From the IMG/VR virus record IMGVR_UViG_3300035682_000005: a DNA stretch of 64,000 nt. One strand, 5' to 3'. The DNA is from a virus. The notes under the pieces were generated by a model that was not told the DNA's origin, did no database searches, and saw only the letters and a list, made by a program, of their open reading frames with translations. Positions 1-64,000 of the stretch are shown in pieces (the stretch's first letter is position 1; each line of letters starts with the position of its first letter). The translations under genes were made by a program, and so were the position numbers.

Positions 1-2
1 TG

Positions 3-404
3 TACTGGACTAATCTTGGTGCTGGTAAACGAATCAACATTGATGGAAGAGATATACCAAACATTCCATACTCAAGTTTGACTGGTAAGCCGACCCTATT
101 CAGTGGTTCGTATGACGATCTTACTAACAAGCCATCTTTGTTTGATGGTGCGTACGCAAGCTTGTCTGGCAAACCAACAATATACACACCAGTTAAAGAA
201 GTTCCTTCTGGTAGTGTTAATGGCACAAACGTAACATTTACAATATCAAATGCGCCTGCTGTAGCTGGTACTGAGCAAGTGTTCTTGAACGGATTGTTAC
301 AGTTTTCTGGTGCTGGTGACGACTACACAATTTCGGGTGGTACTATTACATTCAACACCGCACCTGATGCTGGTTGGAAACTTGTTGTATATTATTTCGT
401 TTAA
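3..404 (+). CDS. Tail fibre/virion appendage protein, C-terminal part (truncated by window start)
   Basis: Frame is open from base 3 (YWTNLGAG...). It has the SGSYDDLTNKP repeat shared with the neighbouring fibres and a C-terminal beta module EQVFLNGLLQ..DYTISG. Confidence 0.6.
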   Translation, partial: YWTNLGAGKRINIDGRDIPNIPYSSLTGKPTLFSGSYDDLTNKPSLFDGAYASLSGKPTIYTPVKEVPSGSVNGTNVTFTISNAPAVAGTEQVFLNGLLQFSGAGDDYTISGGTITFNTAPDAGWKLVVYYFV

Positions 405-442
405 TAAATAGTTTAAGATTTTAGGTAAATAGGATAACTATC

Positions 443-2740
443 ATGTCAAAGACAGAAGTTTCAGGAAAACAATTAAAAGACGGCTCGGTTGAACTTGTAG
501 ACTTAGCACCAGAAGTGTCTGGTGTTCTCGACACTCTCCAGAGCGATGTTGCAACTCTTCAAACAGACGTTGCTGCAAAAGCTGACGCAGGAAATCTTGC
601 ATCAGTAGCAACAAGTGGTTCATATAACGATCTATCAGATAAGCCATCAATACCTAGTGTTGTTGGTCTTGCAAGTGAGACATACGTTGATACTGCCGTA
701 GCTGGTAAAGCTGATAGCGCATCTCTTGCATCAGTAGCAACAAGTGGTTCGTATACTGATCTTACCAATAAACCTTCACTCTTTAGTGGAGATTATGGCG
801 ATCTTGCAAACAAGCCAACCATACCTAGTGTTGTTGGTCTTGCAAGTGAGACATACGTTGATACTGCTGTAGCTGGTGTTGTTAATAGCGCGCCTGCTGT
901 ATTAGATACACTCAATGAACTTTCGGCTGCGTTGGGCAATGACGAAAATTTTGCTACAACTGTTGCTGGACAAATTGGTGATGTTGCATCTGATGTATCA
1001 GGTCTTGATACGCGAGTAACAGCACTAGAAGGCGATATCGGCACATTACAAAGTGCTTCTGCACCAAATCTTTCCGATTTGGGTGAAGTTGCTATTACCA
1101 CACCATCGTCTGGACAAGTTCTCAAGTATGATGGTCTTGGTTGGGTAAATGCTGCTGATAGTACATTCAGTGGAGTGTATGCAGACCTTACTAGCAAGCC
1201 AACACTGTTTGATGGAGCTTATGCCAGTTTGACTGGAGCGCCAACTCTTGCAACTGTAGCAACAAGTGGATCGTATAATGATCTGACTAACAAACCTGCT
1301 GCTGGTGCATCAGATCTTGATGGTCTTAGCGACGTTGTTATTACATCTGCTGCTAAGGGCCATTTCATTGCACATAACGGTACAAACTTTGTTAATACAA
1401 GAACTATAGAAGCCAATGTTGCGGCAACCACACCATTAAGTCTTAAAGGTGCTGCATCTCAAAGTGCTCCAATCTTTGAAGTTCTTAACAGTGCTGGTAC
1501 TCAGACAATGCGCATAGCCCAAGATGGTAAAATGCGAATATTGCAACCTACTGGTGCAAGCGGCACATATATTAACGTTTCTAATCAGTGGGATGAATCC
1601 ATTTTCTCTGTATCCAACGACTCTACGGGTGGTTGGATCTCGATTGGCACTCAAATATATTTTACATCAACATTTGGATTTAACAAAACTCACCGATGTT
1701 TTGGTATTGTGCCAAGCCAGGAAAGATTATTCTTTACAGAATCTCTCGACAACGGTGCTGGTAAATACACGCTTGCAATAGACAGAGATACTGGAAAGTC
1801 TTGCTGGGCTTTTAGTGTGGGTGGAACTGGACACGGTTTCAACTTTGTTACAGCCAACGGTTCCGCTGGAGTTGGAATTGATTTAACAGCAGCACCTGCG
1901 GCCAAATTTCAAGTAAACTCTACTGCCGCTGCTCGCAAAGGTGTGATTGTTAAGGGTGCTGCATCGCAAACAGCAAACTTGTTTGAAGCACAAAACAGTG
2001 CGGGCACATCTCTTGTTGCGATAGATTCTTCAGGTAAAATTGGAGTAGCAACAACTCCTATTATGATGCTTGATGTTCAAAGTGCTGGAGAGTTCACCGT
2101 AGGTGGTGGAAACTTTAAAGCAGTTGCTCAGTTTCAAAAATCAACAGGCAACAGACCGGGCGTCATCTGCGGGTATGATAACTCAGGAAATGGAGCTGCT
2201 ATAATTGGAGCTGCTGCAAATACCATTGGAACACCCATTACATTCTGGACATACAACAATACAGCATGGGGTGAGAGAGTAAGAATTGCTGAAAGTGGAT
2301 ATCTTGGTGTTAATACAACAAGTCCTACAGCACACCTTGACGTTGCAGGAAATTGTCATGCTAAACGATATACCGAAACTGTTGCTAATGCGTTCAACAC
2401 ATCACTTGCTCCATCAACTGGAACATTGACTGTTGATACCTCGTTAGGAAACGCTGTACTTGGTGCTCTTAGTGCTGCTGTAACAACTTGGGCGTTCACA
2501 AACGTACCTACAGACAATAGCAAAGTTACTACTGTAACTGCTGTTCTTGCAGGTAACGCATCATACACTTACGGAGATGCTTGTTCTGTGAACGGATCTG
2601 CTGTCTCTGGTGGTATTATGTGGAGCGGAGGTTCTGCGCCAACTGCAACTGCTGGTACAGACATCATTACATTTGTCATAGTTAAAGACAGTGCTGGCAC
2701 AGTTAAGGTGTTTGGTTCTGCAACAACCAACTTTAGCTAA
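443..2740 (+). CDS. Tail fibre-like protein
   Basis: Repeated ATSGSYxDLxNKP motifs, the fibre motif APAVLDTLNELSAALGNDENFATT and G/S/T-rich beta repeats (GVNTTSPTAHLDV). Late-type AATAAATA and RBS AGGA upstream. Confidence 0.75.
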   Translation: MSKTEVSGKQLKDGSVELVDLAPEVSGVLDTLQSDVATLQTDVAAKADAGNLASVATSGSYNDLSDKPSIPSVVGLASETYVDTAVAGKADSASLASVATSGSYTDLTNKPSLFSGDYGDLANKPTIPSVVGLASETYVDTAVAGVVNSAPAVLDTLNELSAALGNDENFATTVAGQIGDVASDVSGLDTRVTALEGDIGTLQSASAPNLSDLGEVAITTPSSGQVLKYDGLGWVNAADSTFSGVYADLTSKPTLFDGAYASLTGAPTLATVATSGSYNDLTNKPAAGASDLDGLSDVVITSAAKGHFIAHNGTNFVNTRTIEANVAATTPLSLKGAASQSAPIFEVLNSAGTQTMRIAQDGKMRILQPTGASGTYINVSNQWDESIFSVSNDSTGGWISIGTQIYFTSTFGFNKTHRCFGIVPSQERLFFTESLDNGAGKYTLAIDRDTGKSCWAFSVGGTGHGFNFVTANGSAGVGIDLTAAPAAKFQVNSTAAARKGVIVKGAASQTANLFEAQNSAGTSLVAIDSSGKIGVATTPIMMLDVQSAGEFTVGGGNFKAVAQFQKSTGNRPGVICGYDNSGNGAAIIGAAANTIGTPITFWTYNNTAWGERVRIAESGYLGVNTTSPTAHLDVAGNCHAKRYTETVANAFNTSLAPSTGTLTVDTSLGNAVLGALSAAVTTWAFTNVPTDNSKVTTVTAVLAGNASYTYGDACSVNGSAVSGGIMWSGGSAPTATAGTDIITFVIVKDSAGTVKVFGSATTNFS
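650..867 (+). repeat. 47-bp exact direct repeat (650-696 and 821-867) inside the fibre gene
   Basis: atacctagtgttgttggtcttgcaagtgagacatacgttgatactgc occurs twice. Confidence 0.9.
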
Positions 2741-2752
2741 AAATGTTTAAAG

Positions 2753-2782
2753 GAGGTGTGATGTAATGTCACACCTCTTTTT
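2753..2782 (+). terminator. Rho-independent terminator
   Basis: gaggtgtga-7nt-tcacacctc followed by TTTTT. Confidence 0.75.
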
Positions 2783-2797
2783 ATAAAGGAAACAAAT

Positions 2798-3556
2798 ATG
2801 CCATTTTCATTTGGGTTCGGTAAAGGAACTGCCGCACTTGGTTCAAATAAATTCTGGAGCCCTAAACATTTATCACTTTCTGTTTGGTTAGATGCTCAAG
2901 ATGTTGCGAGTGTTGTTTTGACGAGTGGTGTAGTAAGTCAATGGAACGATAAAAGTGGTAACAATAGACACGCAGTACAAAACACCGCAGCAAATCGCCC
3001 CACACACAACACATCAACGGTAAAATCAAGTCATATAGTTTTTGATGGCGCTAATGATTCACTAAACATTGCAAGTTGGGGAAATGTTAATCAACCATTT
3101 ACTCGTGTTATGGTTTTTAATCCAGTTGCGGTAACGCAATATCGCTGGTTGATGCAAAGTTATCCTCCAGGTGCAGGAACTGATCAAGGGGATGCATTTT
3201 ATACAACAACAGGAATTAGAACACTTGCTGGTGCTCATGGGGCTGATGTTCCGTGTGTGCAAAATACATCTTACATAAGAATTGCTCAAGTAAATGGAAG
3301 CTCTTCTAATGTTTATACTGACGGCACCGCTATTGGAACTCACAATGTTGGGGCTAACGTGCAAAATGGTTTAGCTATAGGTTGGGATGGTTCTTCGACT
3401 TCGGCGTGTTCTAATGTAAAATTTTTTGAAATTTTAATAATTCCAGGCATTTTGTCGGATTCGGATAGACAAAAATTGGAAGGATACCTTGCGTGGAAAT
3501 GGGACTTACAAAGCTCCTTGCCAGCGGGTCATCCATACAAATTAGACAGACCATAA
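2798..3556 (+). CDS. Concanavalin/LamG-like beta-sandwich virion protein
   Basis: WLDAQD..VSQWNDKSGNNRHA and a C-terminal RQKLEGYLAWKW signature; located in the fibre cluster. Confidence 0.6.
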   Translation: MPFSFGFGKGTAALGSNKFWSPKHLSLSVWLDAQDVASVVLTSGVVSQWNDKSGNNRHAVQNTAANRPTHNTSTVKSSHIVFDGANDSLNIASWGNVNQPFTRVMVFNPVAVTQYRWLMQSYPPGAGTDQGDAFYTTTGIRTLAGAHGADVPCVQNTSYIRIAQVNGSSSNVYTDGTAIGTHNVGANVQNGLAIGWDGSSTSACSNVKFFEILIIPGILSDSDRQKLEGYLAWKWDLQSSLPAGHPYKLDRP

Positions 3557-3573
3557 ACCCAAAGCTATAACAC

Positions 3574-4056
3574 ATGAAACACCATCTGTACGACATACTA
3601 AAAGATTACACACAGTCTGTCACAGATGGTTTTTCATTTGGTGGCATACTAAAAAGTGTGTTGCTTCTTGTTGCAGCATTTTTAGCACCTATAGCTACCG
3701 TTATCTTTGCTGTGATGTTCTTGATATTTGTGGATCTTATCACCGGCATTTTGGCATCTCTGAAAGAAAAGAGTCGCATTACAAGCTCTGCGATGTCGAG
3801 AACCATAGCAAAAACATTTGTTTACTGTACAACCATAATAGTAACATACGTTGTGCATAAATACTTACTGGTAGGCTTCGACTTCCCAGTAGAAAGTATT
3901 GTGAGTGGTTTCATAGCTCTTACAGAGATGAAATCAATTTTGGAAAACATGGACAGAATTAGTAATCATTCTGTTCTTAAAGATTTAATACTAATATTTT
4001 CTAACGAGAGGGAGAGACGGCTGCCACCTAAACCAGTCAAGAAAGACAAAAAGTAG
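3574..4056 (+). CDS. Phage holin-family membrane protein
   Basis: Several hydrophobic segments, DLITG and ExxSILEN motifs, basic C-terminus. Confidence 0.65.
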   Translation: MKHHLYDILKDYTQSVTDGFSFGGILKSVLLLVAAFLAPIATVIFAVMFLIFVDLITGILASLKEKSRITSSAMSRTIAKTFVYCTTIIVTYVVHKYLLVGFDFPVESIVSGFIALTEMKSILENMDRISNHSVLKDLILIFSNERERRLPPKPVKKDKK

Positions 4057-4065
4057 GCATGGCGT

Positions 4066-5796
4066 ATGGCTCTCATCACAAGCACAATTCAAAATGTTGA
4101 CGTTGCAAAACTCAAACATGAAATTGAAAGTGCTGGCAACTACAAAGTACAAAGCATCACAGTAACGTCTACAGGAGTAGACGTTGTTGTTTTAACACCA
4201 ACTGGCGCCGAGCTTTCTGAAAGCGAGGTAACTACTCTCAAGACCAGTGTTATTGATGCACACCAAAGTCAACAAAGAAGACGAATACTCGTTACAGATG
4301 CACCAGTAAATGTTGATGAGGCAGGCAACCTTGGCTCAATCAATACTGTTGTAGACCAACGAATTTCTGAAATTGTTGATGGTGCGCCAGGGGTTCTCGA
4401 CACACTCAACGAATTATCACAAGCGTTGGGTGGTGATCCAAATTTTGCAACTACGATTACAACTCAGATTGGAGATATTTCAGACACAACAAGTGCGATT
4501 GATATTCGTGTACAAGCCGTTGAGTCTGATGTTGCGACAGTATTATCGTCTATTCAACAAGAAAGTGTTGATAGAGTTGCTGGTGACTTAGACACATTGA
4601 CAACTGCACAGTCATACACAAACACACAAGTTGATGCGTTAGAAAACACACTAGCTACTGTAGCAACAACTGGTTCGTATAACGACCTTACTAACAAGCC
4701 GACAATTTCTACAGCAGGTGCTAGTGGATCGTACACAGATCTCACAAACAAGCCAACAATACCATCGACAATCAATGAGCTATCTGATGTTGCAGTTTTT
4801 ACTCCAGAAACAAATCAACTTTTAAAATTTAACGGCACACAATGGGTCAATGCACAGAGTTACTTTGGCACTGGTTCGTATAATGACCTTAACGACAAGC
4901 CATCACTTGATACTGTAGCAACGACTGGCTCTTATAATGATCTAAATGACAAGCCATCACTTGCTACTGTAGCAACAACTGGTTCATATAACGACCTCAC
5001 CAATCAACCAACATTACCTTCAGCAATACCTACAGGCATGATTGCTCCATTTGCCGGGGCTGCTGCGCCTGCCGGCTGGTTGATGTGTAATGACCTGCCA
5101 CACTCGCGAGAAACATATGGCGCACTATTTGCAACTATTGGCGTTTCATATGGTTCTGGTGATGGTTCAACAACATTCAATGTTCCTGATTTAAGGCGGC
5201 GTTTTCCTGTTGGTGCTGGAGCTAGTGATACGCTTGGATATACAGAAAGCAACAATAATGTAGGACTTGCATATGCATCACGAAGTTTATCACACAGCCA
5301 TACGATAAGTCATACACACACAATTCAAGAACACACACACACAGTACCAAGCCATCAACATGCTATAGGCAGCCATACTCATACCGTCAATAGTCATAGT
5401 CATACAGTTAATAACCATAGTCATAGTGCTAATACATTGAGAGCTTGTATTGGAGTTGACCTTGGTAGCGCAACTTCTGGTATTAGTTTAGGGCAGGACG
5501 GGAATATTAAATGGTACTCACAGTATCGATGGACGGCATCGGGGGTCAGCATAAACGATCCATCATCAATGCAAAATTCAACTATAGTATTTGGAAATAC
5601 TAGCTGGGAAACGCCTGGCACAAGTTTAGAAACCCCAGGCACCACAGGCCCGTCGGCGGGAAGTGTTACTGGGGGCCTCACTGCGTTTACAACAAACTTG
5701 GGGGAGGGGGGAGTCTCTACCAACACACAATCTACTACTAGTTCTGGCACACAGACTCCGCCACATGTAATTGTCAACTACATCATTAAAACATAA
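4066..5796 (+). CDS. Tail fibre with tail-collar domain and HxH metal-binding tip
   Basis: Collar motif PTGMIAPFAG..GWLMCN..LFATIG..GDGSTTFNVPDLR, seven HxH motifs and a C-terminal VNYIIKT. Confidence 0.8.
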   Translation: MALITSTIQNVDVAKLKHEIESAGNYKVQSITVTSTGVDVVVLTPTGAELSESEVTTLKTSVIDAHQSQQRRRILVTDAPVNVDEAGNLGSINTVVDQRISEIVDGAPGVLDTLNELSQALGGDPNFATTITTQIGDISDTTSAIDIRVQAVESDVATVLSSIQQESVDRVAGDLDTLTTAQSYTNTQVDALENTLATVATTGSYNDLTNKPTISTAGASGSYTDLTNKPTIPSTINELSDVAVFTPETNQLLKFNGTQWVNAQSYFGTGSYNDLNDKPSLDTVATTGSYNDLNDKPSLATVATTGSYNDLTNQPTLPSAIPTGMIAPFAGAAAPAGWLMCNDLPHSRETYGALFATIGVSYGSGDGSTTFNVPDLRRRFPVGAGASDTLGYTESNNNVGLAYASRSLSHSHTISHTHTIQEHTHTVPSHQHAIGSHTHTVNSHSHTVNNHSHSANTLRACIGVDLGSATSGISLGQDGNIKWYSQYRWTASGVSINDPSSMQNSTIVFGNTSWETPGTSLETPGTTGPSAGSVTGGLTAFTTNLGEGGVSTNTQSTTSSGTQTPPHVIVNYIIKT

Positions 5797-5807
5797 GAGA
5801 TGCAATT

Positions 5808-7040
5808 ATGCCGATAACACAATCATTCATCTGTAGAGAACGTGCTGTTAGAACAAATGCGACGGCATATACGATTGCAAACATTCCTAATCCTAATACT
5901 GAGCAAGTGTTTGCTAACGGTGTGCTTCAAAACTTTGGTGCAGACAACGACTACACATTGTCTGGGAAAAACATCACATTCAATAGAAACATTGAATCAG
6001 ATGAAGTTATTCTCGTCAATTATATCTTAGATGTTTTTGTTGCTCCGCCTGAAGATCCCACTATAACGGGAAAGGGTCTTGAAAGTAGAAAAAATCTTAT
6101 ACACTGGTGCTTGCGCAAACTTGGAGCACCCGTAATTGATATCAACATTGATGAAGACCAAATTGAAGATCGCATTGATGAGGCTCTCTTATACTTCAGA
6201 GACTACCATTTTGATGGTGTTGAGCGTGTGTATCTTCGTCATCAAGTCACTGCATCTACTCTTAAACTAGACACACCATTTACTAACGAGATGCAGAAAG
6301 GCGCAACAATTATTGGTCAAACATCTGGTGCAGCTGGATATGTGTATGACAAGTATGTTGATGGCACAACAATTCGTTTTAAACATTTAACTACAGCACG
6401 TTTTGTTAAAGGTGAAACTGTATCAATTGATAGCACATCAAATACATTTCAGATACAAAACTCAGACGCTGCTGTTACACTTGGTGACGTTGATAATCAC
6501 TACATTACACTTAGTCAAAAGGTGTTAAGTGTTACGAACATTATTCCACAAGAATCGTCATCCATTGGTGGTAATCTTGGTGGCATGTTTGACTTTCAAT
6601 ACCAGTTTGCATTGAACAACATGTTTAATCTTGCTTCGACAGATCTTGTTACCTATGACATATACAAACAATACACTGCACAGTGGGAGTTTATGTTTAG
6701 AGGGGCAAAAGGAATCAGATTCAATAGAAAAACTGATAGAATTGAGCTAGACGTTAAAGACTGGATCGTAGGTCAATGGATTGTTCTTGAGTGTTGGTCT
6801 GCACTTGAGCCATCAGTATTCACTGAAATCTACACAGACGAGTTTGTTCGTGAGTATGCATACAGTCTGATCAAACAACAGTGGGGAGCAAACTTAAAGA
6901 AGTTTTCTGGCATCTCATTACCTGGCGGCGTTCTTCTTAACGGTCAACAAATCTACGATGAAGCATCAGCTGAACTTGAAAAACTCAGAGAACGCGTTCG
7001 TAACGAATTTGAGTTGCCACCTGATTTTTTGATAGGATAA
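5808..7040 (+). CDS. gp13: Neck protein gp13 with an extra N-terminal domain
   Basis: CLRKLGAPVIDINID..QIEDRIDEAL..YHFDG and KQQWGANLKKF..LPGGVLLNG; synteny with gp14. Confidence 0.9.
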   Translation: MPITQSFICRERAVRTNATAYTIANIPNPNTEQVFANGVLQNFGADNDYTLSGKNITFNRNIESDEVILVNYILDVFVAPPEDPTITGKGLESRKNLIHWCLRKLGAPVIDINIDEDQIEDRIDEALLYFRDYHFDGVERVYLRHQVTASTLKLDTPFTNEMQKGATIIGQTSGAAGYVYDKYVDGTTIRFKHLTTARFVKGETVSIDSTSNTFQIQNSDAAVTLGDVDNHYITLSQKVLSVTNIIPQESSSIGGNLGGMFDFQYQFALNNMFNLASTDLVTYDIYKQYTAQWEFMFRGAKGIRFNRKTDRIELDVKDWIVGQWIVLECWSALEPSVFTEIYTDEFVREYAYSLIKQQWGANLKKFSGISLPGGVLLNGQQIYDEASAELEKLRERVRNEFELPPDFLIG

Positions 7041-7043
7041 TTT

Positions 7044-7901
7044 GTGGGCAGCAATAAGTATTTCAACCTCTATCATCAGAAACAAGAACAGAGTCTACTC
7101 AACGATTTAGTTGAAGAATCTGTTCGCATTCACTCCATTCAGGGCATTTACATTCCGCGCGAGTCTAGTGGTAACGTTGATCCATTGTTTCGTGAAGACA
7201 TTTTAAGCAAGTTCAATGACTATCACCACGTTGATCTCTACATCAAGAATGTAGAAGCATTTGACGGTGATGGGGACATGTTCAGAAAGTTTGGTCTTGA
7301 TATCAAAAACCAAATCACATTTTCAATCTCTCGTAAGAGTTTTGCAAAGATCTTTGGTAAAGAAATGTCTCGACCACGTGAGGGAGATCTCATTTACATA
7401 CCTTTGAGTATTGCAGATGCACTATATGAAATACGTTTTGTTCGTGAAGATAGTGTGTTCTTTAGCTTAGGTGAATTCTACATGTTTGACTTACAGTGCG
7501 AGCAAGCCGCATTTGAAGATGAAAACCTTAAAACTGGCATTGAAGAGATTGACACAATCGCAGATGAGTTATCTGAAATGTTCTTACTTAAACTTGATCC
7601 AACATCTGGCTCAGGCAGTTTTGAGTATGGTGAAATAATTTATCAGGGCAACTCACTTGAAACTGCTACTGCAAAAGGAACATTCATTTCAGTTCAATTA
7701 AATAACACCATCAAGATCAAAGATGTGTATCAAACATTTAAGGTAGAAGATGGTCCAATCAAAAGCACTAAGAGTGCCGCACAGTTTGAATTAGACATAA
7801 ACTTCGACACAACAGATATTGTTGATGACTTTGGAGCAAAAAACAAAGACTTCATTGTGATTGATTTTACAGAGAACAATCCATTCTCTGAAGAGGAGTA
7901 A
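7044..7901 (+). CDS. gp14: Neck protein gp14
   Basis: GTG start; YIPRE, KFGLDI, RPREGDLIY, DFTENNPF. Confidence 0.9.
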   Translation: MGSNKYFNLYHQKQEQSLLNDLVEESVRIHSIQGIYIPRESSGNVDPLFREDILSKFNDYHHVDLYIKNVEAFDGDGDMFRKFGLDIKNQITFSISRKSFAKIFGKEMSRPREGDLIYIPLSIADALYEIRFVREDSVFFSLGEFYMFDLQCEQAAFEDENLKTGIEEIDTIADELSEMFLLKLDPTSGSGSFEYGEIIYQGNSLETATAKGTFISVQLNNTIKIKDVYQTFKVEDGPIKSTKSAAQFELDINFDTTDIVDDFGAKNKDFIVIDFTENNPFSEEE

Positions 7902-7903
7902 TC

Positions 7904-8734
7904 ATGTTTCAGTCGCCATTCTATCACTTTACAATGCGCAAAGTAGTGGCCAGTTTTGGCTCGATCTTTTCAAATATCTTTATCGTAAAGAGAGACAAAG
8001 ACGGAAAAGAAGTTGAGCGTTTGAAAATTCCTCTTGCGTACGGACCAGCTGAACGATACATCGTTCGTGGTCAAGAAGATCCTGAACTTAGTAGAAACTA
8101 TGCAATCAAGTTGCCGCGAATGAGTTTTGAGATCAAAGCACTTGAGTATGACTCGCAGCGAAAACTCAACACACTTCGTAAGAATGTGCAAGCGTTACCT
8201 GATGATCCTGCAACTGTTATCAGACAGTATCAAGGTGTGCCATATAAAATGACTGTTGAGTTGTCAATTATTAGCAAGTTCATAGACGATTCAAATCAGA
8301 TTATCGAACAAATTTTACCGTGGTTCACGCCAGCATATACAGTGACAATTCGTAGCATACCTGGCATGAACTTTCTTGATGACGTAGCAATCACACTCAA
8401 TGGATTGAACTTACAAGACAACTACGAAGATGACTGGACAAATCGTCGTGATGTTATTTGGACACTTTCATTTGACTTAAAAGTAATGTTCTACGGACCC
8501 ATTAAGCAAGCGCCTGTCATTCAACGTGCAATACAAGACATCTACGCAGCTAACGGTAGCTTAGACGACGCACAGAATCTTTTAAAACAATCGAGAGCAA
8601 TACGCACAACGCTTACGCCAAAGCCAGACGATATTACCTATAACGAAGAGTTTGGATATACAGAAGTTACAGAATCTTTCACTGATGGGAAACGACTAAA
8701 TCCTATTACTGGTGAGGACGAGCCTATCGAATAG
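7904..8734 (+). CDS. gp15: Tail sheath stabiliser/terminator gp15
   Basis: FYH..RKVVASFGSIF, IPLAYGP, LPRMSFE, QIIEQILPWF. Confidence 0.92.
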   Translation: MFQSPFYHFTMRKVVASFGSIFSNIFIVKRDKDGKEVERLKIPLAYGPAERYIVRGQEDPELSRNYAIKLPRMSFEIKALEYDSQRKLNTLRKNVQALPDDPATVIRQYQGVPYKMTVELSIISKFIDDSNQIIEQILPWFTPAYTVTIRSIPGMNFLDDVAITLNGLNLQDNYEDDWTNRRDVIWTLSFDLKVMFYGPIKQAPVIQRAIQDIYAANGSLDDAQNLLKQSRAIRTTLTPKPDDITYNEEFGYTEVTESFTDGKRLNPITGEDEPIE

Positions 8735-8760
8735 TGTAGACATGAGTGTTTGTGTGAATT

Positions 8761-9309
8761 ATGAGTAATGAAAAAGATATTATAACCAAATATGATGTAG
8801 AGCAAGAATCGTTCGTTGCAACTGAAGATGATCTCAAATCATTAGTGCAGCATTCAATACCCACTACGATCACAGTGCCAGTTGGAGCAAAAGTTCAACA
8901 TACGCCAGAGCCACCTCCTGCTGAGTTGCCAGTGCAGTTTGAAAAGAAAGATCTTGTAGAAGCTCCGTCTACAGAGAACGATCTCAACACTGACTATCAG
9001 TACATTCGTACAAATCTCTACACAATTACAGAGCGTTCAATTGATGCTCTCAACAATCTTGTGCAGATAGCAGATCAGAGCCAGCATCCACGAGCGTATG
9101 AAGTGGTCTCACAACTTGTCAATACGATAGCAAGCGCACAGAAAGACTTGATAGGCATTCACACATCTCGCGCAAAGATTGATGCTCTCAAGAATAAGGG
9201 TAGGTCACCTGACGTAGTGAATAATAACTTGTTTGTTGGCAACACTGCACAGCTTGACGACATTATTAAAAACATGAACAAAAAGCCACACGATGACAAC
9301 GACGAGTGA
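8761..9309 (+). CDS. gp16: Terminase small subunit gp16
   Basis: DYQYIRTNL, HPRAYEV, NNNLFVG; directly upstream of gp17. Confidence 0.88.
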   Translation: MSNEKDIITKYDVEQESFVATEDDLKSLVQHSIPTTITVPVGAKVQHTPEPPPAELPVQFEKKDLVEAPSTENDLNTDYQYIRTNLYTITERSIDALNNLVQIADQSQHPRAYEVVSQLVNTIASAQKDLIGIHTSRAKIDALKNKGRSPDVVNNNLFVGNTAQLDDIIKNMNKKPHDDNDE

Positions 9310-10966
9310 AGACACAGCACATGCTATAGCGCCCGATGGCGTTCGCAATCATAAGAACAACCCCAACCTCAAGAGCACAGGGGTTCAGTACCTCTTTACA
9401 AAAGAGCAGATTGAAGAACGTATCAAGTGTATGCAAGATCCACTGTACTTTATTGAACGGTACATGAAGATTGTACACGTAGATAGAGGACTTGTTCCGT
9501 TTGATCTATATGACTTTCAGAAAACACTTCTCAAATCATTCATAGACAATCGCTTTACAATAGCTAAACTTCCACGTCAGGTCGGTAAGTCTACAGTAAC
9601 AATTTCATACATTCTGTGGACTGTTCTCTTTGGTCCAATGCAGAACATTGCTATTCTTGCGAACAAAGCAAGCACAGCTAGAGACATCTTAGCTAAACTA
9701 CAGTTAGCGTATGAGCACATACCTCTATGGATGCAGCAAGGTATCGTCTCGTGGAACAAAGGTAGCATTGAACTTGAAAACGGTAGTAAAGTTATCGCAA
9801 ACGCTACAGCATCTAGCGCAGCACGAGGTAGCACATACAACATCATCTTTCTCGACGAGTTTGCGTTTGTTCCAAAGAACATAGCAGAAGATTTCATCAC
9901 TTCAGTATACCCTACAGTATCTTCAGGTAAGACGACGAAAGTTATCATGGTATCGACCCCCAATGGAATGAACTTGTTCTACAAGTACTGGACGGATGCT
10001 GTCAATGGGCGAAATTTATACAAACCTATCGAAGCCCACTGGAGTGTAGTGCCTGGTCGCGACCAAGAGTGGGCTGACGACCAGATCAAACAGTTGGGTC
10101 AAGACAAGTTCGATCAAGAATTTGGATGTTCATTCATCGGCTCTGCTGGAACCCTCATCTCTTCAGCGAAACTATCAGCACTGTCATGGGTACCTCCCGT
10201 TGATAGAATTGGAGACTTACACATATACGAAGCGGCAAAACAACAGCATGTATATGTTATGGCAGTGGACACAGCGGAAGGACAGGGATTAGACCACTCA
10301 GCGTTTATTGTGGTAGACTGTACAAGTTTACCATACAAAGTTGTAGCAAAATACTACAATAGCAAGATAACGCCTATGTTGTATCCAAACGTGATATACA
10401 ACGTAGCAGCACAATATAACAATGCTCATGTACTTGTTGAGACAAACAGCATTGGTGGTCAAGTTGTCGAAGTGCTACACAGCGAGCTTGAGTATGAAAA
10501 CATATTCTCGACTACTAATATGGGTCGAGGGGGTCAAAAGTTGAGTGCAGGTTTTAAGAAGAACGCAAAACTTGGAATTAAGACAACTTCTCAGATTAAA
10601 ACAATTGGCTGTGCAAATATGAAAGCTATGTTGGAAGCTGATAAGATTCTAGTACAAGACTTTGATATGATATCTGAGCTAACGTCGTTTGTTGCGTCAG
10701 GTGGCACGTTCTGTGCTGAACCTGGGTGTCATGATGACTTGACAATGTGTCTCGTTCTATTTTCATGGCTTTCTGCACAATCTCTCTTTAAAGAAATGAC
10801 AGACACAGATGCTCGAAAACGAATGTTTGATGAGAATATCCAAAATCTTGAAGAGCAGATACTACCTTTTGGATTCATTAATGACGGTGATAACGGCACA
10901 GGCTTCTTGGATGACGATGGCACTTTATGGCACACTGTTACAGACGATACCCACGATGAATTTTAG
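9293..10966 (+). CDS. gp17: Terminase large subunit gp17
   Basis: Walker A PRQVGKST, Walker B IFLDEFAF, STPNG, nuclease HDDLTM. Confidence 0.97.
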   Translation: MTTTSEDTAHAIAPDGVRNHKNNPNLKSTGVQYLFTKEQIEERIKCMQDPLYFIERYMKIVHVDRGLVPFDLYDFQKTLLKSFIDNRFTIAKLPRQVGKSTVTISYILWTVLFGPMQNIAILANKASTARDILAKLQLAYEHIPLWMQQGIVSWNKGSIELENGSKVIANATASSAARGSTYNIIFLDEFAFVPKNIAEDFITSVYPTVSSGKTTKVIMVSTPNGMNLFYKYWTDAVNGRNLYKPIEAHWSVVPGRDQEWADDQIKQLGQDKFDQEFGCSFIGSAGTLISSAKLSALSWVPPVDRIGDLHIYEAAKQQHVYVMAVDTAEGQGLDHSAFIVVDCTSLPYKVVAKYYNSKITPMLYPNVIYNVAAQYNNAHVLVETNSIGGQVVEVLHSELEYENIFSTTNMGRGGQKLSAGFKKNAKLGIKTTSQIKTIGCANMKAMLEADKILVQDFDMISELTSFVASGGTFCAEPGCHDDLTMCLVLFSWLSAQSLFKEMTDTDARKRMFDENIQNLEEQILPFGFINDGDNGTGFLDDDGTLWHTVTDDTHDEF

Positions 10967-10994
10967 TACAGTGTGATATATAGCGTTACGTTTT

Positions 10995-11002
10995 TATAAA
11001 TA
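10995..11002 (+). promoter_or_regulatory. T4-type late promoter TATAAATA upstream of gp18
   Basis: Exact consensus in an intergenic gap; gp55 is present in the window. Confidence 0.8.
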
Positions 11003-11094
11003 ATTGATGCAATACGCTTGACTATATCACACATATCAAAAGTGTTGGTATCATTAGTGATATAACATCGATTTAAGACACAAGGAGACACAAG

Positions 11095-12993
11095 ATGGCA
11101 TTTCAAGTATCACCTGGAGTATTAGTTACTGAGAAAGATCTCACAACTGTAATTCCAGCAGTATCAGTATCCATCGGTGCGTTTGCGGGGTTCTTCAAAT
11201 GGGGACCTCTCAATGACATCGCACTCGTAAGCACTGAAGATCAATTAGCTAAGAGATTTGGTAAGCCAGATGACGCTACTGCAACATCTTTCTTTACAGC
11301 CGCAAACTTTTTAGCATACGGAATTAGACTTAAAATAGTTCGTGTAGCTGATGCAGCTGCAACAAATGCTGACTCTGATGGAGAAGGTATTCGCATCGAA
11401 AACGATGACGACTATACGTCAAAAGCTGGCACAATCGCAGCTAAGTTTGTTGCTCGTCACCCAGGAACTCTTGGCAACTCTCTTCGTGTATCTGTTTGTA
11501 CAAGCGCGGAATCATTCAAGCGTACTATTTCAAGCACTTTTACAGGCACTCGCGGAAGCAAGACAATCACAGTGTCTGGTGATTTGACTGAAGAGATTTC
11601 TGTTGGAAGTATTCTTCGCGACAAAGCAACTGGTCAGCAACGTTCGGTTGTAGCAATCAGCGCAGGTGTGAGCACAACATCGATCACTGTTGATCGTGCT
11701 CTTGACAAAAACATTAGTGGCAGTCTTGAAGTTAAATGGGAATTTGCAGACTTGTGTGGCTCTGCTCCTGGAACTTCAACCCATGCAACAAACGTTGGTG
11801 GTTCTAATGATGAGATGCACGTTGTTGTAGTAGATACAGCTGGTGCGTTCTCTGGGTCTCCTGGAACAGTTCTTGAAAAGCACGTTGCTGTTTCTAAAGC
11901 ATCTGATGCTAAGAGAGAAGATGCTTCGACAAACTATTATGTTACAGTAATTAACAATGCATCTGAGTTCATTCGCGTTGGTGACCATGTTGCAGAAGCA
12001 AGCGACACTTGGGGAACTTCAGCTGTTGGAACTGACTTCGTTGAAATTGAAGCAGACCTTCAAGTACACAACTTGCCACTTTCTGGTGGTGTTGACGGCG
12101 AAGTAAGTGCTGGAAGTGATGAGCGTGTTGCTGGATACGACTTGTTTAAAAATGCTGATGCGGTTGACTTATCGTTCGTTATTCTTGGTGAAGCAACACC
12201 AGCTCTTGCACAGTATGTCATCAACAACATCTGTGAGACTCGTAAAGATTGCGTTGCGTTTATTTCGCCAGAGCAAGATGACGTTGTTGCCAATCGCAAC
12301 GGTGAAGTTGAAGCTGTTAAAGCATTCAGAGATGCTGTAAACGTGTCAAGCTCGTATGCAGTTCTCGACAGTGGATGGAAGTATCAATACGACAAGTACA
12401 ACGACACATTCCGTTGGGTTCCACTCAATGGAGATATTGCTGGACTCTGTGCTCGTACTGATGATATCGCAGATCCTTGGTATTCACCAGCTGGATACAA
12501 TCGTGGTGGCATCAAGAACGTTATTAAACTTGCTTGGAGCCCAACTAAGTTTGAGCGCGATGAGTTATACATCAACAGCATCAATCCAGTTATCACAACT
12601 CCAGGTCAAGGAACTGTTCTCTTTGGGGACAAGACACTGCTTGGACGTCCATCTGCATTTGATCGTTTGAATGTTCGTCGTTTGTTCATCGTTCTTGAAA
12701 AAGCAATTGCTTCGGCAGCTCGCTTTACTCTCTTCGAGTTCAATGATGAGTTCACTCGTGAGCAATTCAGAAATCTTGTTGAGCCATATCTTAGAACAGT
12801 TAAAGCTCGCCGTGGTATCTACGAATTCAAAGTTGTGTGCGATGCATCAAACAACCCAGCTGAGGTTATTGACCGCAACGATTTTGTTGGAGACATTTAC
12901 ATCAAGCCAGCTAGATCCATTAACACAATTCAGTTGAATTTCGTTGCAGTACGCAGTGGAGTTGAGTTCTCTGAAATTGTTGGAAAGGTATAA
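11095..12993 (+). CDS. gp18: Tail sheath protein gp18
   Basis: MAFQVSPGV..EKDLT, SPAGYNRG, FDRLNVRRLF, IKPARSIN. Confidence 0.97.
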   Translation: MAFQVSPGVLVTEKDLTTVIPAVSVSIGAFAGFFKWGPLNDIALVSTEDQLAKRFGKPDDATATSFFTAANFLAYGIRLKIVRVADAAATNADSDGEGIRIENDDDYTSKAGTIAAKFVARHPGTLGNSLRVSVCTSAESFKRTISSTFTGTRGSKTITVSGDLTEEISVGSILRDKATGQQRSVVAISAGVSTTSITVDRALDKNISGSLEVKWEFADLCGSAPGTSTHATNVGGSNDEMHVVVVDTAGAFSGSPGTVLEKHVAVSKASDAKREDASTNYYVTVINNASEFIRVGDHVAEASDTWGTSAVGTDFVEIEADLQVHNLPLSGGVDGEVSAGSDERVAGYDLFKNADAVDLSFVILGEATPALAQYVINNICETRKDCVAFISPEQDDVVANRNGEVEAVKAFRDAVNVSSSYAVLDSGWKYQYDKYNDTFRWVPLNGDIAGLCARTDDIADPWYSPAGYNRGGIKNVIKLAWSPTKFERDELYINSINPVITTPGQGTVLFGDKTLLGRPSAFDRLNVRRLFIVLEKAIASAARFTLFEFNDEFTREQFRNLVEPYLRTVKARRGIYEFKVVCDASNNPAEVIDRNDFVGDIYIKPARSINTIQLNFVAVRSGVEFSEIVGKV

Positions 12994-12996
12994 ATA
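12989..12996 (+). promoter_or_regulatory. T4-type late promoter TATAAATA upstream of gp19
   Basis: Exact consensus overlapping the gp18 stop codon. Confidence 0.75.
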
Positions 12997-13026
12997 AATT
13001 TTAGCGTATTGTAAGGAGTAGCTACT

Positions 13027-13656
13027 ATGGCATTCAACATTAACAGATTTAAATCTGAACTTACAGGTGGCGGGGCTCGCCCGTCACTCTTTGAGGTTAC
13101 TTTGAATTTCCCACTAACATTAGGTCTTGCGGCCGGAACCCAGGGTTCTGGTGTGGGAACAACTGATGGACTTGGTGGAGAGTCTCGTAAGTTGACTTTC
13201 ATGTGTAAAGCAAGCTCGATTCCTGCAAGCACTATTGCACCAATCGAAGTGCCATACTTCGGACGTAAGGTGAAGTTTGCTGGAAACAGAACATTTGCTG
13301 AGTGGACAATTACTATCATCAACGATGAAGACTTTTTGATTCGTAAGGGATTTGAAGCATGGCTCGCTGGAATCAACGGTCATGAGACAAACACCAAACT
13401 TTTTACGGATGGCGCATCTGGTTCTCTTGGACTTAACGCTGCTGGATACCAACAAACTGGTACAGTTAAGCAGTTTGGTAAGAAGGGCAACGTACTTCGT
13501 TCATATCAATTTATTAACGTGTTTCCATCTGAAGTTTCTCCTATCGAACTTAACTGGTCATCGGAAAACGAGATTGAAGAATACACCATAACTCTTCAAT
13601 ATGACTACTGGGTTGCTGATCCAGTTGTTAATGTTGGAGACTTGATTGACATCTAA
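13027..13656 (+). CDS. gp19: Tail tube protein gp19
   Basis: GGARPSLFEV, GRKVKFAGNRTFAEWTITIINDEDF. Confidence 0.95.
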   Translation: MAFNINRFKSELTGGGARPSLFEVTLNFPLTLGLAAGTQGSGVGTTDGLGGESRKLTFMCKASSIPASTIAPIEVPYFGRKVKFAGNRTFAEWTITIINDEDFLIRKGFEAWLAGINGHETNTKLFTDGASGSLGLNAAGYQQTGTVKQFGKKGNVLRSYQFINVFPSEVSPIELNWSSENEIEEYTITLQYDYWVADPVVNVGDLIDI

Positions 13657-13697
13657 TAAAGTTTTCACTTTTTTAAGATGACTAAATATTAGTAACT

Positions 13698-13721
13698 CGC
13701 CTTCTTTAGAGAAGGCGTTTT
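13698..13721 (+). terminator. Terminator-like hairpin between gp19 and gp20
   Basis: cgccttct-ttag-agaaggcg followed by TTTT. Confidence 0.65.
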
Positions 13722-13739
13722 ACTTTATGGGACTTGAAT

Positions 13740-15353
13740 ATGGCATTTGAACTGTTTGGTTGGCAACTAAAGAAATCAAAAGAAGAAGCACAGCAAAAGA
13801 AAGCTGAATCATTTGTACTCCCAGAAAACCAAGATGGTGCAGTCAACGTTGAAGGTGTTGCTGGCGCATACGGCGGGTACATCGACTTCGATGCTACAGT
13901 AAAGAACGAGTTTGAACTTGTAACTCGATATAGAGAGCTTTCATTACTTCCAGATGTAGACTTTGCAATCGATGATATTGTAAACGAGATGATCGTTCTT
14001 GATGGCTCTAGCGAGGCAGTCAAAATTAATCTTGAAAAAGTCAAAGTTTCAAAATCAGTCAAAACAAAAATTCAAGAAGAGTTTAGAAACGTTCTTACAC
14101 TTCTCGACTGGAACAATCAAGCATATGAAATTGTCAAAAAGTGGTACATTGATGGTCGTTTATACTATCATGTGATACTTGATGAAAACAATACCACAAA
14201 TGGTATTGCAGAACTTCGCTACATTGATCCACGTCAAATTAGAAAAGTTCGTGAGATTGATCGTAAAGTAGACAACGACACAGGCATCGAGTTAGTGAAC
14301 GTTAAAGACGAGTATTTTACATACAATGCTCGCGGCATGCAATTCATGTCAAACACTCCAAACTCATATAGTCCAACTGCAACGATTGCAGGAATCAAAA
14401 TTCATTCAGACTCCATTTGCTACACACACTCTGGTATTGTAGACAAGTATTCAGCATCTATTCTTTCACATCTTCACAAAGGAATTAAGCCAATTAATCA
14501 GCTCAAGATGATGGAAGATGCTCTCGTCATCTATCGTATTGCTCGTGCACCTGAGAGAAGAATTTTCTACGTTGACGTTGGTAACTTGCCAAAGACAAAA
14601 GCTGACGAATACCTTCGTAGTGTAATGAATCGTTATCGCAATAAGCTCCAGTACAACATTGAGACTGGTGAAATGAAAGATGATAAACGATTCTTATCAA
14701 TGCTTGAAGACTACTGGCTTCCTCGTCGTGAAGGTTCTCAGGGAACTTCTATTGAGACTCTTCCTGGTGGAGAGAATCTTGGTGAGATGCAAGACGTAGA
14801 ATATTTTCAGAAGAAAGTGTATAGGGCACTCAATGTACCACTTTCAAGACTTGATTCTGGTGCAGGGTTTCAACTTGGTAAAGCAGCCGAGATCAACCGG
14901 GATGAAGTAAAGTTTGCTAAATTCATTCATCGTATTCGTATTCGTTTTAGTCACTTGTTTGATGAGTTGTTACAGAAACAACTTGTGCTCAAGAAAGTCA
15001 TCAACAGAGATGAGTGGTCTTCAATTCGTGAAGGTATCAAGTTTGATTTTAATACTGATAACCACTTTGCAGAGTTGAAAGAAGCAGAGATCTTCAAGAG
15101 TAGACTTGAGATACTTCAACAGGTCGATTCATTTGCTGGAAAATACTTCTCACAAGAATGGATTCGTCAAAACGTACTTCATCAGAATGAAGAAGACCGT
15201 CGTGAGATTGATGCTCAGATCCAAAAAGAGCAACAAGCAGTGCCTGGCGCCACACAATTTGATGCTGAAAGTGATGTAACAACATCAGACACGGACATTG
15301 ATAATGTGTTAGAGATATACGACCCACTCGCTGATTTGGAACTAGACAATTAA
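13740..15353 (+). CDS. gp20: Portal protein gp20
   Basis: YRIARAPERRIFYVDVGNLPK, EDYWLPRREG, ETLPGG. Confidence 0.97.
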   Translation: MAFELFGWQLKKSKEEAQQKKAESFVLPENQDGAVNVEGVAGAYGGYIDFDATVKNEFELVTRYRELSLLPDVDFAIDDIVNEMIVLDGSSEAVKINLEKVKVSKSVKTKIQEEFRNVLTLLDWNNQAYEIVKKWYIDGRLYYHVILDENNTTNGIAELRYIDPRQIRKVREIDRKVDNDTGIELVNVKDEYFTYNARGMQFMSNTPNSYSPTATIAGIKIHSDSICYTHSGIVDKYSASILSHLHKGIKPINQLKMMEDALVIYRIARAPERRIFYVDVGNLPKTKADEYLRSVMNRYRNKLQYNIETGEMKDDKRFLSMLEDYWLPRREGSQGTSIETLPGGENLGEMQDVEYFQKKVYRALNVPLSRLDSGAGFQLGKAAEINRDEVKFAKFIHRIRIRFSHLFDELLQKQLVLKKVINRDEWSSIREGIKFDFNTDNHFAELKEAEIFKSRLEILQQVDSFAGKYFSQEWIRQNVLHQNEEDRREIDAQIQKEQQAVPGATQFDAESDVTTSDTDIDNVLEIYDPLADLELDN

Positions 15354-15382
15354 AACACTAAATATGACTACAGGAGAATACT

Positions 15383-15562
15383 ATGGCAGCTAATAATGAA
15401 AAATCGTTCATCAGAAAGGCACTTGAGTCAATTTCTAATGGAAACGCTACGGATCTTAAAAAGAACATTAAGGAAGCACTTATTTCTAAAGTTCGCAGAG
15501 CACTACATGAGCGCGAAAAAGAGCTTGCCAAAAGTTTGATTAACAAGACAACAAAGAAGTAA
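15383..15562 (+). CDS. Small prohead core protein (gp67/68-like, 59 aa; missing from the ORF track)
   Basis: RBS AGGAG, late-type ACTAAATA at 15357, translation MAANNEKSFIRKALE...; lies between gp20 and gp21. Confidence 0.65.
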   Translation: MAANNEKSFIRKALESISNGNATDLKKNIKEALISKVRRALHEREKELAKSLINKTTKK

Positions 15563-15566
15563 GCAC

Positions 15567-16226
15567 ATGAAACTCATTTGCGAAGTTACAGAAGAGATTA
15601 AAGTAATTAAAGAGGGTGCAGAAAATGCCCCTAAGAATTATTTTATTGAAGGCGTATTCATGCAGGCGGAAATACAAAACCGCAATGGTCGCATGTATCC
15701 TGAAGAAATGTTAAAGAGAGAAATTGAAAGATATAATACTGAGTACGTTCAAAAGAAACGTGCGTTTGGTGAGTTGGGTCATCCAGAAGGACCAACCATC
15801 AACCTTGATCGTGTGTCGCACATGATTACTGATCTTCGCCATGAGGGTGCTGATTTTATTGGCAAGGCTAAGATTCTTAATACACCAAATGGAAACATTG
15901 TTAAAGCACTTATTGATGAAGGGGCACGACTTGGCGTTTCTTCTCGCGGAATGGGCTCAATTAAAACTGAAGGGCGTGATGTGCAGATTGTACAAGATGA
16001 TTTTTATCTTGCAACAGCAGCCGATATTGTGGCAGACCCTAGTGCGCCTGATGCGTTTGTTAATGGGATAATGGAAGGTAAAGAATGGGTATGGCAAAAT
16101 GGCATACTCTGTGAGCGCGATATTAATGATCTCAAGAGACGCATTCAAAAAGCGCCGGCAAAAAAGATCAAAGAAGTAAGTGTGCAAGCATTTGAGAGTT
16201 TTATTAGGAAACTCGAAAAAAAGTAG
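15567..16226 (+). CDS. gp21: Prohead protease gp21
   Basis: NRNGRMY, GELGHP, GVSSRGMGS, DIVADPSAPDAFV. Confidence 0.96.
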   Translation: MKLICEVTEEIKVIKEGAENAPKNYFIEGVFMQAEIQNRNGRMYPEEMLKREIERYNTEYVQKKRAFGELGHPEGPTINLDRVSHMITDLRHEGADFIGKAKILNTPNGNIVKALIDEGARLGVSSRGMGSIKTEGRDVQIVQDDFYLATAADIVADPSAPDAFVNGIMEGKEWVWQNGILCERDINDLKRRIQKAPAKKIKEVSVQAFESFIRKLEKK

Positions 16227-16256
16227 GCATACATACTTTGTGATGGTGATTTGAGT

Positions 16257-16667
16257 ATGGCAAATTTCTTATACGATAGTGCACGAGAAAAATTTTTGAG
16301 TGGAGAGTTGTCGTGGATCAACGATGACATTCGTGTTGCTGTACTTGTTGATAGCATTTACACAGGCAATGATTACTCTCGTGAAAACCACATAACACTT
16401 TCAGATCTACCTGTCAGTGCAATTTACAAGACATCTACTCCACTTACTAACAAAGAAGCCTCAAAAGGTGTTGCAAACGCTGCACCGGTCGTGTTTAGGG
16501 GTGTGCCAGCAGGGGTGTCGATCACTTCTGTTGTTATTTACAAACAAGGCAGTTCTGCCGTTAGCTCAATATTAATTGCACACATTGATGCTCAACTTCA
16601 GACAACTGGATTAGACGATGTATCAATTCAGTGGAAAACAACAGACAACAAAATATTCAAGTTATAG
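16257..16667 (+). CDS. Putative virion structural protein
   Basis: MANFLYDSAREKFLSGELSW..IRVAVL...W..KIFKL resembles small phage tail-associated proteins. Confidence 0.45.
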   Translation: MANFLYDSAREKFLSGELSWINDDIRVAVLVDSIYTGNDYSRENHITLSDLPVSAIYKTSTPLTNKEASKGVANAAPVVFRGVPAGVSITSVVIYKQGSSAVSSILIAHIDAQLQTTGLDDVSIQWKTTDNKIFKL

Positions 16668-16670
16668 TAT

Positions 16671-17051
16671 ATGGCAGGCTTAGGAATTTCATACTACATT
16701 ACACACATCAAGCAGCCTGCGGAGAGACTTCCAATTGACGTTAGTTTTGGAAAACTTCACGTTCTTCCAAGAGGAGCAAAAGAGATCATTTCGGCTGAAG
16801 TATCAGCAAAAAGATGGCCGCGGCGATCTCCAGATGACGTTGAGATTGCAAACAGCTTTGTTGCTAGTAGTAATCCACACGACGGTGGTCCAATTCCATC
16901 TATAACCATATTGAATCCAAATAAGACATCAGTTCGATTTGTGGTTGAAGGTGGTGAAAGTGGATACGACTATGAAGTAACTGTTTTGGTTACGTTTGAC
17001 AATGGTGCAAAATTGGAAGAAGAAGTGTTCGTAAGAGTGAGAGAAGAATAG
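16671..17051 (+). CDS. Putative virion/fibre-adaptor-like protein
   Basis: KQPAERLPIDVSF...GGESGYDYEVTV..T..G..LE pattern. Confidence 0.45.
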   Translation: MAGLGISYYITHIKQPAERLPIDVSFGKLHVLPRGAKEIISAEVSAKRWPRRSPDDVEIANSFVASSNPHDGGPIPSITILNPNKTSVRFVVEGGESGYDYEVTVLVTFDNGAKLEEEVFVRVREE

Positions 17052-17054
17052 TTT

Positions 17055-17062
17055 TATAAATA
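17055..17062 (+). promoter_or_regulatory. T4-type late promoter TATAAATA upstream of gp22
   Basis: Exact consensus, intergenic. Confidence 0.8.
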
Positions 17063-17103
17063 AAAATGCCGTATTGCGGAATTTACAATCAGGAGTAATT
17101 ACA

Positions 17104-18231
17104 ATGGCTATTACATCAAAGTTTTTAAGAGACATTCGTGAAAGTGCTGAAGCAGATTTGCCTACTCATGCTCCCGATGCGTCATCTAGCGTTGGAGCTG
17201 TAAAGTCTGAAGAGACTGAGACAGACGACGAAAAGAAGATTGATGAGGAAGAGGAAGACGAGGACGAAAAACAAGCTGTGTCCGAAGAGTCTGACGAAGA
17301 AGAAAAAGCTGTCGCTGAAGAAGCTGACGAAGACGAACTCTCTGAAGAAGAAGAAGAAGAAGAAGAAGAAGAGGACAATAAGAAGCATGCGGCTGAGTCT
17401 TACGATGATGCTGAAGAAGTAAAAGAAGAAGATGCATCTGTTTCTAAAGATGATGAAGAAAAACTCTCTGAAGAAGAAGATGAAGAAGTAAAAGAAGCTG
17501 CTGATGCACTCACTAAGGATGAAGAACTTCCAGAGTCATTCAAAGCTAAAGTATCATCTATCTTTGAAGCTGCTGTTAAGCGCACCGCCAAGAAGCGTGT
17601 TACTGCACATAAAAAGAAGCTCGTTGAGAGCTACAACAACAAACTTGCAACTAGCAAGAAAAAGATTTCAGAAACTCTTGTCAACAAGGTCGATGGATAC
17701 CTTGACTATGTTGTAGAAGAGTGGATGAAAGATAATAGAGTGGCTGTTGAAGGTGCACTTCGTTCTACAATAACTGAAAAGTTTATTGTTGGATTGAAGG
17801 ATCTTTTTGAGAGTCATTATATTGAAGTTCCAGCTGAGAAAGTAAATGTACTTTCTGAGCAAGAGAATAAGATTAAGAAACTTGAGAAGGAGCTCAACGA
17901 TGAACTCGTTAAGAGTGTTGAACTTCGTAAGGAGAACATTCGTCTCAAGAAATCGTCTATTATCAAGAAGCTCACTGAAGGAATGACTGTAACTGAATCT
18001 GCAAAGTTTGTGGAACTCTGTGAAGGAGTATCTTACGAAAATGCAAATACATTTGGTCATAAGCTCAAGGCGATTAAGGAAACTTACTTTCCAAAAACCC
18101 CTAAAAGCTCCGGTGACATTGACGCTTCTTTATTGACTGAAGGCGGTTTGACGCACGAAGATGACAAGCCAAAGACTATAACTGCGGCTGACATCTACGC
18201 TCAAACCATTTCGCGAATGGTGAAGAAATAG
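17104..18231 (+). CDS. gp22: Prohead core scaffold gp22
   Basis: Long acidic N-terminus; IFEAAV, VDGYLDYVVEEWM, GLKDLFESHYIEVP; RBS AGGAG before ATG 17104. Confidence 0.92.
   Translation: MAITSKFLRDIRESAEADLPTHAPDASSSVGAVKSEETETDDEKKIDEEEEDEDEKQAVSEESDEEEKAVAEEADEDELSEEEEEEEEEEDNKKHAAESYDDAEEVKEEDASVSKDDEEKLSEEEDEEVKEAADALTKDEELPESFKAKVSSIFEAAVKRTAKKRVTAHKKKLVESYNNKLATSKKKISETLVNKVDGYLDYVVEEWMKDNRVAVEGALRSTITEKFIVGLKDLFESHYIEVPAEKVNVLSEQENKIKKLEKELNDELVKSVELRKENIRLKKSSIIKKLTEGMTVTESAKFVELCEGVSYENANTFGHKLKAIKETYFPKTPKSSGDIDASLLTEGGLTHEDDKPKTITAADIYAQTISRMVKK
17344..17370 (+). repeat. (GAA)9 microsatellite encoding poly-Glu
   Basis: Read directly from the sequence. Confidence 0.9.
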
Positions 18232-18276
18232 GAATGATAAATAGTTTTAGGGATTATATTAAAAGGAGACATTTAA

Positions 18277-19581
18277 ATGTATCTCACTGAACAACTTCAA
18301 AAGAAATGGGAAAAGGTGCTCAATCACCCTGATTTGCCAGAGGTGCAGGATGCACACAAGAGAGCGGTAATAACTGTTCTTCTTGAGAATCAGGAGAATG
18401 AGGCTCGCAAGGAGCGAGGAATCATTACTGAGGCTAGCCCAACTAATCACGGTGGACTTTCCACACAAACAACTGACGCAAACGGAACTGGCAATGCTAA
18501 TGTACAGGCTTATGATCCTGTCCTTATTTCGCTCGTTCGTCGTGCTCTTCCTAACCTCATGGCATTTGATGTCTGTGGTGTACAGCCAATGAAAGCTCCA
18601 ACTGGACTCATCTTTGCTATGCGTAGCAAGTATGATACTCAGAGTGGTGACGAGGCTCTTTACAAGGAAGCTAAGACATCGCACTCTGGAACTGGTTCGC
18701 ATGATGCAACCGATCCTTTTGCAGCACCTGGTCGTGGTCTTGCCTCGACAGCTGGTGAAGCACTTGGAACTTCTGGTTCACCTGTGTTCAAGGAAATGGC
18801 ATTCTCTATCGATAAGATTTCGGTAGAAGCTAAGACTCGTGCACTCAAAGCTGAGTACACAATGGAACTTGCACAAGACCTTCGTGCAGTACATGGTCTT
18901 GATGCTGAGACTGAGCTTGCTAACATCCTCTCTGCTGAAATTCTTGCAGAGATCAATCGTGAAGTAATTCGCACTGTTTACAACGTTGCTAAGGAAGGTG
19001 CTCAACACCCTGGACTTGCTAACGCTGGAGAGTTCGACCTTGACGTTGATGCAAACGGACGTTGGTCTGTTGAGAAGTATAAGGGCTTGATGGTTCAAAT
19101 CGAGCGCGAAGCTAACACAATCGCTAAGGAAACTCGTCGTGGACGTGGAAATATCCTCATCTGTGACGCTGACACTGCAAGCGCATTGTCTGTTGCTGGA
19201 CTTCTTGATTGCGGATCTGCTCTCAAGGATTCTCTCTCAGTTGATGATACTGGAAACACTTTCGTTGGAGTTCTCAACGGACGTTTCAAAGTATACATCG
19301 ACCCATTTGCTCCTCTTGGCACTAACTTCTTAGTTGCTGGATTCAAGGGCGCAAATCAATATGACGCTGGATTGTTCTACTGCCCATACGTACCACTTCA
19401 AATGGTTCGTGCAGTTGACACTGGTTCATTCCAACCAAAGATTGGATTCAAGACCCGTTACGGGCTTGTAGCTAATCCATTCGCTGCTGCAACAGCGGGT
19501 GACAGTGCTGCTCTTTCTGGAGCACTCACTGCTGGAACTAATGCTTACTACCGCAAGGTTAGCATTAAGAATCTTCTCTAA
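18277..19581 (+). CDS. gp23: Major capsid protein gp23
   Basis: DPVLISLVRR, GVQPM..PTGLIFAMR, ELAQDLRAVHGLDAE, FQPKIGFKTRYG. Confidence 0.98.
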   Translation: MYLTEQLQKKWEKVLNHPDLPEVQDAHKRAVITVLLENQENEARKERGIITEASPTNHGGLSTQTTDANGTGNANVQAYDPVLISLVRRALPNLMAFDVCGVQPMKAPTGLIFAMRSKYDTQSGDEALYKEAKTSHSGTGSHDATDPFAAPGRGLASTAGEALGTSGSPVFKEMAFSIDKISVEAKTRALKAEYTMELAQDLRAVHGLDAETELANILSAEILAEINREVIRTVYNVAKEGAQHPGLANAGEFDLDVDANGRWSVEKYKGLMVQIEREANTIAKETRRGRGNILICDADTASALSVAGLLDCGSALKDSLSVDDTGNTFVGVLNGRFKVYIDPFAPLGTNFLVAGFKGANQYDAGLFYCPYVPLQMVRAVDTGSFQPKIGFKTRYGLVANPFAAATAGDSAALSGALTAGTNAYYRKVSIKNLL

Positions 19582-19610
19582 TCTCGATTAGAGTAATATA
19601 ATCCATAACG

Positions 19611-19642
19611 AGGGGAGTTGGAATAACCAACTCCCCTTTTTT
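19611..19642 (+). terminator. Rho-independent terminator after gp23
   Basis: aggggagttgg-loop-ccaactcccct followed by a T-run. Confidence 0.9.
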
Positions 19643-19758
19643 ATTGCTTTTTATTCTCCATATTCAGTCCAATTTGGATGTGGCGAGATTTTTTCTTGCT
19701 ATTAACTGTTGAACGCTTTATCATAAATACTAATGAATCATTCAAACAGTTTCCACAT

Positions 19759-20331
19759 ATGCCAACTTACGAAGTAGTAAACAGAAATTTTCAGTCTCCG
19801 TTGAACTTCGAGTTCAGAGTTGATCGTCTCACAGACTTCAACTATTTCGTACAGAAGATCAATCTTCCTGATCTAAGCATTACGCCTGCATCGAATGGTG
19901 GTACAAATCCTCTCGTTAAAATTCCCATTCCTGGTGATAGCATTGACTTCGGTGAGTTATCAATCGACTTTAAAGTTGATGAAGGCATGAACAACTGGTA
20001 TGAGATATACGCATGGATGCGTGGCATCTCTTTCCCAGAAGATAATCAACAGTATGCAGATTGGTTAGCAGGTCGCACAACAAACTTAAATGGTGTGCCT
20101 CTTTCAACTCCAATGAACATGAACACTGTACAAGGTACAGGCACACTAATCATCAACACAAGTCAAAACAATCCATGCTTAAAGATCACGTTTGTTGATA
20201 TGCACCCTGTAAGCCTTGGTGAGCTTGTTTTTGATACAAGAGAGACTGACGTTCTGTATGTGACAGCGAGCGTATCATTTAAGTATAGCTATTTTCTTGT
20301 TGAGAAGATAGTTCAATCCACTTCAGTTTAG
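19759..20331 (+). CDS. gp3: Tail tube terminator/completion protein gp3
   Basis: NFQSP..F, PGDSIDFGELSIDFKVDEGMNNW, ASVSFKY; usual position after gp23. Confidence 0.8.
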   Translation: MPTYEVVNRNFQSPLNFEFRVDRLTDFNYFVQKINLPDLSITPASNGGTNPLVKIPIPGDSIDFGELSIDFKVDEGMNNWYEIYAWMRGISFPEDNQQYADWLAGRTTNLNGVPLSTPMNMNTVQGTGTLIINTSQNNPCLKITFVDMHPVSLGELVFDTRETDVLYVTASVSFKYSYFLVEKIVQSTSV

Positions 20332-20339
20332 GAGTTTGT

Positions 20340-20705
20340 ATGGCTATAACGAAGAAGAAAACGATACAAAGAAAAACACCTCGTAGAGTGAAGATTGGGT
20401 ACTTGGACTTTAAGTTAGTTCCTCGTTCAAAAAAGTGGAGCATTAAACACAAAGCTCTTGGTATGTGTATTCCTGAAGATGCACACATTGCATACTACTC
20501 TAAACAAAAGAAATCTGAAATAGTAAACACTATAATACACGAACTTCTACATGGTGTTGTATACATGTTTGATATCAATTTTAGAAACTTGCGTGAAGAA
20601 GAAAAAGTTGTGCGCAAAATGGCAAATGGTCTTCATACCATATTCAAAGACAATCCTGAATTTTTAGAATGGCTAGTTCAGAATTCAGTCAAAGATGATG
20701 AATAA
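20340..20705 (+). CDS. Small HExxH metallopeptidase-like protein
   Basis: NTIIHELLHG..EEKVV. Confidence 0.55.
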   Translation: MAITKKKTIQRKTPRRVKIGYLDFKLVPRSKKWSIKHKALGMCIPEDAHIAYYSKQKKSEIVNTIIHELLHGVVYMFDINFRNLREEEKVVRKMANGLHTIFKDNPEFLEWLVQNSVKDDE

Positions 20706-20952
20706 GATTCCAGAGTGGGTTGAGAAACTAAAGCAAGGTGATTTCTTTGTAATAGTGTTTCCCTACACTGGCAATACTGTGTGCGCCAAAGTCATAGAAA
20801 ATAATCCAACTCCATCAGATAGCATTTACTTTGGCACTATTACAGTAAATTACTCAATTAACAATTCCTCAAAACACGAGGATTTACTCTACGACGATTA
20901 TTCAAAAGAGCCAGAATACTTTGACAACTGGCATGCTTTTAGAGTAACATAG
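20698..20952 (+). CDS. Hypothetical protein
   Basis: ORF coupled to the upstream gene. Confidence 0.5.
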   Translation: MNKIPEWVEKLKQGDFFVIVFPYTGNTVCAKVIENNPTPSDSIYFGTITVNYSINNSSKHEDLLYDDYSKEPEYFDNWHAFRVT

Positions 20953-20982
20953 CCCTGTATCAATGACTGTAAAACCATTATT

Positions 20983-21414
20983 ATGAAACTCGAAGAAATT
21001 GAAGCACTGTGGGAACAAGACGCCAAAGTTGATCGTACAGACTTGGACAATGAAAGTCTCAAGATTCCAATGTTACATAGTAAGTATTACAAGATCTACT
21101 TGCGCGAAAGAGTACAACTCAAAGCAGAAGAGCAAGAGTATAAAATCTTCTATAAACTCAAGCACGAATACTATACAGGCAAAATGTCAAAGGAAGAGCT
21201 TGATGAGCATGGTTGGCAACCATTTCAGTTTGTTCTCAAGAATGACTTACACGTATACATTGATGCTGACAAAGATATTGCAGAACGACTACTTAAACTT
21301 CAAGTACAGCGCGAAAAGGTAGACTTGCTAGAAAGCATCATTAAAACACTCAACGGTCGTGGATTTCTGATTAAAAACGCGATAGACTTTATCCGTTTCA
21401 CGAGTGGAGCATAA
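20983..21414 (+). CDS. uvsY: Recombination mediator UvsY
   Basis: WEQDAKVD, ESLKIPMLHSKY, YYTGK, IKNAIDF. Confidence 0.9.
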   Translation: MKLEEIEALWEQDAKVDRTDLDNESLKIPMLHSKYYKIYLRERVQLKAEEQEYKIFYKLKHEYYTGKMSKEELDEHGWQPFQFVLKNDLHVYIDADKDIAERLLKLQVQREKVDLLESIIKTLNGRGFLIKNAIDFIRFTSGA

Positions 21415-21415
21415 T

Positions 21416-21517
21416 ATGTTAGACAACAAGCTCGCCACAATCGTTGGTGCGTGTCTTTTTGTATCTTGGTTTATTGTGTTTTGTATCATCAGCTTTATAC
21501 AGTATCATCTTAACTAG
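21416..21517 (+). CDS. Putative 33-aa single-pass membrane peptide
   Basis: MLDNKLATIVGACLFVSWFIVFCIISFIQYHLN; ATG 1 nt after the uvsY stop, with GGAG upstream. Confidence 0.4.
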   Translation: MLDNKLATIVGACLFVSWFIVFCIISFIQYHLN

Positions 21518-21602
21518 ACATCACGAGGTTGCTCAGGATCACCGGTAATGAATTATCTCTACTAGAGCAGTCTACAGCACAGGAACACGGCTATTTTATT
21601 AG

Positions 21603-21610
21603 TATAAATA
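21603..21610 (+). promoter_or_regulatory. T4-type late promoter TATAAATA upstream of uvsW
   Basis: Exact consensus, intergenic. Confidence 0.75.
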
Positions 21611-21638
21611 ATCCAAAGGTATAATTTTACTTTTGGAA

Positions 21639-23114
21639 ATGGATAAAATCTCGACATCAAAACTTGATGAAGTTTACTTACAAGTCTCATGCGACTCTGG
21701 TATTGCACGTGAGTTGTCTGAGTTTTTTAGTTTCTTTGTTCCAGGTTATCAGTTCATGCCAGCGTACAAGATGCGCATGTGGAATGGCAAGGTTAATTTG
21801 TTTAACCAGATGAACTATACGCTATACATTGGTTTGCTACCTTACTTAAAGGAATTTTGCGAAGCTCGTGATTACACACTTGACGTTGCGGATGAGCTGT
21901 CAAGTAAGCAGAAATGTTCGTTTGAAGATTGTCAAAAGTTTCTGGAAACATTAGAACTGCCGTTTGAAGCAAGAGACTACCAGATAGAAGCAATACGACA
22001 CGGCATAAAAAATCATAGAGCATTGTTGTTATCTCCAACAGGGTCAGGAAAGAGTCTCATTATATACGCACTCACGAGATACTACAACAAAAAAACTCTC
22101 GTTATTGTTCCAACTATTTCTCTCGTATCACAGATGTTTTCCGATTTTAAAAACTATGCGAAGAATCAACCTGAGTACAATGTAGACAAGATATGTCATC
22201 CCATCTACGGAGGTCAAGAAAAAATCACAGATAAAAAAATTGTTATCTCAACATGGCAATCCATTTACAAACTTCCTAAGTCATGGTTTGAGCAATTTGA
22301 TGTTGTCATTGGTGATGAAGTACATTTGTTTAAAGCAAAATCGTTGATGAGTATCATGACAAAGTTAGACAAAGCGCAATTTCGTTTTGGTACTACTGGA
22401 ACTCTTGACGGCACACAAACCCATAAACTTGTTCTTGAGGGATTGTTTGGTACTACATTTGCAGTCACAACAACAAAACAGTTAATGGACAAAAAGCATC
22501 TTGCAGAACTCAGTATCGAATGCATTGTACTCAAGTATGATAACGACATGATTAAAGCACGAAAGAAAGATACGTATCAAGATGAAATAAAGTTTCTTGT
22601 GCAACATGAAAAGCGCAACATGTTTATTCGCAATTTGGCTGTTTCAACAAAATCAAACACCCTTGTTATTTTTCAGCTCGTAGAATTGCATGGAAAAGTG
22701 CTATACAATTTAATCAAAGAAAAGGCACATAAGATCAATCCAAATCGAAAGGTGTTTTTTGTAGCAGGCGAAACTGATGCTGATGTTCGAGAAGAGATAC
22801 GACAAATTACTGAGAGTGAGAAAGATGCAATCATTGTTGCATCCAGCGGAGTTTTTTCGACCGGAGTAAACATTCGCAATCTTGAAAACATTATCTTTGC
22901 ATCTCCAACAAAGAGTCGCATCAAGACGCTACAATCGATTGGACGCACACTACGAATTGGTGACAATTCAGATAAAGCAAAACTTTACGACATTGTTGAT
23001 GATATGACAGACAAATCTCATAAGAACTTTGCTGTAAAACATTTCTTAGAGCGAGTCAAGATCTACAATGAAGAGAAGTTCAAATACAAGCTACACAAGG
23101 TAAATTTGTTTTAA
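21639..23114 (+). CDS. uvsW: SF2 helicase UvsW
   Basis: SPTGSGKS, DEVH, GTTGT, QSIGRTLR. Confidence 0.95.
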   Translation: MDKISTSKLDEVYLQVSCDSGIARELSEFFSFFVPGYQFMPAYKMRMWNGKVNLFNQMNYTLYIGLLPYLKEFCEARDYTLDVADELSSKQKCSFEDCQKFLETLELPFEARDYQIEAIRHGIKNHRALLLSPTGSGKSLIIYALTRYYNKKTLVIVPTISLVSQMFSDFKNYAKNQPEYNVDKICHPIYGGQEKITDKKIVISTWQSIYKLPKSWFEQFDVVIGDEVHLFKAKSLMSIMTKLDKAQFRFGTTGTLDGTQTHKLVLEGLFGTTFAVTTTKQLMDKKHLAELSIECIVLKYDNDMIKARKKDTYQDEIKFLVQHEKRNMFIRNLAVSTKSNTLVIFQLVELHGKVLYNLIKEKAHKINPNRKVFFVAGETDADVREEIRQITESEKDAIIVASSGVFSTGVNIRNLENIIFASPTKSRIKTLQSIGRTLRIGDNSDKAKLYDIVDDMTDKSHKNFAVKHFLERVKIYNEEKFKYKLHKVNLF

Positions 23115-23144
23115 TAAATATTTTAAGAACAACGAGGTGCAGTT

Positions 23145-23567
23145 ATGACAGTAATAAAAGTTTTGAAACTCACTACAGGCGATGAGATCATTGGAATTGT
23201 ACAAGATGGTCGAGATATGGAGCCAGATGCCGATGGCTTTACTGTAGAAAATTTGTTGTTTCTAACTGCTCCACTAAAAGTCATATCACGTTATGATGAG
23301 AAGTTGAAAGCACATTCTTTGTATCTTGCAGACTGGGTTCCATCGATTGGTGAAGACACGTTGCCAATTGATAAACGAAACATCTTAACACTTGGCAACC
23401 CAAACACTGATCTTGAAAGCCACTACTACGAATTGATTCTTGCTAAAGATATGAAACAGCAAGCCAAGAAACAAGAACAAGAATTGGGTGTGCAGAAGAG
23501 TACGGAAGAAGCACTGTTAAAAGAGTTGTTGAAGGATTGCGACTTTGATGATGACGACATGAATTAA
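23145..23567 (+). CDS. Conserved T4-like hypothetical protein (Sm-like KLxxGEEI family)
   Basis: IKVLKLTTGDEIIG; follows uvsW. Confidence 0.55.
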   Translation: MTVIKVLKLTTGDEIIGIVQDGRDMEPDADGFTVENLLFLTAPLKVISRYDEKLKAHSLYLADWVPSIGEDTLPIDKRNILTLGNPNTDLESHYYELILAKDMKQQAKKQEQELGVQKSTEEALLKELLKDCDFDDDDMN

Positions 23568-23802
23568 ATGCTTTCCATTGTAGTTATGTATTCAGCTAGT
23601 TAGGACATCAAAAATCAATAGGAATATCGATTCTGATACATGACATAGGTCCGTGTTAAAAACCTGTCCTATTGCTGTTTTCAAGTGTTGTAAAACCGTG
23701 CTGTAAAAATTATTTTTCATCCATGTATGGAAGTCGCGGTTTTTATTCACTTGGAATACTACATACGCTTGTAGCGCCTTCAGCATATCTTTAACTAAAG
23801 GC

Positions 23803-24060
23803 TTTAATAAATCCTATAAGGCCTTATTAGGCCTTTATTAAACCCCTCCACAATCACATTTGATATCTACTTGCACAGCAAGTCACACAAAAACATCATG
23901 GATAAAAACAGGCGTTTGTGGAAAGATTCATGAAAATTTTCTTGCATGATTCTTTCAGGTTCTTTATAAGACCTTATTAGAACCTTCCTAACCTAAACCT
24001 TTCTAAGACCTAAACCTTCCTAAGACCTAAACCTTAAAACCTTTTAAGGAACCTAAACCC
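23803..24060. repeat. Non-coding inverted and direct repeat locus upstream of gp55
   Basis: Inverted repeat tttaataaa...tttattaaa around the palindrome ataaggccttat; ACCTAAACC at 23991, 24008, 24025 and 24051. Confidence 0.8.
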
Positions 24061-24116
24061 AAAATCTCTAAAAGATTTTCTTGTATTAGTTTTAACATAT
24101 GTTAGTATCATAGACT

Positions 24117-24719
24117 ATGAAGCAAAAATCAGAAGCAAAGAAACCCCAGCACTATGTAAACAATGCGGAGTTTCTTAAACACATGAAAGAACACATTACT
24201 GCTGTGAACACTGCAAAGAAGGCTGAACAAACTCTTCCTAGGGTTTCAGATTATATTGGTGAATGTATTGTCAACATCGCAAACAAGTTAGCTAACAAGC
24301 CAAACTTTATGAACTATCCATTTCGAGAAGAGATGATTTCAGATGGCATAGAAAATTGTTTGCAGTATTTGAATAATTTTAATCCCGACAAGTCTTCTAA
24401 TCCATTTGCATACTTTACACAAATTATCTACTACGCTTTTGTACGACGAATACAAAAAGAAAAGAAACAGCTGTACACGAAATATCGCATGATTGAAGAA
24501 TCACTACTACACGATATTCATGATGTGGAAAACGTATCAGCAAGCAGATATGGCAGCGATCAAGCTGATCTGAATATGCATGAGTTTGTAGAAAATTTTG
24601 AAAAAAGTCGTGAGAACAAAAAGAAGAAAACAAAAGAAGCAAAATCTTCAAAGAAGAAAAAGTCTGGGTCAGACTTTGATGACATCTTTGATCAGTACAA
24701 AGATCTTCCAGAACAATAG
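24117..24719 (+). CDS. gp55: Late sigma factor gp55
   Basis: HYVNNAEF, NFMNYPFREEMISDGIENC, NPFAYFTQIIYYAFVRRIQKEKKQ. Confidence 0.96.
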   Translation: MKQKSEAKKPQHYVNNAEFLKHMKEHITAVNTAKKAEQTLPRVSDYIGECIVNIANKLANKPNFMNYPFREEMISDGIENCLQYLNNFNPDKSSNPFAYFTQIIYYAFVRRIQKEKKQLYTKYRMIEESLLHDIHDVENVSASRYGSDQADLNMHEFVENFEKSRENKKKKTKEAKSSKKKKSGSDFDDIFDQYKDLPEQ

Positions 24720-24733
24720 CAGCGAGAGTGTCT

Positions 24734-25006
24734 ATGAGTTTAGGAAAGAAAAAACAGGAAATTTTGGACAGCCTGTACGATCATTGTAGCTGTCGCACAA
24801 ATAGATCCAAAGATGTTTTGCAAAAACTTTTGGATGATGTAAAAATATATCCAGGCAATACTGGAAAAGAAAAACTTCTAGCAATTATACGCGAGTATAA
24901 AGCCACCGGAAAAAATCTTGAATCCACAGTGAATTTAATATATGATGTTCTATATCCTGTCAAAACAGGCACAACATCAATCAACACTAATGAGTATAAG
25001 TGGTAG
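24734..25006 (+). CDS. Hypothetical protein
   Basis: ORF in the gp55-gp47 gap. Confidence 0.5.
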   Translation: MSLGKKKQEILDSLYDHCSCRTNRSKDVLQKLLDDVKIYPGNTGKEKLLAIIREYKATGKNLESTVNLIYDVLYPVKTGTTSINTNEYKW

Positions 25007-25015
25007 CAGATTCTG

Positions 25016-25198
25016 ATGTCAAAACAAAAAACAACGAAGAAAGTTTCTTCAGCTAAAACTACAAAAAAGAAAGTGACACCCAAGAAAGCGTTGCTTACTG
25101 ATTTGCTTGAAGTAATCGACAAGCACGTTGCAAATGGAAATTTTGCTACACGAGATGAAGCAATCAATCAAATTATTGTTACATTCTTTGTTGGCTAA
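25016..25198 (+). CDS. Small basic protein, possibly a ribbon-helix-helix DNA-binder
   Basis: Lys-rich N-terminus; IDKHVANGNFATRDEAI resembles the IDxLVxxGxYxSRSEAI pattern. Confidence 0.4.
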   Translation: MSKQKTTKKVSSAKTTKKKVTPKKALLTDLLEVIDKHVANGNFATRDEAINQIIVTFFVG

Positions 25199-25219
25199 AC
25201 ATTGTAAAGATATTTAATT

Positions 25220-26302
25220 ATGCTTGTGGCAATTATCACCGACACGCACTGTGGTGCTGGTAACGACAATCAATCTCTTAACGAATTCTTTTTGAGATTC
25301 TATGAAGAAGTGTTTTTTCCGTATTTGAAAGAACACAACATCAAGACCGTTTTACATCTTGGCGACACGTTCGATAGACGCAAGTACATCAATTTTAGTA
25401 CACTTCATTCATGGCAGAATCGAGTCTTTACGCCAATGAACGATATGTGTGATCGTGTTGATCTTCTTATTGGTAATCACGACACATACTACAAGAACAC
25501 AAACAAAGTAAACAGTGTCCAAGAGCTGTTGAGCATTTACGATAAGTTCAACGTGTATGTTGAGCCTAGTGAAGTTACTCTTGGTGAACGCAAGTTCATG
25601 TACGTGCCATGGATCTGTGAAGACAATGCACAGCGCACACTTGAGATGATCAACAAATCAGATGCTCACGTATGTGCTGGACATCTTGAGCTTATCGGCT
25701 TCGAGATGTATGCTGGACACATTAACGCAGACAAAGGTCTTCGGTCTGAACTCTTTGATAAGTTCTATATGACAATGAGTGGTCACTTTCACCAGAAGTC
25801 ATCTCTTGGTAACATACATTACCTTGGAGCTCCATATGCTATGATGTGGGGTGATTGGGGATCTCTTAAAGGTTTTCACGTTCTCGACACTGAGACACTT
25901 GAGTTGACGTTTGTTGAAAATCACATTCAGATGTTTCATAAGATCTATTACAACGACACGAACGAGACGTTTGACACGTTGATGAGTAAAGATCATTCAA
26001 ACATTGCAGGTAAATTTGTAAAATTGATTGTTCAAAAGAAAAACAACCCATATTGGTTCGATCAACTTGTTGACAGTTTGCAGAAGCACAATCCAGCAGA
26101 TCTATCAGTAATAGAATCAGCATTTGAGGAAGGTATTTCTGATGATGTCGATATTGACCAAGCAAAAGACACGCTGACTATTTTGAAAGAATGTGTTGAG
26201 TCATTAGAGATCAGTGATCATAAGAACTCACTAAATGATTTATTGCGAGAGTTGTATCTCGAAGCATTAAACTCAAATGAGCACATTCAAAGTAATGGCT
26301 AG
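25220..26302 (+). CDS. gp47: Recombination nuclease gp47 (Mre11/SbcD-like)
   Basis: TDTH, LGDTFDRRK, GNHD, SGHFH. Confidence 0.95.
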   Translation: MLVAIITDTHCGAGNDNQSLNEFFLRFYEEVFFPYLKEHNIKTVLHLGDTFDRRKYINFSTLHSWQNRVFTPMNDMCDRVDLLIGNHDTYYKNTNKVNSVQELLSIYDKFNVYVEPSEVTLGERKFMYVPWICEDNAQRTLEMINKSDAHVCAGHLELIGFEMYAGHINADKGLRSELFDKFYMTMSGHFHQKSSLGNIHYLGAPYAMMWGDWGSLKGFHVLDTETLELTFVENHIQMFHKIYYNDTNETFDTLMSKDHSNIAGKFVKLIVQKKNNPYWFDQLVDSLQKHNPADLSVIESAFEEGISDDVDIDQAKDTLTILKECVESLEISDHKNSLNDLLRELYLEALNSNEHIQSNG

Positions 26303-26305
26303 AGT

Positions 26306-28018
26306 ATGATAATTTTTAAAAAAGTTAGATGGAAGAATCTTCTATCGACTGGAAACAACTTTACTGAAATTGACCTCAACACGAATCACGGAACGATTCT
26401 TCTTGGTCAATCTGGCAGCGGCAAGAGTACACTACTTGATGCGATTGCGTTTGCGTTGTTTAATAGACCTTTCCGTAACATTAACAAGAATCAACTTGTC
26501 AACACACTCAACCAAAAAAACTGTCTTGTAGAGATTGAATTCAGCATTGGTACACAAGAGTACCATATTCGCCGCGGCATTAAGCCAACACTCTTTGAGA
26601 TCTTTTGTAACAACAACCTTATTAACCAAGACTCGCATACGAAAGACTATCAACAATATCTTGAGAGAAGTATTCTCAAGTTTAACTTTAAAGCATTCAC
26701 TCAAATCATCGTTCTTGGAGCTTCTAACTTTACGCCGTTCATGCAATTGAAACCAGCCGATCGTCGTATCATCATTGAAGGTCTTCTTGACATTGAGATC
26801 TTTTCTGTGATGAATGCTATCTTAAAGCAAAGAGTGTCAACACTCAAGGGAGTTTCGCAAGAAAATGATTATGCACTTTCTCTTACGAAGGAAAAGATTG
26901 AACTGCAATCAAAGTATATTTCAGATCTGTCGCACAGTAAGCAAGAAAAGATTCAAGAGAACCTTGCCCTTATTGAAAAAAACAAAGAGCAAGCAAAGAC
27001 AATTTTTGATGAGATAGAAACTCAAAAAAATACTATCGTTGGACTTCGAGAGCAGTTAAACTTCAAGAGTGAACTTGTGTCACAGATTGATAAGATTAAA
27101 GATATCAAGACCAAACTTGATAGTAACATTAAAAAGACTCGCCGAGAAATTGCGTTTTATGAAGAAAACGATAATTGTCCTACTTGCCATCAGAACATTC
27201 CTGGCGATTTTAAGCTGGTAGAGATTGGCAAAAAGAACTCTAAGATTTCAGAGTGGCACACCGGCATCACCGATGCTGAATCTGCAATGTCTCGCTTCTT
27301 GACTAAGATGGAAGAAGCAAGAACAATTGAGGACCACATTGATTCTATACAAAGTCAAATTGTTAAGAATCAAAGTATGATTGGTGGTATTAATCAGTTC
27401 ATCAAAAAAGTCGCAAAAGACACACTTGATCTCAAGAATCAGCAAGATGCTCCACAAGAGTGTAATGAGCGTTTGCTTGAGTTAAATGCAGATCAAGAAC
27501 AACTTGAGCGCAACAAGATTACATTCTCGAACCAGAAGAACATTCAAGATCTTGCTACTGCACTTTTAAAAGATGGTGGTGTGAAAGCGCGAATCATCAA
27601 GCAATATCTTCCATTGATCAATAAGCACACGAACATCTTTCTTAATGCGATGAACTTTTTTGTGACGTTCAACATCGATGAAGAGTTTAATGAGTGTATT
27701 AAGTCTCGTGGACGCGATGACTTTGCATATGAGAACTTCAGTGAAGGTGAAAAGCAACGTATCGACCTTGCACTTCTCTTTACTTGGAGAACAATTGCAA
27801 AAATGAAGAATAGTGTGAACACTAACCTTTTGATTATGGATGAAGTGTTGGACAGCTACTTGGATCAAACAGCCACAGAAAATGTTCTCCAACTTTTAAA
27901 TTCTGACATGTTTAAGGATACAAACGTGTTTGTTATTTCCCATAAAGAAACCATATCTGACAAATTCCAGAAAACAATTCGCTTTACAAAGAATAAAAAT
28001 TTTAGTAATATTGTGTAA
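26306..28018 (+). CDS. gp46: Recombination ATPase gp46 (Rad50/SbcC-like)
   Basis: GQSGSGKST, CPTC hook, FSEGEKQRIDL, IMDE. Confidence 0.96.
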   Translation: MIIFKKVRWKNLLSTGNNFTEIDLNTNHGTILLGQSGSGKSTLLDAIAFALFNRPFRNINKNQLVNTLNQKNCLVEIEFSIGTQEYHIRRGIKPTLFEIFCNNNLINQDSHTKDYQQYLERSILKFNFKAFTQIIVLGASNFTPFMQLKPADRRIIIEGLLDIEIFSVMNAILKQRVSTLKGVSQENDYALSLTKEKIELQSKYISDLSHSKQEKIQENLALIEKNKEQAKTIFDEIETQKNTIVGLREQLNFKSELVSQIDKIKDIKTKLDSNIKKTRREIAFYEENDNCPTCHQNIPGDFKLVEIGKKNSKISEWHTGITDAESAMSRFLTKMEEARTIEDHIDSIQSQIVKNQSMIGGINQFIKKVAKDTLDLKNQQDAPQECNERLLELNADQEQLERNKITFSNQKNIQDLATALLKDGGVKARIIKQYLPLINKHTNIFLNAMNFFVTFNIDEEFNECIKSRGRDDFAYENFSEGEKQRIDLALLFTWRTIAKMKNSVNTNLLIMDEVLDSYLDQTATENVLQLLNSDMFKDTNVFVISHKETISDKFQKTIRFTKNKNFSNIV

Positions 28019-28701
28019 TGAGTAAAAATCATTCACACTATGAGAGGCATTTAATGAGTAGTGATCAAAAGCCTAGAAACATAGTATTGGTCAACGAGTT
28101 TACAGAATTTGGAGTGAAGAATTTCAAGTGTGATTTCGATGACATTAACAACAGCGCACTTCCTATTATCCCTGTTGTTATCGATAGTTTTGGTGGTGAA
28201 GTTTATTCACTTCTTGCTATGCTTGATATTATGTCAACTGCAACAAAGCCCATAGCTACGATAGCCATTGGTAAAGCAATGAGCTGTGGCAGTATTCTAC
28301 TTTCATGTGGTTCTCCTGGACTTCGTTTTGTTGGACCACACGCAACTGTTATGATTCATGATGTCGCAACAGTATCGTTTGGAAAAATTGAAGAGCTTAA
28401 AGCTGACGTTGGCGAAGGCGAGCGTTTGAATAACAAGATCTTTGATATGCTTGATGAGCGTTGTAAAAAACCTCGTGGATACTTTCAGAAAATTGTTGCC
28501 GAAAAAAAACATGCTAATTGGTACTTAGATGCAAAAGAGGTACTCAAGCATGGTGTTGCAGATCACGTCGGTTTGCCTGTTATTGATTCAACGTTTAAAC
28601 TCGATGTCGTGCGCGAGCAAGTAATTGAAAGTGCATCAAAGTCAAGGTCAAAAGCAAAGTCAAAAGCAAAGTCAAAAGCAAAATCTAAGACAACAAAATG
28701 A
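28018..28701 (+). CDS. clpP: ClpP-like serine protease with a basic repetitive tail
   Basis: IDSFGGEV, GKAMSCGS (catalytic Ser), MIHD (His), YLDAKE..GVAD. Confidence 0.8.
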   Translation: MSKNHSHYERHLMSSDQKPRNIVLVNEFTEFGVKNFKCDFDDINNSALPIIPVVIDSFGGEVYSLLAMLDIMSTATKPIATIAIGKAMSCGSILLSCGSPGLRFVGPHATVMIHDVATVSFGKIEELKADVGEGERLNNKIFDMLDERCKKPRGYFQKIVAEKKHANWYLDAKEVLKHGVADHVGLPVIDSTFKLDVVREQVIESASKSRSKAKSKAKSKAKSKTTK

Positions 28702-30344
28702 AAAAGTGGTTTTACGAAAAAAACGACGAGCTGCTCAATAGTTCTGTCAATAAGACATTTGAAGAAGTTCTTTGGATGACAGAACCTGAGTTTTGTGCTT
28801 GGGTTGCTGAAATGCGAGCCGAAGTTGTGCGCATTTGGGACACAACTGGTACACCACCTCGTGTTGGTTTTACTGAGCAAGAAATTGTTGGGCAGTTTCG
28901 AGAAATGCGATCATATCCTGTACATCATCCTGTAGATGGTTTTGAATCTGTTGATGAAGAAACTGGCATGAAAGAGTGCATTAGAAATAATAGCATAATT
29001 GGTAATGCTGCTAATCAATGGTTTCCTACCATGATGGCAACAAAAATTAACTATACTGATGATACATCTGCCGGGCTTTCCATCTATGATCATTTCAAAG
29101 ATGATACCTTGTTGCCTAAAATGATCACATATGGTCGCAGACATTTTAAGAGAGATTCATTTTATCACTACTCAAATCCTGTAAAATTCTTTAACGAAGG
29201 TGACGACCTGCAGGCATATCTCAAGAAGTATTTTCTTGAGCCTAAAAATAGCGCAGTTGATTGGATCAAAACATACGAAGCAAAACGTTCTGTATACGAG
29301 AGTCAATTTGATTACTGGCTTGAAGCAAAAGAAGAATCTTCAGAGTACACTGGCTATGATGACGACTTGCGCAAACTCAAGTGTCTTCGACTTACTCGCG
29401 ATGAAATTTTAAATCTTGCAGATATCATTCCTGACAAATGTAAGACGAACATTGATTACAAAAACAGAGATTTGTTCCAGATTCGTGTGTTCAAACGTGG
29501 ACAAAAATTGTTCCCTCTTGGTTTAAAGGCATTCAGAATTTCTGTGTGTCAGTATGCAGTAAATTTTCCTCCATTAACAGCAAAGTATCTGTATGAGAAG
29601 TTTACTGAACAGATTAAGACGCAGCCACAGATTAATATCTGGGACCCATCATCTGGTTGGGGTGGACGCATTCTTGGTGCTATGAGTGTTGAAAACGATA
29701 CTCGACGTATTAACTACATTGGCACTGACCCCAACACAGATCACAACACAGAGAATGCTCGCACAAAGTATCACGAGCTTGCAGACTTTTACAACAAGCA
29801 AACTGATTCTCCGTTTGCTACTAATCCTCCACACTTGTTTGAATTTTATCAGTGTGGTTCTGAAGACATGCGCAATCAGCCTGGCTTTCAGAAGTACAAG
29901 GGTAAACTTGACTTAGTGTTTACTAGCCCACCCTATTTTGCAAAAGAATTATACTCTGATGACGATACGCAGAGTGCAACAAAGTTCAACACATTTGATT
30001 CATGGGTAGAAGGATTCTTGCGTCCGACATTAGAGACTGCTGTTGAATGGCTCGCACCAAATCGATATTTGTTGTGGAACATTGCAGATGCAAAGTTTGC
30101 TAATCAAATGCTTCCACTCGAAAAGATCTCGTGTGATATTCTTGAATCTCTTGGTATGAAGTATGATGGTAAACTCAAAATGGCACTTGCACAAATGCCT
30201 GGTGGAAATCGTGTAGATCCTCAGACTGGTAAACCACTTGCTAAAAATTTCTGTCGAATCAGAGAAGCAAAGAAGGGTATCAAATCTCAGAGCAAGAGTA
30301 TATGGTTCAAGTACGAACCTGTTTTTATTTTTAAGAAAGTATGA
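28698..30344 (+). CDS. DNA amino-methyltransferase (N4-C or N6-A)
   Basis: SAM-binding WDPSSGWGGR..YIGTDPN and catalytic FTSPPY. Confidence 0.8.
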   Translation: MKKWFYEKNDELLNSSVNKTFEEVLWMTEPEFCAWVAEMRAEVVRIWDTTGTPPRVGFTEQEIVGQFREMRSYPVHHPVDGFESVDEETGMKECIRNNSIIGNAANQWFPTMMATKINYTDDTSAGLSIYDHFKDDTLLPKMITYGRRHFKRDSFYHYSNPVKFFNEGDDLQAYLKKYFLEPKNSAVDWIKTYEAKRSVYESQFDYWLEAKEESSEYTGYDDDLRKLKCLRLTRDEILNLADIIPDKCKTNIDYKNRDLFQIRVFKRGQKLFPLGLKAFRISVCQYAVNFPPLTAKYLYEKFTEQIKTQPQINIWDPSSGWGGRILGAMSVENDTRRINYIGTDPNTDHNTENARTKYHELADFYNKQTDSPFATNPPHLFEFYQCGSEDMRNQPGFQKYKGKLDLVFTSPPYFAKELYSDDDTQSATKFNTFDSWVEGFLRPTLETAVEWLAPNRYLLWNIADAKFANQMLPLEKISCDILESLGMKYDGKLKMALAQMPGGNRVDPQTGKPLAKNFCRIREAKKGIKSQSKSIWFKYEPVFIFKKV

Positions 30345-30619
30345 TAGAGATTATTGGACATCTAGGAGCGTTATTACTGTCACTCTCCTCGGCACCGCAA
30401 TTGATTACAACATATCGCAAGAAAGATGTGACCGGTCTTTCATTGAATATGCTGCTCTTGTGGGGAGTAGGATGTGCGCTTATGGGTGTATACGTTCTTT
30501 TTACATCAAGACAAATGCCGCTCCTGATTAACTATGCACTCAATACAGCACTGGTTTTTTCAAATATTGTGCTGTACTTCAAATATAAACCCAATAAAAA
30601 CATGCAGTTAGACGACTAA
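30341..30619 (+). CDS. PQ-loop/SemiSWEET-like membrane protein
   Basis: 92 aa with three hydrophobic helices; APQLITTYRKKDVTGLS and PLLIN. Confidence 0.75.
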   Translation: MIEIIGHLGALLLSLSSAPQLITTYRKKDVTGLSLNMLLLWGVGCALMGVYVLFTSRQMPLLINYALNTALVFSNIVLYFKYKPNKNMQLDD

Positions 30620-30620
30620 A

Positions 30621-30658
30621 AATAGTTGTTGACAACCAACAGCTGGGTCTGCTATTCT
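30621..30658 (+). promoter_or_regulatory. Sigma70-type early promoter
   Basis: TTGACA-18-TATTCT with extended TG; preceded by aatagttg, as in the promoter at 32922. Confidence 0.7.
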
Positions 30659-30694
30659 TATAATACGGAAACACAGTATTGTTAGGTAGCAATT

Positions 30695-32899
30695 ATGTCA
30701 AAACGCATTTCATCAAAAGAAACTCTTGCCAAACTCATGGCAACAGAAAATATTTTTGTCGAACATGCTAACGTACCAACAGCAGGATTCGACCTTATCA
30801 ATCGACGGTTGTTGCTCCCTAACTGGAAGAACATATCTGATGATGTGTACACTCTTCTTATTTCTCACGAAGTTGGTCACGCCCTTTACACTCCTACCCA
30901 AGAATGGGAAGATGCCATTCTCAAGTCTAAGGACATGAACCTCAAGCAAGTTGTAAACATTGTAGAAGATGTTCGCATTGAAAAGTTGATTCAACAAAAG
31001 TTTCCTGGCACTACTCGCGCATTCCGTTCCGGCTACGATGAACTTGAAAAGTCTAATCTTTTCGGAACTAAAAATCGTGAGATTGACTCGTACGGATTGC
31101 TCGACCGTCTGAACCTTCATTTCAAAATTGGTCATTTCGGATACGCTAACGTTCCGTTCTCTGATAAAGAACGTTCTTGGTTGGATCGTGTATCATCGTG
31201 TAAGTCCTTTGCTGATGTTCTTAAAGTGGCTCAAGAGTTAATGGAGTTTGTTGATCAAAATCCTGAGTCTCAGGGTGACCCTCAACAGAACCAAAATGGT
31301 GAAGGTGAATCGTCTGAGAATGTTCAGATGAGCGAAAATGGTGAGCCTGGTGAAAATCAGCTAGGTGGCCAGCAATCTCGTTCTCGTTCTCTTCGAGGAC
31401 AACGTTCTGATGATGAAGAACAGAAGTCTCAATCCGCAGGTGGACAAATGGGTGACCAAAAGTCCAATGAGCAAGGTGAAGATACTGATTCCGACAAAGC
31501 TAGTTCTCAATCTGAGAATGCTGGTAACATCTCTGAGACTCAAAAACATTTTGATTCTGCGATTCAAGGACTTGTTGACCGTTCAATCTCGGATACTAAG
31601 TATGCTAATTTTCCTGAGATTCAACTCAACAAATTGGTTGTTCCGTACAAGACCGTACATGAGCAGATCACATCGTTCTATTCTAACTACTATACTTCAA
31701 TGTATGCTCAAGCTCAACAGCAAGTTGATCAGTTCCGTAACGGTAGTAAAAACATCGTGAATCAGCTCGCCAACATCTTTGAGATGAAAAAGAAAGCTAA
31801 ACTCGATGTAAAAGCACTCACCGCTAAGACTGGTAAGTTGGACATGAATCGCGTTCACTCATACCGCTATAATGATGATGTGTTCAAAAAGATTACGACA
31901 GTACCTCAAGGTAAGAATCATGGACTTGTCATGTTCATTGATATGTCTAGCTCAATGAGTGAAAACCTTGCTGGCACGTTCGAGCAGTTGTTGAATCTTG
32001 TATTGTTCTGTAAGAGAGTCAACATTCCGTTTGATGTGTATGGATTTACTGATTCGTATGCTGCCCGTAGAAATTTACCTGCACATCCAACTAACAATGG
32101 TTCGTTGTACTTTGACCCACATTTTTGTCTCAGACAATACTTCAGTAGCAGAATGAGCGGACATGAATTTAACGCTGCCCTTCAGAACGTTATATGCATC
32201 ATGCGACACTACTCTGGTCAGTTAATGAGTGGTCTTCCTTCAGAAGAAATATTGAACACAACTCCACTTGTGCCAACTATCATGACCGCAATACCTTTAG
32301 TTCAGAAGTTCCGTAATGACTACAACCTTGATATTGTCAACACCATCTTCTTAACTGATGGTGAAGACACTCACGGACTGTTGTATCACTCTCAGACTGG
32401 TGACTCAAAATATTTTGCTTGTGACCGCTACGGGTTCAATCGTATTACTGAAAAGTATTATGTTCGTGATGTTAAGACTCGCAAACAGTGGGAGATTAAG
32501 AATACAACAAACGATATGTTAAACATTCTCCGTGAGACTGCCGGTGTAAAGACCATTGGGTTTCACATCATTCGTAAGAGAGATGTGTCACACGTTGTTG
32601 GGCGATACACTAAGAATTCTAAAGAAGAACAAGAACATGTTGAGTGCTTCAAGAATAATAAGTTTGCTGAGATGACGAACATCCCCGGTTACGATGCGTA
32701 CTATTTGATACCATCTGGCTCAAGTTTGAATGTTGGTGACGATGAGTTTGAAGGAACCGTTGATACTACTGTTGATTGGAATGATGAGAAACAGGCGAAG
32801 AAAGCGATAAAAGTAGTTCAGAAAAATTTCAATAATTTCATGAAGCAAAAAGTAACAAGCCGTATCTTATTGAATCGATTCATTGAGCATATATCGTAA
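30695..32899 (+). CDS. HExxH + VWA (CobT-like) partner of the MoxR ATPase
   Basis: SHEVGHAL, NIVEDVRIE, acidic Q/E/S linker, MIDAS DMSSSM and TDGE. Confidence 0.8.
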   Translation: MSKRISSKETLAKLMATENIFVEHANVPTAGFDLINRRLLLPNWKNISDDVYTLLISHEVGHALYTPTQEWEDAILKSKDMNLKQVVNIVEDVRIEKLIQQKFPGTTRAFRSGYDELEKSNLFGTKNREIDSYGLLDRLNLHFKIGHFGYANVPFSDKERSWLDRVSSCKSFADVLKVAQELMEFVDQNPESQGDPQQNQNGEGESSENVQMSENGEPGENQLGGQQSRSRSLRGQRSDDEEQKSQSAGGQMGDQKSNEQGEDTDSDKASSQSENAGNISETQKHFDSAIQGLVDRSISDTKYANFPEIQLNKLVVPYKTVHEQITSFYSNYYTSMYAQAQQQVDQFRNGSKNIVNQLANIFEMKKKAKLDVKALTAKTGKLDMNRVHSYRYNDDVFKKITTVPQGKNHGLVMFIDMSSSMSENLAGTFEQLLNLVLFCKRVNIPFDVYGFTDSYAARRNLPAHPTNNGSLYFDPHFCLRQYFSSRMSGHEFNAALQNVICIMRHYSGQLMSGLPSEEILNTTPLVPTIMTAIPLVQKFRNDYNLDIVNTIFLTDGEDTHGLLYHSQTGDSKYFACDRYGFNRITEKYYVRDVKTRKQWEIKNTTNDMLNILRETAGVKTIGFHIIRKRDVSHVVGRYTKNSKEEQEHVECFKNNKFAEMTNIPGYDAYYLIPSGSSLNVGDDEFEGTVDTTVDWNDEKQAKKAIKVVQKNFNNFMKQKVTSRILLNRFIEHIS

Positions 32900-32921
32900 G
32901 TTGTTGAAATCGCATAGGTGG

Positions 32922-32959
32922 AATAGTTGTTGACTCTGCCATCCTGGATGTGATATAAT
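32922..32959 (+). promoter_or_regulatory. Sigma70-type early promoter
   Basis: TTGACT-18-TATAAT with extended TG. Confidence 0.8.
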
Positions 32960-32991
32960 GAATCATATCGTGAATGTAGTATCGTTTAGGA

Positions 32992-34251
32992 ATGTTTATG
33001 AATACAAAAAACAACAAACAAGAATTCTTGAATGCGTTTGTATCTGAGTTTGGACGCTCGGCTGTAAGACGTTCTGAAGTCAAGAACTTTGCTAATCAGA
33101 AAGGATTTTTAAACCTTCGCTGGTTTATGTCCGACGACACATACAAGTGCTCCCGTGGCATGTACTGTGTGCCGTCTAGCCCGATGAATCAGGAGCTAGT
33201 TGATGCTCCGATGATGCAATCTGTTTCAACACCACTTGAATCCCTTGGTGTTGTTCACTCGTTTATTGGTGAACTTCCTCGTGAAAATCATATTCCAGAA
33301 GTTGATAAGCTATTCGTAAAGCATGGTGAATTTGATCTTGTCTCTCGCATTCTCGGATCAAAACTTTTCTATCCAATTTTCATTACTGGTCTCTCCGGCA
33401 ACGGTAAGACCTTCGGTGTAGAACAAGCCTGTGCCGCTCATCATCGTGAAATGTTCCGCGTCAACATCACAATTGAAACTGATGAGGACGACCTTCTCGG
33501 AGGTTTCCGTCTTGTGAATGATAGCACAAAGTGGTTCGATGGACCTGTAATTCGTGCTATGAAAAGCGGCGGTGTGTTACTACTTGATGAAGTTGACCTT
33601 GGTAGCAATAAACTCCTTTGCTTGCAACCTGTACTCGAAGGTAAGGGTATCTTGCTAAAGAAGATTAACCAATTCGTCAAGCCAGCTCCTGGTTTTACTA
33701 TCGTAGCCACTGCAAACACTAAAGGACAAGGATCTGAGACTGGCAAGTTCGTTGGTACTAACATTCTCAACGAAGCATTCCTTGAGCGATTTTGCGCCAC
33801 GTTTGAGCAGAAGTATCCAGAAGAGCGTGTGGAGAAGAGCATTCTCAAAAAGTTGTTCTCCTCTCATGGACTCAAGTCCGATGTCATCGAAGATTTTATT
33901 ACTAAACTTGTCACATGGGCATTTGGCACTCGTAAGACTTTTGAGACTGGCGGAACTTCCGATCTCATTAGTACACGCCGACTTGTACATATTGTGAATG
34001 CGTATGTAATCCTCGGACATCCAGCCGACGAGGCAGATCGCAAAACAATTGGCGAACGCCGTAAGCAAGCAATTGAGTTGTGTATTGCACGATTCGATGA
34101 AAGCACAAAGATCTCATTCATGAACTTCTATGAGAACATCGATCCATACTTAAACATGGACGATGGCTCAAAACCAGTTGAATCGAATGAGAGTGAGCAG
34201 TTGGAATCAAAAGAGCACGATATTCTTTCGATACTGACTAATCAATCATAA
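32992..34251 (+). CDS. MoxR/CobS-like AAA+ ATPase
   Basis: GLSGNGKT, LLLDEVD, ATANTKG, NEAFLERF, ISTRRL. Confidence 0.9.
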   Translation: MFMNTKNNKQEFLNAFVSEFGRSAVRRSEVKNFANQKGFLNLRWFMSDDTYKCSRGMYCVPSSPMNQELVDAPMMQSVSTPLESLGVVHSFIGELPRENHIPEVDKLFVKHGEFDLVSRILGSKLFYPIFITGLSGNGKTFGVEQACAAHHREMFRVNITIETDEDDLLGGFRLVNDSTKWFDGPVIRAMKSGGVLLLDEVDLGSNKLLCLQPVLEGKGILLKKINQFVKPAPGFTIVATANTKGQGSETGKFVGTNILNEAFLERFCATFEQKYPEERVEKSILKKLFSSHGLKSDVIEDFITKLVTWAFGTRKTFETGGTSDLISTRRLVHIVNAYVILGHPADEADRKTIGERRKQAIELCIARFDESTKISFMNFYENIDPYLNMDDGSKPVESNESEQLESKEHDILSILTNQS

Positions 34252-34277
34252 TTGTTCCAGACAATACTACATTCCGT

Positions 34278-34311
34278 GCCCCGTTGCCAATTCTGGCAAC
34301 GGGGCTTTTTT
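34278..34311 (+). terminator. Rho-independent terminator
   Basis: gccccgttgcca-attc-tggcaacggggc followed by a T-run. Confidence 0.92.
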
Positions 34312-34419
34312 ATTTTTATTTTCTTGATGTGTCGATTGCGTTATGATATTGTATGTGAAAGTGGGATGACCACTTAATTGATAGAAGTACATTTGTACAA
34401 TTTGTTTATAAGGATAATT

Positions 34420-34680
34420 ATGTCAACTAGCACATCTCAAAGCGCAAAGCTCGTTCGTCGTCTTAGCACTGGAAAGAACCTTACGGTAACTGAAGCCCGT
34501 GGCAAGTATGGTATTGCTCGTCTCGCCGCGCGAATTCATGAGCTTCGTGAAGCTGGATTTCCTATCTATACGAATAAGGTTCGTGTTAAGGGTGGTTCTA
34601 ACAAGGGTCGTGTTGTAACTGCATATCGTCTTGCAGTAGATGCTACTCCAAAGTCGCTCTTCTCTTCGTTCACTGCGTAA
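34420..34680 (+). CDS. Small winged-HTH DNA-binding protein
   Basis: LTVTEARGKYGIARLAARIHELREAG; RBS AAGGA; own promoter TTGATG-17-TATTGT at 34324-34352. Confidence 0.7.
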   Translation: MSTSTSQSAKLVRRLSTGKNLTVTEARGKYGIARLAARIHELREAGFPIYTNKVRVKGGSNKGRVVTAYRLAVDATPKSLFSSFTA

Positions 34681-34696
34681 TTAAAAATTGATAAGT

Positions 34697-34729
34697 GGCA
34701 GCCCTTCTGATATAGTTGGGCTGCCTTTT
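34697..34729 (+). terminator. Terminator after the HTH gene
   Basis: ggcagccc...gggctgcc followed by TTTT. Confidence 0.65.
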
Positions 34730-34766
34730 CTTTTACACTCTATCAATTTTTTTGGAGCAATTTGTA

Positions 34767-35435
34767 ATGAAACTCTCTACTAACACAATCAAGATTCTCA
34801 GAAACTTTTCAGATATTAACAACACAATTTACATCCGCAAGGGTAGCACCATTATCACCGTTGACCCACAAAAGCGTATTGTAGCTGATGCAAGTATTAT
34901 CGAGTCTCTTCCTCGTGACTGTGCTCTTTACGATCTTAATCGTTTTCTTGGAGTTACCTCACTGTTTGATAGTCCTGATCTTGACTTTGCTTCTGATAAA
35001 GTTGTAGTGAAAAGTGATCATCGTTCTATTGATTTTATCTATGCTGATCCTTCAGTAGTACAAGATGCAGCACCAACTCGCGAAAAGATACCTTCCGTTT
35101 TTGATGATAAAACAATTGTTCATAAGTTCACTCTTACTGAGGCTGATTTGAAGAGCCTTAGACAAGCAGCATCACTTCTTGGACTTACACACGTATCGTT
35201 TGTGAGTGATGATTCTGGACTTAAAGTGGTCGCTCAAGATGTGTCGAACGAGTCCCTTGGTAAAGTGACCCTCAATGTCGAAGGCGAATGTGTTGCAAAA
35301 TCAACGTGCAATATGCTGTTTGAGAATCTTAAAGTTTTGCCTGATACGTATAGTGTGGAAGTAACACCTCGCGTAGCGCACTTTGTTGGTACAACTACTG
35401 GTGTTCAATACTGGATCGTAATGGAAGCACGATAA
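34767..35435 (+). CDS. gp45: Sliding clamp gp45
   Basis: MKLSTNTIKILRNFSDIN, YDLNRFL, YADPS, YWI. Confidence 0.9.
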   Translation: MKLSTNTIKILRNFSDINNTIYIRKGSTIITVDPQKRIVADASIIESLPRDCALYDLNRFLGVTSLFDSPDLDFASDKVVVKSDHRSIDFIYADPSVVQDAAPTREKIPSVFDDKTIVHKFTLTEADLKSLRQAASLLGLTHVSFVSDDSGLKVVAQDVSNESLGKVTLNVEGECVAKSTCNMLFENLKVLPDTYSVEVTPRVAHFVGTTTGVQYWIVMEAR

Positions 35436-35620
35436 TGAGCGCAGAGGTATTTCTTCTTAATCCAGAAGAATATGCGCGCCGGGCTATCGCAGCACTCGAA
35501 ACACAATTGAGTACTGCAATAAGCCCGAAACGCAAAATGAGACTTGAATCTCGCCTTGCACAGTGGAAAAAAACATTACAAATCTTTTGTGAAACAAATG
35601 ACCAAAAAGCGACCAGCTAA
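35435..35620 (+). CDS. Hypothetical protein
   Basis: TAATG-coupled to gp45. Confidence 0.45.
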   Translation: MSAEVFLLNPEEYARRAIAALETQLSTAISPKRKMRLESRLAQWKKTLQIFCETNDQKATS

Positions 35621-35837
35621 AAAACCTGAATCTTCTCAAGCAGATCCTAATGAACAATTTCTTGTTCTTGGACATTTAATAAAGTATAATCTATACTTGC
35701 TCACAAAGTCTGTTGTGTTTTCTGCTATTACGACAAAGACCAATAATATAGACGAGGCTGTGAGCATGACTAATAAGGTTATGGACGAACTTGATCTCGA
35801 CACAAAGCGTAGAGCACAGCAGTCTCAAGATAGCTAA
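35598..35837 (+). CDS. Hypothetical protein
   Basis: ORF filling the gap before gp44. Confidence 0.45.
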   Translation: MTKKRPAKKPESSQADPNEQFLVLGHLIKYNLYLLTKSVVFSAITTKTNNIDEAVSMTNKVMDELDLDTKRRAQQSQDS

Positions 35838-35877
35838 CAACTGTCTCTTTATTTTTATATTATTTGTTGGGTGATTC

Positions 35878-36831
35878 ATGAGCGAAGTTTCGCAAGATCG
35901 TAAGCATATTGTGTGGATGGAAAAGTATCGACCACAAACAGTCGATGAGTGTATTCTACCACAAGGTCTAAAAGATACATTTAATGGTATTGTAAAGAGT
36001 GGTGAGCTGCCGCATATGTTGTTTGCTGGAACAGCAGGTGTTGGTAAAACTACTGTAGCAAAAGCCCTGTGCAACGCACTTGACTATGACCACATTTTAA
36101 TCAATGCATCTGATGATCGCAACATTGATACACTTAGAACAACTGTAAAACAGTTTGCATCTTCTGTATCATTCAACGGCAGACGCAAAGTGATTATTCT
36201 CGACGAAGCCGATTACTTGAACCCTCAGAGCTTTCAGCCAGCACTTCGTGGCGTGATGGAAGAGTTCTCGAAGAATTGTTCGTTCATTCTCACTTGCAAT
36301 TTTAAGAATAAGATTATTGAGCCTCTTCAGTCTCGCTGTTCTGTCAAAGAGTTTAGAATCACAAAGCAAGAAAAGAAGAACATCATCGAAGCGTGTTACA
36401 AACGCATTGTGAAGATTCTTGAGGCAGAAAAAGTTGAGTTTGATGGTAAAGCACTTGCTGCAATCGTGGTAAAGTATTTCCCAGACATGCGACGATTGTT
36501 AAACGAGTTGCAAACATTCAGCAAAGAACACGGCAAGATTGATGAAGGTATTCTGACATTTGCTGGTGATGTAAACGTATCTCGTTTGTATAAGTCACTC
36601 AAAGAGAAAGACTATGGACACGTGCGTGAGTGGGTTGTTGAGAATTGTGATAATGATCCAACAATTATCTATCGAAAGATATATGATCATCTCAAGCAGA
36701 ACATGAAGACATCTTCGATACCTCTAGCAATTGTGACGATTGCAAAGTACATGAATCAGCAAGTTGTTGACCAAGAGATCAATCTGATGGCCTGTCTTAT
36801 TGAACTTGGTATGACTTGTGAGTTTGTATGA
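35878..36831 (+). CDS. gp44: Clamp loader large subunit gp44
   Basis: WMEKYRP, GTAGVGKTT, ILDEAD, SRC motif. Confidence 0.96.
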   Translation: MSEVSQDRKHIVWMEKYRPQTVDECILPQGLKDTFNGIVKSGELPHMLFAGTAGVGKTTVAKALCNALDYDHILINASDDRNIDTLRTTVKQFASSVSFNGRRKVIILDEADYLNPQSFQPALRGVMEEFSKNCSFILTCNFKNKIIEPLQSRCSVKEFRITKQEKKNIIEACYKRIVKILEAEKVEFDGKALAAIVVKYFPDMRRLLNELQTFSKEHGKIDEGILTFAGDVNVSRLYKSLKEKDYGHVREWVVENCDNDPTIIYRKIYDHLKQNMKTSSIPLAIVTIAKYMNQQVVDQEINLMACLIELGMTCEFV

Positions 36832-37241
36832 GCAATGACAATAAGAATTTATTGTTCGATTTCATAAACGATCTTTCTCAGAACAAGAAAGATTTCCTTA
36901 CAGAAGAAAATGATCGTGAGTATTCTGCATATATGATCAATCGTTTTTTGTCCATGGACATTACAACAATCATGTATGCAAATGAAATGAATTTAAACTC
37001 ACAATTGCCAAAACGAATGCAGTATGATTACTACTTACATTCGATTAAAAAGCAGAAGCGTTTTTTCAAATACATAAAGCATAAGCGACAAAATGACATT
37101 GATGTGATCAAAGAGTATCACGGATATAGTGAAGCACGAGCAAAAGAAGTTCTTCCTATTTTTACTGAAGATGACATTGCGTACATGAAAGAACGATTGA
37201 CAAAGGGGGGTGTCAAGAGTGGCAAACAAAAAACAAAATGA
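36828..37241 (+). CDS. gp62: Clamp loader small subunit gp62
   Basis: YMINRFLS, YANEMN, QYDY, YHGYS..RAKE. Confidence 0.9.
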   Translation: MSNDNKNLLFDFINDLSQNKKDFLTEENDREYSAYMINRFLSMDITTIMYANEMNLNSQLPKRMQYDYYLHSIKKQKRFFKYIKHKRQNDIDVIKEYHGYSEARAKEVLPIFTEDDIAYMKERLTKGGVKSGKQKTK

Positions 37242-37416
37242 CCTTTCACTAGAAGAGTTGGTTCAACTTGCAGAGCAAATCTCGTTATTGATTGAAGATA
37301 ACAATCAGAACATAAAAGACTGTACAAAAGTGTTAAACAAAATTCAAAACAAGATTTGTCCAAAGAAACCATCTCTGTTGTCACGAGCAATTCAAAAATT
37401 GCTAAATAAAACCTGA
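37219..37416 (+). CDS. Hypothetical protein
   Basis: Short ORF between gp62 and regA. Confidence 0.4.
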   Translation: MANKKQNDLSLEELVQLAEQISLLIEDNNQNIKDCTKVLNKIQNKICPKKPSLLSRAIQKLLNKT

Positions 37417-37448
37417 ACTGAGGTAACTAAAATTATTAGGTACAGGTA

Positions 37449-37904
37449 ATGACATCCGTGATTGATACATTAGTTGAAGTAACTTTGAACACTCCTGACG
37501 ATTTTTTAAAAGTCAAAGAGACTTTAACTCGCATTGGCGTTGCATCCAAAAAGGACAAAACACTCTATCAGTCTTGTCATATTCTCCACAAAAGAGATAA
37601 AATCACAAAGCAAAGTCGATATTACATAGTACACTTCAAAGAGTTGTTTAAGCTAGACGGAAAACCAACACAGATTACAGAAGATGATCTTGCTCGCCGC
37701 AACACTATTGCAAACATTTTGGCTGAGTGGAAGTTGGTTAATCTCGTAGACAAATCCAAGAGCGCATCGCCCGTTGCTTCCATATCCACAATTAAGATTG
37801 TTCCGCATAAAGAAAAAGTAGATTGGAAACTTGAAACAAAGTATAATATTGGTAGTGCTAAACGTAAAGAGCAAGTACCAACTCCAACAATCACAAAAGT
37901 GTAG
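37449..37904 (+). CDS. regA: Translational repressor RegA
   Basis: DDFLKVKETLTRIGVAS, LYQSCHILHK, YYIVHFKELF. Confidence 0.97.
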   Translation: MTSVIDTLVEVTLNTPDDFLKVKETLTRIGVASKKDKTLYQSCHILHKRDKITKQSRYYIVHFKELFKLDGKPTQITEDDLARRNTIANILAEWKLVNLVDKSKSASPVASISTIKIVPHKEKVDWKLETKYNIGSAKRKEQVPTPTITKV

Positions 37905-37920
37905 TTAAGAAAATTTTGTT

Positions 37921-38463
37921 ATGTTGAACTTTTTTAAGTCTGGCACAGAGCTTGCCATCTTTAAAATTAATGAAGCTGCAATTACTCCTCAATACTCGAC
38001 AGAAGCATCTGCGTGTTTTGATATTCACGCATGTCTGCCACAATCTACACGAGTAAAAGCAAAAGTTAAAACAAATCCTCTTTCTCGTGACACTGATGCA
38101 ATACTGCCATCAAATTCTGATCTTACAATCACATTACCGCCTGGCGCTCGCGCACTTATACCAACAGGACTAAAGTTTCATATACCAAAGAATCACTCAC
38201 TTCGGTTACACCCTCGTTCAGGTCATGCATTCAAGAATGGCATTACATTAGTCAATTGTGAAGGCATCATTGATGAAGACTACGTTGATGAAGTGTTTGT
38301 TGCTGTGTACAACACATCGAATGAGCCATTTGTTATTAAACATGGTGATCGAATTTGCCAAGCAGAACTTGTCAAAGATATCAAAGTAAACATTTCAGAG
38401 TCTAAAGTTGAGCCAACCAAAAAAACAAGTCGCTCAGGTGGTTTTGGCTCAACTGGAGTATAG
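37921..38463 (+). CDS. dut: Trimeric dUTPase
   Basis: ACFDI, PRSG, GIIDEDY, GDRICQ, RSGGFGSTG. Confidence 0.95.
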   Translation: MLNFFKSGTELAIFKINEAAITPQYSTEASACFDIHACLPQSTRVKAKVKTNPLSRDTDAILPSNSDLTITLPPGARALIPTGLKFHIPKNHSLRLHPRSGHAFKNGITLVNCEGIIDEDYVDEVFVAVYNTSNEPFVIKHGDRICQAELVKDIKVNISESKVEPTKKTSRSGGFGSTGV

Positions 38464-38465
38464 TC

Positions 38466-39167
38466 GTGCAGATTTTGTGTATATCTGATTTACATCAATG
38501 CCACGATTCTATCAAGTTGGTACCTTGCGATGTGCTTATTGTGGCAGGAGACATCTGCACTTCAGGTGATATTGTTCAAGTTGAAAAATTTGCCAATTGG
38601 CTCCAAAGAGAATCACACAACTTCGATAAAGCCATAATCATTGCTGGTAATCATGATTGGGTGTTCATGCGTATGCGTATTCTTGCATTAGAAGCTCTAC
38701 GCCGCGCTATAGGCGATAAACTCGTCTATCTTGAAGACTCATCGTGTGTGATTAATAATATTAAATTCTACGGGTCTCCTTGGCAACCAGAATTCAATGC
38801 TTGGGCATTCAACGCTCCACGTGGTGAAAAGCTACGTCAAATATGGAATGCAATTGATGATGATACTGATGTTTTGATTACACATGGTCCACCATTTGGT
38901 ATTGGCGACAGAGTGTATGGAAATAGCGTAGGCTGCTTCGAGCTTGCTCAACGAATTCGCCAGCTCAAGAATCTTTCACTTCATGTATTTGGACACGTTC
39001 ACGCAAGCAACGGCTCGTACATCAGTGAAGAGCACTCAGGTATTCAATTCTGTAACGCATCTCTTTTAAACGAACAGTATCAACCAGTGTATCCATCGTA
39101 CATGTACACGTTTCTTAACACTGGAATTTACAGAGTTAGTACCGCCACTCCAATTAAGCTGTTTTAG
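38466..39167 (+). CDS. Calcineurin-like metallophosphoesterase
   Basis: SDLH, AGD, AGNHD, THGPP, FGHVH. Confidence 0.9.
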   Translation: MQILCISDLHQCHDSIKLVPCDVLIVAGDICTSGDIVQVEKFANWLQRESHNFDKAIIIAGNHDWVFMRMRILALEALRRAIGDKLVYLEDSSCVINNIKFYGSPWQPEFNAWAFNAPRGEKLRQIWNAIDDDTDVLITHGPPFGIGDRVYGNSVGCFELAQRIRQLKNLSLHVFGHVHASNGSYISEEHSGIQFCNASLLNEQYQPVYPSYMYTFLNTGIYRVSTATPIKLF

Positions 39168-39205
39168 ATCATATTTTCGTTAAAACATACACCGTTGAGA
39201 CCTTC

Positions 39206-39433
39206 ATTTGGTCCAAGTTTGGTCCAAGTTTGGTCCAAAATTAGACAACCTTGGACACTTAGACATGCTCTTGGTCATGTTAGTGTGAAAACGAGTATTG
39301 TGAGAACGTTGATTTGGTCCAAGTTTGGTCCAAGTTTGGTCCAAAATTAGAACCATTATGGAGTGTGATTGTGTTCTTGATCATATCAACGTGAAAACAA
39401 CTATTGTGCTGACTGTGATTTGGTCCAAAATGA
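39206..39433. repeat. Nested non-coding repeat: TTTGGTCCAAG 11-mers within a 106-bp degenerate tandem unit
   Basis: atttggtccaagtttggtccaagtttggtccaaaattaga at 39206 and 39312; partial copy at 39418. Confidence 0.92.
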
Positions 39434-39484
39434 CCGAAGTTATACGACACCAAACCTGAATTTTTTTTGAGCATACATAATAGT

Positions 39485-39931
39485 ATGAGTAGAAAAACCA
39501 GCGAAGGCGGAAAAAATTTGATCAAAGAGTTTGAGGGGTTTCGAGCCACAGCATACATTTGCCCTGCTGGTGTCGTCACTGTTGGGTATGGAACAACTCG
39601 TATACAAAGTAAATCAGTTCAGCTTGGAACAACTATTACTACAGACGAAGCAGACATGTTATTGGAAGAAGATCTAAAAACGTTTGAAGATGCAATCAAC
39701 CAGAATGTGCGTGGAGAAATATCTCAAAATCAGTTTGACGCTCTTGTTGCGTTCGTCTATAATGTAGGAGCAGGAAACTTTAAGAAGTCCACTTTGCTCA
39801 AGAAAATAAACGCTGGTGATTTTAATCAAGCAGCTGACGAGTTTCTTAAATGGAACAAAGCTGGTGGTAAAGTTTTGAAAGGTCTTACGAGAAGACGCAC
39901 TGCGGAACGTGAATTATTTTTAAGAGACTAA
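39485..39931 (+). CDS. Endolysin, GH24 lysozyme
   Basis: IKEFEG..AYICPAGVVTVGYGTT, QFDALVAFVYNVG, GLTRRRTAE. Confidence 0.92.
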   Translation: MSRKTSEGGKNLIKEFEGFRATAYICPAGVVTVGYGTTRIQSKSVQLGTTITTDEADMLLEEDLKTFEDAINQNVRGEISQNQFDALVAFVYNVGAGNFKKSTLLKKINAGDFNQAADEFLKWNKAGGKVLKGLTRRRTAERELFLRD

Positions 39932-39932
39932 T

Positions 39933-40238
39933 ATGAGCGTATTGATTACACGATTGATTACTGGTGAAGAAATTTTAGGCAGCATTACAGAATCATCTGA
40001 TGACACGTGCACAATTGATAACCCAGTACATATTGCTGCATCGCAGAACCCTAGCACAGGTAAGATAGACATTCACATGGCACCTTTTGTGCCCTTGTGT
40101 GTAGACAAATTGCTCACAATTAACCTCAAGAACGTTTTGTGCCAATATGAGCCAGTACTTGAGATCAAGAATAAGTACAGTACAATGTTTGGCAGTGGGA
40201 TTATCATTCCATCTAATACTGGAATTGCGGGCGTCTAA
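39933..40238 (+). CDS. Conserved T4-like hypothetical protein (Sm-like)
   Basis: RLITGEEILG...Y..MFGSGIIIP. Confidence 0.6.
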   Translation: MSVLITRLITGEEILGSITESSDDTCTIDNPVHIAASQNPSTGKIDIHMAPFVPLCVDKLLTINLKNVLCQYEPVLEIKNKYSTMFGSGIIIPSNTGIAGV

Positions 40239-40281
40239 TATTAAATTGACACTTGCGCAGTAATATGTCAATCTATAGTAC

Positions 40282-41748
40282 ATGACAACAGAACGTTTCT
40301 ACACGAATTGCACATGCATCGGCAACAACATTTTATATCGCGGCATTGAAGGTGGCAAACGAGTTTCAAAAAAGTTTACGTTCAAGCCAAAATTGTTTGT
40401 TCCAACGAACAAGCAAACAAAGTGGAAGACTCTCGATGGCAAGTTTGTTGATAAGATTGAGTTTCAAGATATCAATGATGCAAAAGAGTTCGTCCGCAAG
40501 TATGAAGGTGTAGACAACTTCGTGTACTACGGAAACACAAAGTATCAGTACGTTCATTTAGCTGATGCGTTTCCTCAAATGGTTGATTATGATTTCTCTC
40601 GCATTGTTATTGCCAATATAGATATTGAGGTAGCTTCCGAAGGCGGGTTTGCTCCACCTGAGAATCCGTTTGAAGAAGTGATAGCAATAACTGTTGAAAG
40701 CAATAACACATATGTTGTCTTTGGCTGCGGCGAGTTCACATCTTCAAAAGATAATGTCAAATACATTCGTTGTGAGAATGAAGCTGATCTTCTTCGACGT
40801 TTTATGGCGCATTGGGAACATCTTGCTCCAGACATTGTAACTGGCTGGAACGTTCAGTTCTACGATATACCGTACATGGTGAATAGAATCTCTCGTGTCT
40901 TTGGTGACAAAGAAGCAAAGAGAATGTCACCTTGGAAATATCTCTCAACTCGATCGGCAGCATACAAAGGTCGTATGCATCAAGTTGTTGAGCTTGTTGG
41001 CATCTCTACACTTGATTACATTGAAATGTACAGAAAGTATCAGCCTCGCCAAGAGAGTGAGAAGTTGAACTACATTGCATACGCAGAACTAGGTGAGAAG
41101 AAGATCTCATATGAAGAGTATGGTGACTTGCACACACTTTACAAGAGCAATTACCAAAAGTTTATCGAGTATAACATCAAAGACGTTGAACTTGTGCGCA
41201 AACTTGAAGAAAAGCTGAAACTCATTGAGATGGTTGTTGCACTTGCCTACGACGCCAGAGTGAATTATGTTGATACGTTTGCACAAGTGCGCATGTGGGA
41301 TACAATCATTTACAACCATCTCAAACATCAAAACATTGTGCTGCCACGATTAGTTCAAAATAACAAAAGTTCTGATTATGCTGGCGCGTATGTAAAAGAA
41401 GTTATTCCAGGTATGTATGAGTGGGTCGTCTCATTTGACTTAAACTCTCTGTATCCCAACTTGATTGCACAATTTAATATCTCACCTGAGTGTTTACTCA
41501 CAGACCAGTATCGCCATGTGACTGTTCAATCTCTTCTAGCAAAGCAAGTTGATACCAGCGATGTGAAGCAAAGTAATATTGGTCTTGCAGCCAACGGTCA
41601 TTGTTTTAGTAACGACAAGATTGGATTCTTGCCAGACATTCTCATGCGCATGTATGAAGACCGTAAGGTGTACAAAAACAAAATGTTGGTTGCTCAAAAA
41701 GAATTGGAGCGAGTAAAAGAAGAACTCCATCGTCGTGGATTGCAATAA
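40282..41748 (+). CDS. gp43: DNA polymerase B, N-terminal subunit (gp43A: exonuclease, palm motif A, first finger helix)
   Basis: DIEV, TGWNVQFYDIPY, YNIKDV, SFDLNSLYP; ends at a stop codon in the fingers region. Confidence 0.93.
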   Translation: MTTERFYTNCTCIGNNILYRGIEGGKRVSKKFTFKPKLFVPTNKQTKWKTLDGKFVDKIEFQDINDAKEFVRKYEGVDNFVYYGNTKYQYVHLADAFPQMVDYDFSRIVIANIDIEVASEGGFAPPENPFEEVIAITVESNNTYVVFGCGEFTSSKDNVKYIRCENEADLLRRFMAHWEHLAPDIVTGWNVQFYDIPYMVNRISRVFGDKEAKRMSPWKYLSTRSAAYKGRMHQVVELVGISTLDYIEMYRKYQPRQESEKLNYIAYAELGEKKISYEEYGDLHTLYKSNYQKFIEYNIKDVELVRKLEEKLKLIEMVVALAYDARVNYVDTFAQVRMWDTIIYNHLKHQNIVLPRLVQNNKSSDYAGAYVKEVIPGMYEWVVSFDLNSLYPNLIAQFNISPECLLTDQYRHVTVQSLLAKQVDTSDVKQSNIGLAANGHCFSNDKIGFLPDILMRMYEDRKVYKNKMLVAQKELERVKEELHRRGLQ

Positions 41749-41814
41749 AATAATCCAACTCCGATTATTTAATTGATCCAATTTTTTTTGTTTGTTATAC
41801 TGTTTCTATAGGGT

Positions 41815-43365
41815 ATGTTACCCTTAACGTTTAAGTTAAACGGACAGTATATCATGAAATCCACTTCAATGATTCTGAATTCTCTTTTGGAGAATTCTGA
41901 TTTTCCAAACGCATCTCGTAAAACAATTACTCTTAGCGAATATTACGCACTTCGAGATTACATCGACACATCACCTGTTGAGTATCAGCGACCTTACGAT
42001 CCTAGTCGCGAAAATTCTGATGAAAAGGGACTTGTTAAATATGTGCTCGATCTTTTCTTTTACAGAGATGTAAAAGCAAACATGCTTCCTGCACTTGTAA
42101 TGCGACAGCTACACACAAATCAAATTGAGCAGCGCGTCGCCTCTGGCAGAAAGAATTGTAAAATACTTGAGATGACCGATGGTCAACATCGCACTGTCAT
42201 TATGTTTAAGTTATTGTCTGGTGAAATTAAAATACCATCTGACTACACAGTGATGTTTAATGGAAGAAGTGTTCTCATCGGCGATAAGACGATACCGGAT
42301 CTTATGCAATTGGGACAAAATTACAGAGAACTCATTGAGTCTCGTGTATTCTCCATGGATGTTTACCTGGATTATTACTACAACATTGCAGATGAACGAG
42401 CAGCAGAAATCTTTGCAGAGAGAAATTCTGGTGCGCCACAGTCTCGACAAAGTGTTCGTAATTGTCAAACACATAAACTGTGTGTAACAATTCGTTCTCT
42501 TGCCAGAGACATACCAGACTTTGATACGAAGTGTCATCCACTTATGGCTGTTGTACAAAACGCAAACGGAGAACTCATCGGAAAGTTCTATCCGGGTAAG
42601 ATGACAAGCGATCTTAATTTTGATGAGGATGTTGCTCGAACGTTAGCAACAATCATTGGTTACGATAAACTAGCCTCAGAAGATTCAATGAACATCGATC
42701 AAAATACACTCGATAGAATGTATACGTTGTATGGCAATCAATTGAATCAAAAATACTATGAGATGCTTATTGATGTTCTTGACTTTCAATATGAATTCTT
42801 AAAGAACATTCATGAGAACTTGCGCCGAGATCGAATTGATAAGAGCTTCTGGAATGCAATTCGATATATCTCAGTCATTCTGGTTCATAGAGCACACACT
42901 AGCAACAAATCATTATCGTTTGGTGTTGATAAGAGAGCAGCAACATTCTTGATGTGGAGAACACTCAACAAGTTTATTACACAAATGTGTTCTGTTCCTA
43001 AGAAAGATAGAGATGTTATTAAGCAGACTTTGTTTGAGCGAAGTCTTAACAAAATGAACTGGTATTCAAAAACAAGCGGTACTGGTCTTGCTGTAGTGTT
43101 TGCAGCACTCGACCGTTTCTTAAAGAAGAACAATACCAAGTCTCTTGGTGTTATATTGAAAGACAATCGAGAAACGTTTAACCCAAAGTTACGCGCAATT
43201 CTTTACACAGAACAGAATGGTAAAGATGCAATAACTGGACGTATGATAGATTACGAAGATGCTGTAACAGACCATAAGTTGTGTCGAGCCCGTGGCGGTG
43301 AAACAAAAGAACATAATGCTCAAGTTGTGGCTTCATGCACTAACAGCATGAAAAGTGTGAATTAA
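41815..43365 (+). CDS. DUF262 + HNH protein (GmrSD/type IV restriction-like)
   Basis: EYQR, DGQHR and IFAERNSG are DUF262-type motifs; C-terminal DH...GG.T...N.......N is HNH-like; promoter TTGATC-17-TATACT at 41773-41801. Confidence 0.7.
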   Translation: MLPLTFKLNGQYIMKSTSMILNSLLENSDFPNASRKTITLSEYYALRDYIDTSPVEYQRPYDPSRENSDEKGLVKYVLDLFFYRDVKANMLPALVMRQLHTNQIEQRVASGRKNCKILEMTDGQHRTVIMFKLLSGEIKIPSDYTVMFNGRSVLIGDKTIPDLMQLGQNYRELIESRVFSMDVYLDYYYNIADERAAEIFAERNSGAPQSRQSVRNCQTHKLCVTIRSLARDIPDFDTKCHPLMAVVQNANGELIGKFYPGKMTSDLNFDEDVARTLATIIGYDKLASEDSMNIDQNTLDRMYTLYGNQLNQKYYEMLIDVLDFQYEFLKNIHENLRRDRIDKSFWNAIRYISVILVHRAHTSNKSLSFGVDKRAATFLMWRTLNKFITQMCSVPKKDRDVIKQTLFERSLNKMNWYSKTSGTGLAVVFAALDRFLKKNNTKSLGVILKDNRETFNPKLRAILYTEQNGKDAITGRMIDYEDAVTDHKLCRARGGETKEHNAQVVASCTNSMKSVN

Positions 43366-43944
43366 ATGAATAAGCAAGTCAAACAGACAATCAAAGAGAT
43401 CAATCAAATTCTTACATCTCAATGTCCATCATACACGCTTGATGTTGAGTCGTTAAGAAATTTAGACACAATTCGTTCTGATACCAAATTGCGGTTTATT
43501 GAAACGACACATACGTTTGGAGAACCAAACGTTGTCACTCGAATGTACAAGCATTTTAAGTATCGTGGTCTGCCAAGCATTTCTACATCAAATCAGTTGA
43601 CGCTCTATCTTATTATTATGCGAAACAAAAAAACTGGTAAGTTACACTACAAGTTTGGCACAACAAAGTCTGTATATATTGCCGAGCGTTATCAAAAAAG
43701 ATCTGCAACATGGGAATTTTTTTGCGAAGCAGTCACATCAAGAGTTGGGGATAGAGATCAAATTCTTGCTCTTGAAAAGCGCATTAAAAAGTTTGCCACA
43801 AATAGTAAATTGATCCAACCTAATGTTGAAGATTTTATTTTTGGTGGCCAGACAGAAGTGCTAATATCAACACACAAGATTCCATCCGATAAATTGTTGG
43901 AGCTGTATCGCATTTTTAATGACACCGGCTTCGATGGATTGTAA
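43366..43944 (+). CDS. GIY-YIG-superfamily-like putative endonuclease
   Basis: LYLI...YKFGTT..ERY...LEKRI...GGQTE. Confidence 0.5.
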   Translation: MNKQVKQTIKEINQILTSQCPSYTLDVESLRNLDTIRSDTKLRFIETTHTFGEPNVVTRMYKHFKYRGLPSISTSNQLTLYLIIMRNKKTGKLHYKFGTTKSVYIAERYQKRSATWEFFCEAVTSRVGDRDQILALEKRIKKFATNSKLIQPNVEDFIFGGQTEVLISTHKIPSDKLLELYRIFNDTGFDGL

Positions 43945-44000
43945 TCAAATAACTGAAAATAAGAATGACATTACACCCACATTAGTGTAATATTATCGTC

Positions 44001-45107
44001 ATGCAAGATCTCTCAAAACTTTCTGATGCTGAGTTAAAAGCATACGCACAAAAACTTTCGTTTGACGTATCAAAGTATCACAACTTCCAGTTGACAAAAA
44101 AGATTCAATTGAACTCTGCGTATGGTGCGATGGGTAATCAATACTTTCGTTTTTACGACATTCGTTTAGCTGAAGCTGTTACACTTTCTGGTCAGTTAAT
44201 CATTCAGTGGCTTGCTCGTGACATTAACAAGTACATGAACACAATTCTTAAAACAGAGAGTGTTGATTATGTAATTGCAATTGACACAGACTCAATTTAC
44301 TTGAATATGAAACATCTTGTCCACACAGTGTACAAAGACAAGCTACCAGATGACAAATCAAAGATTGTTGATTTCATCGATAAAGTTGCCGAAGAAAAGA
44401 TTCAAAAAGTTATTGATAAGAGTTGTTCTGAGTTGCGCTCATATATTAACGCTCGCTCACAAAAGATGCAGATGAAGCGAGAGTCGATTGCAGACAAAGC
44501 GATCTGGACAGCAAAGAAGCGTTACATACTTAACGTCTTTGATGTTGAGGGTGTTCGTTATGAGACTCCAAAGTTAAAGATTCAAGGCATTGAAGCAGTC
44601 AAGTCATCGACACCAGAAGTGTGTCGCCAAAAGATTAAAGACGCAATCAAGATTATTCTTACAAAAACGCAATCTGAGTTGCACAACTACATTGATGCGT
44701 TTAAGTCTGAGTTTAAGAGTCTGCCGCCAGAAAGTGTTGCGTTTCCTCGTGGTTGTAATGGTATCAGTACATACTCAGACCCAAAAGCTATCTATAAGAA
44801 AGGTACTCCAATTCATGTCCGAGGAGCACTAATGTATAACAGATTGATTAAAGACAAAAAATTGGACAAAAAATATCCTTGCATCCACGAAGGTGATAAG
44901 ATAAAATTCATTTACTTGCGTGAGCCTAATCCAACTCAAGAAAATGTTATTACAATGAGTGAAGAAGGTCTGCCTCAAGAACTAAATCTTCACAAGTATG
45001 TTGATTACGAATTGCAGTTTGAAAAAACGTTTGTTGATCCACTCAAGATTATTCTTGATTCAATAAACTGGTCAACTAAGAAGACAATGAGTTTTGATGA
45101 TTTATAG
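44001..45107 (+). CDS. gp43: DNA polymerase B, C-terminal subunit (gp43B: motifs B and C, thumb)
   Basis: KIQLNSAYG, DTDS, KKRY, KSSTP; ends in a clamp-binding-like SFDDL tail. Confidence 0.93.
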   Translation: MQDLSKLSDAELKAYAQKLSFDVSKYHNFQLTKKIQLNSAYGAMGNQYFRFYDIRLAEAVTLSGQLIIQWLARDINKYMNTILKTESVDYVIAIDTDSIYLNMKHLVHTVYKDKLPDDKSKIVDFIDKVAEEKIQKVIDKSCSELRSYINARSQKMQMKRESIADKAIWTAKKRYILNVFDVEGVRYETPKLKIQGIEAVKSSTPEVCRQKIKDAIKIILTKTQSELHNYIDAFKSEFKSLPPESVAFPRGCNGISTYSDPKAIYKKGTPIHVRGALMYNRLIKDKKLDKKYPCIHEGDKIKFIYLREPNPTQENVITMSEEGLPQELNLHKYVDYELQFEKTFVDPLKIILDSINWSTKKTMSFDDL

Positions 45108-45116
45108 GAGATAAGT

Positions 45117-46187
45117 ATGGCAAAAAACAATCCGTTTAGTGATATATTAAAGGTACTAGAAAATGAGTATGCGACAGTGGCTGAAGAAGGCACTTCTGCT
45201 GACGTTGTGGGTTTTATTGATACGGGTTCGTATGCGTTAAACGCACTTTATTCTGGTAGTATCTTTAAGGGTATGCCATCAAATAAAATTTCAGCTCTTG
45301 CTGGTGAAGAAGCCACAGGCAAAACATTCTTTGCTCTTGGTATTGTAAAAAACTTTCTTGATACAAACGAGAAAGCACTAAGCATTGTTTTTGAGTCTGA
45401 AGGCTCAGTCACTAAAGAAATTCTCACATCACGCGGTGTTGATACAAAGCGTGTTCTTATTGTACCTGTTGAGACTATTCAGCAATTTAAAACTCAAGCT
45501 CTTCGAGTTGTTGAAAATCATCTTAACACACCTGAAAAAGATCGTCGTCCATTGCTGTTGTGTCTTGATTCTCTTGGTATGTTATCAACAACCAAAGAAA
45601 TGGCAGACTCTGGTACTGGTAAAGAAGTTAAAGACATGACTCGTACCGCAGAGATTAAAGCGGCGTTTCGAGTGCTGACATTGAAGTTGAGCAAAGCAAA
45701 GATACCTCTTCTGGTAACAAACCATGTGTATCAGTCCATGGGTATGTTCCCAACAAAGGAAATGGGTGGTGGAGGAGGACTTAAGTATGCTGCAAACAAC
45801 ATCATTGCACTTTCTAAATCAAAGAATAAAGATGCTGATGGTACTGTGACGGGCATTTTCATACGATGTAAGAATCTCAAGTCTCGTTTGACAAAAGAAA
45901 ATACAGAAGCAAGCGTTATGCTTTCGTATGATAAAGGTCTTGATAGATATTATGGACTTATTGATCTTGCTATTGAACATGGCATTTTTAAGAAAGTTTC
46001 AACTAAAGTAGAAGTTGCAGACGGCACTGCACATTTTGAAAAGCACATTATCAATAATCCTACTAAGTATTTTACTGAAGATGTGTTAAAGCGCATTGAT
46101 GAAGCGGCACAAAAAGAATATAGCTATGGCGCCGTCACTACTGATACTGGTGATATTGTAGAGGAGATGTTAAATGACGCTCACTGA
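45117..46187 (+). CDS. uvsX: RecA-like recombinase UvsX
   Basis: DTGSYALN, GEEATGKT, DSLGML, DMTR, GGGGLKYAA. Confidence 0.95.
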   Translation: MAKNNPFSDILKVLENEYATVAEEGTSADVVGFIDTGSYALNALYSGSIFKGMPSNKISALAGEEATGKTFFALGIVKNFLDTNEKALSIVFESEGSVTKEILTSRGVDTKRVLIVPVETIQQFKTQALRVVENHLNTPEKDRRPLLLCLDSLGMLSTTKEMADSGTGKEVKDMTRTAEIKAAFRVLTLKLSKAKIPLLVTNHVYQSMGMFPTKEMGGGGGLKYAANNIIALSKSKNKDADGTVTGIFIRCKNLKSRLTKENTEASVMLSYDKGLDRYYGLIDLAIEHGIFKKVSTKVEVADGTAHFEKHIINNPTKYFTEDVLKRIDEAAQKEYSYGAVTTDTGDIVEEMLNDAH

Positions 46188-46536
46188 TACTCCAATAAAA
46201 GACAAATATAGAATTGTATTTGATTCACAAGACTCAAAAAAGTGGTGTGTAGAACTTCTTGCGCCATGCGATCCATTTCACGGCATCATTTTGTCGTATG
46301 GAGAGTTCAATATTAAGAAAGATGTAGATGATGATACAAACCCAAAATTTTCATTTCAAACAGAAATTATTTACGTGCCAGAAAGACTGAAAGATGTTAC
46401 ACTACCCGACGAAGCTGAAGATCAAATGCAGACCCTTCTAGGTCAAATCTTGATCGACATTATTGAAAGTAATGTGAGCAAAGCAAAAGCAGAGAATGGT
46501 AAGATGTTTCTTGAGTTGGTAAAAGATGATAAATGA
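46174..46536 (+). CDS. Hypothetical protein (syntenic with T4 gp40)
   Basis: Lies between uvsX and gp41 and overlaps both. Confidence 0.5.
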   Translation: MTLTDTPIKDKYRIVFDSQDSKKWCVELLAPCDPFHGIILSYGEFNIKKDVDDDTNPKFSFQTEIIYVPERLKDVTLPDEAEDQMQTLLGQILIDIIESNVSKAKAENGKMFLELVKDDK

Positions 46537-47938
46537 TCGAATTGAGTCTGTCATTCTTAGTAGTCTTCTCAATGATGAGACATACTGTAGACGAGTGCTT
46601 CCTTTTATTAAAGCTGAATACTTTTCTGATGAGTGTGAGAAACTTGTCTTTCTGAAAGTTTCAGACTTCATTTTAAAGTATGATGCCTTGCCTTCAAAAG
46701 AAGCACTTGTCATTGCAATATCAAATGACAAACAACTTGTTGACTCTGTAGAGAAGCAAGCAAAAGATGTTGTTGTATCACTTGAGCCAATACGAGTTGA
46801 GCAAAAGTGGCTAATTGATCAGACTGAAGAGTGGTGTAAAGATCGTGCAATCTACCATGCACTCATGAACAGCATCAAAATTGCTGATGATAAGAAAGGA
46901 AAACTTTCTCGCGGCACTATTCCTAAACTACTAACAGATGCACTTTCAGTGTCATTTGATCCAAACATCGGACATAGTTATCTTGATGACACTGATTCGC
47001 GATATGAGTTCTATCACAAAGTAGAAGAGAAGTTTGCGTTTGATCTTGATTGTATGAACAAGATTACAAAGAATGGTGTACCACGTAAAACACTCAATGT
47101 TATACTTGCTGGAACTGCCGTTGGTAAATCTCTCGCACTGTGTCACATGGCCGCGAGCTATTTTATGAATGGCAAAAATGTTTTGTACATTACGCTTGAA
47201 ATGGCAGAAGCAAGAATTGCAGAACGAATCGATGCAAACTTGCTTAACATCTCTCTATCAGATCTTCAAAGCATATCAAAAGATATGTACGATAGAAAGA
47301 TTGCGGCGATCAAAAATAAGACAGTTGGTCGAATGATTATTAAAGAGTATCCAACTGCAACTGCATCTGTTACTCACTTTAGAGCATTGTTGAGTGAGTT
47401 GTATTTAAAAAAGAATTTTGTGCCCGACGTTATCTTTGTTGACTACTTAAACATATCTGCAAGTGCTCGATTGAACCAATCGAATCATGTCAACAGCTAC
47501 ACATACGTCAAGAGCATTGCAGAAGAGTTTCGTGGACTTGCAGTAGAGTGTAATGTTCCAATCTGGACTGCAACTCAAACAAACAGACAAGGCTTCGTAT
47601 CGAGTGACATCGGACTTGAAAATACTTCAGAGTCATTTGGTCTTCCAGCAACTGCTGACTTTATGATTGCGCTATCATCGACAGAAGAACTTGAGCAGAT
47701 GGGTCAGATTCTCGTTAAACAGCTCAAGAATCGATACAATGACATCTCTACACTGAAACGCTTCGTGTTGGGTATCGATAGATCCAAAATGCGATTGTTT
47801 GATCTCGACCAATCTGCGCAAGATGAACTTGTAGACACCAACATGAAAGATAAGAAAGATACCTCGTCGTTTGATAAATCCAAATTTGGTTCATCTATGA
47901 TGGCTGAGAAAAAAGATACTGATGACTTTAAGTGGTAG
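46526..47938 (+). CDS. gp41: Replicative helicase gp41
   Basis: AGTAVGKS, TLEMAE, IKEYPT, VDYLNI, SESFGLPATAD, KQLKNRY. Confidence 0.96.
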   Translation: MINDRIESVILSSLLNDETYCRRVLPFIKAEYFSDECEKLVFLKVSDFILKYDALPSKEALVIAISNDKQLVDSVEKQAKDVVVSLEPIRVEQKWLIDQTEEWCKDRAIYHALMNSIKIADDKKGKLSRGTIPKLLTDALSVSFDPNIGHSYLDDTDSRYEFYHKVEEKFAFDLDCMNKITKNGVPRKTLNVILAGTAVGKSLALCHMAASYFMNGKNVLYITLEMAEARIAERIDANLLNISLSDLQSISKDMYDRKIAAIKNKTVGRMIIKEYPTATASVTHFRALLSELYLKKNFVPDVIFVDYLNISASARLNQSNHVNSYTYVKSIAEEFRGLAVECNVPIWTATQTNRQGFVSSDIGLENTSESFGLPATADFMIALSSTEELEQMGQILVKQLKNRYNDISTLKRFVLGIDRSKMRLFDLDQSAQDELVDTNMKDKKDTSSFDKSKFGSSMMAEKKDTDDFKW

Positions 47939-47944
47939 TTTTGT

Positions 47945-48037
47945 ATGTCACGAATTGAATCCAAAGAACGATTGTTTTTGGCTATTATTGCAATCTGTGC
48001 CGCAGTTATTTTGAGTATAATTGCGAACAATAAGTAG
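47945..48037 (+). CDS. Putative 30-aa membrane peptide
   Basis: MSRIESKERLFLAIIAICAAVILSIIANNK fills the gap before a late promoter. Confidence 0.35.
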   Translation: MSRIESKERLFLAIIAICAAVILSIIANNK

Positions 48038-48073
48038 ACATAAATAATTGGTTGTGTGAGACTGATACGACCA

Positions 48074-49297
48074 ATGAAAAAATTTAGACAATACATAACT
48101 GAATCTGCTGATAAGAATTCCCATCTTGAACATTTGGAAGATGAGGTGTTCAACGGCGGTGTCAACGGGACTCGACGAGCTATCAATTTCTTGAGAGGCT
48201 TGCGAGACATGCTCTCAGGCAGCTCAAATGCATCAGTCAATGTTACTGTTAAATGGGACGGAGCGCCTGCAATCGTTTGTGGTATCAATCCAGAAAACGG
48301 AAAGTTCTTTGTTGCAACAAAAAGCGCATTCAATAAAACTCCAAAGTTAAACTATACTCATGATGATATTGAAAAGAACCACTCTGGTCAAACAACTCTC
48401 ATCGACAAACTTCGCATCGCTCTCGACAATCTTTCAACGTTGGGTATTAAAGGTATTCTTCAGGGCGACTTACTATTCACAAAGGGTGAACTACAAAACA
48501 TAGAACACAACGGTGAATCATTTCTTTCATTTAGAGCTAACACAATTACATATGCTGTGCCACAAGATTCAGACCTTGCTGGTGCTATTCGTGCAGCTAA
48601 CATCGGCATCGTGTTTCACACAACGTACACTGGTAAGACTGTTCAAGATATGAAAGCATCGTTTGGTGCAAACATATCATCACTCAAGAAAACATCAAAT
48701 GTATGGGTGACTGATGCTGATTTTAGAGATGAGTCTGGAACAGCAACTCTCACAAAAGATGAAACCACATACGTCTCTACACGTTTAAGTGAAATTGGTC
48801 GACAGTTTAATCGTATGGACTCTGCAATCATCAATGAGATTGTAACAGATGATGAGATTGTTTCATTTATCAAAACATATGTGAATTCTAAAGTAAAGGT
48901 TGGCGAAAACATCACTGGCACTCAAAAGTATGCTAAGGGTCTTATTGAATTTATTACAGACAAGTATCAGAAAGAAATTGATAAGCTCAAAACAGATCGC
49001 GGCAAACAAGGTCGCAAAGATCGGCTCAAACAACACGTGTCATTTATCAAAACAAATCGTGAACAGTTTATTCTTATGTTCTTGATTGCAGCTCTTATTG
49101 CAGATGTCAAAGGTGTTCTGTTAAGTAAGCTACGAAAGGTGAACTCTATTGGTACGTTTTTAGAGACGCCTGATGGATTCAAAGTGACATCACCTGAAGG
49201 TTTTGTTGCAGTAGATCACATGAAAGGTAATGCAGTAAAACTTGTTGATAGACTTGAATTTAGTCGAGCAAACTTCACGCTGGATAAAGGCTGGTAA
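48074..49297 (+). CDS. Ligase-fold nucleotidyltransferase-like protein (DUF6267-like) with a CTS-like N-terminus
   Basis: MKKFRQYITES; HLEHLED, KWDGAP, QGDLLF, PEGFV, VKLVDRLEFS; late-type CATAAATA at 48039. Confidence 0.7.
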   Translation: MKKFRQYITESADKNSHLEHLEDEVFNGGVNGTRRAINFLRGLRDMLSGSSNASVNVTVKWDGAPAIVCGINPENGKFFVATKSAFNKTPKLNYTHDDIEKNHSGQTTLIDKLRIALDNLSTLGIKGILQGDLLFTKGELQNIEHNGESFLSFRANTITYAVPQDSDLAGAIRAANIGIVFHTTYTGKTVQDMKASFGANISSLKKTSNVWVTDADFRDESGTATLTKDETTYVSTRLSEIGRQFNRMDSAIINEIVTDDEIVSFIKTYVNSKVKVGENITGTQKYAKGLIEFITDKYQKEIDKLKTDRGKQGRKDRLKQHVSFIKTNREQFILMFLIAALIADVKGVLLSKLRKVNSIGTFLETPDGFKVTSPEGFVAVDHMKGNAVKLVDRLEFSRANFTLDKGW

Positions 49298-49301
49298 AAC
49301 T

Positions 49302-49865
49302 ATGAAAAAATTTAAATCATATTTAACAGAATCGAACGAAGACATTCACGAAGAGTCTGAGTATCAGGGCAAGAAAGTTACGTTAAACAAACCATTCAGA
49401 ACACCTGATGGACCAAAGAAGTTTTCTGTGTATGTCAAGAATGACAACAACGTAGTCAAAGTAAATTTTGGTGATCCAAACATGGAAATTAAGCGCGATG
49501 ATCCTGAACGTAGGGCAAACTATCGTGCTCGCCACAACTGCGATGATCCAGGTCCTAAATGGAAAGCTAACTATTGGTCATGCAAAATGTGGTCGTCCAA
49601 GCCTGTATCAAAAGTGACAGAATCTGCACTAATTAAATATGACTTTGATGTTCTTGATGGACCAAAAACAAAACGTAAAGTTGGCGCAGTTGTTGGTATT
49701 AAAGGCACTTCACCTGAAGATGCTCTCAAGCAATACATGATACCACATGGATATCGAAAGAGTGAAATGTCCACAAAAGATGGTATCATCATAGTTAAGG
49801 CACAGTGGGGGTATGACTCTCGCGACACTGATACAATGTACTACAAAGTTACTAAGTCTATATAA
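49302..49865 (+). CDS. Conserved T4-like basic protein with a CTS-like N-terminus
   Basis: MKKFKSYLTES; EYQGKKVTLNKP, KVNFGDP, RARHNC, YWSCKMW. Confidence 0.65.
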   Translation: MKKFKSYLTESNEDIHEESEYQGKKVTLNKPFRTPDGPKKFSVYVKNDNNVVKVNFGDPNMEIKRDDPERRANYRARHNCDDPGPKWKANYWSCKMWSSKPVSKVTESALIKYDFDVLDGPKTKRKVGAVVGIKGTSPEDALKQYMIPHGYRKSEMSTKDGIIIVKAQWGYDSRDTDTMYYKVTKSI

Positions 49866-49882
49866 ACCGTAAGGAGAAAATT

Positions 49883-50125
49883 ATGATCGTTAAACCATTG
49901 TCACAAGAAACATCGCTTGCATCTGCAACTGACGTAGAACTTGCATCTGTAGTTCGTGTCGTTAATACTGGTAGTGCAACAACTGTAACAATTAAAGATG
50001 GTAGCACAACTGTGGCATCTTTGACTGTAGCAGCCGGTGAGGTTTTGAATATTCAAAAAACACCATCACACACATTGCTTGCTACTGCGTCTGTAAAAGC
50101 CGTGAAGATTGCTCACACGAACTAA
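49883..50125 (+). CDS. Small beta-rich virion-type protein
   Basis: Strong RBS AAGGAG; T/V/A-rich. Confidence 0.55.
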   Translation: MIVKPLSQETSLASATDVELASVVRVVNTGSATTVTIKDGSTTVASLTVAAGEVLNIQKTPSHTLLATASVKAVKIAHTN

Positions 50126-51180
50126 TGAAGAGTTTTGTTGAATACATTGTAGAGGCTAATCCTTCCGTCGATAAGCAATATCGATCTGAAGCTCTGCGTG
50201 TATTCAATCGGATGATTGCCACACTCGAAAGATTGGTCAAATCAAACTCTATAGATCACATGGAAGTTGAGCGAACAAAAAATCCTGCACTCACGTTCAA
50301 TTTAGGTAAGTTTATTGCTGATGATAAGTATGAAAATGTGAGTATAATGTTCACATCGTCTACTCGTGAGCGAGCTGGCTCGTATGGCAAACTCTCTGGA
50401 CAAATTTTTATAGAACTTGCCATTATGAGTAGTCGCAAAAATCGAGATCCATCATTTAAGCCAACCGGAACTTCATACGACGATCACAACGGCTGGATAT
50501 ATTCTGATGCGTTTCTTCGATTTAAAGATGCGAGCAATTATAAACATCTACTCAATGTAATCAAACAGCGTAAAGAAGATGTTCGAGACATTTTTGTTCA
50601 TGAGTTTGTACATCACATGGATGCTCTTCGTTATAGGAATGTGGCGTATACAGACGTGCCATCATACGACAACAAAACAGGCTATGGCAAAGAATATTTT
50701 AATCACCCAAAAGAGCTGAACGCACATACGCAAGAGTTAATCATGAATATTGATGCGTGGTATAAAACATACTACCTCAGCATCGTCACGACACTTAAGA
50801 GTCGATTTGTTGGTAAGTTTAATACTGCAAAGAATCATGACCAATATGAAGATGCAATGTTTATGGCTCACAAATTTCAAATCAACTACAACATGTTTGT
50901 TCAGTATATAACAGACAAGCAGTTTGCAATCAAAGAGATCAAAGAAAAGATGCCAAGTTCTAAAAAGAATTTTTTTAGCCACTTGACTTCTGATAGTAAT
51001 AAAAAAGTTTTAGCGCGTTTGTACCAATACTATGATGAAGTGTTGAAAACGCGTTTTGAACTTCTCAAGTCAACATTAGACAAATTGCCAAAACAACTAA
51101 ACAATCCAGAAGCTGCCGAGTATGTAAAACTACATGCACCTGACGTATACAAGACTCTTCGTAAATTGGGGATGAAATGA
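50125..51180 (+). CDS. HExxH zinc metalloprotease-like protein with a CTS-like N-terminus
   Basis: MKSFVEYIVEA; FVHEFVHHMD...YFNHPKELNAH. Confidence 0.6.
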   Translation: MKSFVEYIVEANPSVDKQYRSEALRVFNRMIATLERLVKSNSIDHMEVERTKNPALTFNLGKFIADDKYENVSIMFTSSTRERAGSYGKLSGQIFIELAIMSSRKNRDPSFKPTGTSYDDHNGWIYSDAFLRFKDASNYKHLLNVIKQRKEDVRDIFVHEFVHHMDALRYRNVAYTDVPSYDNKTGYGKEYFNHPKELNAHTQELIMNIDAWYKTYYLSIVTTLKSRFVGKFNTAKNHDQYEDAMFMAHKFQINYNMFVQYITDKQFAIKEIKEKMPSSKKNFFSHLTSDSNKKVLARLYQYYDEVLKTRFELLKSTLDKLPKQLNNPEAAEYVKLHAPDVYKTLRKLGMK

Positions 51181-52190
51181 AAACATTGGCTGAAGTTGTC
51201 AAAAAGAAAACAGCTGTGTTTGCATTTGGTCGAATGAATCCTCCTACCATGGGTCATGAAAAACTTATTGACAAAGTAATTGCAGTGGCCCGCAAAGAAA
51301 ACGCAGAGCCATTTATTTTTGTTTCTCACACACAAGATGCAAAAAAGAATCCACTGACAAGCACACAAAAAGCAAAATACTTGAGACTTGGTGTGCCAAA
51401 AGCTGAGAAGTATATTAAAGCAACCGCATCAATTAAAACACCATTCGATGCGGTTGGACATCTTATAGATCTTGGTTACACAGATGTAATCATGATTGCT
51501 GGTGATGACCGTGTGTCAGATTTTAAAAAGTCTATTGGCAGTTATGTAAATCATCCAGATCCAGCTAAAAGTTTAAATCTTAATTCGTTCAAAGTTGTAA
51601 GCGCCGGTGCCCGTGATCCTGATGCTGAAGGTGCCGAAGGTATGAGCGCAACAAAAATGCGCCAGGCAGCAGCATCAAATGATTTTGTCACATTTAAACG
51701 CGGCGCCTTGTCAAATCTAAGTGACAAATATGCTCGTGAGTTGTTTGATGCCTTGCGTAAAGCAATGAATATTGTAGAAAAGGTAGAAGACATCCAGCGT
51801 TTAAAAAATACACTAAACATTCCCCGCAAAAACATGCCTCAAATTAAACGTGAGCATATACCAGATTTTATTAAATTGCTCAATACCCACGGCGTGACCG
51901 TTGCAAAACGTAGTGTGAGTGTGCGAAATTTGAAGCCAACACAATCAGAAATTAATATGAACAAGGTGCGAGAAAAGCACGAAAAATTTGTTAATGGTAA
52001 AAAAGAGCCAAAGCCATTTATTGTTTCTTACGACAACTTCATATTAGATGGACACCATCAGTTGTTGGCACTACAAACTTTGGATAAAGACGCGACAGTA
52101 TCTTGTTACATAGTTAGTGTAAAGATGAAAGACCTGTTGCAATATGCGCATGAGTATCCAAAGACAACATATAAAGATATTGACGACTAA
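51177..52190 (+). CDS. Cytidylyltransferase-like (HxGH) domain fused to a ParB/Srx-like domain
   Basis: FGRMNPPTMGH, KKNPL, AGDDR, SAGARDPD, MSATKMR; C-terminal LKPTQ...ILDGHH. Confidence 0.75.
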   Translation: MKTLAEVVKKKTAVFAFGRMNPPTMGHEKLIDKVIAVARKENAEPFIFVSHTQDAKKNPLTSTQKAKYLRLGVPKAEKYIKATASIKTPFDAVGHLIDLGYTDVIMIAGDDRVSDFKKSIGSYVNHPDPAKSLNLNSFKVVSAGARDPDAEGAEGMSATKMRQAAASNDFVTFKRGALSNLSDKYARELFDALRKAMNIVEKVEDIQRLKNTLNIPRKNMPQIKREHIPDFIKLLNTHGVTVAKRSVSVRNLKPTQSEINMNKVREKHEKFVNGKKEPKPFIVSYDNFILDGHHQLLALQTLDKDATVSCYIVSVKMKDLLQYAHEYPKTTYKDIDD

Positions 52191-52200
52191 ATATAGCACT

Positions 52201-52521
52201 ATGAAAGACTTCAAAACATTCATACAAGAAGCAACAGACGGACCTCCATCAGCTGAAGACCGTGTCCGTGAGCGTAATACGCGTGACAAAGGTGCACTCA
52301 AAGTTCGCCAAACCAGAGAACTTGAACGTGCTCGTGAACAAGACTTTAGAAAGAAAGAAGCAGACCGCAAAGCTGTGGAAATAAAAAAGAATGCAGAGCG
52401 ACTGAAAGAATCTGATGCTGATGTAATCAATGATCCAGATGCTGAAGCCGTAAATGAATATGTTGAAGATGGCACAGATGAGGCTGTTGCGGCATATAGA
52501 AAAGCTACGCCAGGGATCTGA
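52201..52521 (+). CDS. Small charged protein with a CTS-like N-terminus
   Basis: MKDFKTFIQEA; C-terminal GTDE...YRKATPG; ACTAAATA 7 nt upstream. Confidence 0.6.
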   Translation: MKDFKTFIQEATDGPPSAEDRVRERNTRDKGALKVRQTRELERAREQDFRKKEADRKAVEIKKNAERLKESDADVINDPDAEAVNEYVEDGTDEAVAAYRKATPGI

Positions 52522-52551
52522 TATACATAGTAGTGAAATGATTTTTGTTTA

Positions 52552-52833
52552 ATGGAGAATAATATGAGTAATGATACAGCAGAAGCAACACAAGAAGCAG
52601 AAGTTACAGCAGCACCTGAACTTCCAACGCTTACATCTGAACAAGAAATTGCAGCCCTTCGCAGTGTACATGACTTTCTTTCTAAGTTTGATCGTGTGCC
52701 TGGATTTCTTGCCAATCAATGGTCGCAAGCACTTGATACGGTAGCTGTTGTTGCAAACTCGCTTATTAAGAAAGCACAAGAAAACGACACAACAACTACT
52801 GAAGCTGAGTCTGATGAAACTGTTACTCAGTAA
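52552..52833 (+). CDS. Hypothetical acidic protein
   Basis: ORF; may start at 52564 (GGAG upstream). Confidence 0.55.
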   Translation: MENNMSNDTAEATQEAEVTAAPELPTLTSEQEIAALRSVHDFLSKFDRVPGFLANQWSQALDTVAVVANSLIKKAQENDTTTTEAESDETVTQ

Positions 52834-52851
52834 TTTCTGTTGTGAGTTATT

Positions 52852-53037
52852 ATGCCATACTACGAATACGAATGTAAGAAGTGTGGAATCATAGAAGTTC
52901 GCCAAAGCATCACAGATAACGCATTGAAAACCTGCCCAGTCTGTGATGCTCAAATTAAACGCATTCTTTCGGCGACAGCTAATCCTCAATTTAAAGGATC
53001 TGGTTTCTACACAACTGATTATGTGAAGAAGACGTAA
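52852..53037 (+). CDS. FmdB-family zinc-ribbon protein
   Basis: MPYYEYECKKCG..CPVC..FKGSGFYTTDY. Confidence 0.85.
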   Translation: MPYYEYECKKCGIIEVRQSITDNALKTCPVCDAQIKRILSATANPQFKGSGFYTTDYVKKT

Positions 53038-53906
53038 TGTCAATCGTTGCTTGCAAATATTTTGACGACATCGGATGGGTCATAGCAAAGAATCGTGACA
53101 GAGTATATAAGCCTGTGATTCGTGTGCGCAAATCTTTTCGCACCAATGTTGAACGCCTGTTGTTATGGGACCAAAAGACAAAGTACACTGAGGGTGTTAA
53201 TGAACACGGTGTTGCAATTGTGTCTGCCAGTATTTCAACAACAACAGATGAGATTGAAGGTGCAATTGCAACAAAGTACAATTCACGCCTCACAAAAACA
53301 CCTCGCGTGTACTACTCACCGGACGGTTTGAGAATTCGCAAAGCACTCTTTGAGAAAACCGCGTTCGATGCGATTCGCAAAGTTATTGAATTTCAAATAC
53401 CAGGTAACACTATTGTTGCAGACAAAAACAGATGCTTTCTAATTGAAGCTGGGTTTCTCAACACAAACGAGTATGTGTATGAAGTTGTCGAAGTTCCAAC
53501 AACTCATATTGCTGTTAGAACAAATCATGGTATTTTTTTACCTTGGACTGGCTATAGTGCTGATGTGCCACAAGAAGTAACAAAGCGCAAAAGTTCTGAT
53601 GTTCGATATGAAAAAGTAAACGAAGGTCTAAAACGTGCTTCCACGTTTGATCAACTCATTGATGTGCTGTCACTCATAAATGACAGTGATCCACAAATGA
53701 ACCCGTTGCGTGTAGATCCAAGAAAGGGTGCAATGCGCACATCAGGGCAGATCTTCATTATTCCAAAACACAAAACATTACACTACAGACCTATCTGGTG
53801 TGATACCGTGTTCAATCTGGATAAGCTAAATACAGTCAACGAAAAAACTTTCTTTGAAGTAGTGTCAACAAGAAAGTTGATAAGTTTTACAAATCATTCC
53901 ATCTAG
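53037..53906 (+). CDS. Ntn-hydrolase-like protein
   Basis: N-terminal MSIVA..AKNRDR, EGVNEHGV, VRTNH. Confidence 0.55.
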   Translation: MSIVACKYFDDIGWVIAKNRDRVYKPVIRVRKSFRTNVERLLLWDQKTKYTEGVNEHGVAIVSASISTTTDEIEGAIATKYNSRLTKTPRVYYSPDGLRIRKALFEKTAFDAIRKVIEFQIPGNTIVADKNRCFLIEAGFLNTNEYVYEVVEVPTTHIAVRTNHGIFLPWTGYSADVPQEVTKRKSSDVRYEKVNEGLKRASTFDQLIDVLSLINDSDPQMNPLRVDPRKGAMRTSGQIFIIPKHKTLHYRPIWCDTVFNLDKLNTVNEKTFFEVVSTRKLISFTNHSI

Positions 53907-53913
53907 GAGAGTC

Positions 53914-55029
53914 ATGGCATCTATTAAAGATATATCCAAGTCACTTATTAGTGCAGTAAGTGAAGTTGTTTCCAAGAGTTCGGAAACTCGTACTAAATTG
54001 AAAAAGACATTGTTTAGTGAAGCACTAAAGAAGTTTAAAGTATCGTCTGCATCGGAGTTGTCTGAGCAAGATAAAAAAGCGTTCTATGCGTATGTTCAAA
54101 ATCAACTGACAGAAGCTGATTGTTCGTGCGACTCAATGGATGAAGATGATATGCCTGGAGATGAAGTATATCACACTGCTGGAGATGAAGATGCTAAGAA
54201 AAAGAAAGAACTTGGTGAAAACGAAGACGAAGAAGATTCGAGCGTTGAAGCCACCGACGCTGAAGAGAAAGACGATCTTGAAGAGCGTTGCTGGGACGGC
54301 TACAAACCTACGCCTGGTGTAAAGGCATATGAAAAGGGCTCTTGCGTCAAAGAAGGTGCAGACCCCGATGAGCTTGCAACAAATGGTGCCCTTGGCGTGA
54401 CTGATGCTTCAAAGCAACTTCCTGTTCATGCTGATGTTCTTAGAGATTCTTCTCCAGTCGATGGAACAACAGAATACAGACTCTTTGCACAATTCAACAC
54501 AAACACGTTGCCACAGATTGTTCCGCCAGTAGTTTTACCTGGTGCTCCAACGGTTGATGCACTTCGTGATATTGTTGAAGGTCTTCCTTGGTTCTGTGAT
54601 GTGTGTGAAAGGGCACTTGCTGACGCAAGCGACTCTCCCCATCAAAAAGTAGCAGACGAAACAACTGAAGATATTACTGAAGCAGCTGTTGTTACTGATC
54701 TTGATAAGAAAACAATCTCTCTTATCAGAAGAAGTGTTCAAAACGCAAAAGTTGGCGTTATCAAAAATAACGTTAGCTACTCATTAGAAGTAGAACAAGA
54801 TAGTGCAAAACTTACTGTTACCCTTGAGCCAAGTCCAAAAGCTCCCGGCAAACTTGCCTGGGCTGTGCATGATAATAGTGGCGTGCGAGAGCCAGTATAC
54901 AGCGCAATTTTTGTACAAGGTGACGAACGCACAAGCCTGTTAAAACTTCAGTCATTGTTGTCTGACATCGCCCGCCGCGTCCCAACAAAATATTACAACC
55001 CTGAGTATAACGCACATTCGACGAGATAG
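53914..55029 (+). CDS. Acidic multi-module putative head/internal protein
   Basis: ALKKF..SEL...KKAFY module, CWDGYK module and many xxE junctions; RBS AGGAG. Confidence 0.5.
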   Translation: MASIKDISKSLISAVSEVVSKSSETRTKLKKTLFSEALKKFKVSSASELSEQDKKAFYAYVQNQLTEADCSCDSMDEDDMPGDEVYHTAGDEDAKKKKELGENEDEEDSSVEATDAEEKDDLEERCWDGYKPTPGVKAYEKGSCVKEGADPDELATNGALGVTDASKQLPVHADVLRDSSPVDGTTEYRLFAQFNTNTLPQIVPPVVLPGAPTVDALRDIVEGLPWFCDVCERALADASDSPHQKVADETTEDITEAAVVTDLDKKTISLIRRSVQNAKVGVIKNNVSYSLEVEQDSAKLTVTLEPSPKAPGKLAWAVHDNSGVREPVYSAIFVQGDERTSLLKLQSLLSDIARRVPTKYYNPEYNAHSTR

Positions 55030-55032
55030 TAT

Positions 55033-55620
55033 ATGAAGTCGTTTCGTACATATTTGATAGAAAATGTTCAGACAGATGGTGATGTTGCGGTTACAACTGC
55101 TCTTCCTGAAATCTATCTTGATATGGACGAAACGATTGTAGACTGGATGAAAGGTGCCGATAGCGCACTTGAGCGCGCCGGCAAGCCATCATGGAATGAT
55201 CCGTACTGGACAGAGAATCACACTGAAGAAGAGGCTGAAAAGATTAAGTGGCAAATTCTTAACACAACACCAAACTTCTGGGAAGACCTTGACTTTTTAC
55301 CTGACGGTAAAGCCCTCTGGAACTTTGTGAAGAAGTACAAGCCACACATTCTCAGTGCCTGTGGCACACTCGCTACTACGTGTAAGAATGGCAAGAAACG
55401 TTGGTTAGCAAAGTTTTTAGGGTATAAAAACCTTGGTAACATTCATCTTGTAAAGCGTTCACAGAAAAAAGATTTTGCTGTTGTTGATGGTACGCCCACA
55501 ATACTTATTGACGATTTCATCAAGAATTGTCAAGAGTACAAAGCTCATGGTGGTCTGGCAATTCAGCGCACAACTACTATAGAAGTGATTAGTAAATTAA
55601 AGCGTCTGGGATTCAAATAA
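55033..55620 (+). CDS. HAD 5'(3')-nucleotidase-like phosphatase with a CTS-like N-terminus
   Basis: MKSFRTYLIEN; IYLDMDETIVD, FWEDL, ILS, K..W, ILIDD. Confidence 0.8.
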   Translation: MKSFRTYLIENVQTDGDVAVTTALPEIYLDMDETIVDWMKGADSALERAGKPSWNDPYWTENHTEEEAEKIKWQILNTTPNFWEDLDFLPDGKALWNFVKKYKPHILSACGTLATTCKNGKKRWLAKFLGYKNLGNIHLVKRSQKKDFAVVDGTPTILIDDFIKNCQEYKAHGGLAIQRTTTIEVISKLKRLGFK

Positions 55621-55653
55621 ATAAAGTATAACTTTTAATTGGAGATAATTGAT

Positions 55654-56511
55654 ATGGCACTCTGGGGTAAAGAAGATAAAACAACAGCTCGACCAAAATC
55701 AGTTAAGCTAAAAGCCAACGGCACACTTGCTCATGATGCATCTGGCAAGAAACTTGTATACTTGTCTAAAGAAGAAGCTATTGCAAACTCTACTAAGGGC
55801 GCCTCTGGTGCTGGATGGTACACGGTTCTTACCACTAAGAAAGGTACAGCCGAAGAGCGCACACGTCTTGAACTTCTTATTGCAATCTCTGATGAAGATA
55901 GAGAGTCAATTAATAATGTTGAGTTTATAGAAGCAGATTTATTTAATAGTAATGTTCTTGCTAATGGTGGTGCCGCTCCTGGAATAGAAGATCCTAATGG
56001 TCGTCCTGGATGGTATTTCAAAAACGATTCCTCTGGAAAAAAGGTTAATTGGTATTATTTTGATGGCCAAGCTCACGATATAAATTTGAGTGATTTTTCT
56101 GCGTATGCTGTAGTCACTCTTGATTCTACAACTTCACGTCCATTTTTAGCACTGTATAGCAAACCCACAGGAGCCGGAGATATTATACCTGGGTTTGCTC
56201 GCTCAAGTAGGGTATATACTTGGCCAGCAGGCGCCGTTGCGGGAACAAAATATTTGATATATTTTGGACAAAATCCTAATGTTCATTTAGACTTACCAAG
56301 AGTTGAATTAACACCAGGAATAACTAGAGGACCTTTCCTACCTACAGAAAAAGTGGCAACTATATCTTTGCACTCTGACTCAGGATCTTCTGTAAATACT
56401 GTTCAGTTTGTTGTAGAAAATTTGGGTATTAATTCTACCACAGTGAAAGCTGACGTGGAATTAAAACTCGATGCTAGTGACGTAACTGAAGACGATGCTG
56501 GCCTAGAATAA
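55654..56511 (+). CDS. Putative virion protein (MALWG N-terminus) with an inserted domain
   Basis: AATAAATA late-type promoter at 55616; RBS GGAG. Confidence 0.5.
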   Translation: MALWGKEDKTTARPKSVKLKANGTLAHDASGKKLVYLSKEEAIANSTKGASGAGWYTVLTTKKGTAEERTRLELLIAISDEDRESINNVEFIEADLFNSNVLANGGAAPGIEDPNGRPGWYFKNDSSGKKVNWYYFDGQAHDINLSDFSAYAVVTLDSTTSRPFLALYSKPTGAGDIIPGFARSSRVYTWPAGAVAGTKYLIYFGQNPNVHLDLPRVELTPGITRGPFLPTEKVATISLHSDSGSSVNTVQFVVENLGINSTTVKADVELKLDASDVTEDDAGLE

Positions 56512-56551
56512 TCTTAAACAGAACATTGTTGTAGCTATATGATGTGAACTA

Positions 56552-56965
56552 ATGTTAAATGAATTTGTTGAAAATATGAGCTTGCATTTAACTGAAAAAA
56601 ATATTGTCATGTATGCCATGAAACACTACGACAATGTTCAGTGCATTGACATTGATGAATTTTACGATGACCTTAAACGCATCAACTACATCAAGCGTTT
56701 ATTTATTCGATACCAAACAAACACTGAACTCAAAGAGAGATTGATTCTTAATCACTTGATCATTTTGTTTAATGTGTTTCCAGTTGAAGTTGCCACAAAT
56801 CTTTTGTTCTTCAAGATTGACAGCGATCACTGGTCACAACTCAAAACGTTTCTTGTATACTTAAACTTTATGCCAGACAAACTCACGTTTTTAGAAAACT
56901 GTGAGATTCTGACAACTGATATACCACTCGACTCACACATCATAAATGTTTTGAGGAGCTTATGA
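56552..56965 (+). CDS. Conserved T4-like hypothetical protein
   Basis: YAMKHYDN..C..EFYDDLKRINYIKRL..LKERLILNHLIILFNVF. Confidence 0.7.
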   Translation: MLNEFVENMSLHLTEKNIVMYAMKHYDNVQCIDIDEFYDDLKRINYIKRLFIRYQTNTELKERLILNHLIILFNVFPVEVATNLLFFKIDSDHWSQLKTFLVYLNFMPDKLTFLENCEILTTDIPLDSHIINVLRSL

Positions 56966-57312
56966 GAACTTACTTTCAATTTATTACTGAATCAAAAGAC
57001 TTTTCAAAAGAAGATGCACAGCGCGTTGGTGACAAGCTAGACGTGGATTGGAACAAAGTTGACATCGAACAGTTTAGAATTGGTCTAAGTGTTGAGAGCG
57101 AGCATGATGATGGTTCTGAACTTGATGTTGTTGGATCTGAGAAAGATTTGGGTAAAATAGTTCTAGCACACCTCAAGGAACTTCCAGACTACTATACAAA
57201 ATTAAAGCAAGTTGACGAAGATGGTGTTCCAGTAAATTCGATCTCTGGTGGTGGAATTGCAAACATTCAAGAACCACTCATTCGCAAAAAACCAAAAAAC
57301 GAAAGCAAATAG
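56962..57312 (+). CDS. DUF5661-like protein with a CTS-like N-terminus
   Basis: MRTYFQFITES; QFRIGLSVESEH..IVLAHLKELPDYYTKL. Confidence 0.65.
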   Translation: MRTYFQFITESKDFSKEDAQRVGDKLDVDWNKVDIEQFRIGLSVESEHDDGSELDVVGSEKDLGKIVLAHLKELPDYYTKLKQVDEDGVPVNSISGGGIANIQEPLIRKKPKNESK

Positions 57313-57393
57313 TCCCATTAAAAAATTGATAATTCCTATACTTGTGTTACTATTACATGTGGGTAATAATTGGATATTATCATAAATACTTAT

Positions 57394-57729
57394 ATGGATG
57401 ATGAGACGAACGACAAAAAGCCAGACAATCTTTTTGATTCTTTGGGGCTTGAAGTTAAGTTTGGTGATGTAGAGGTGGGTCAAACATACCCTATCTACGG
57501 AATGATAACTGAGATACTTTCGGATACGCCAGGTAATGTTGTTGTAAAAATCAACCACAACATCGAGATGCGACTGAATGTTGAAGATGTCGAAAAATTG
57601 GCTCTTCTTAAGAGAAGGTGTTTTGAACCAGGTATCTTTGTTTGCCTTGTTAATGAAGTTGATCCTTCTGTGAAAGGCGACTGCACCACAGTTGTATTTG
57701 GTAAAAACACTACATCGGAAATGCACTAA
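57394..57729 (+). CDS. Hypothetical protein
   Basis: ATG 5 nt after CATAAATA. Confidence 0.55.
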   Translation: MDDETNDKKPDNLFDSLGLEVKFGDVEVGQTYPIYGMITEILSDTPGNVVVKINHNIEMRLNVEDVEKLALLKRRCFEPGIFVCLVNEVDPSVKGDCTTVVFGKNTTSEMH

Positions 57730-57730
57730 T

Positions 57731-58066
57731 ATGGAAGGTTTTGTTAAATTACGAGATGACTTGTTTTCTAGCATCAAACAACTCAAGTCATCCATTGATG
57801 ATGCTATGAACAATATGTCAAAGATGTATGGTAAAGATCATTATGCAATTCAAAGATTGAAATCGTACTATCCCGCGTTAGACAAACAACTACAGTATGC
57901 AAACGAACTGGACGAATCAATGCGCAACGGAAAACATGAAGAGACTGCACAAGCTATTACAAGAATACATGCAATCTCTGATATGATTCGCGCTGATGCC
58001 AAGTCACTTTTGAATAGTCTACACACAGGAAAGGATATTATGCCAGACACAAATACACTTAACTAA
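57731..58066 (+). CDS. Hypothetical helical protein
   Basis: ORF coupled to the upstream gene. Confidence 0.5.
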   Translation: MEGFVKLRDDLFSSIKQLKSSIDDAMNNMSKMYGKDHYAIQRLKSYYPALDKQLQYANELDESMRNGKHEETAQAITRIHAISDMIRADAKSLLNSLHTGKDIMPDTNTLN

Positions 58067-58073
58067 AAAACAC

Positions 58074-58463
58074 ATGCGAGCGTTTTTCATTTTTAATAAC
58101 CTGAAAGTGAATACGTTTGCTCTTCAAGATCAGCCGTTTCCTGGTTTTGAGCTTTTGACTTGGGAGCACGAGTCATTTGTTGATGGAACATTATGGGACA
58201 TTGGTATCGATGCTGGCTATACTCCGATAGGTATAACCAAAGTTCACGGTCAACTATGGTTGGCACAAGACACGCAACAGATATCAGAGCTTGAATATTT
58301 CTTAGGTGTTCAATCTGGATTGACTGAACCAATGAACACAAAAGCCTATATACAAACACACGATGTTGCTGAAAAAGTAGACGCCGTAATATATAGATTG
58401 AGAAACATCGATACGAACTACCTCATAGTTCACGATGGAAAGTGGATGATTAAACGGTCGTGA
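58074..58463 (+). CDS. Divergent gamma-glutamylcyclotransferase-like protein
   Basis: GTLWDIG..Y....VHGQLW..L..F.G...I..GKW pattern; lacks the canonical YGTL. Confidence 0.4.
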   Translation: MRAFFIFNNLKVNTFALQDQPFPGFELLTWEHESFVDGTLWDIGIDAGYTPIGITKVHGQLWLAQDTQQISELEYFLGVQSGLTEPMNTKAYIQTHDVAEKVDAVIYRLRNIDTNYLIVHDGKWMIKRS

Positions 58464-58464
58464 T

Positions 58465-58896
58465 ATGTTGACAAGTATATTATTGTTTTTGAACAAATTG
58501 TGGGACAACAGAATCGTAATAGTGCTAGGTGCATTTGGTGTTCTTATCGCCTCGTTTTACCTATACTACACTATCGCATCAAGTAGAATATACGAACTCA
58601 CTCGCCAGAATCAAGAACTTCAGATCATCATTGAACAACAGAAGAAAGCAATTGAGCAGATTCAGCGCGATTACAAACAAGTCATTGAATCGAAAGACGA
58701 GTTAAACAAACAAATTCAAGACACACAAACAGAAGTTCAAGAACTTCGTGAGAAGTTGTTTAGAGAAAATCAAGGCAAGCGACCTCTCGAAGAGCTTGCA
58801 ACAAAGAAAACAACTCTGATTGAAAAGAAGATCAACAAAGCCACTCAAAATGTTTTGAGTTGTCTTGAACTCTTAACACGCGGAGGCGATTGCTAA
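58465..58896 (+). CDS. Putative i-spanin (Rz-like)
   Basis: N-terminal TM helix, long coiled coil and C-terminal Cys; overlaps the following lipoprotein gene. Confidence 0.65.
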   Translation: MLTSILLFLNKLWDNRIVIVLGAFGVLIASFYLYYTIASSRIYELTRQNQELQIIIEQQKKAIEQIQRDYKQVIESKDELNKQIQDTQTEVQELREKLFRENQGKRPLEELATKKTTLIEKKINKATQNVLSCLELLTRGGDC

Positions 58897-59243
58897 TGAA
58901 AACGTTGTGTTTAATTCTCTGCCTGTGTTTATCTGCATGTTCAACGACGTATACAACACCAGTTGAACGACCTCGGCTAGATCTTCCACCACCACCGGCA
59001 GTGACTCTTCAATCAGTAAAGTTTCATGTTATTCACAAAAACAATGCTGATAAGTTTTTTAATGATCCAAGCAAATCACCAAAAGATTCTGTTGTAGTTG
59101 CATTGAGTGTGCAAGACTACAAGAAGATGTCACTTAACCTAGCCAAATTGAAAGCATATATAAAATCACAGCAAAAGATTATATCGTTGTACAAGAGATA
59201 TTACGAGGCGAACAAAAATGGCAACAAAGAAGCGCAAAAGTAA
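58896..59243 (+). CDS. Putative o-spanin lipoprotein (Rz1-like)
   Basis: Signal peptide with lipobox LSAC and a Pro-rich linker. Confidence 0.65.
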   Translation: MKTLCLILCLCLSACSTTYTTPVERPRLDLPPPPAVTLQSVKFHVIHKNNADKFFNDPSKSPKDSVVVALSVQDYKKMSLNLAKLKAYIKSQQKIISLYKRYYEANKNGNKEAQK

Positions 59244-59421
59244 AAAGACTGACGAGCAAGCAGAAACGGTTGAAGTCACACCAAAAAAGTTGGATGTATC
59301 TTCTGTAGAAGTTACTAAAGCTCCAGTGCCACCTTCTCGTCGTTTGTTTCCATCATCACTCATTGCGGAATTGGATGCAATCAAAGCACGACTCGATGAG
59401 ATTGAGAAAAAGTTGAAGTAA
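59218..59421 (+). CDS. Hypothetical protein
   Basis: GAGG RBS; basic N-terminus and coiled C-terminus. Confidence 0.5.
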   Translation: MATKKRKSKKTDEQAETVEVTPKKLDVSSVEVTKAPVPPSRRLFPSSLIAELDAIKARLDEIEKKLK

Positions 59422-59473
59422 GCCAATTTAATATTATCTTGCCTGAGCCTGGCAATTTGATATACTGCGTTGC

Positions 59474-60484
59474 ATGTTATATGTCGATTTGAAATACGTT
59501 ACGACTGTAGGTATACATCTTCGCAACTTTAAGAAAAAGAAAGACAACCTCTTCAATTGTTCGTGTCCTATTTGTGGTGACAGCGAAAGAAAAAAGTCAA
59601 AAGCTCGCGGCTACTTTTATCAAAAAGGCACTTCGATGTACTTCAAGTGCCACAACTGTGGTTCTGGTCTTGGCGTTGCAAACTTTCTCAAGAATTACTT
59701 TCCTGCATATCACGAACAATACTTGCTTGAGAAATACAAATCTGGTGTAGACACAAAGAAGACAAAAGCATCAGTTGAACCTGTAACAAAAATTGTACTA
59801 TCGAAGTTTTACTCTGAGAAAGCAATTAAGTTGTCTGAGATGTCAGATGAGCACTATGCAAAGCAGTATGTAATTCGTAGAAAGATTCCAGCCGAGTATT
59901 ACTCTCGACTTTTTTTTACTGATGATTTTGCTGGTCTTGTTGATGATGTGTTTCCGGGCAAATATGAGAATCTTCAAAAAAACGAGCCTCGACTGATTAT
60001 ACCATTCTTTGATACACAGAACAATCTGACTGGTTTACAAGGTCGTTCATTCTCTCCTGAGAAGTCGCTCCGATACATAACAATTCGTGCGACGAGTAAT
60101 ACTGATTTAATATTTGGTCTTGAGCGATTTGACCCATCAAAAACTGGTTATGTTGTTGAAGGTCCAATCGACAGTTTGTTTTTGCCAAACTGTATTGCTG
60201 CTGCCAATTCTGATCTTGCGTCTGTTATTGATAAAACTAAAAACGACAACTTAGTTCTTGTATACGACAATGAGCCGCGCAATCGTGAGATCGTGAAGAT
60301 GATTGAATCATCAATCAACAAGAATAAAAAAGTTTGTATCTGGACGTCCAACATCGTGCAGAAAGATATAAATGACATGATACTATCTGGCACATCATTG
60401 CGCGATATACAACACATAATACAAAAACGCACGTTCAGTGGTCTTGAAGCACAGTTGGAGTTTTGTAAATGGAAAAAAGTGTGA
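59474..60484 (+). CDS. gp61: DNA primase gp61
   Basis: CPICGDS..KARGY..KCHNCG, EGPIDSLF, DNEPRN, KDINDM. Confidence 0.95.
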   Translation: MLYVDLKYVTTVGIHLRNFKKKKDNLFNCSCPICGDSERKKSKARGYFYQKGTSMYFKCHNCGSGLGVANFLKNYFPAYHEQYLLEKYKSGVDTKKTKASVEPVTKIVLSKFYSEKAIKLSEMSDEHYAKQYVIRRKIPAEYYSRLFFTDDFAGLVDDVFPGKYENLQKNEPRLIIPFFDTQNNLTGLQGRSFSPEKSLRYITIRATSNTDLIFGLERFDPSKTGYVVEGPIDSLFLPNCIAAANSDLASVIDKTKNDNLVLVYDNEPRNREIVKMIESSINKNKKVCIWTSNIVQKDINDMILSGTSLRDIQHIIQKRTFSGLEAQLEFCKWKKV

Positions 60485-60726
60485 GTTCTGTAGAATCATT
60501 TTGTTGGTTGCCGGTTGGATATATGACAGCATTAATGGTTGGTAACACCCCATCAAATTTTATAGAAGTGGATGGACAATCATTATCAAAGATTGAGTAT
60601 GCAGAAGTCTACGAAGTTCTTCGTGGATCTGTACATGAAGATGCTGATAACTTTTTCTTGCCAAATAGACAACACCTGAACGAAATGTTTAGCCTGTCTG
60701 CCAGAATTTTTATAAAAATCCGATAG
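60481..60726 (+). CDS. Stand-alone tail-collar-like domain protein
   Basis: LPVG...PSNFIEVDGQSLSKIEYAEVYEVL...FFLPN. Confidence 0.5.
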   Translation: MSSVESFCWLPVGYMTALMVGNTPSNFIEVDGQSLSKIEYAEVYEVLRGSVHEDADNFFLPNRQHLNEMFSLSARIFIKIR

Positions 60727-60768
60727 TGTCAAATATACATAGTACAGATATACTATTGTGTGTTTACC

Positions 60769-62061
60769 ATGAAAAACATATTGCTCTCCATTTTGATTCT
60801 TGTTGTGCCACTTTTTGTTCCAATAAGTTCAGTTGCAATCGCCCAAGGGCTTCCAAACGTTGGTTATGCGACATTCAACCTGACGGCCAATAAGTTTAAT
60901 TGTGAGGGCTACATAAAATCTATAGCTCCATTGGAAGAACTACACATAGCATTTTTGTATAACACATTTGGCAACAACTTTTCTTGCTTAGAACGTTTGC
61001 TTGCAGACCCCAGGCTAAAGACACTTGAAGTGAACTTAATAAACGAACCTGGTCACAGAAACAATCGCCTTGGCAAATATGAATTTTTATATAATGTTGG
61101 ATCTGTTGCAACTTGGAACAAAAAACTTGTTGCAAAAGATGTTGCCTTAAAGCAGAAGTATGTCAACTATGTTAAACCTATTCAAAATGTGTTGTCACAG
61201 CATCTTCAGCCACATACAACATTGATGATAAATCCTGGGTTAGAGAGTAATGTTTCCGCAACTGCTGGCCGCGTGTTGATTGCATGGACACGAGACTTGT
61301 TTCCTAATGCTCGCATTGTGTGGAATCCACATAAAGCATCGTTGAGCACACGAAGAATTGTTAATGCAGACCTTGTAGAAGGTCACGGACTTTACCCGGC
61401 TCTTAAAGAGCCTTGCGTGTACAACATGGATGGAGCTGATGTTAAGTATGCAAATAGACCTGCCCTTGGTGAAAACTCAGGCACAAAAAACTATTTTCAT
61501 TCTGGTGCTCCTTTGTTTCAACAATTAGAAAAATATGCAAACCGATGTGAAGTTGCTTTTGTGTGGACACAAGAGGGTAACGGTCTTAGTTATAAGCAAG
61601 GTTTTAAAGACCCTAGAACGCGCAATCATTTCATACCAACTTCGATGTATAATCAAATCATGCGAGATATTATTGCTGTACAAAAGCGAGGTCGCATTGC
61701 ACCTAAAAGTGACACATACACAGCTAAAGACAATAGTGTTGTTTCATCGTGCAGTATTGTGTCCTCTAACTTTGAAGATGGTCTGAAGTATGGTAGACTA
61801 TTAAAGCAGTCTGAGTTTCCAGACCGTGGCGGTGTGTTAATTTTGCCAACAGAGTTTCGTTCAGTCAAGACCGCAAAAATAATAAAAGGCACAAAAATTG
61901 TCGATGAATTTAGAAACACTGGTCCATATCATGATGGTCGTCCATTGTTTCGTTCTAATCTTTCTCCTACAAATTATCCTGTCAACACTTATCTGGTGTT
62001 TAATAAGCAAAATGTCCGATACTGTTACAAATTGCCTTTCCCAAGAATACGATTGGACTAA
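60769..62061 (+). CDS. Hypothetical exported protein
   Basis: N-terminal signal peptide MKNILLSILILVV...AIA; several Cys. Confidence 0.6.
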   Translation: MKNILLSILILVVPLFVPISSVAIAQGLPNVGYATFNLTANKFNCEGYIKSIAPLEELHIAFLYNTFGNNFSCLERLLADPRLKTLEVNLINEPGHRNNRLGKYEFLYNVGSVATWNKKLVAKDVALKQKYVNYVKPIQNVLSQHLQPHTTLMINPGLESNVSATAGRVLIAWTRDLFPNARIVWNPHKASLSTRRIVNADLVEGHGLYPALKEPCVYNMDGADVKYANRPALGENSGTKNYFHSGAPLFQQLEKYANRCEVAFVWTQEGNGLSYKQGFKDPRTRNHFIPTSMYNQIMRDIIAVQKRGRIAPKSDTYTAKDNSVVSSCSIVSSNFEDGLKYGRLLKQSEFPDRGGVLILPTEFRSVKTAKIIKGTKIVDEFRNTGPYHDGRPLFRSNLSPTNYPVNTYLVFNKQNVRYCYKLPFPRIRLD

Positions 62062-62134
62062 ATTATAGCTTGTCTTTACAATTCAAGTTTGCTATATTCT
62101 TTTTCAGTTAATCGTGATTATCTGAGGTATTTTC

Positions 62135-64000
62135 ATGTCTAAACTTCCTACACTTTATCAACAGTTCATTCACCTTTCTCGATACAGCCGATGGCTGTCA
62201 GATGAAAAAAGACGAGAAACGTGGGAGGAGACTGTTGATAGGTATTTTAATTTTTTTGAAACACATCTACAAAATCGTTGTGAGTACGCGCTCAAAAAAA
62301 CAACTCGCGAAGAGTTGAAAGAAGCAATACTTACACTTGATGTTATGCCATCAATGCGATGTCTTATGACAGCTGGTCCAGCATTAGAGCGCGATGAAAT
62401 TGCCGGCTATAATTGCTCCTTTGTTGCTATTGATAGTCCGCGTTCTTTTGATGAAATTCTATACATTCTTTCGTGTGGTGTAGGTGTTGGCTTTTCTGTT
62501 GAGCGTCAATACGTAACACAGCTGCCATCAGTGTCGGAAGAGTTTTATGATACGGATACAACAATTGTAGTGCAAGACTCTAAGATTGGTTGGGCAAAAT
62601 CACTTAAAGAATTAATTGGACTTTTGTATCAGGGTCAGGTGCCAAAAGTTGATGTCTCTCGCGTTCGACCTTCTGGCGCACCACTTAAAACATTTGGTGG
62701 TCGTGCATCAGGACCACAACCACTTGTTGCTCTTTTTGAATTCTGTATTAAGACATTTAAAGCAGCCGCAGGACGTAGACTACAATCTATCGAATGCCAT
62801 GACATTGTGTGTAAGATTGCAGAAGTAATTGTTGTTGGGGGTGTTCGTCGTTCTGCACTTATCTCTCTTAGCAATCTTTCAGATGACAGAATGCGCGCAG
62901 CTAAATCTGGTCAGTGGTGGATAGAAAACGTTCAACGAGCACTTGCAAACAACAGTGCTTGCTACACTGAGAAGCCTGACATTGGCATCTTCATGGACGA
63001 ATGGAAGTCTCTGTATGAATCGCGCTCTGGTGAACGAGGTATCTTTAATCTTGTAGCAGCAAAAAAGAGTGCAGAAAATCTTGGCACAAATTCTCATGGT
63101 GCTCTGCGGCGTGATGTGTCAAAAATTGCCGGTACAAATCCATGTGCTGAAATTCTTCTTCGTAACAAAGGCTTCTGTAATCTTTCAGAAGTTGTTGTTC
63201 GTGCTGAAGATACAAAAGAAACTCTACTCAAGAAAGTTGAAATTGCAACAATACTTGGTACGTTTCAATCGTCACTTACAGACTTCAGATATCTTTTAAA
63301 AGAATGGAAGAAGAATGCAGAAGAAGAGCGTTTGTTAGGCGTCTCACTTACGGGCATCCTTGACAACTTGTTTATGTCAACTCCAAGTGATGAACTCAAA
63401 GAGTTTCTAGTTGAGTTGCGTGATAAAACAATTGAGACAAATCGAAAGTGGTCAAAGTTGTTAGGTATTCCTGAATCTGCATCTATCACTTGCGTAAAAC
63501 CATCGGGCACAGTATCACAGCTCGTTGATAGTGCTAGCGGCATTCATCCTCGACACTCTGATTACTACATCAGAACAGTGCGATCAGATAACAAAGATCC
63601 ACTTTGTATACTCATGAAGCAGATGGGTTTTCCTAATGAACCTGATGTTACAAAACCAGAACACACAACGGTGTTTTCTTTCCCTGTTAGGTCGCCAGAT
63701 CATGCTCGTTTTAGAAATCAAGTGACCGCTATTCAGCATCTTGAGTTGTGGATGTTTTACAAGAAGTTTTGGGCAGAGCATACGGTGTCTATCACAATCT
63801 CTGTAAAAGAAAATGAGTGGCTAGATGTTGCAGCATATGTGTTCAAACACTTCGATCACATTTCTGGAATATCATTCTTACCATTCAGTGATCATGTATA
63901 CAAACAAGCGCCATATCAAGACTGCACAAAAGATCAGTATCAAGCACTTTGTTCCAAGATGCCTCAGGATGTTGACTGGTCGAAATTGCATATATACGAG
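62135..64000 (+). CDS. nrdJ: Class II (B12-dependent) ribonucleotide reductase, truncated by window end
   Basis: SRYSRW..RRETW, VMPSMR, AGYNC, GGVRRSA, GTNPCAE, TCVKPSGTVSQL; promoter TTGTCT-17-TATATT at 62070; RBS GAGGT. Confidence 0.92.
   Translation, partial: MSKLPTLYQQFIHLSRYSRWLSDEKRRETWEETVDRYFNFFETHLQNRCEYALKKTTREELKEAILTLDVMPSMRCLMTAGPALERDEIAGYNCSFVAIDSPRSFDEILYILSCGVGVGFSVERQYVTQLPSVSEEFYDTDTTIVVQDSKIGWAKSLKELIGLLYQGQVPKVDVSRVRPSGAPLKTFGGRASGPQPLVALFEFCIKTFKAAAGRRLQSIECHDIVCKIAEVIVVGGVRRSALISLSNLSDDRMRAAKSGQWWIENVQRALANNSACYTEKPDIGIFMDEWKSLYESRSGERGIFNLVAAKKSAENLGTNSHGALRRDVSKIAGTNPCAEILLRNKGFCNLSEVVVRAEDTKETLLKKVEIATILGTFQSSLTDFRYLLKEWKKNAEEERLLGVSLTGILDNLFMSTPSDELKEFLVELRDKTIETNRKWSKLLGIPESASITCVKPSGTVSQLVDSASGIHPRHSDYYIRTVRSDNKDPLCILMKQMGFPNEPDVTKPEHTTVFSFPVRSPDHARFRNQVTAIQHLELWMFYKKFWAEHTVSITISVKENEWLDVAAYVFKHFDHISGISFLPFSDHVYKQAPYQDCTKDQYQALCSKMPQDVDWSKLHIYE

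Follow-up and report, generated by a model that had tools for sequence, protein, structure and literature searches.

Capsid targeting and head-loaded enzymes in T4 and other phages

The internal proteins of phage T4, IPI, IPII, and IPIII, carry an N-terminal capsid-targeting sequence, CTS (Mullaney & Black 1996; for reviews see PMC3012670, PMC9026906), in which residues 4 and 7 are responsible for targeting and residues 8 and 10 for processing (PMC9026906). T4 Ip1-3 have been described as inhibitors of GmrSD (PMC12373910). The T4 CTS has mostly been regarded as a trait of the T-even coliphages and as a tool for engineering. That an enzyme can be loaded into the head, trimmed by gp21, and injected is shown by T4 Alt, an ADP-ribosyltransferase acting at once after injection. 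Alt is processed at both ends, belongs to an enzyme family other than those discussed below, and lacks the IPIII-type 10-residue tag, in all of which it differs from the leaders described here.

Head-loading of many proteins, including enzymes, followed by cleavage with a gp21-like protease and ejection, is also known from the giant phages SPN3US and phiKZ, whose lineage and cleavage context differ from those of the present phage; in the available parts of the reports, their ejection proteins are given no named common 10-residue N-terminal tag (PMC5694885, PMC7411985). Closest to the locus described here are the virion proteomes of cyanophages, which list NMNAT/cytidylyltransferase, SAM hydrolase, and kinases, and whose authors propose that the virion carries such enzymes. 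The gene families and the genomic neighbourhood are the same as here; the accessible parts of these reports name no mechanism of loading and call for confirmation (PMC3037559, PMC9602691, PMC10665884). Our literature search found no paper on a T4-type tag in cyanophage-type relatives of T4.

A common leader in the gene cluster

The DNA analysed, a 64-kb stretch referred to below as the window, comes from a lake-water phage that belongs, unlike T4 itself, with the cyanophage-type (Kyanoviridae-like) relatives of T4. A gene cluster (48040-57312, + strand, genes A to N) located between genes 41 and 61, a position different from that of the T4 IP genes, contains six open reading frames (starts at 48074, 49302, 50125, 52201, 55033, and 56962) sharing the 10-residue N-terminus M-[KR]-x-[FY]-x-x-[YF]-[IL]-x-E. 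We interpret this N-terminus, with a probability of roughly 0.78, as a T4-type propeptide for capsid targeting, the proteins being loaded late, cut by gp21, and likely released with the DNA. Because six unrelated, presumably late genes share the head-loading tag of T4, the phage probably packages ready-made enzymes, and it may inject them.

The six N-termini, MKKFRQYITE/S (A), MKKFKSYLTE/S (B), MKSFVEYIVE/A (D), MKDFKTFIQE/A (F), MKSFRTYLIE/N (K), and MRTYFQFITE/S (N; the slash marks the presumed cut), agree letter for letter with those given in the earlier note, which had called the open reading frames otherwise unrelated. This description holds, since the bodies behind the tag belong to different Pfam and PHROG families and differ in fold, and the Pfam matches begin beyond the tag, at residue 15 in A, 19 in N, and 27 in K. 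All six leaders have an aromatic residue at both targeting positions (F/Y at 4, Y/F at 7), and their positions 8-10 (ITE, LTE, IVE, IQE, LIE, and ITE) fit the gp21 processing motif [L/I]-x-E.

The DNA pattern for the tag, ATGARRNNNTWYNNNNNNTWYHTNNNNGAR, has six matches in the window, and a mean of 0.00 in 100 dinucleotide-preserving shuffles of it. The peptide pattern, run from every ATG, GTG, and TTG in the six frames, retrieved the same six open reading frames of at least 100 aa and one 16-aa chance frame; it is absent from all other + strand frames of at least 100 aa in the window, among them head and tail genes, UvsX, gp41, and primase. A resemblance due to chance, or to shared ancestry of paralogues retaining an old functionless N-terminus, is favoured by nothing except the shortness of the motif, and has a practically negligible probability given six matches against none in 100 shuffles, the unrelated bodies, and a tag that is invariant among 19 homologues of D with identity as low as 37%. 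It was rejected on the basis of the shuffles and the unrelated folds.

Packaging machinery and late-promoter-like boxes

When the lysine form of the pattern is applied to the whole T4 genome, it gives three matches, ipII, ipIII, and the small ORF 61.1, while a reversed control pattern gives none. Positions 4, 7, 8, and 10, mapped as functional in T4, are the conserved ones, and positions 3, 5, 6, and 9 vary, both in this phage and within orthologue trios. The tag thus has the same four key positions as the T4 form, M-K-x-[YF]-x-x-F-I-x-E, and gp21 is presumed to cut at Glu10 in both. As with the T4 IPs, the proteins are unrelated apart from the tag, their genes are clustered in a variable locus, and protease and scaffold of the same families are present.

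The gp21-type prohead protease (15567..16226, +; Peptidase_S77 E 4.5e-37, phrog_207 E 1e-82) is 39% identical to T4 gp21, and the gp22-type scaffolding core protein (17074..18231, +) matches T4_CASP (E 2e-59) and phrog_237; both Pfam matches exceed the cut-offs. The former is presumed to remove the leaders and the latter to serve as their docking site. The major capsid protein gp23 (18277-19581, +; phrog_138 E 3e-147) contains at residues 50-53 (18424..18435, +) an I-T-E/A sequence that aligns with the L-T-E/A maturation site of T4 gp23. The retrieval of ipII and ipIII, the four conserved positions, the protease, the scaffold, and the capsid site, together with tagged orthologues or analogues in the virions of S-SM1, S-CREM2, and S-SCSM1 (see below), strongly support the earlier note's view of a T4 CTS-type leader marking head-packaged proteins. 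Packaging of the tagged proteins in heads is, as a prediction from these comparisons, well supported.

Twelve ATAAATA boxes are found on the + strand of the window and one on the - strand. Gene starts are preceded at a distance of 18-100 nt by nine of the boxes, including those for sheath (gp18), tube (gp19), scaffold (gp22), and capsid (gp23). Two late-promoter-like boxes with this 7-base motif belong to the cluster, one (48040..48046, +) 34 nt upstream of gene A and the other (55617..55623, +) 37 nt upstream of gene L. Gene F is preceded by CTAAATA only, 13 nt upstream, and the remaining tagged genes follow the preceding gene with a gap of 0-30 nt, in an operon-like manner. The late boxes that the earlier note placed before several tagged genes are therefore borne out in part: ATAAATA precedes 48074 and the untagged gene at 55654, 52201 has the CTAAATA variant, and the other genes fit an operon.

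We infer the following course of events. The cluster would be transcribed late, from the ATAAATA-type promoters at 48040 and 55617, while proheads assemble. Through the short leader, which is amphipathic, with aromatic residues 4 and 7 and Ile or Leu at position 8, the six proteins would dock on the gp22 core inside the prohead. The gp21 protease would then cut after Glu10, at an [IL]-x-E site as in the capsid protein, freeing mature proteins of 10.8-44 kDa within the head, and these would most likely be ejected together with the DNA into the next host cell.

The tag in related phages and their virions

In 83 related loci the loose form of the tag is found at 105 of 1052 unique ORF N-termini, compared with 0.18% of internal positions, i.e., a 55-fold enrichment; for the strict form the enrichment is 494-fold. 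At least 12 unrelated families carry it there, and it is missing from all gp41, UvsX, primase, and polymerase genes. The motif scan of the genome and its relatives proposed in the earlier note, which for the present phage covers the 64-kb window (the closest contig is 64% complete), gave a result in line with that note, namely enrichment at N-termini and absence from the replication and recombination genes named above.

In the three cultured relatives S-SM1, S-CREM2, and S-SCSM1, five of the six open reading frames starting with the tag code for virion proteins according to the published proteomes of purified particles. Their products are cytidylyltransferases of NMNAT-like type, a SAM hydrolase, and a protein of unassigned function. 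They are the S-SM1 cytidylyltransferase (MKKFSAFLNE/A), with 25 peptide counts in virions (PMC3037559 Table S8), the S-CREM2 SAM hydrolase gp6 (MKDFDSFLEE), gp136 (MQTFSMFFSE), and cytidylyltransferase gp154 (MKNFSSFLTE/A) (PMC10665884), and the S-SCSM1 NMNAT (MKSFLQFLKE/A). S-SCSM1 gene 30 (106 aa) is tagged and carries no virion-protein annotation. Syn9 gp184 is tagged, yet the older proteomic study of Syn9 virions did not detect it (PMC3037559 Table S8), and the S-SM1 DUF6267 protein has no tag and was not detected in S-SM1 virions. The authors of the S-CREM2 study cautioned that abundant proteins might co-purify in CsCl (PMC10665884). Compared with these cyanophage reports, the leader found here supplies a loading mechanism and adds DUF6267, HAD, HExxH, and small proteins to the set.

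An N-terminus with no relation to the capsid, acting instead in translation initiation or as an mRNA element, as a tag for degradation or regulation, or as a recombination linker aiding gene shuffling in a hypervariable locus, would suit those tagged genes, several in number, that have A-rich first codons and no clear Shine-Dalgarno sequence. Repoila et al. are also said to have proposed in 1994 that the CTS-coding DNA shared by the T-even IP loci promotes gene shuffling. The codons at the conserved positions vary (TTT/TTC, TAC/TAT, ATA/ATT/TTA/TTG, and GAA/GAG), and because synonymous codons differ at conserved residues, it is the peptide and not the DNA that is conserved, indicating selection at the peptide level. 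With conservation that falls on residues 4, 7, 8, and 10 rather than on the first codons alone, with the enrichment of tagged proteins in virions (five of six), and with a pattern that retrieves T4 ipII and ipIII, such an element is very improbable.

Another reading accepts the prohead as the target and places the function of the proteins inside the particle, where they would condense DNA, assist assembly as enzymes, or form auxiliary parts of the core or scaffold, and would be degraded or retained without acting in a subsequent host. The core proteins of T4 are likewise loaded and cut by gp21 (PMC9026906), and the products of B, F, and N are small and charged, with no enzymatic signature. Against this, T4 delivers CTS-tagged proteins, even foreign fusions, into the host (PMC9026906), tagged proteins persist in the mature virions of relatives, and A, K, and the orthologues of E belong to enzyme families with no obvious task in a DNA-filled head, so that an exclusively in-particle role appears improbable, although less so than a non-capsid element.

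Tagged proteins of the cluster and their possible role

The cargo of the present leader, as predicted from the genes, differs from that of T4, whose IPs are small inhibitors, in being mostly 20-44 kDa in size and enzyme-like. The earlier note had regarded it as enzyme-like, which holds in part, for A (ligase motifs and RNA-ligase fold matches) and K (HAD/NT5C by PHROG); the products of B, F, and N cannot be recognised as enzymes.

Gene A (48074..49297, +; 407 aa) codes for the leader followed by a DUF6267 domain (Pfam E 3e-117, match from residue 15) and probably represents an RNA-ligase-like nucleotidyltransferase. Motif I, KxDG with the catalytic lysine, corresponds to K60-W-D-G-A-P-A, invariant in 36 homologues of ca. 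47% identity, as are Q130-G-D, E375-G-x-V-A, and K389, whose order would fit motifs III, IV, and V. The AF2 model (mean pLDDT 81, residues 1-16 below 50) gave in VIA-align the best match with REL1 (Z 8.5, 189 aligned residues, rmsd 3.9), followed by NgrRnl (8.2), T4 Rnl2 (7.7), Trl1 (7.5), T4 Rnl1 (7.2), and then many DNA ligases, Z values of 7-8.5 being in the range that the tool calls middling. Every Foldseek E-value was 0.016 or weaker, and the profile of A had no match among PDB sequences.

Gene D (50125..51180, +; 351 aa) contains an HExxHxxD block and an N.P.E.NAHTQ block, both invariant, and belongs to a rare family, with 18 homologues in a search of 5.8 billion proteins. The invariant residues are M1, K2, F4, Y7, and E10 of the tag and H159, E160, H163, D166, E197, and H201. 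In the AF2 model (pLDDT 89, residues 1-10 below 50) H159, E160, H163, and D166 lie on helix 150-170, and E197 and H201 on the next long helix. Peptidase_M76 matches (5 of 19 members) and M90 matches were all sub-threshold. D is possibly a zincin-type metallopeptidase; of the HExxH protease suggested in the earlier note the invariant block stands, while structure comparison found no fold match.

Gene K (55033..55620, +; 195 aa) codes for the leader and a HAD-type 5'(3')-deoxyribonucleotidase-like domain (phrog_2643 E 2.4e-21) with a DMDET motif at residues 29-33; the Pfam NT5C match, from residue 27, scores 20.4 bits, under the cut-off of 24.8. Three tagged genes code for smaller proteins. Gene B (49302..49865, +; 187 aa, basic) has a weak DUF5754 match and a phrog_7595 match (E 3e-14), and its tagged relatives with an EYQG(K/R)KV motif occur in many loci. 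The product of gene F (52201..52521, +; 106 aa) is highly charged and of no known family, and that of gene N (56962..57312, +; 116 aa) has a DUF5661 domain (Pfam E 1.5e-19, match from residue 19).

Gene E (51177..52190, +; 337 aa) combines a cytidylyltransferase/NMNAT-like domain with a ParB-like nuclease domain (Pfam CTP_transf_like and ParBc_2; phrog_3041 E 1e-58). Its orthologues in S-SM1, S-CREM2, S-SCSM1, and Syn9 have the full leader, and it is the sole protein of the cluster with orthologues proven in virions. In the present phage the leader is degenerate, MKTLAEVVKK, with no aromatic residue at positions 4 and 7 and no Glu at position 10, so the key residues of the tag are lost. The weaker MKTLAE that the earlier note recorded at 51177 is present, and the NTase-ParB domains of E are as it described.

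As a tentative and somewhat unlikely extension of the capsid-targeting reading, cyanophage-type T4 relatives may preload a changeable set of enzymes by means of the ancestral T4 tag, injected with the DNA to repair or pre-empt the damage of abortive infection before phage expression. In the present phage the set would comprise the RNA-ligase-like protein, the HAD phosphatase/nucleotidase, and the metallopeptidase-like protein, and in relatives the NMNAT-like enzymes and SAM hydrolase; the damage countered would be tRNA cleavage, NAD+ depletion, and SAM-dependent restriction. Late-expressed enzymes would thereby become possible effectors of the first minutes of infection, and sequence would reveal which enzymes uncultured aquatic phages inject. 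The T4 label is seen here on a dozen unrelated families in T4 relatives that are abundant in aquatic habitats (Kyanoviridae and kin). For the recurrence of NMNAT-like enzymes, SAM hydrolase, and other 'non-structural' proteins in cyanophage virions it provides a mechanism. Applied to metagenomes as a simple sequence rule, it could serve to predict the proteome that uncultured phages package and probably inject.

Untagged genes of the cluster

Gene C (49883..50125, +; 80 aa) has neither a leader nor a family. Genes G, H, I, and J (52552..55029, +) are also untagged; they code for an acidic protein of 93 aa, a zinc ribbon of 61 aa, a 289-aa protein of no family, and an acidic protein of 371 aa, respectively. 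Gene L (55654..56511, +; 285 aa) has no leader and a weak match to a head-protein PHROG (phrog_613 E 1.5e-4). Its N-terminus, MALWGKEDK..., resembles that of a cyanophage 'S-layer domain' virion protein, SSM1_195 of S-SM1, which starts with MALWGITDA; the link is weak, with no blastp match at 1e-3. Gene M (56552..56965, +; 137 aa), a DUF7207 protein also devoid of a leader, is a conserved neighbour in cyanophages.

Genomic Setting of the Cluster

Every long ORF of the window lies on the + strand. The window encodes a T4-type portal (13734–15353, +), the prohead protease gp21 (15567–16226, +; a Peptidase_S77 member with 39% identity to T4 gp21), the scaffold gp22 (17074–18231, +; a T4_CASP member), and a T4-type major capsid protein gp23 (18277–19581, +), as well as T4-type tail and neck proteins, terminase, sheath, tube, and UvsY. 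Two small ORFs between gp21 and gp22 (16251–17051) occupy the position of the T4 core genes; one (16671–17051) has a match (E 7e-8) to the podophage fibre-tail adaptor family Gp77 of Pfam, the other has phrog_644 as its sole match, and neither has an N-terminus rich in [IL]-x-E. The genes for UvsX (45117–46187, +), the gp41 helicase (46526–47938, +), and the gp61 primase (59474–60484, +) were read from the translation and the annotation of the relatives' matching DNA, and the space that separates genes 41 and 61 is taken up by the tagged cluster. Among cultured phages, Methylophilales phage Melnitz, Pelagibacter phage HTVC008M, and T4-like cyanophages (Kyanoviridae) are the closest, with 65–68% DNA identity across uvsX–gp41; cultured relatives are detectable solely at the protein level or at this level of DNA identity, and the cluster DNA has no megablast match among 50,697 phage records.

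There are 12 copies of the late-promoter-like box ATAAATA on the + strand of the window and one on the − strand, nine copies being located 18–100 nt upstream of gene starts, including those of the sheath, tube, scaffold, and capsid genes. In the cluster, one box (48040, +) precedes gene A (48074–49297) and another (55617, +) gene L (55654–56511). Late boxes had been proposed in the earlier note to precede several of the tagged genes; this holds for A, but within the cluster the genes instead abut or overlap, with gaps of −4 to 40 nt. Such an arrangement would fit two late operons, the evidence from the boxes being at the level of the motif.

A Shared N-Terminus on Unrelated Proteins

The six N-termini quoted in the earlier note are exact, as read in the translations of A, B (49302–49865), D (50125–51180), F (52201–52521), K (55033–55620), and N (56962–57312). 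The pattern M-[KR]-x-[FY]-x-x-[YF]-[IL]-x-E, sought in all six frames at each potential start codon, picks out the six ORFs (106–407 aa) plus one chance ORF of 16 aa; no other + strand ORF of at least 100 aa in the window carries it. The DNA pattern ATGARRNNNTWYNNNNNNTWYHTNNNNGAR has six matches in the window vs a mean of 0.00 in 100 dinucleotide-preserving shuffles, which rules out a chance origin of the shared N-terminus. An explanation at the DNA level was also rejected, since the codons at the conserved residues differ synonymously and it is therefore the peptide that is conserved. The tag is real and highly non-random.

Behind the tag, the six proteins are unrelated: A is a DUF6267 protein, B a weak relative of DUF5754, K a probable NT5C/HAD nucleotidase, and N a DUF5661 protein, while D belongs to a rare family without a Pfam match and F is an orphan. 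The Pfam domains start downstream of the tag, at residues 15 (A), 27 (K), and 19 (N). In the AlphaFold models, residues 1–16 of A and 1–10 of D have pLDDT below 50 and are followed by a confident fold (mean pLDDT 81 and 89, respectively).

Beyond the 64-kb window the tag was surveyed in relatives, namely in 80 IMG/VR loci with DUF6267 homologues together with Melnitz-3, S-SM1, and S-CREM2; one of the patterns used to retrieve the loci was the leader itself, which slightly biases those loci. The loose form of the tag is found at 105 of 1052 unique ORF N-termini vs 0.18% of internal positions, a 55-fold enrichment, and the strict form is enriched 494-fold. Position 5 is Lys or Arg in 78 of the 105, though the search expression demanded neither. 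At least 12 unrelated families carry the tag, among them DUF6267, fusions of the cytidylyltransferase that reach 1074 aa, a HAD family with DxDxT, several 300–450-aa families lacking a Pfam match, and small proteins. In loci L003–L075 (e.g., L075:11869–15090) the tagged cytidylyltransferase is often the first domain of proteins of 790–1074 aa with DUF5824, which resemble the large 'polyvalent' delivered proteins. Equal frequency among early or replication genes, which would have spoken against a packaging role, is not what is seen: the tag is present on 0 of 27 gp41, 0 of 16 UvsX, 0 of 5 primase, and 0 of 6 polymerase genes of the surveyed loci. Scans of whole records gave five ORF-start matches in the window's nearest contig (93 kb), all within the tagged cluster, one each in S-SM1 and Melnitz, and three in S-CREM2, with no match to the reversed pattern in any of the four.

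Resemblance to the T4 Capsid-Targeting Sequence

A pattern built from the five lysine-form leaders of the window (the sixth starts with M-R) matches the whole T4 genome (168,903 bp) three times, at the starts of ipII, ipIII (MKTYQEFIAE), and ORF 61.1 (MKTFKEFIKE), and its reversed control has no match. Amber suppression in IPIII, as summarised in PMC9026906, assigned residues 4 and 7 of its capsid-targeting sequence (CTS) to capsid targeting and residues 8 and 10 to processing; these are the positions conserved in the window leaders. Among 19 homologues of D, down to 37% identity, M1, K2, F4, Y7, and E10 are invariant. In trios of orthologues from the window and two relatives (L001 and L002), the leaders change at positions 2, 3, 5, 6, 9, and 11, the other changes being conservative Y/F/L and I/L swaps. 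The gp23 of the window reads GIITE/ASPTNHGG (presumed gp21 cut marked by a slash) at the place where T4 gp23 has FLTE/AEIGGDHGY, so the phage's own maturation site would be the I-T-E/[AS] of the leaders. At the sequence level the tag thus matches the T4 CTS in its residues, key positions, cleavage motif, and machinery. We estimate at nearly four in five the probability that it directs all six proteins to the interior of the prohead and is cut off by gp21. By analogy with T4, injection of the six proteins, and their use as a kit for repair or counter-defence, are plausible.

Among the papers searched, no description of the tag was found outside work on T-even and giant phages; of 21 that mention the capsid-targeting sequence, none of the 18 listed concerns, by its title, phages of the cyanophage type.

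T4 ORF 61.1 (NC_000866, 18966–19130, − strand; 54 aa), the sole match of the leader pattern in T4 beyond ipII and ipIII, adjoins gene 61. Its position between gene 41 and gene 61 is that of the cluster in the window, so that it may represent an internal protein not yet recognised as such or what is left of an ancestral cargo locus.

Tagged Proteins in Virions of Cultured Relatives

The strongest outside evidence for reading the tag as a packaging signal is provided by the virion proteomes of relatives. In S-SM1 virions, the cytidylyltransferase T4-GC190 was detected with 25 peptide counts (Sullivan et al. 2010, PMC3037559, Table S8). Its gene, SSM1_190, starts with MKKFSAFLNE/A, codes for a protein 41% identical to the window's E, and is the only match to the tag pattern in the S-SM1 genome. 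The DUF6267 protein of this phage (T4-GC71) is untagged, and no proteomic record exists for it; T4-GC15, a virion protein considered as DUF6267, was rejected because it maps to the baseplate region. The S-CREM2 ORF-start matches are gp6 (a SAM hydrolase), gp136, and gp154 (a cytidylyltransferase), all three present in the published virion proteome (PMC10665884), and a fourth match is internal to nrdA. In S-SCSM1, the NMNAT, a virion protein, starts with MKSFLQFLKE/A, and gene 30, tagged and coding for 106 aa, is flanked by two virion-protein genes but is itself unflagged; the two remaining matches do not fall on ORF starts. In the three phages together, five of six tagged ORFs code for virion proteins (binomial probability ca. 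0.002–0.005 at a base rate of 20–25%). A counter-example is the tagged gp184 of Syn9, undetected in an older proteome of that phage. The parts of the S-CREM2 and S-SCSM1 virion papers examined propose no loading signal. The S-CBWM1 NMNAT, also reported from virions, was set aside, as this phage is outside Kyanoviridae and has no match to the pattern.

S-CREM2 (OR473000) gp12 (7704–10313, − strand), a 'Cas9-like' protein reported in virions, has a leader-like PLRFASFMAE/A at residues 16–26 of its annotated N-terminus. No Met is in register with this stretch, which points to a wrongly called start or a targeting segment within the protein. The S-SM1 interval between gp41 and gp61 (L082:6447–13354; cf. 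window 48039–58000) codes for six virion proteins detected by mass spectrometry (GC1453, 190, 1454, 1455, 425, and 426), most of them untagged; this 'replication-module' interval is a virion-protein island whose products reach the particle by more than one route.

The Putative Cargo

The cargo had been described in the earlier note as mostly enzyme-like, which is borne out in part, by ligase motifs in A, the PHROG assignment of K, and HExxH in D, but not by B, F, and N, which are small charged proteins. The predicted mature sizes of the six are 10.8–44 kDa; T4 can load and deliver CTS fusions up to the size of beta-galactosidase (PMC9026906), so size would be no obstacle.

In 36 homologues of A, K60-W-D-G, Q130-G-D, E375-G-x-V-A, and K389 are invariant. 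RNA ligases lead its structural matches, namely TbREL1 (Z 8.5), the Naegleria RNA ligase (8.2), T4 Rnl2 (7.7), fungal Trl1 (7.5), and T4 Rnl1 (7.2), followed by DNA ligases. These Z scores are middling and no Foldseek match to the PDB reaches E 0.001 or better; A is therefore called just a probable ligase-type nucleotidyltransferase. A comparison of its profile with PDB sequences gave nothing meaningful. DUF6267 and cytidylyltransferase are joined in one model, PHROG 455, and their genes are adjacent or close in the loci inspected, which suggests a functional link between the two. A literature search returned no papers on DUF6267 or 'cytitidyltransferase'.

K is assigned to HAD-type nucleotidases by PHROG (E 2e-21) and has a DMDET motif, its Pfam score being below the cut-off. 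In D, the invariant blocks HExxHxxD and N.P.E.NAHTQ occupy successive helices behind a beta-sheet in the AlphaFold model, which would fit a zincin. M76 and M90 matches are sub-threshold; no Foldseek match to the PDB reaches E 0.001 or better, a wide VIA structure search returned generic helical bundles only (residues 199–348), and the profile of D found nothing meaningful among PDB sequences. In the protein atlas, D falls among unnamed viral clusters, with sub-0.9 matches, weak leads only, to the LPD23 and LPD1 domains of large polyvalent proteins.

E (51177–52190), the NTase-ParB protein, had also been counted among the tagged cargo. Its tag is degenerate in the window phage (MKTLAEVVKK), likewise in L001 and L002, the aromatics and Glu10 having been lost in this lineage; cyanophage orthologues, that of S-SM1 included, are fully tagged virion proteins. 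An IVE/KVE pair in the linker between the two domains of E could be a gp21 site. Two untagged proteins are kept only in the closest relatives: a basic one of 289 aa (53037–53906), which starts with MSIVACKYF and belongs to no family, and a very acidic one of 371 aa (53914–55029; pI 4.7).
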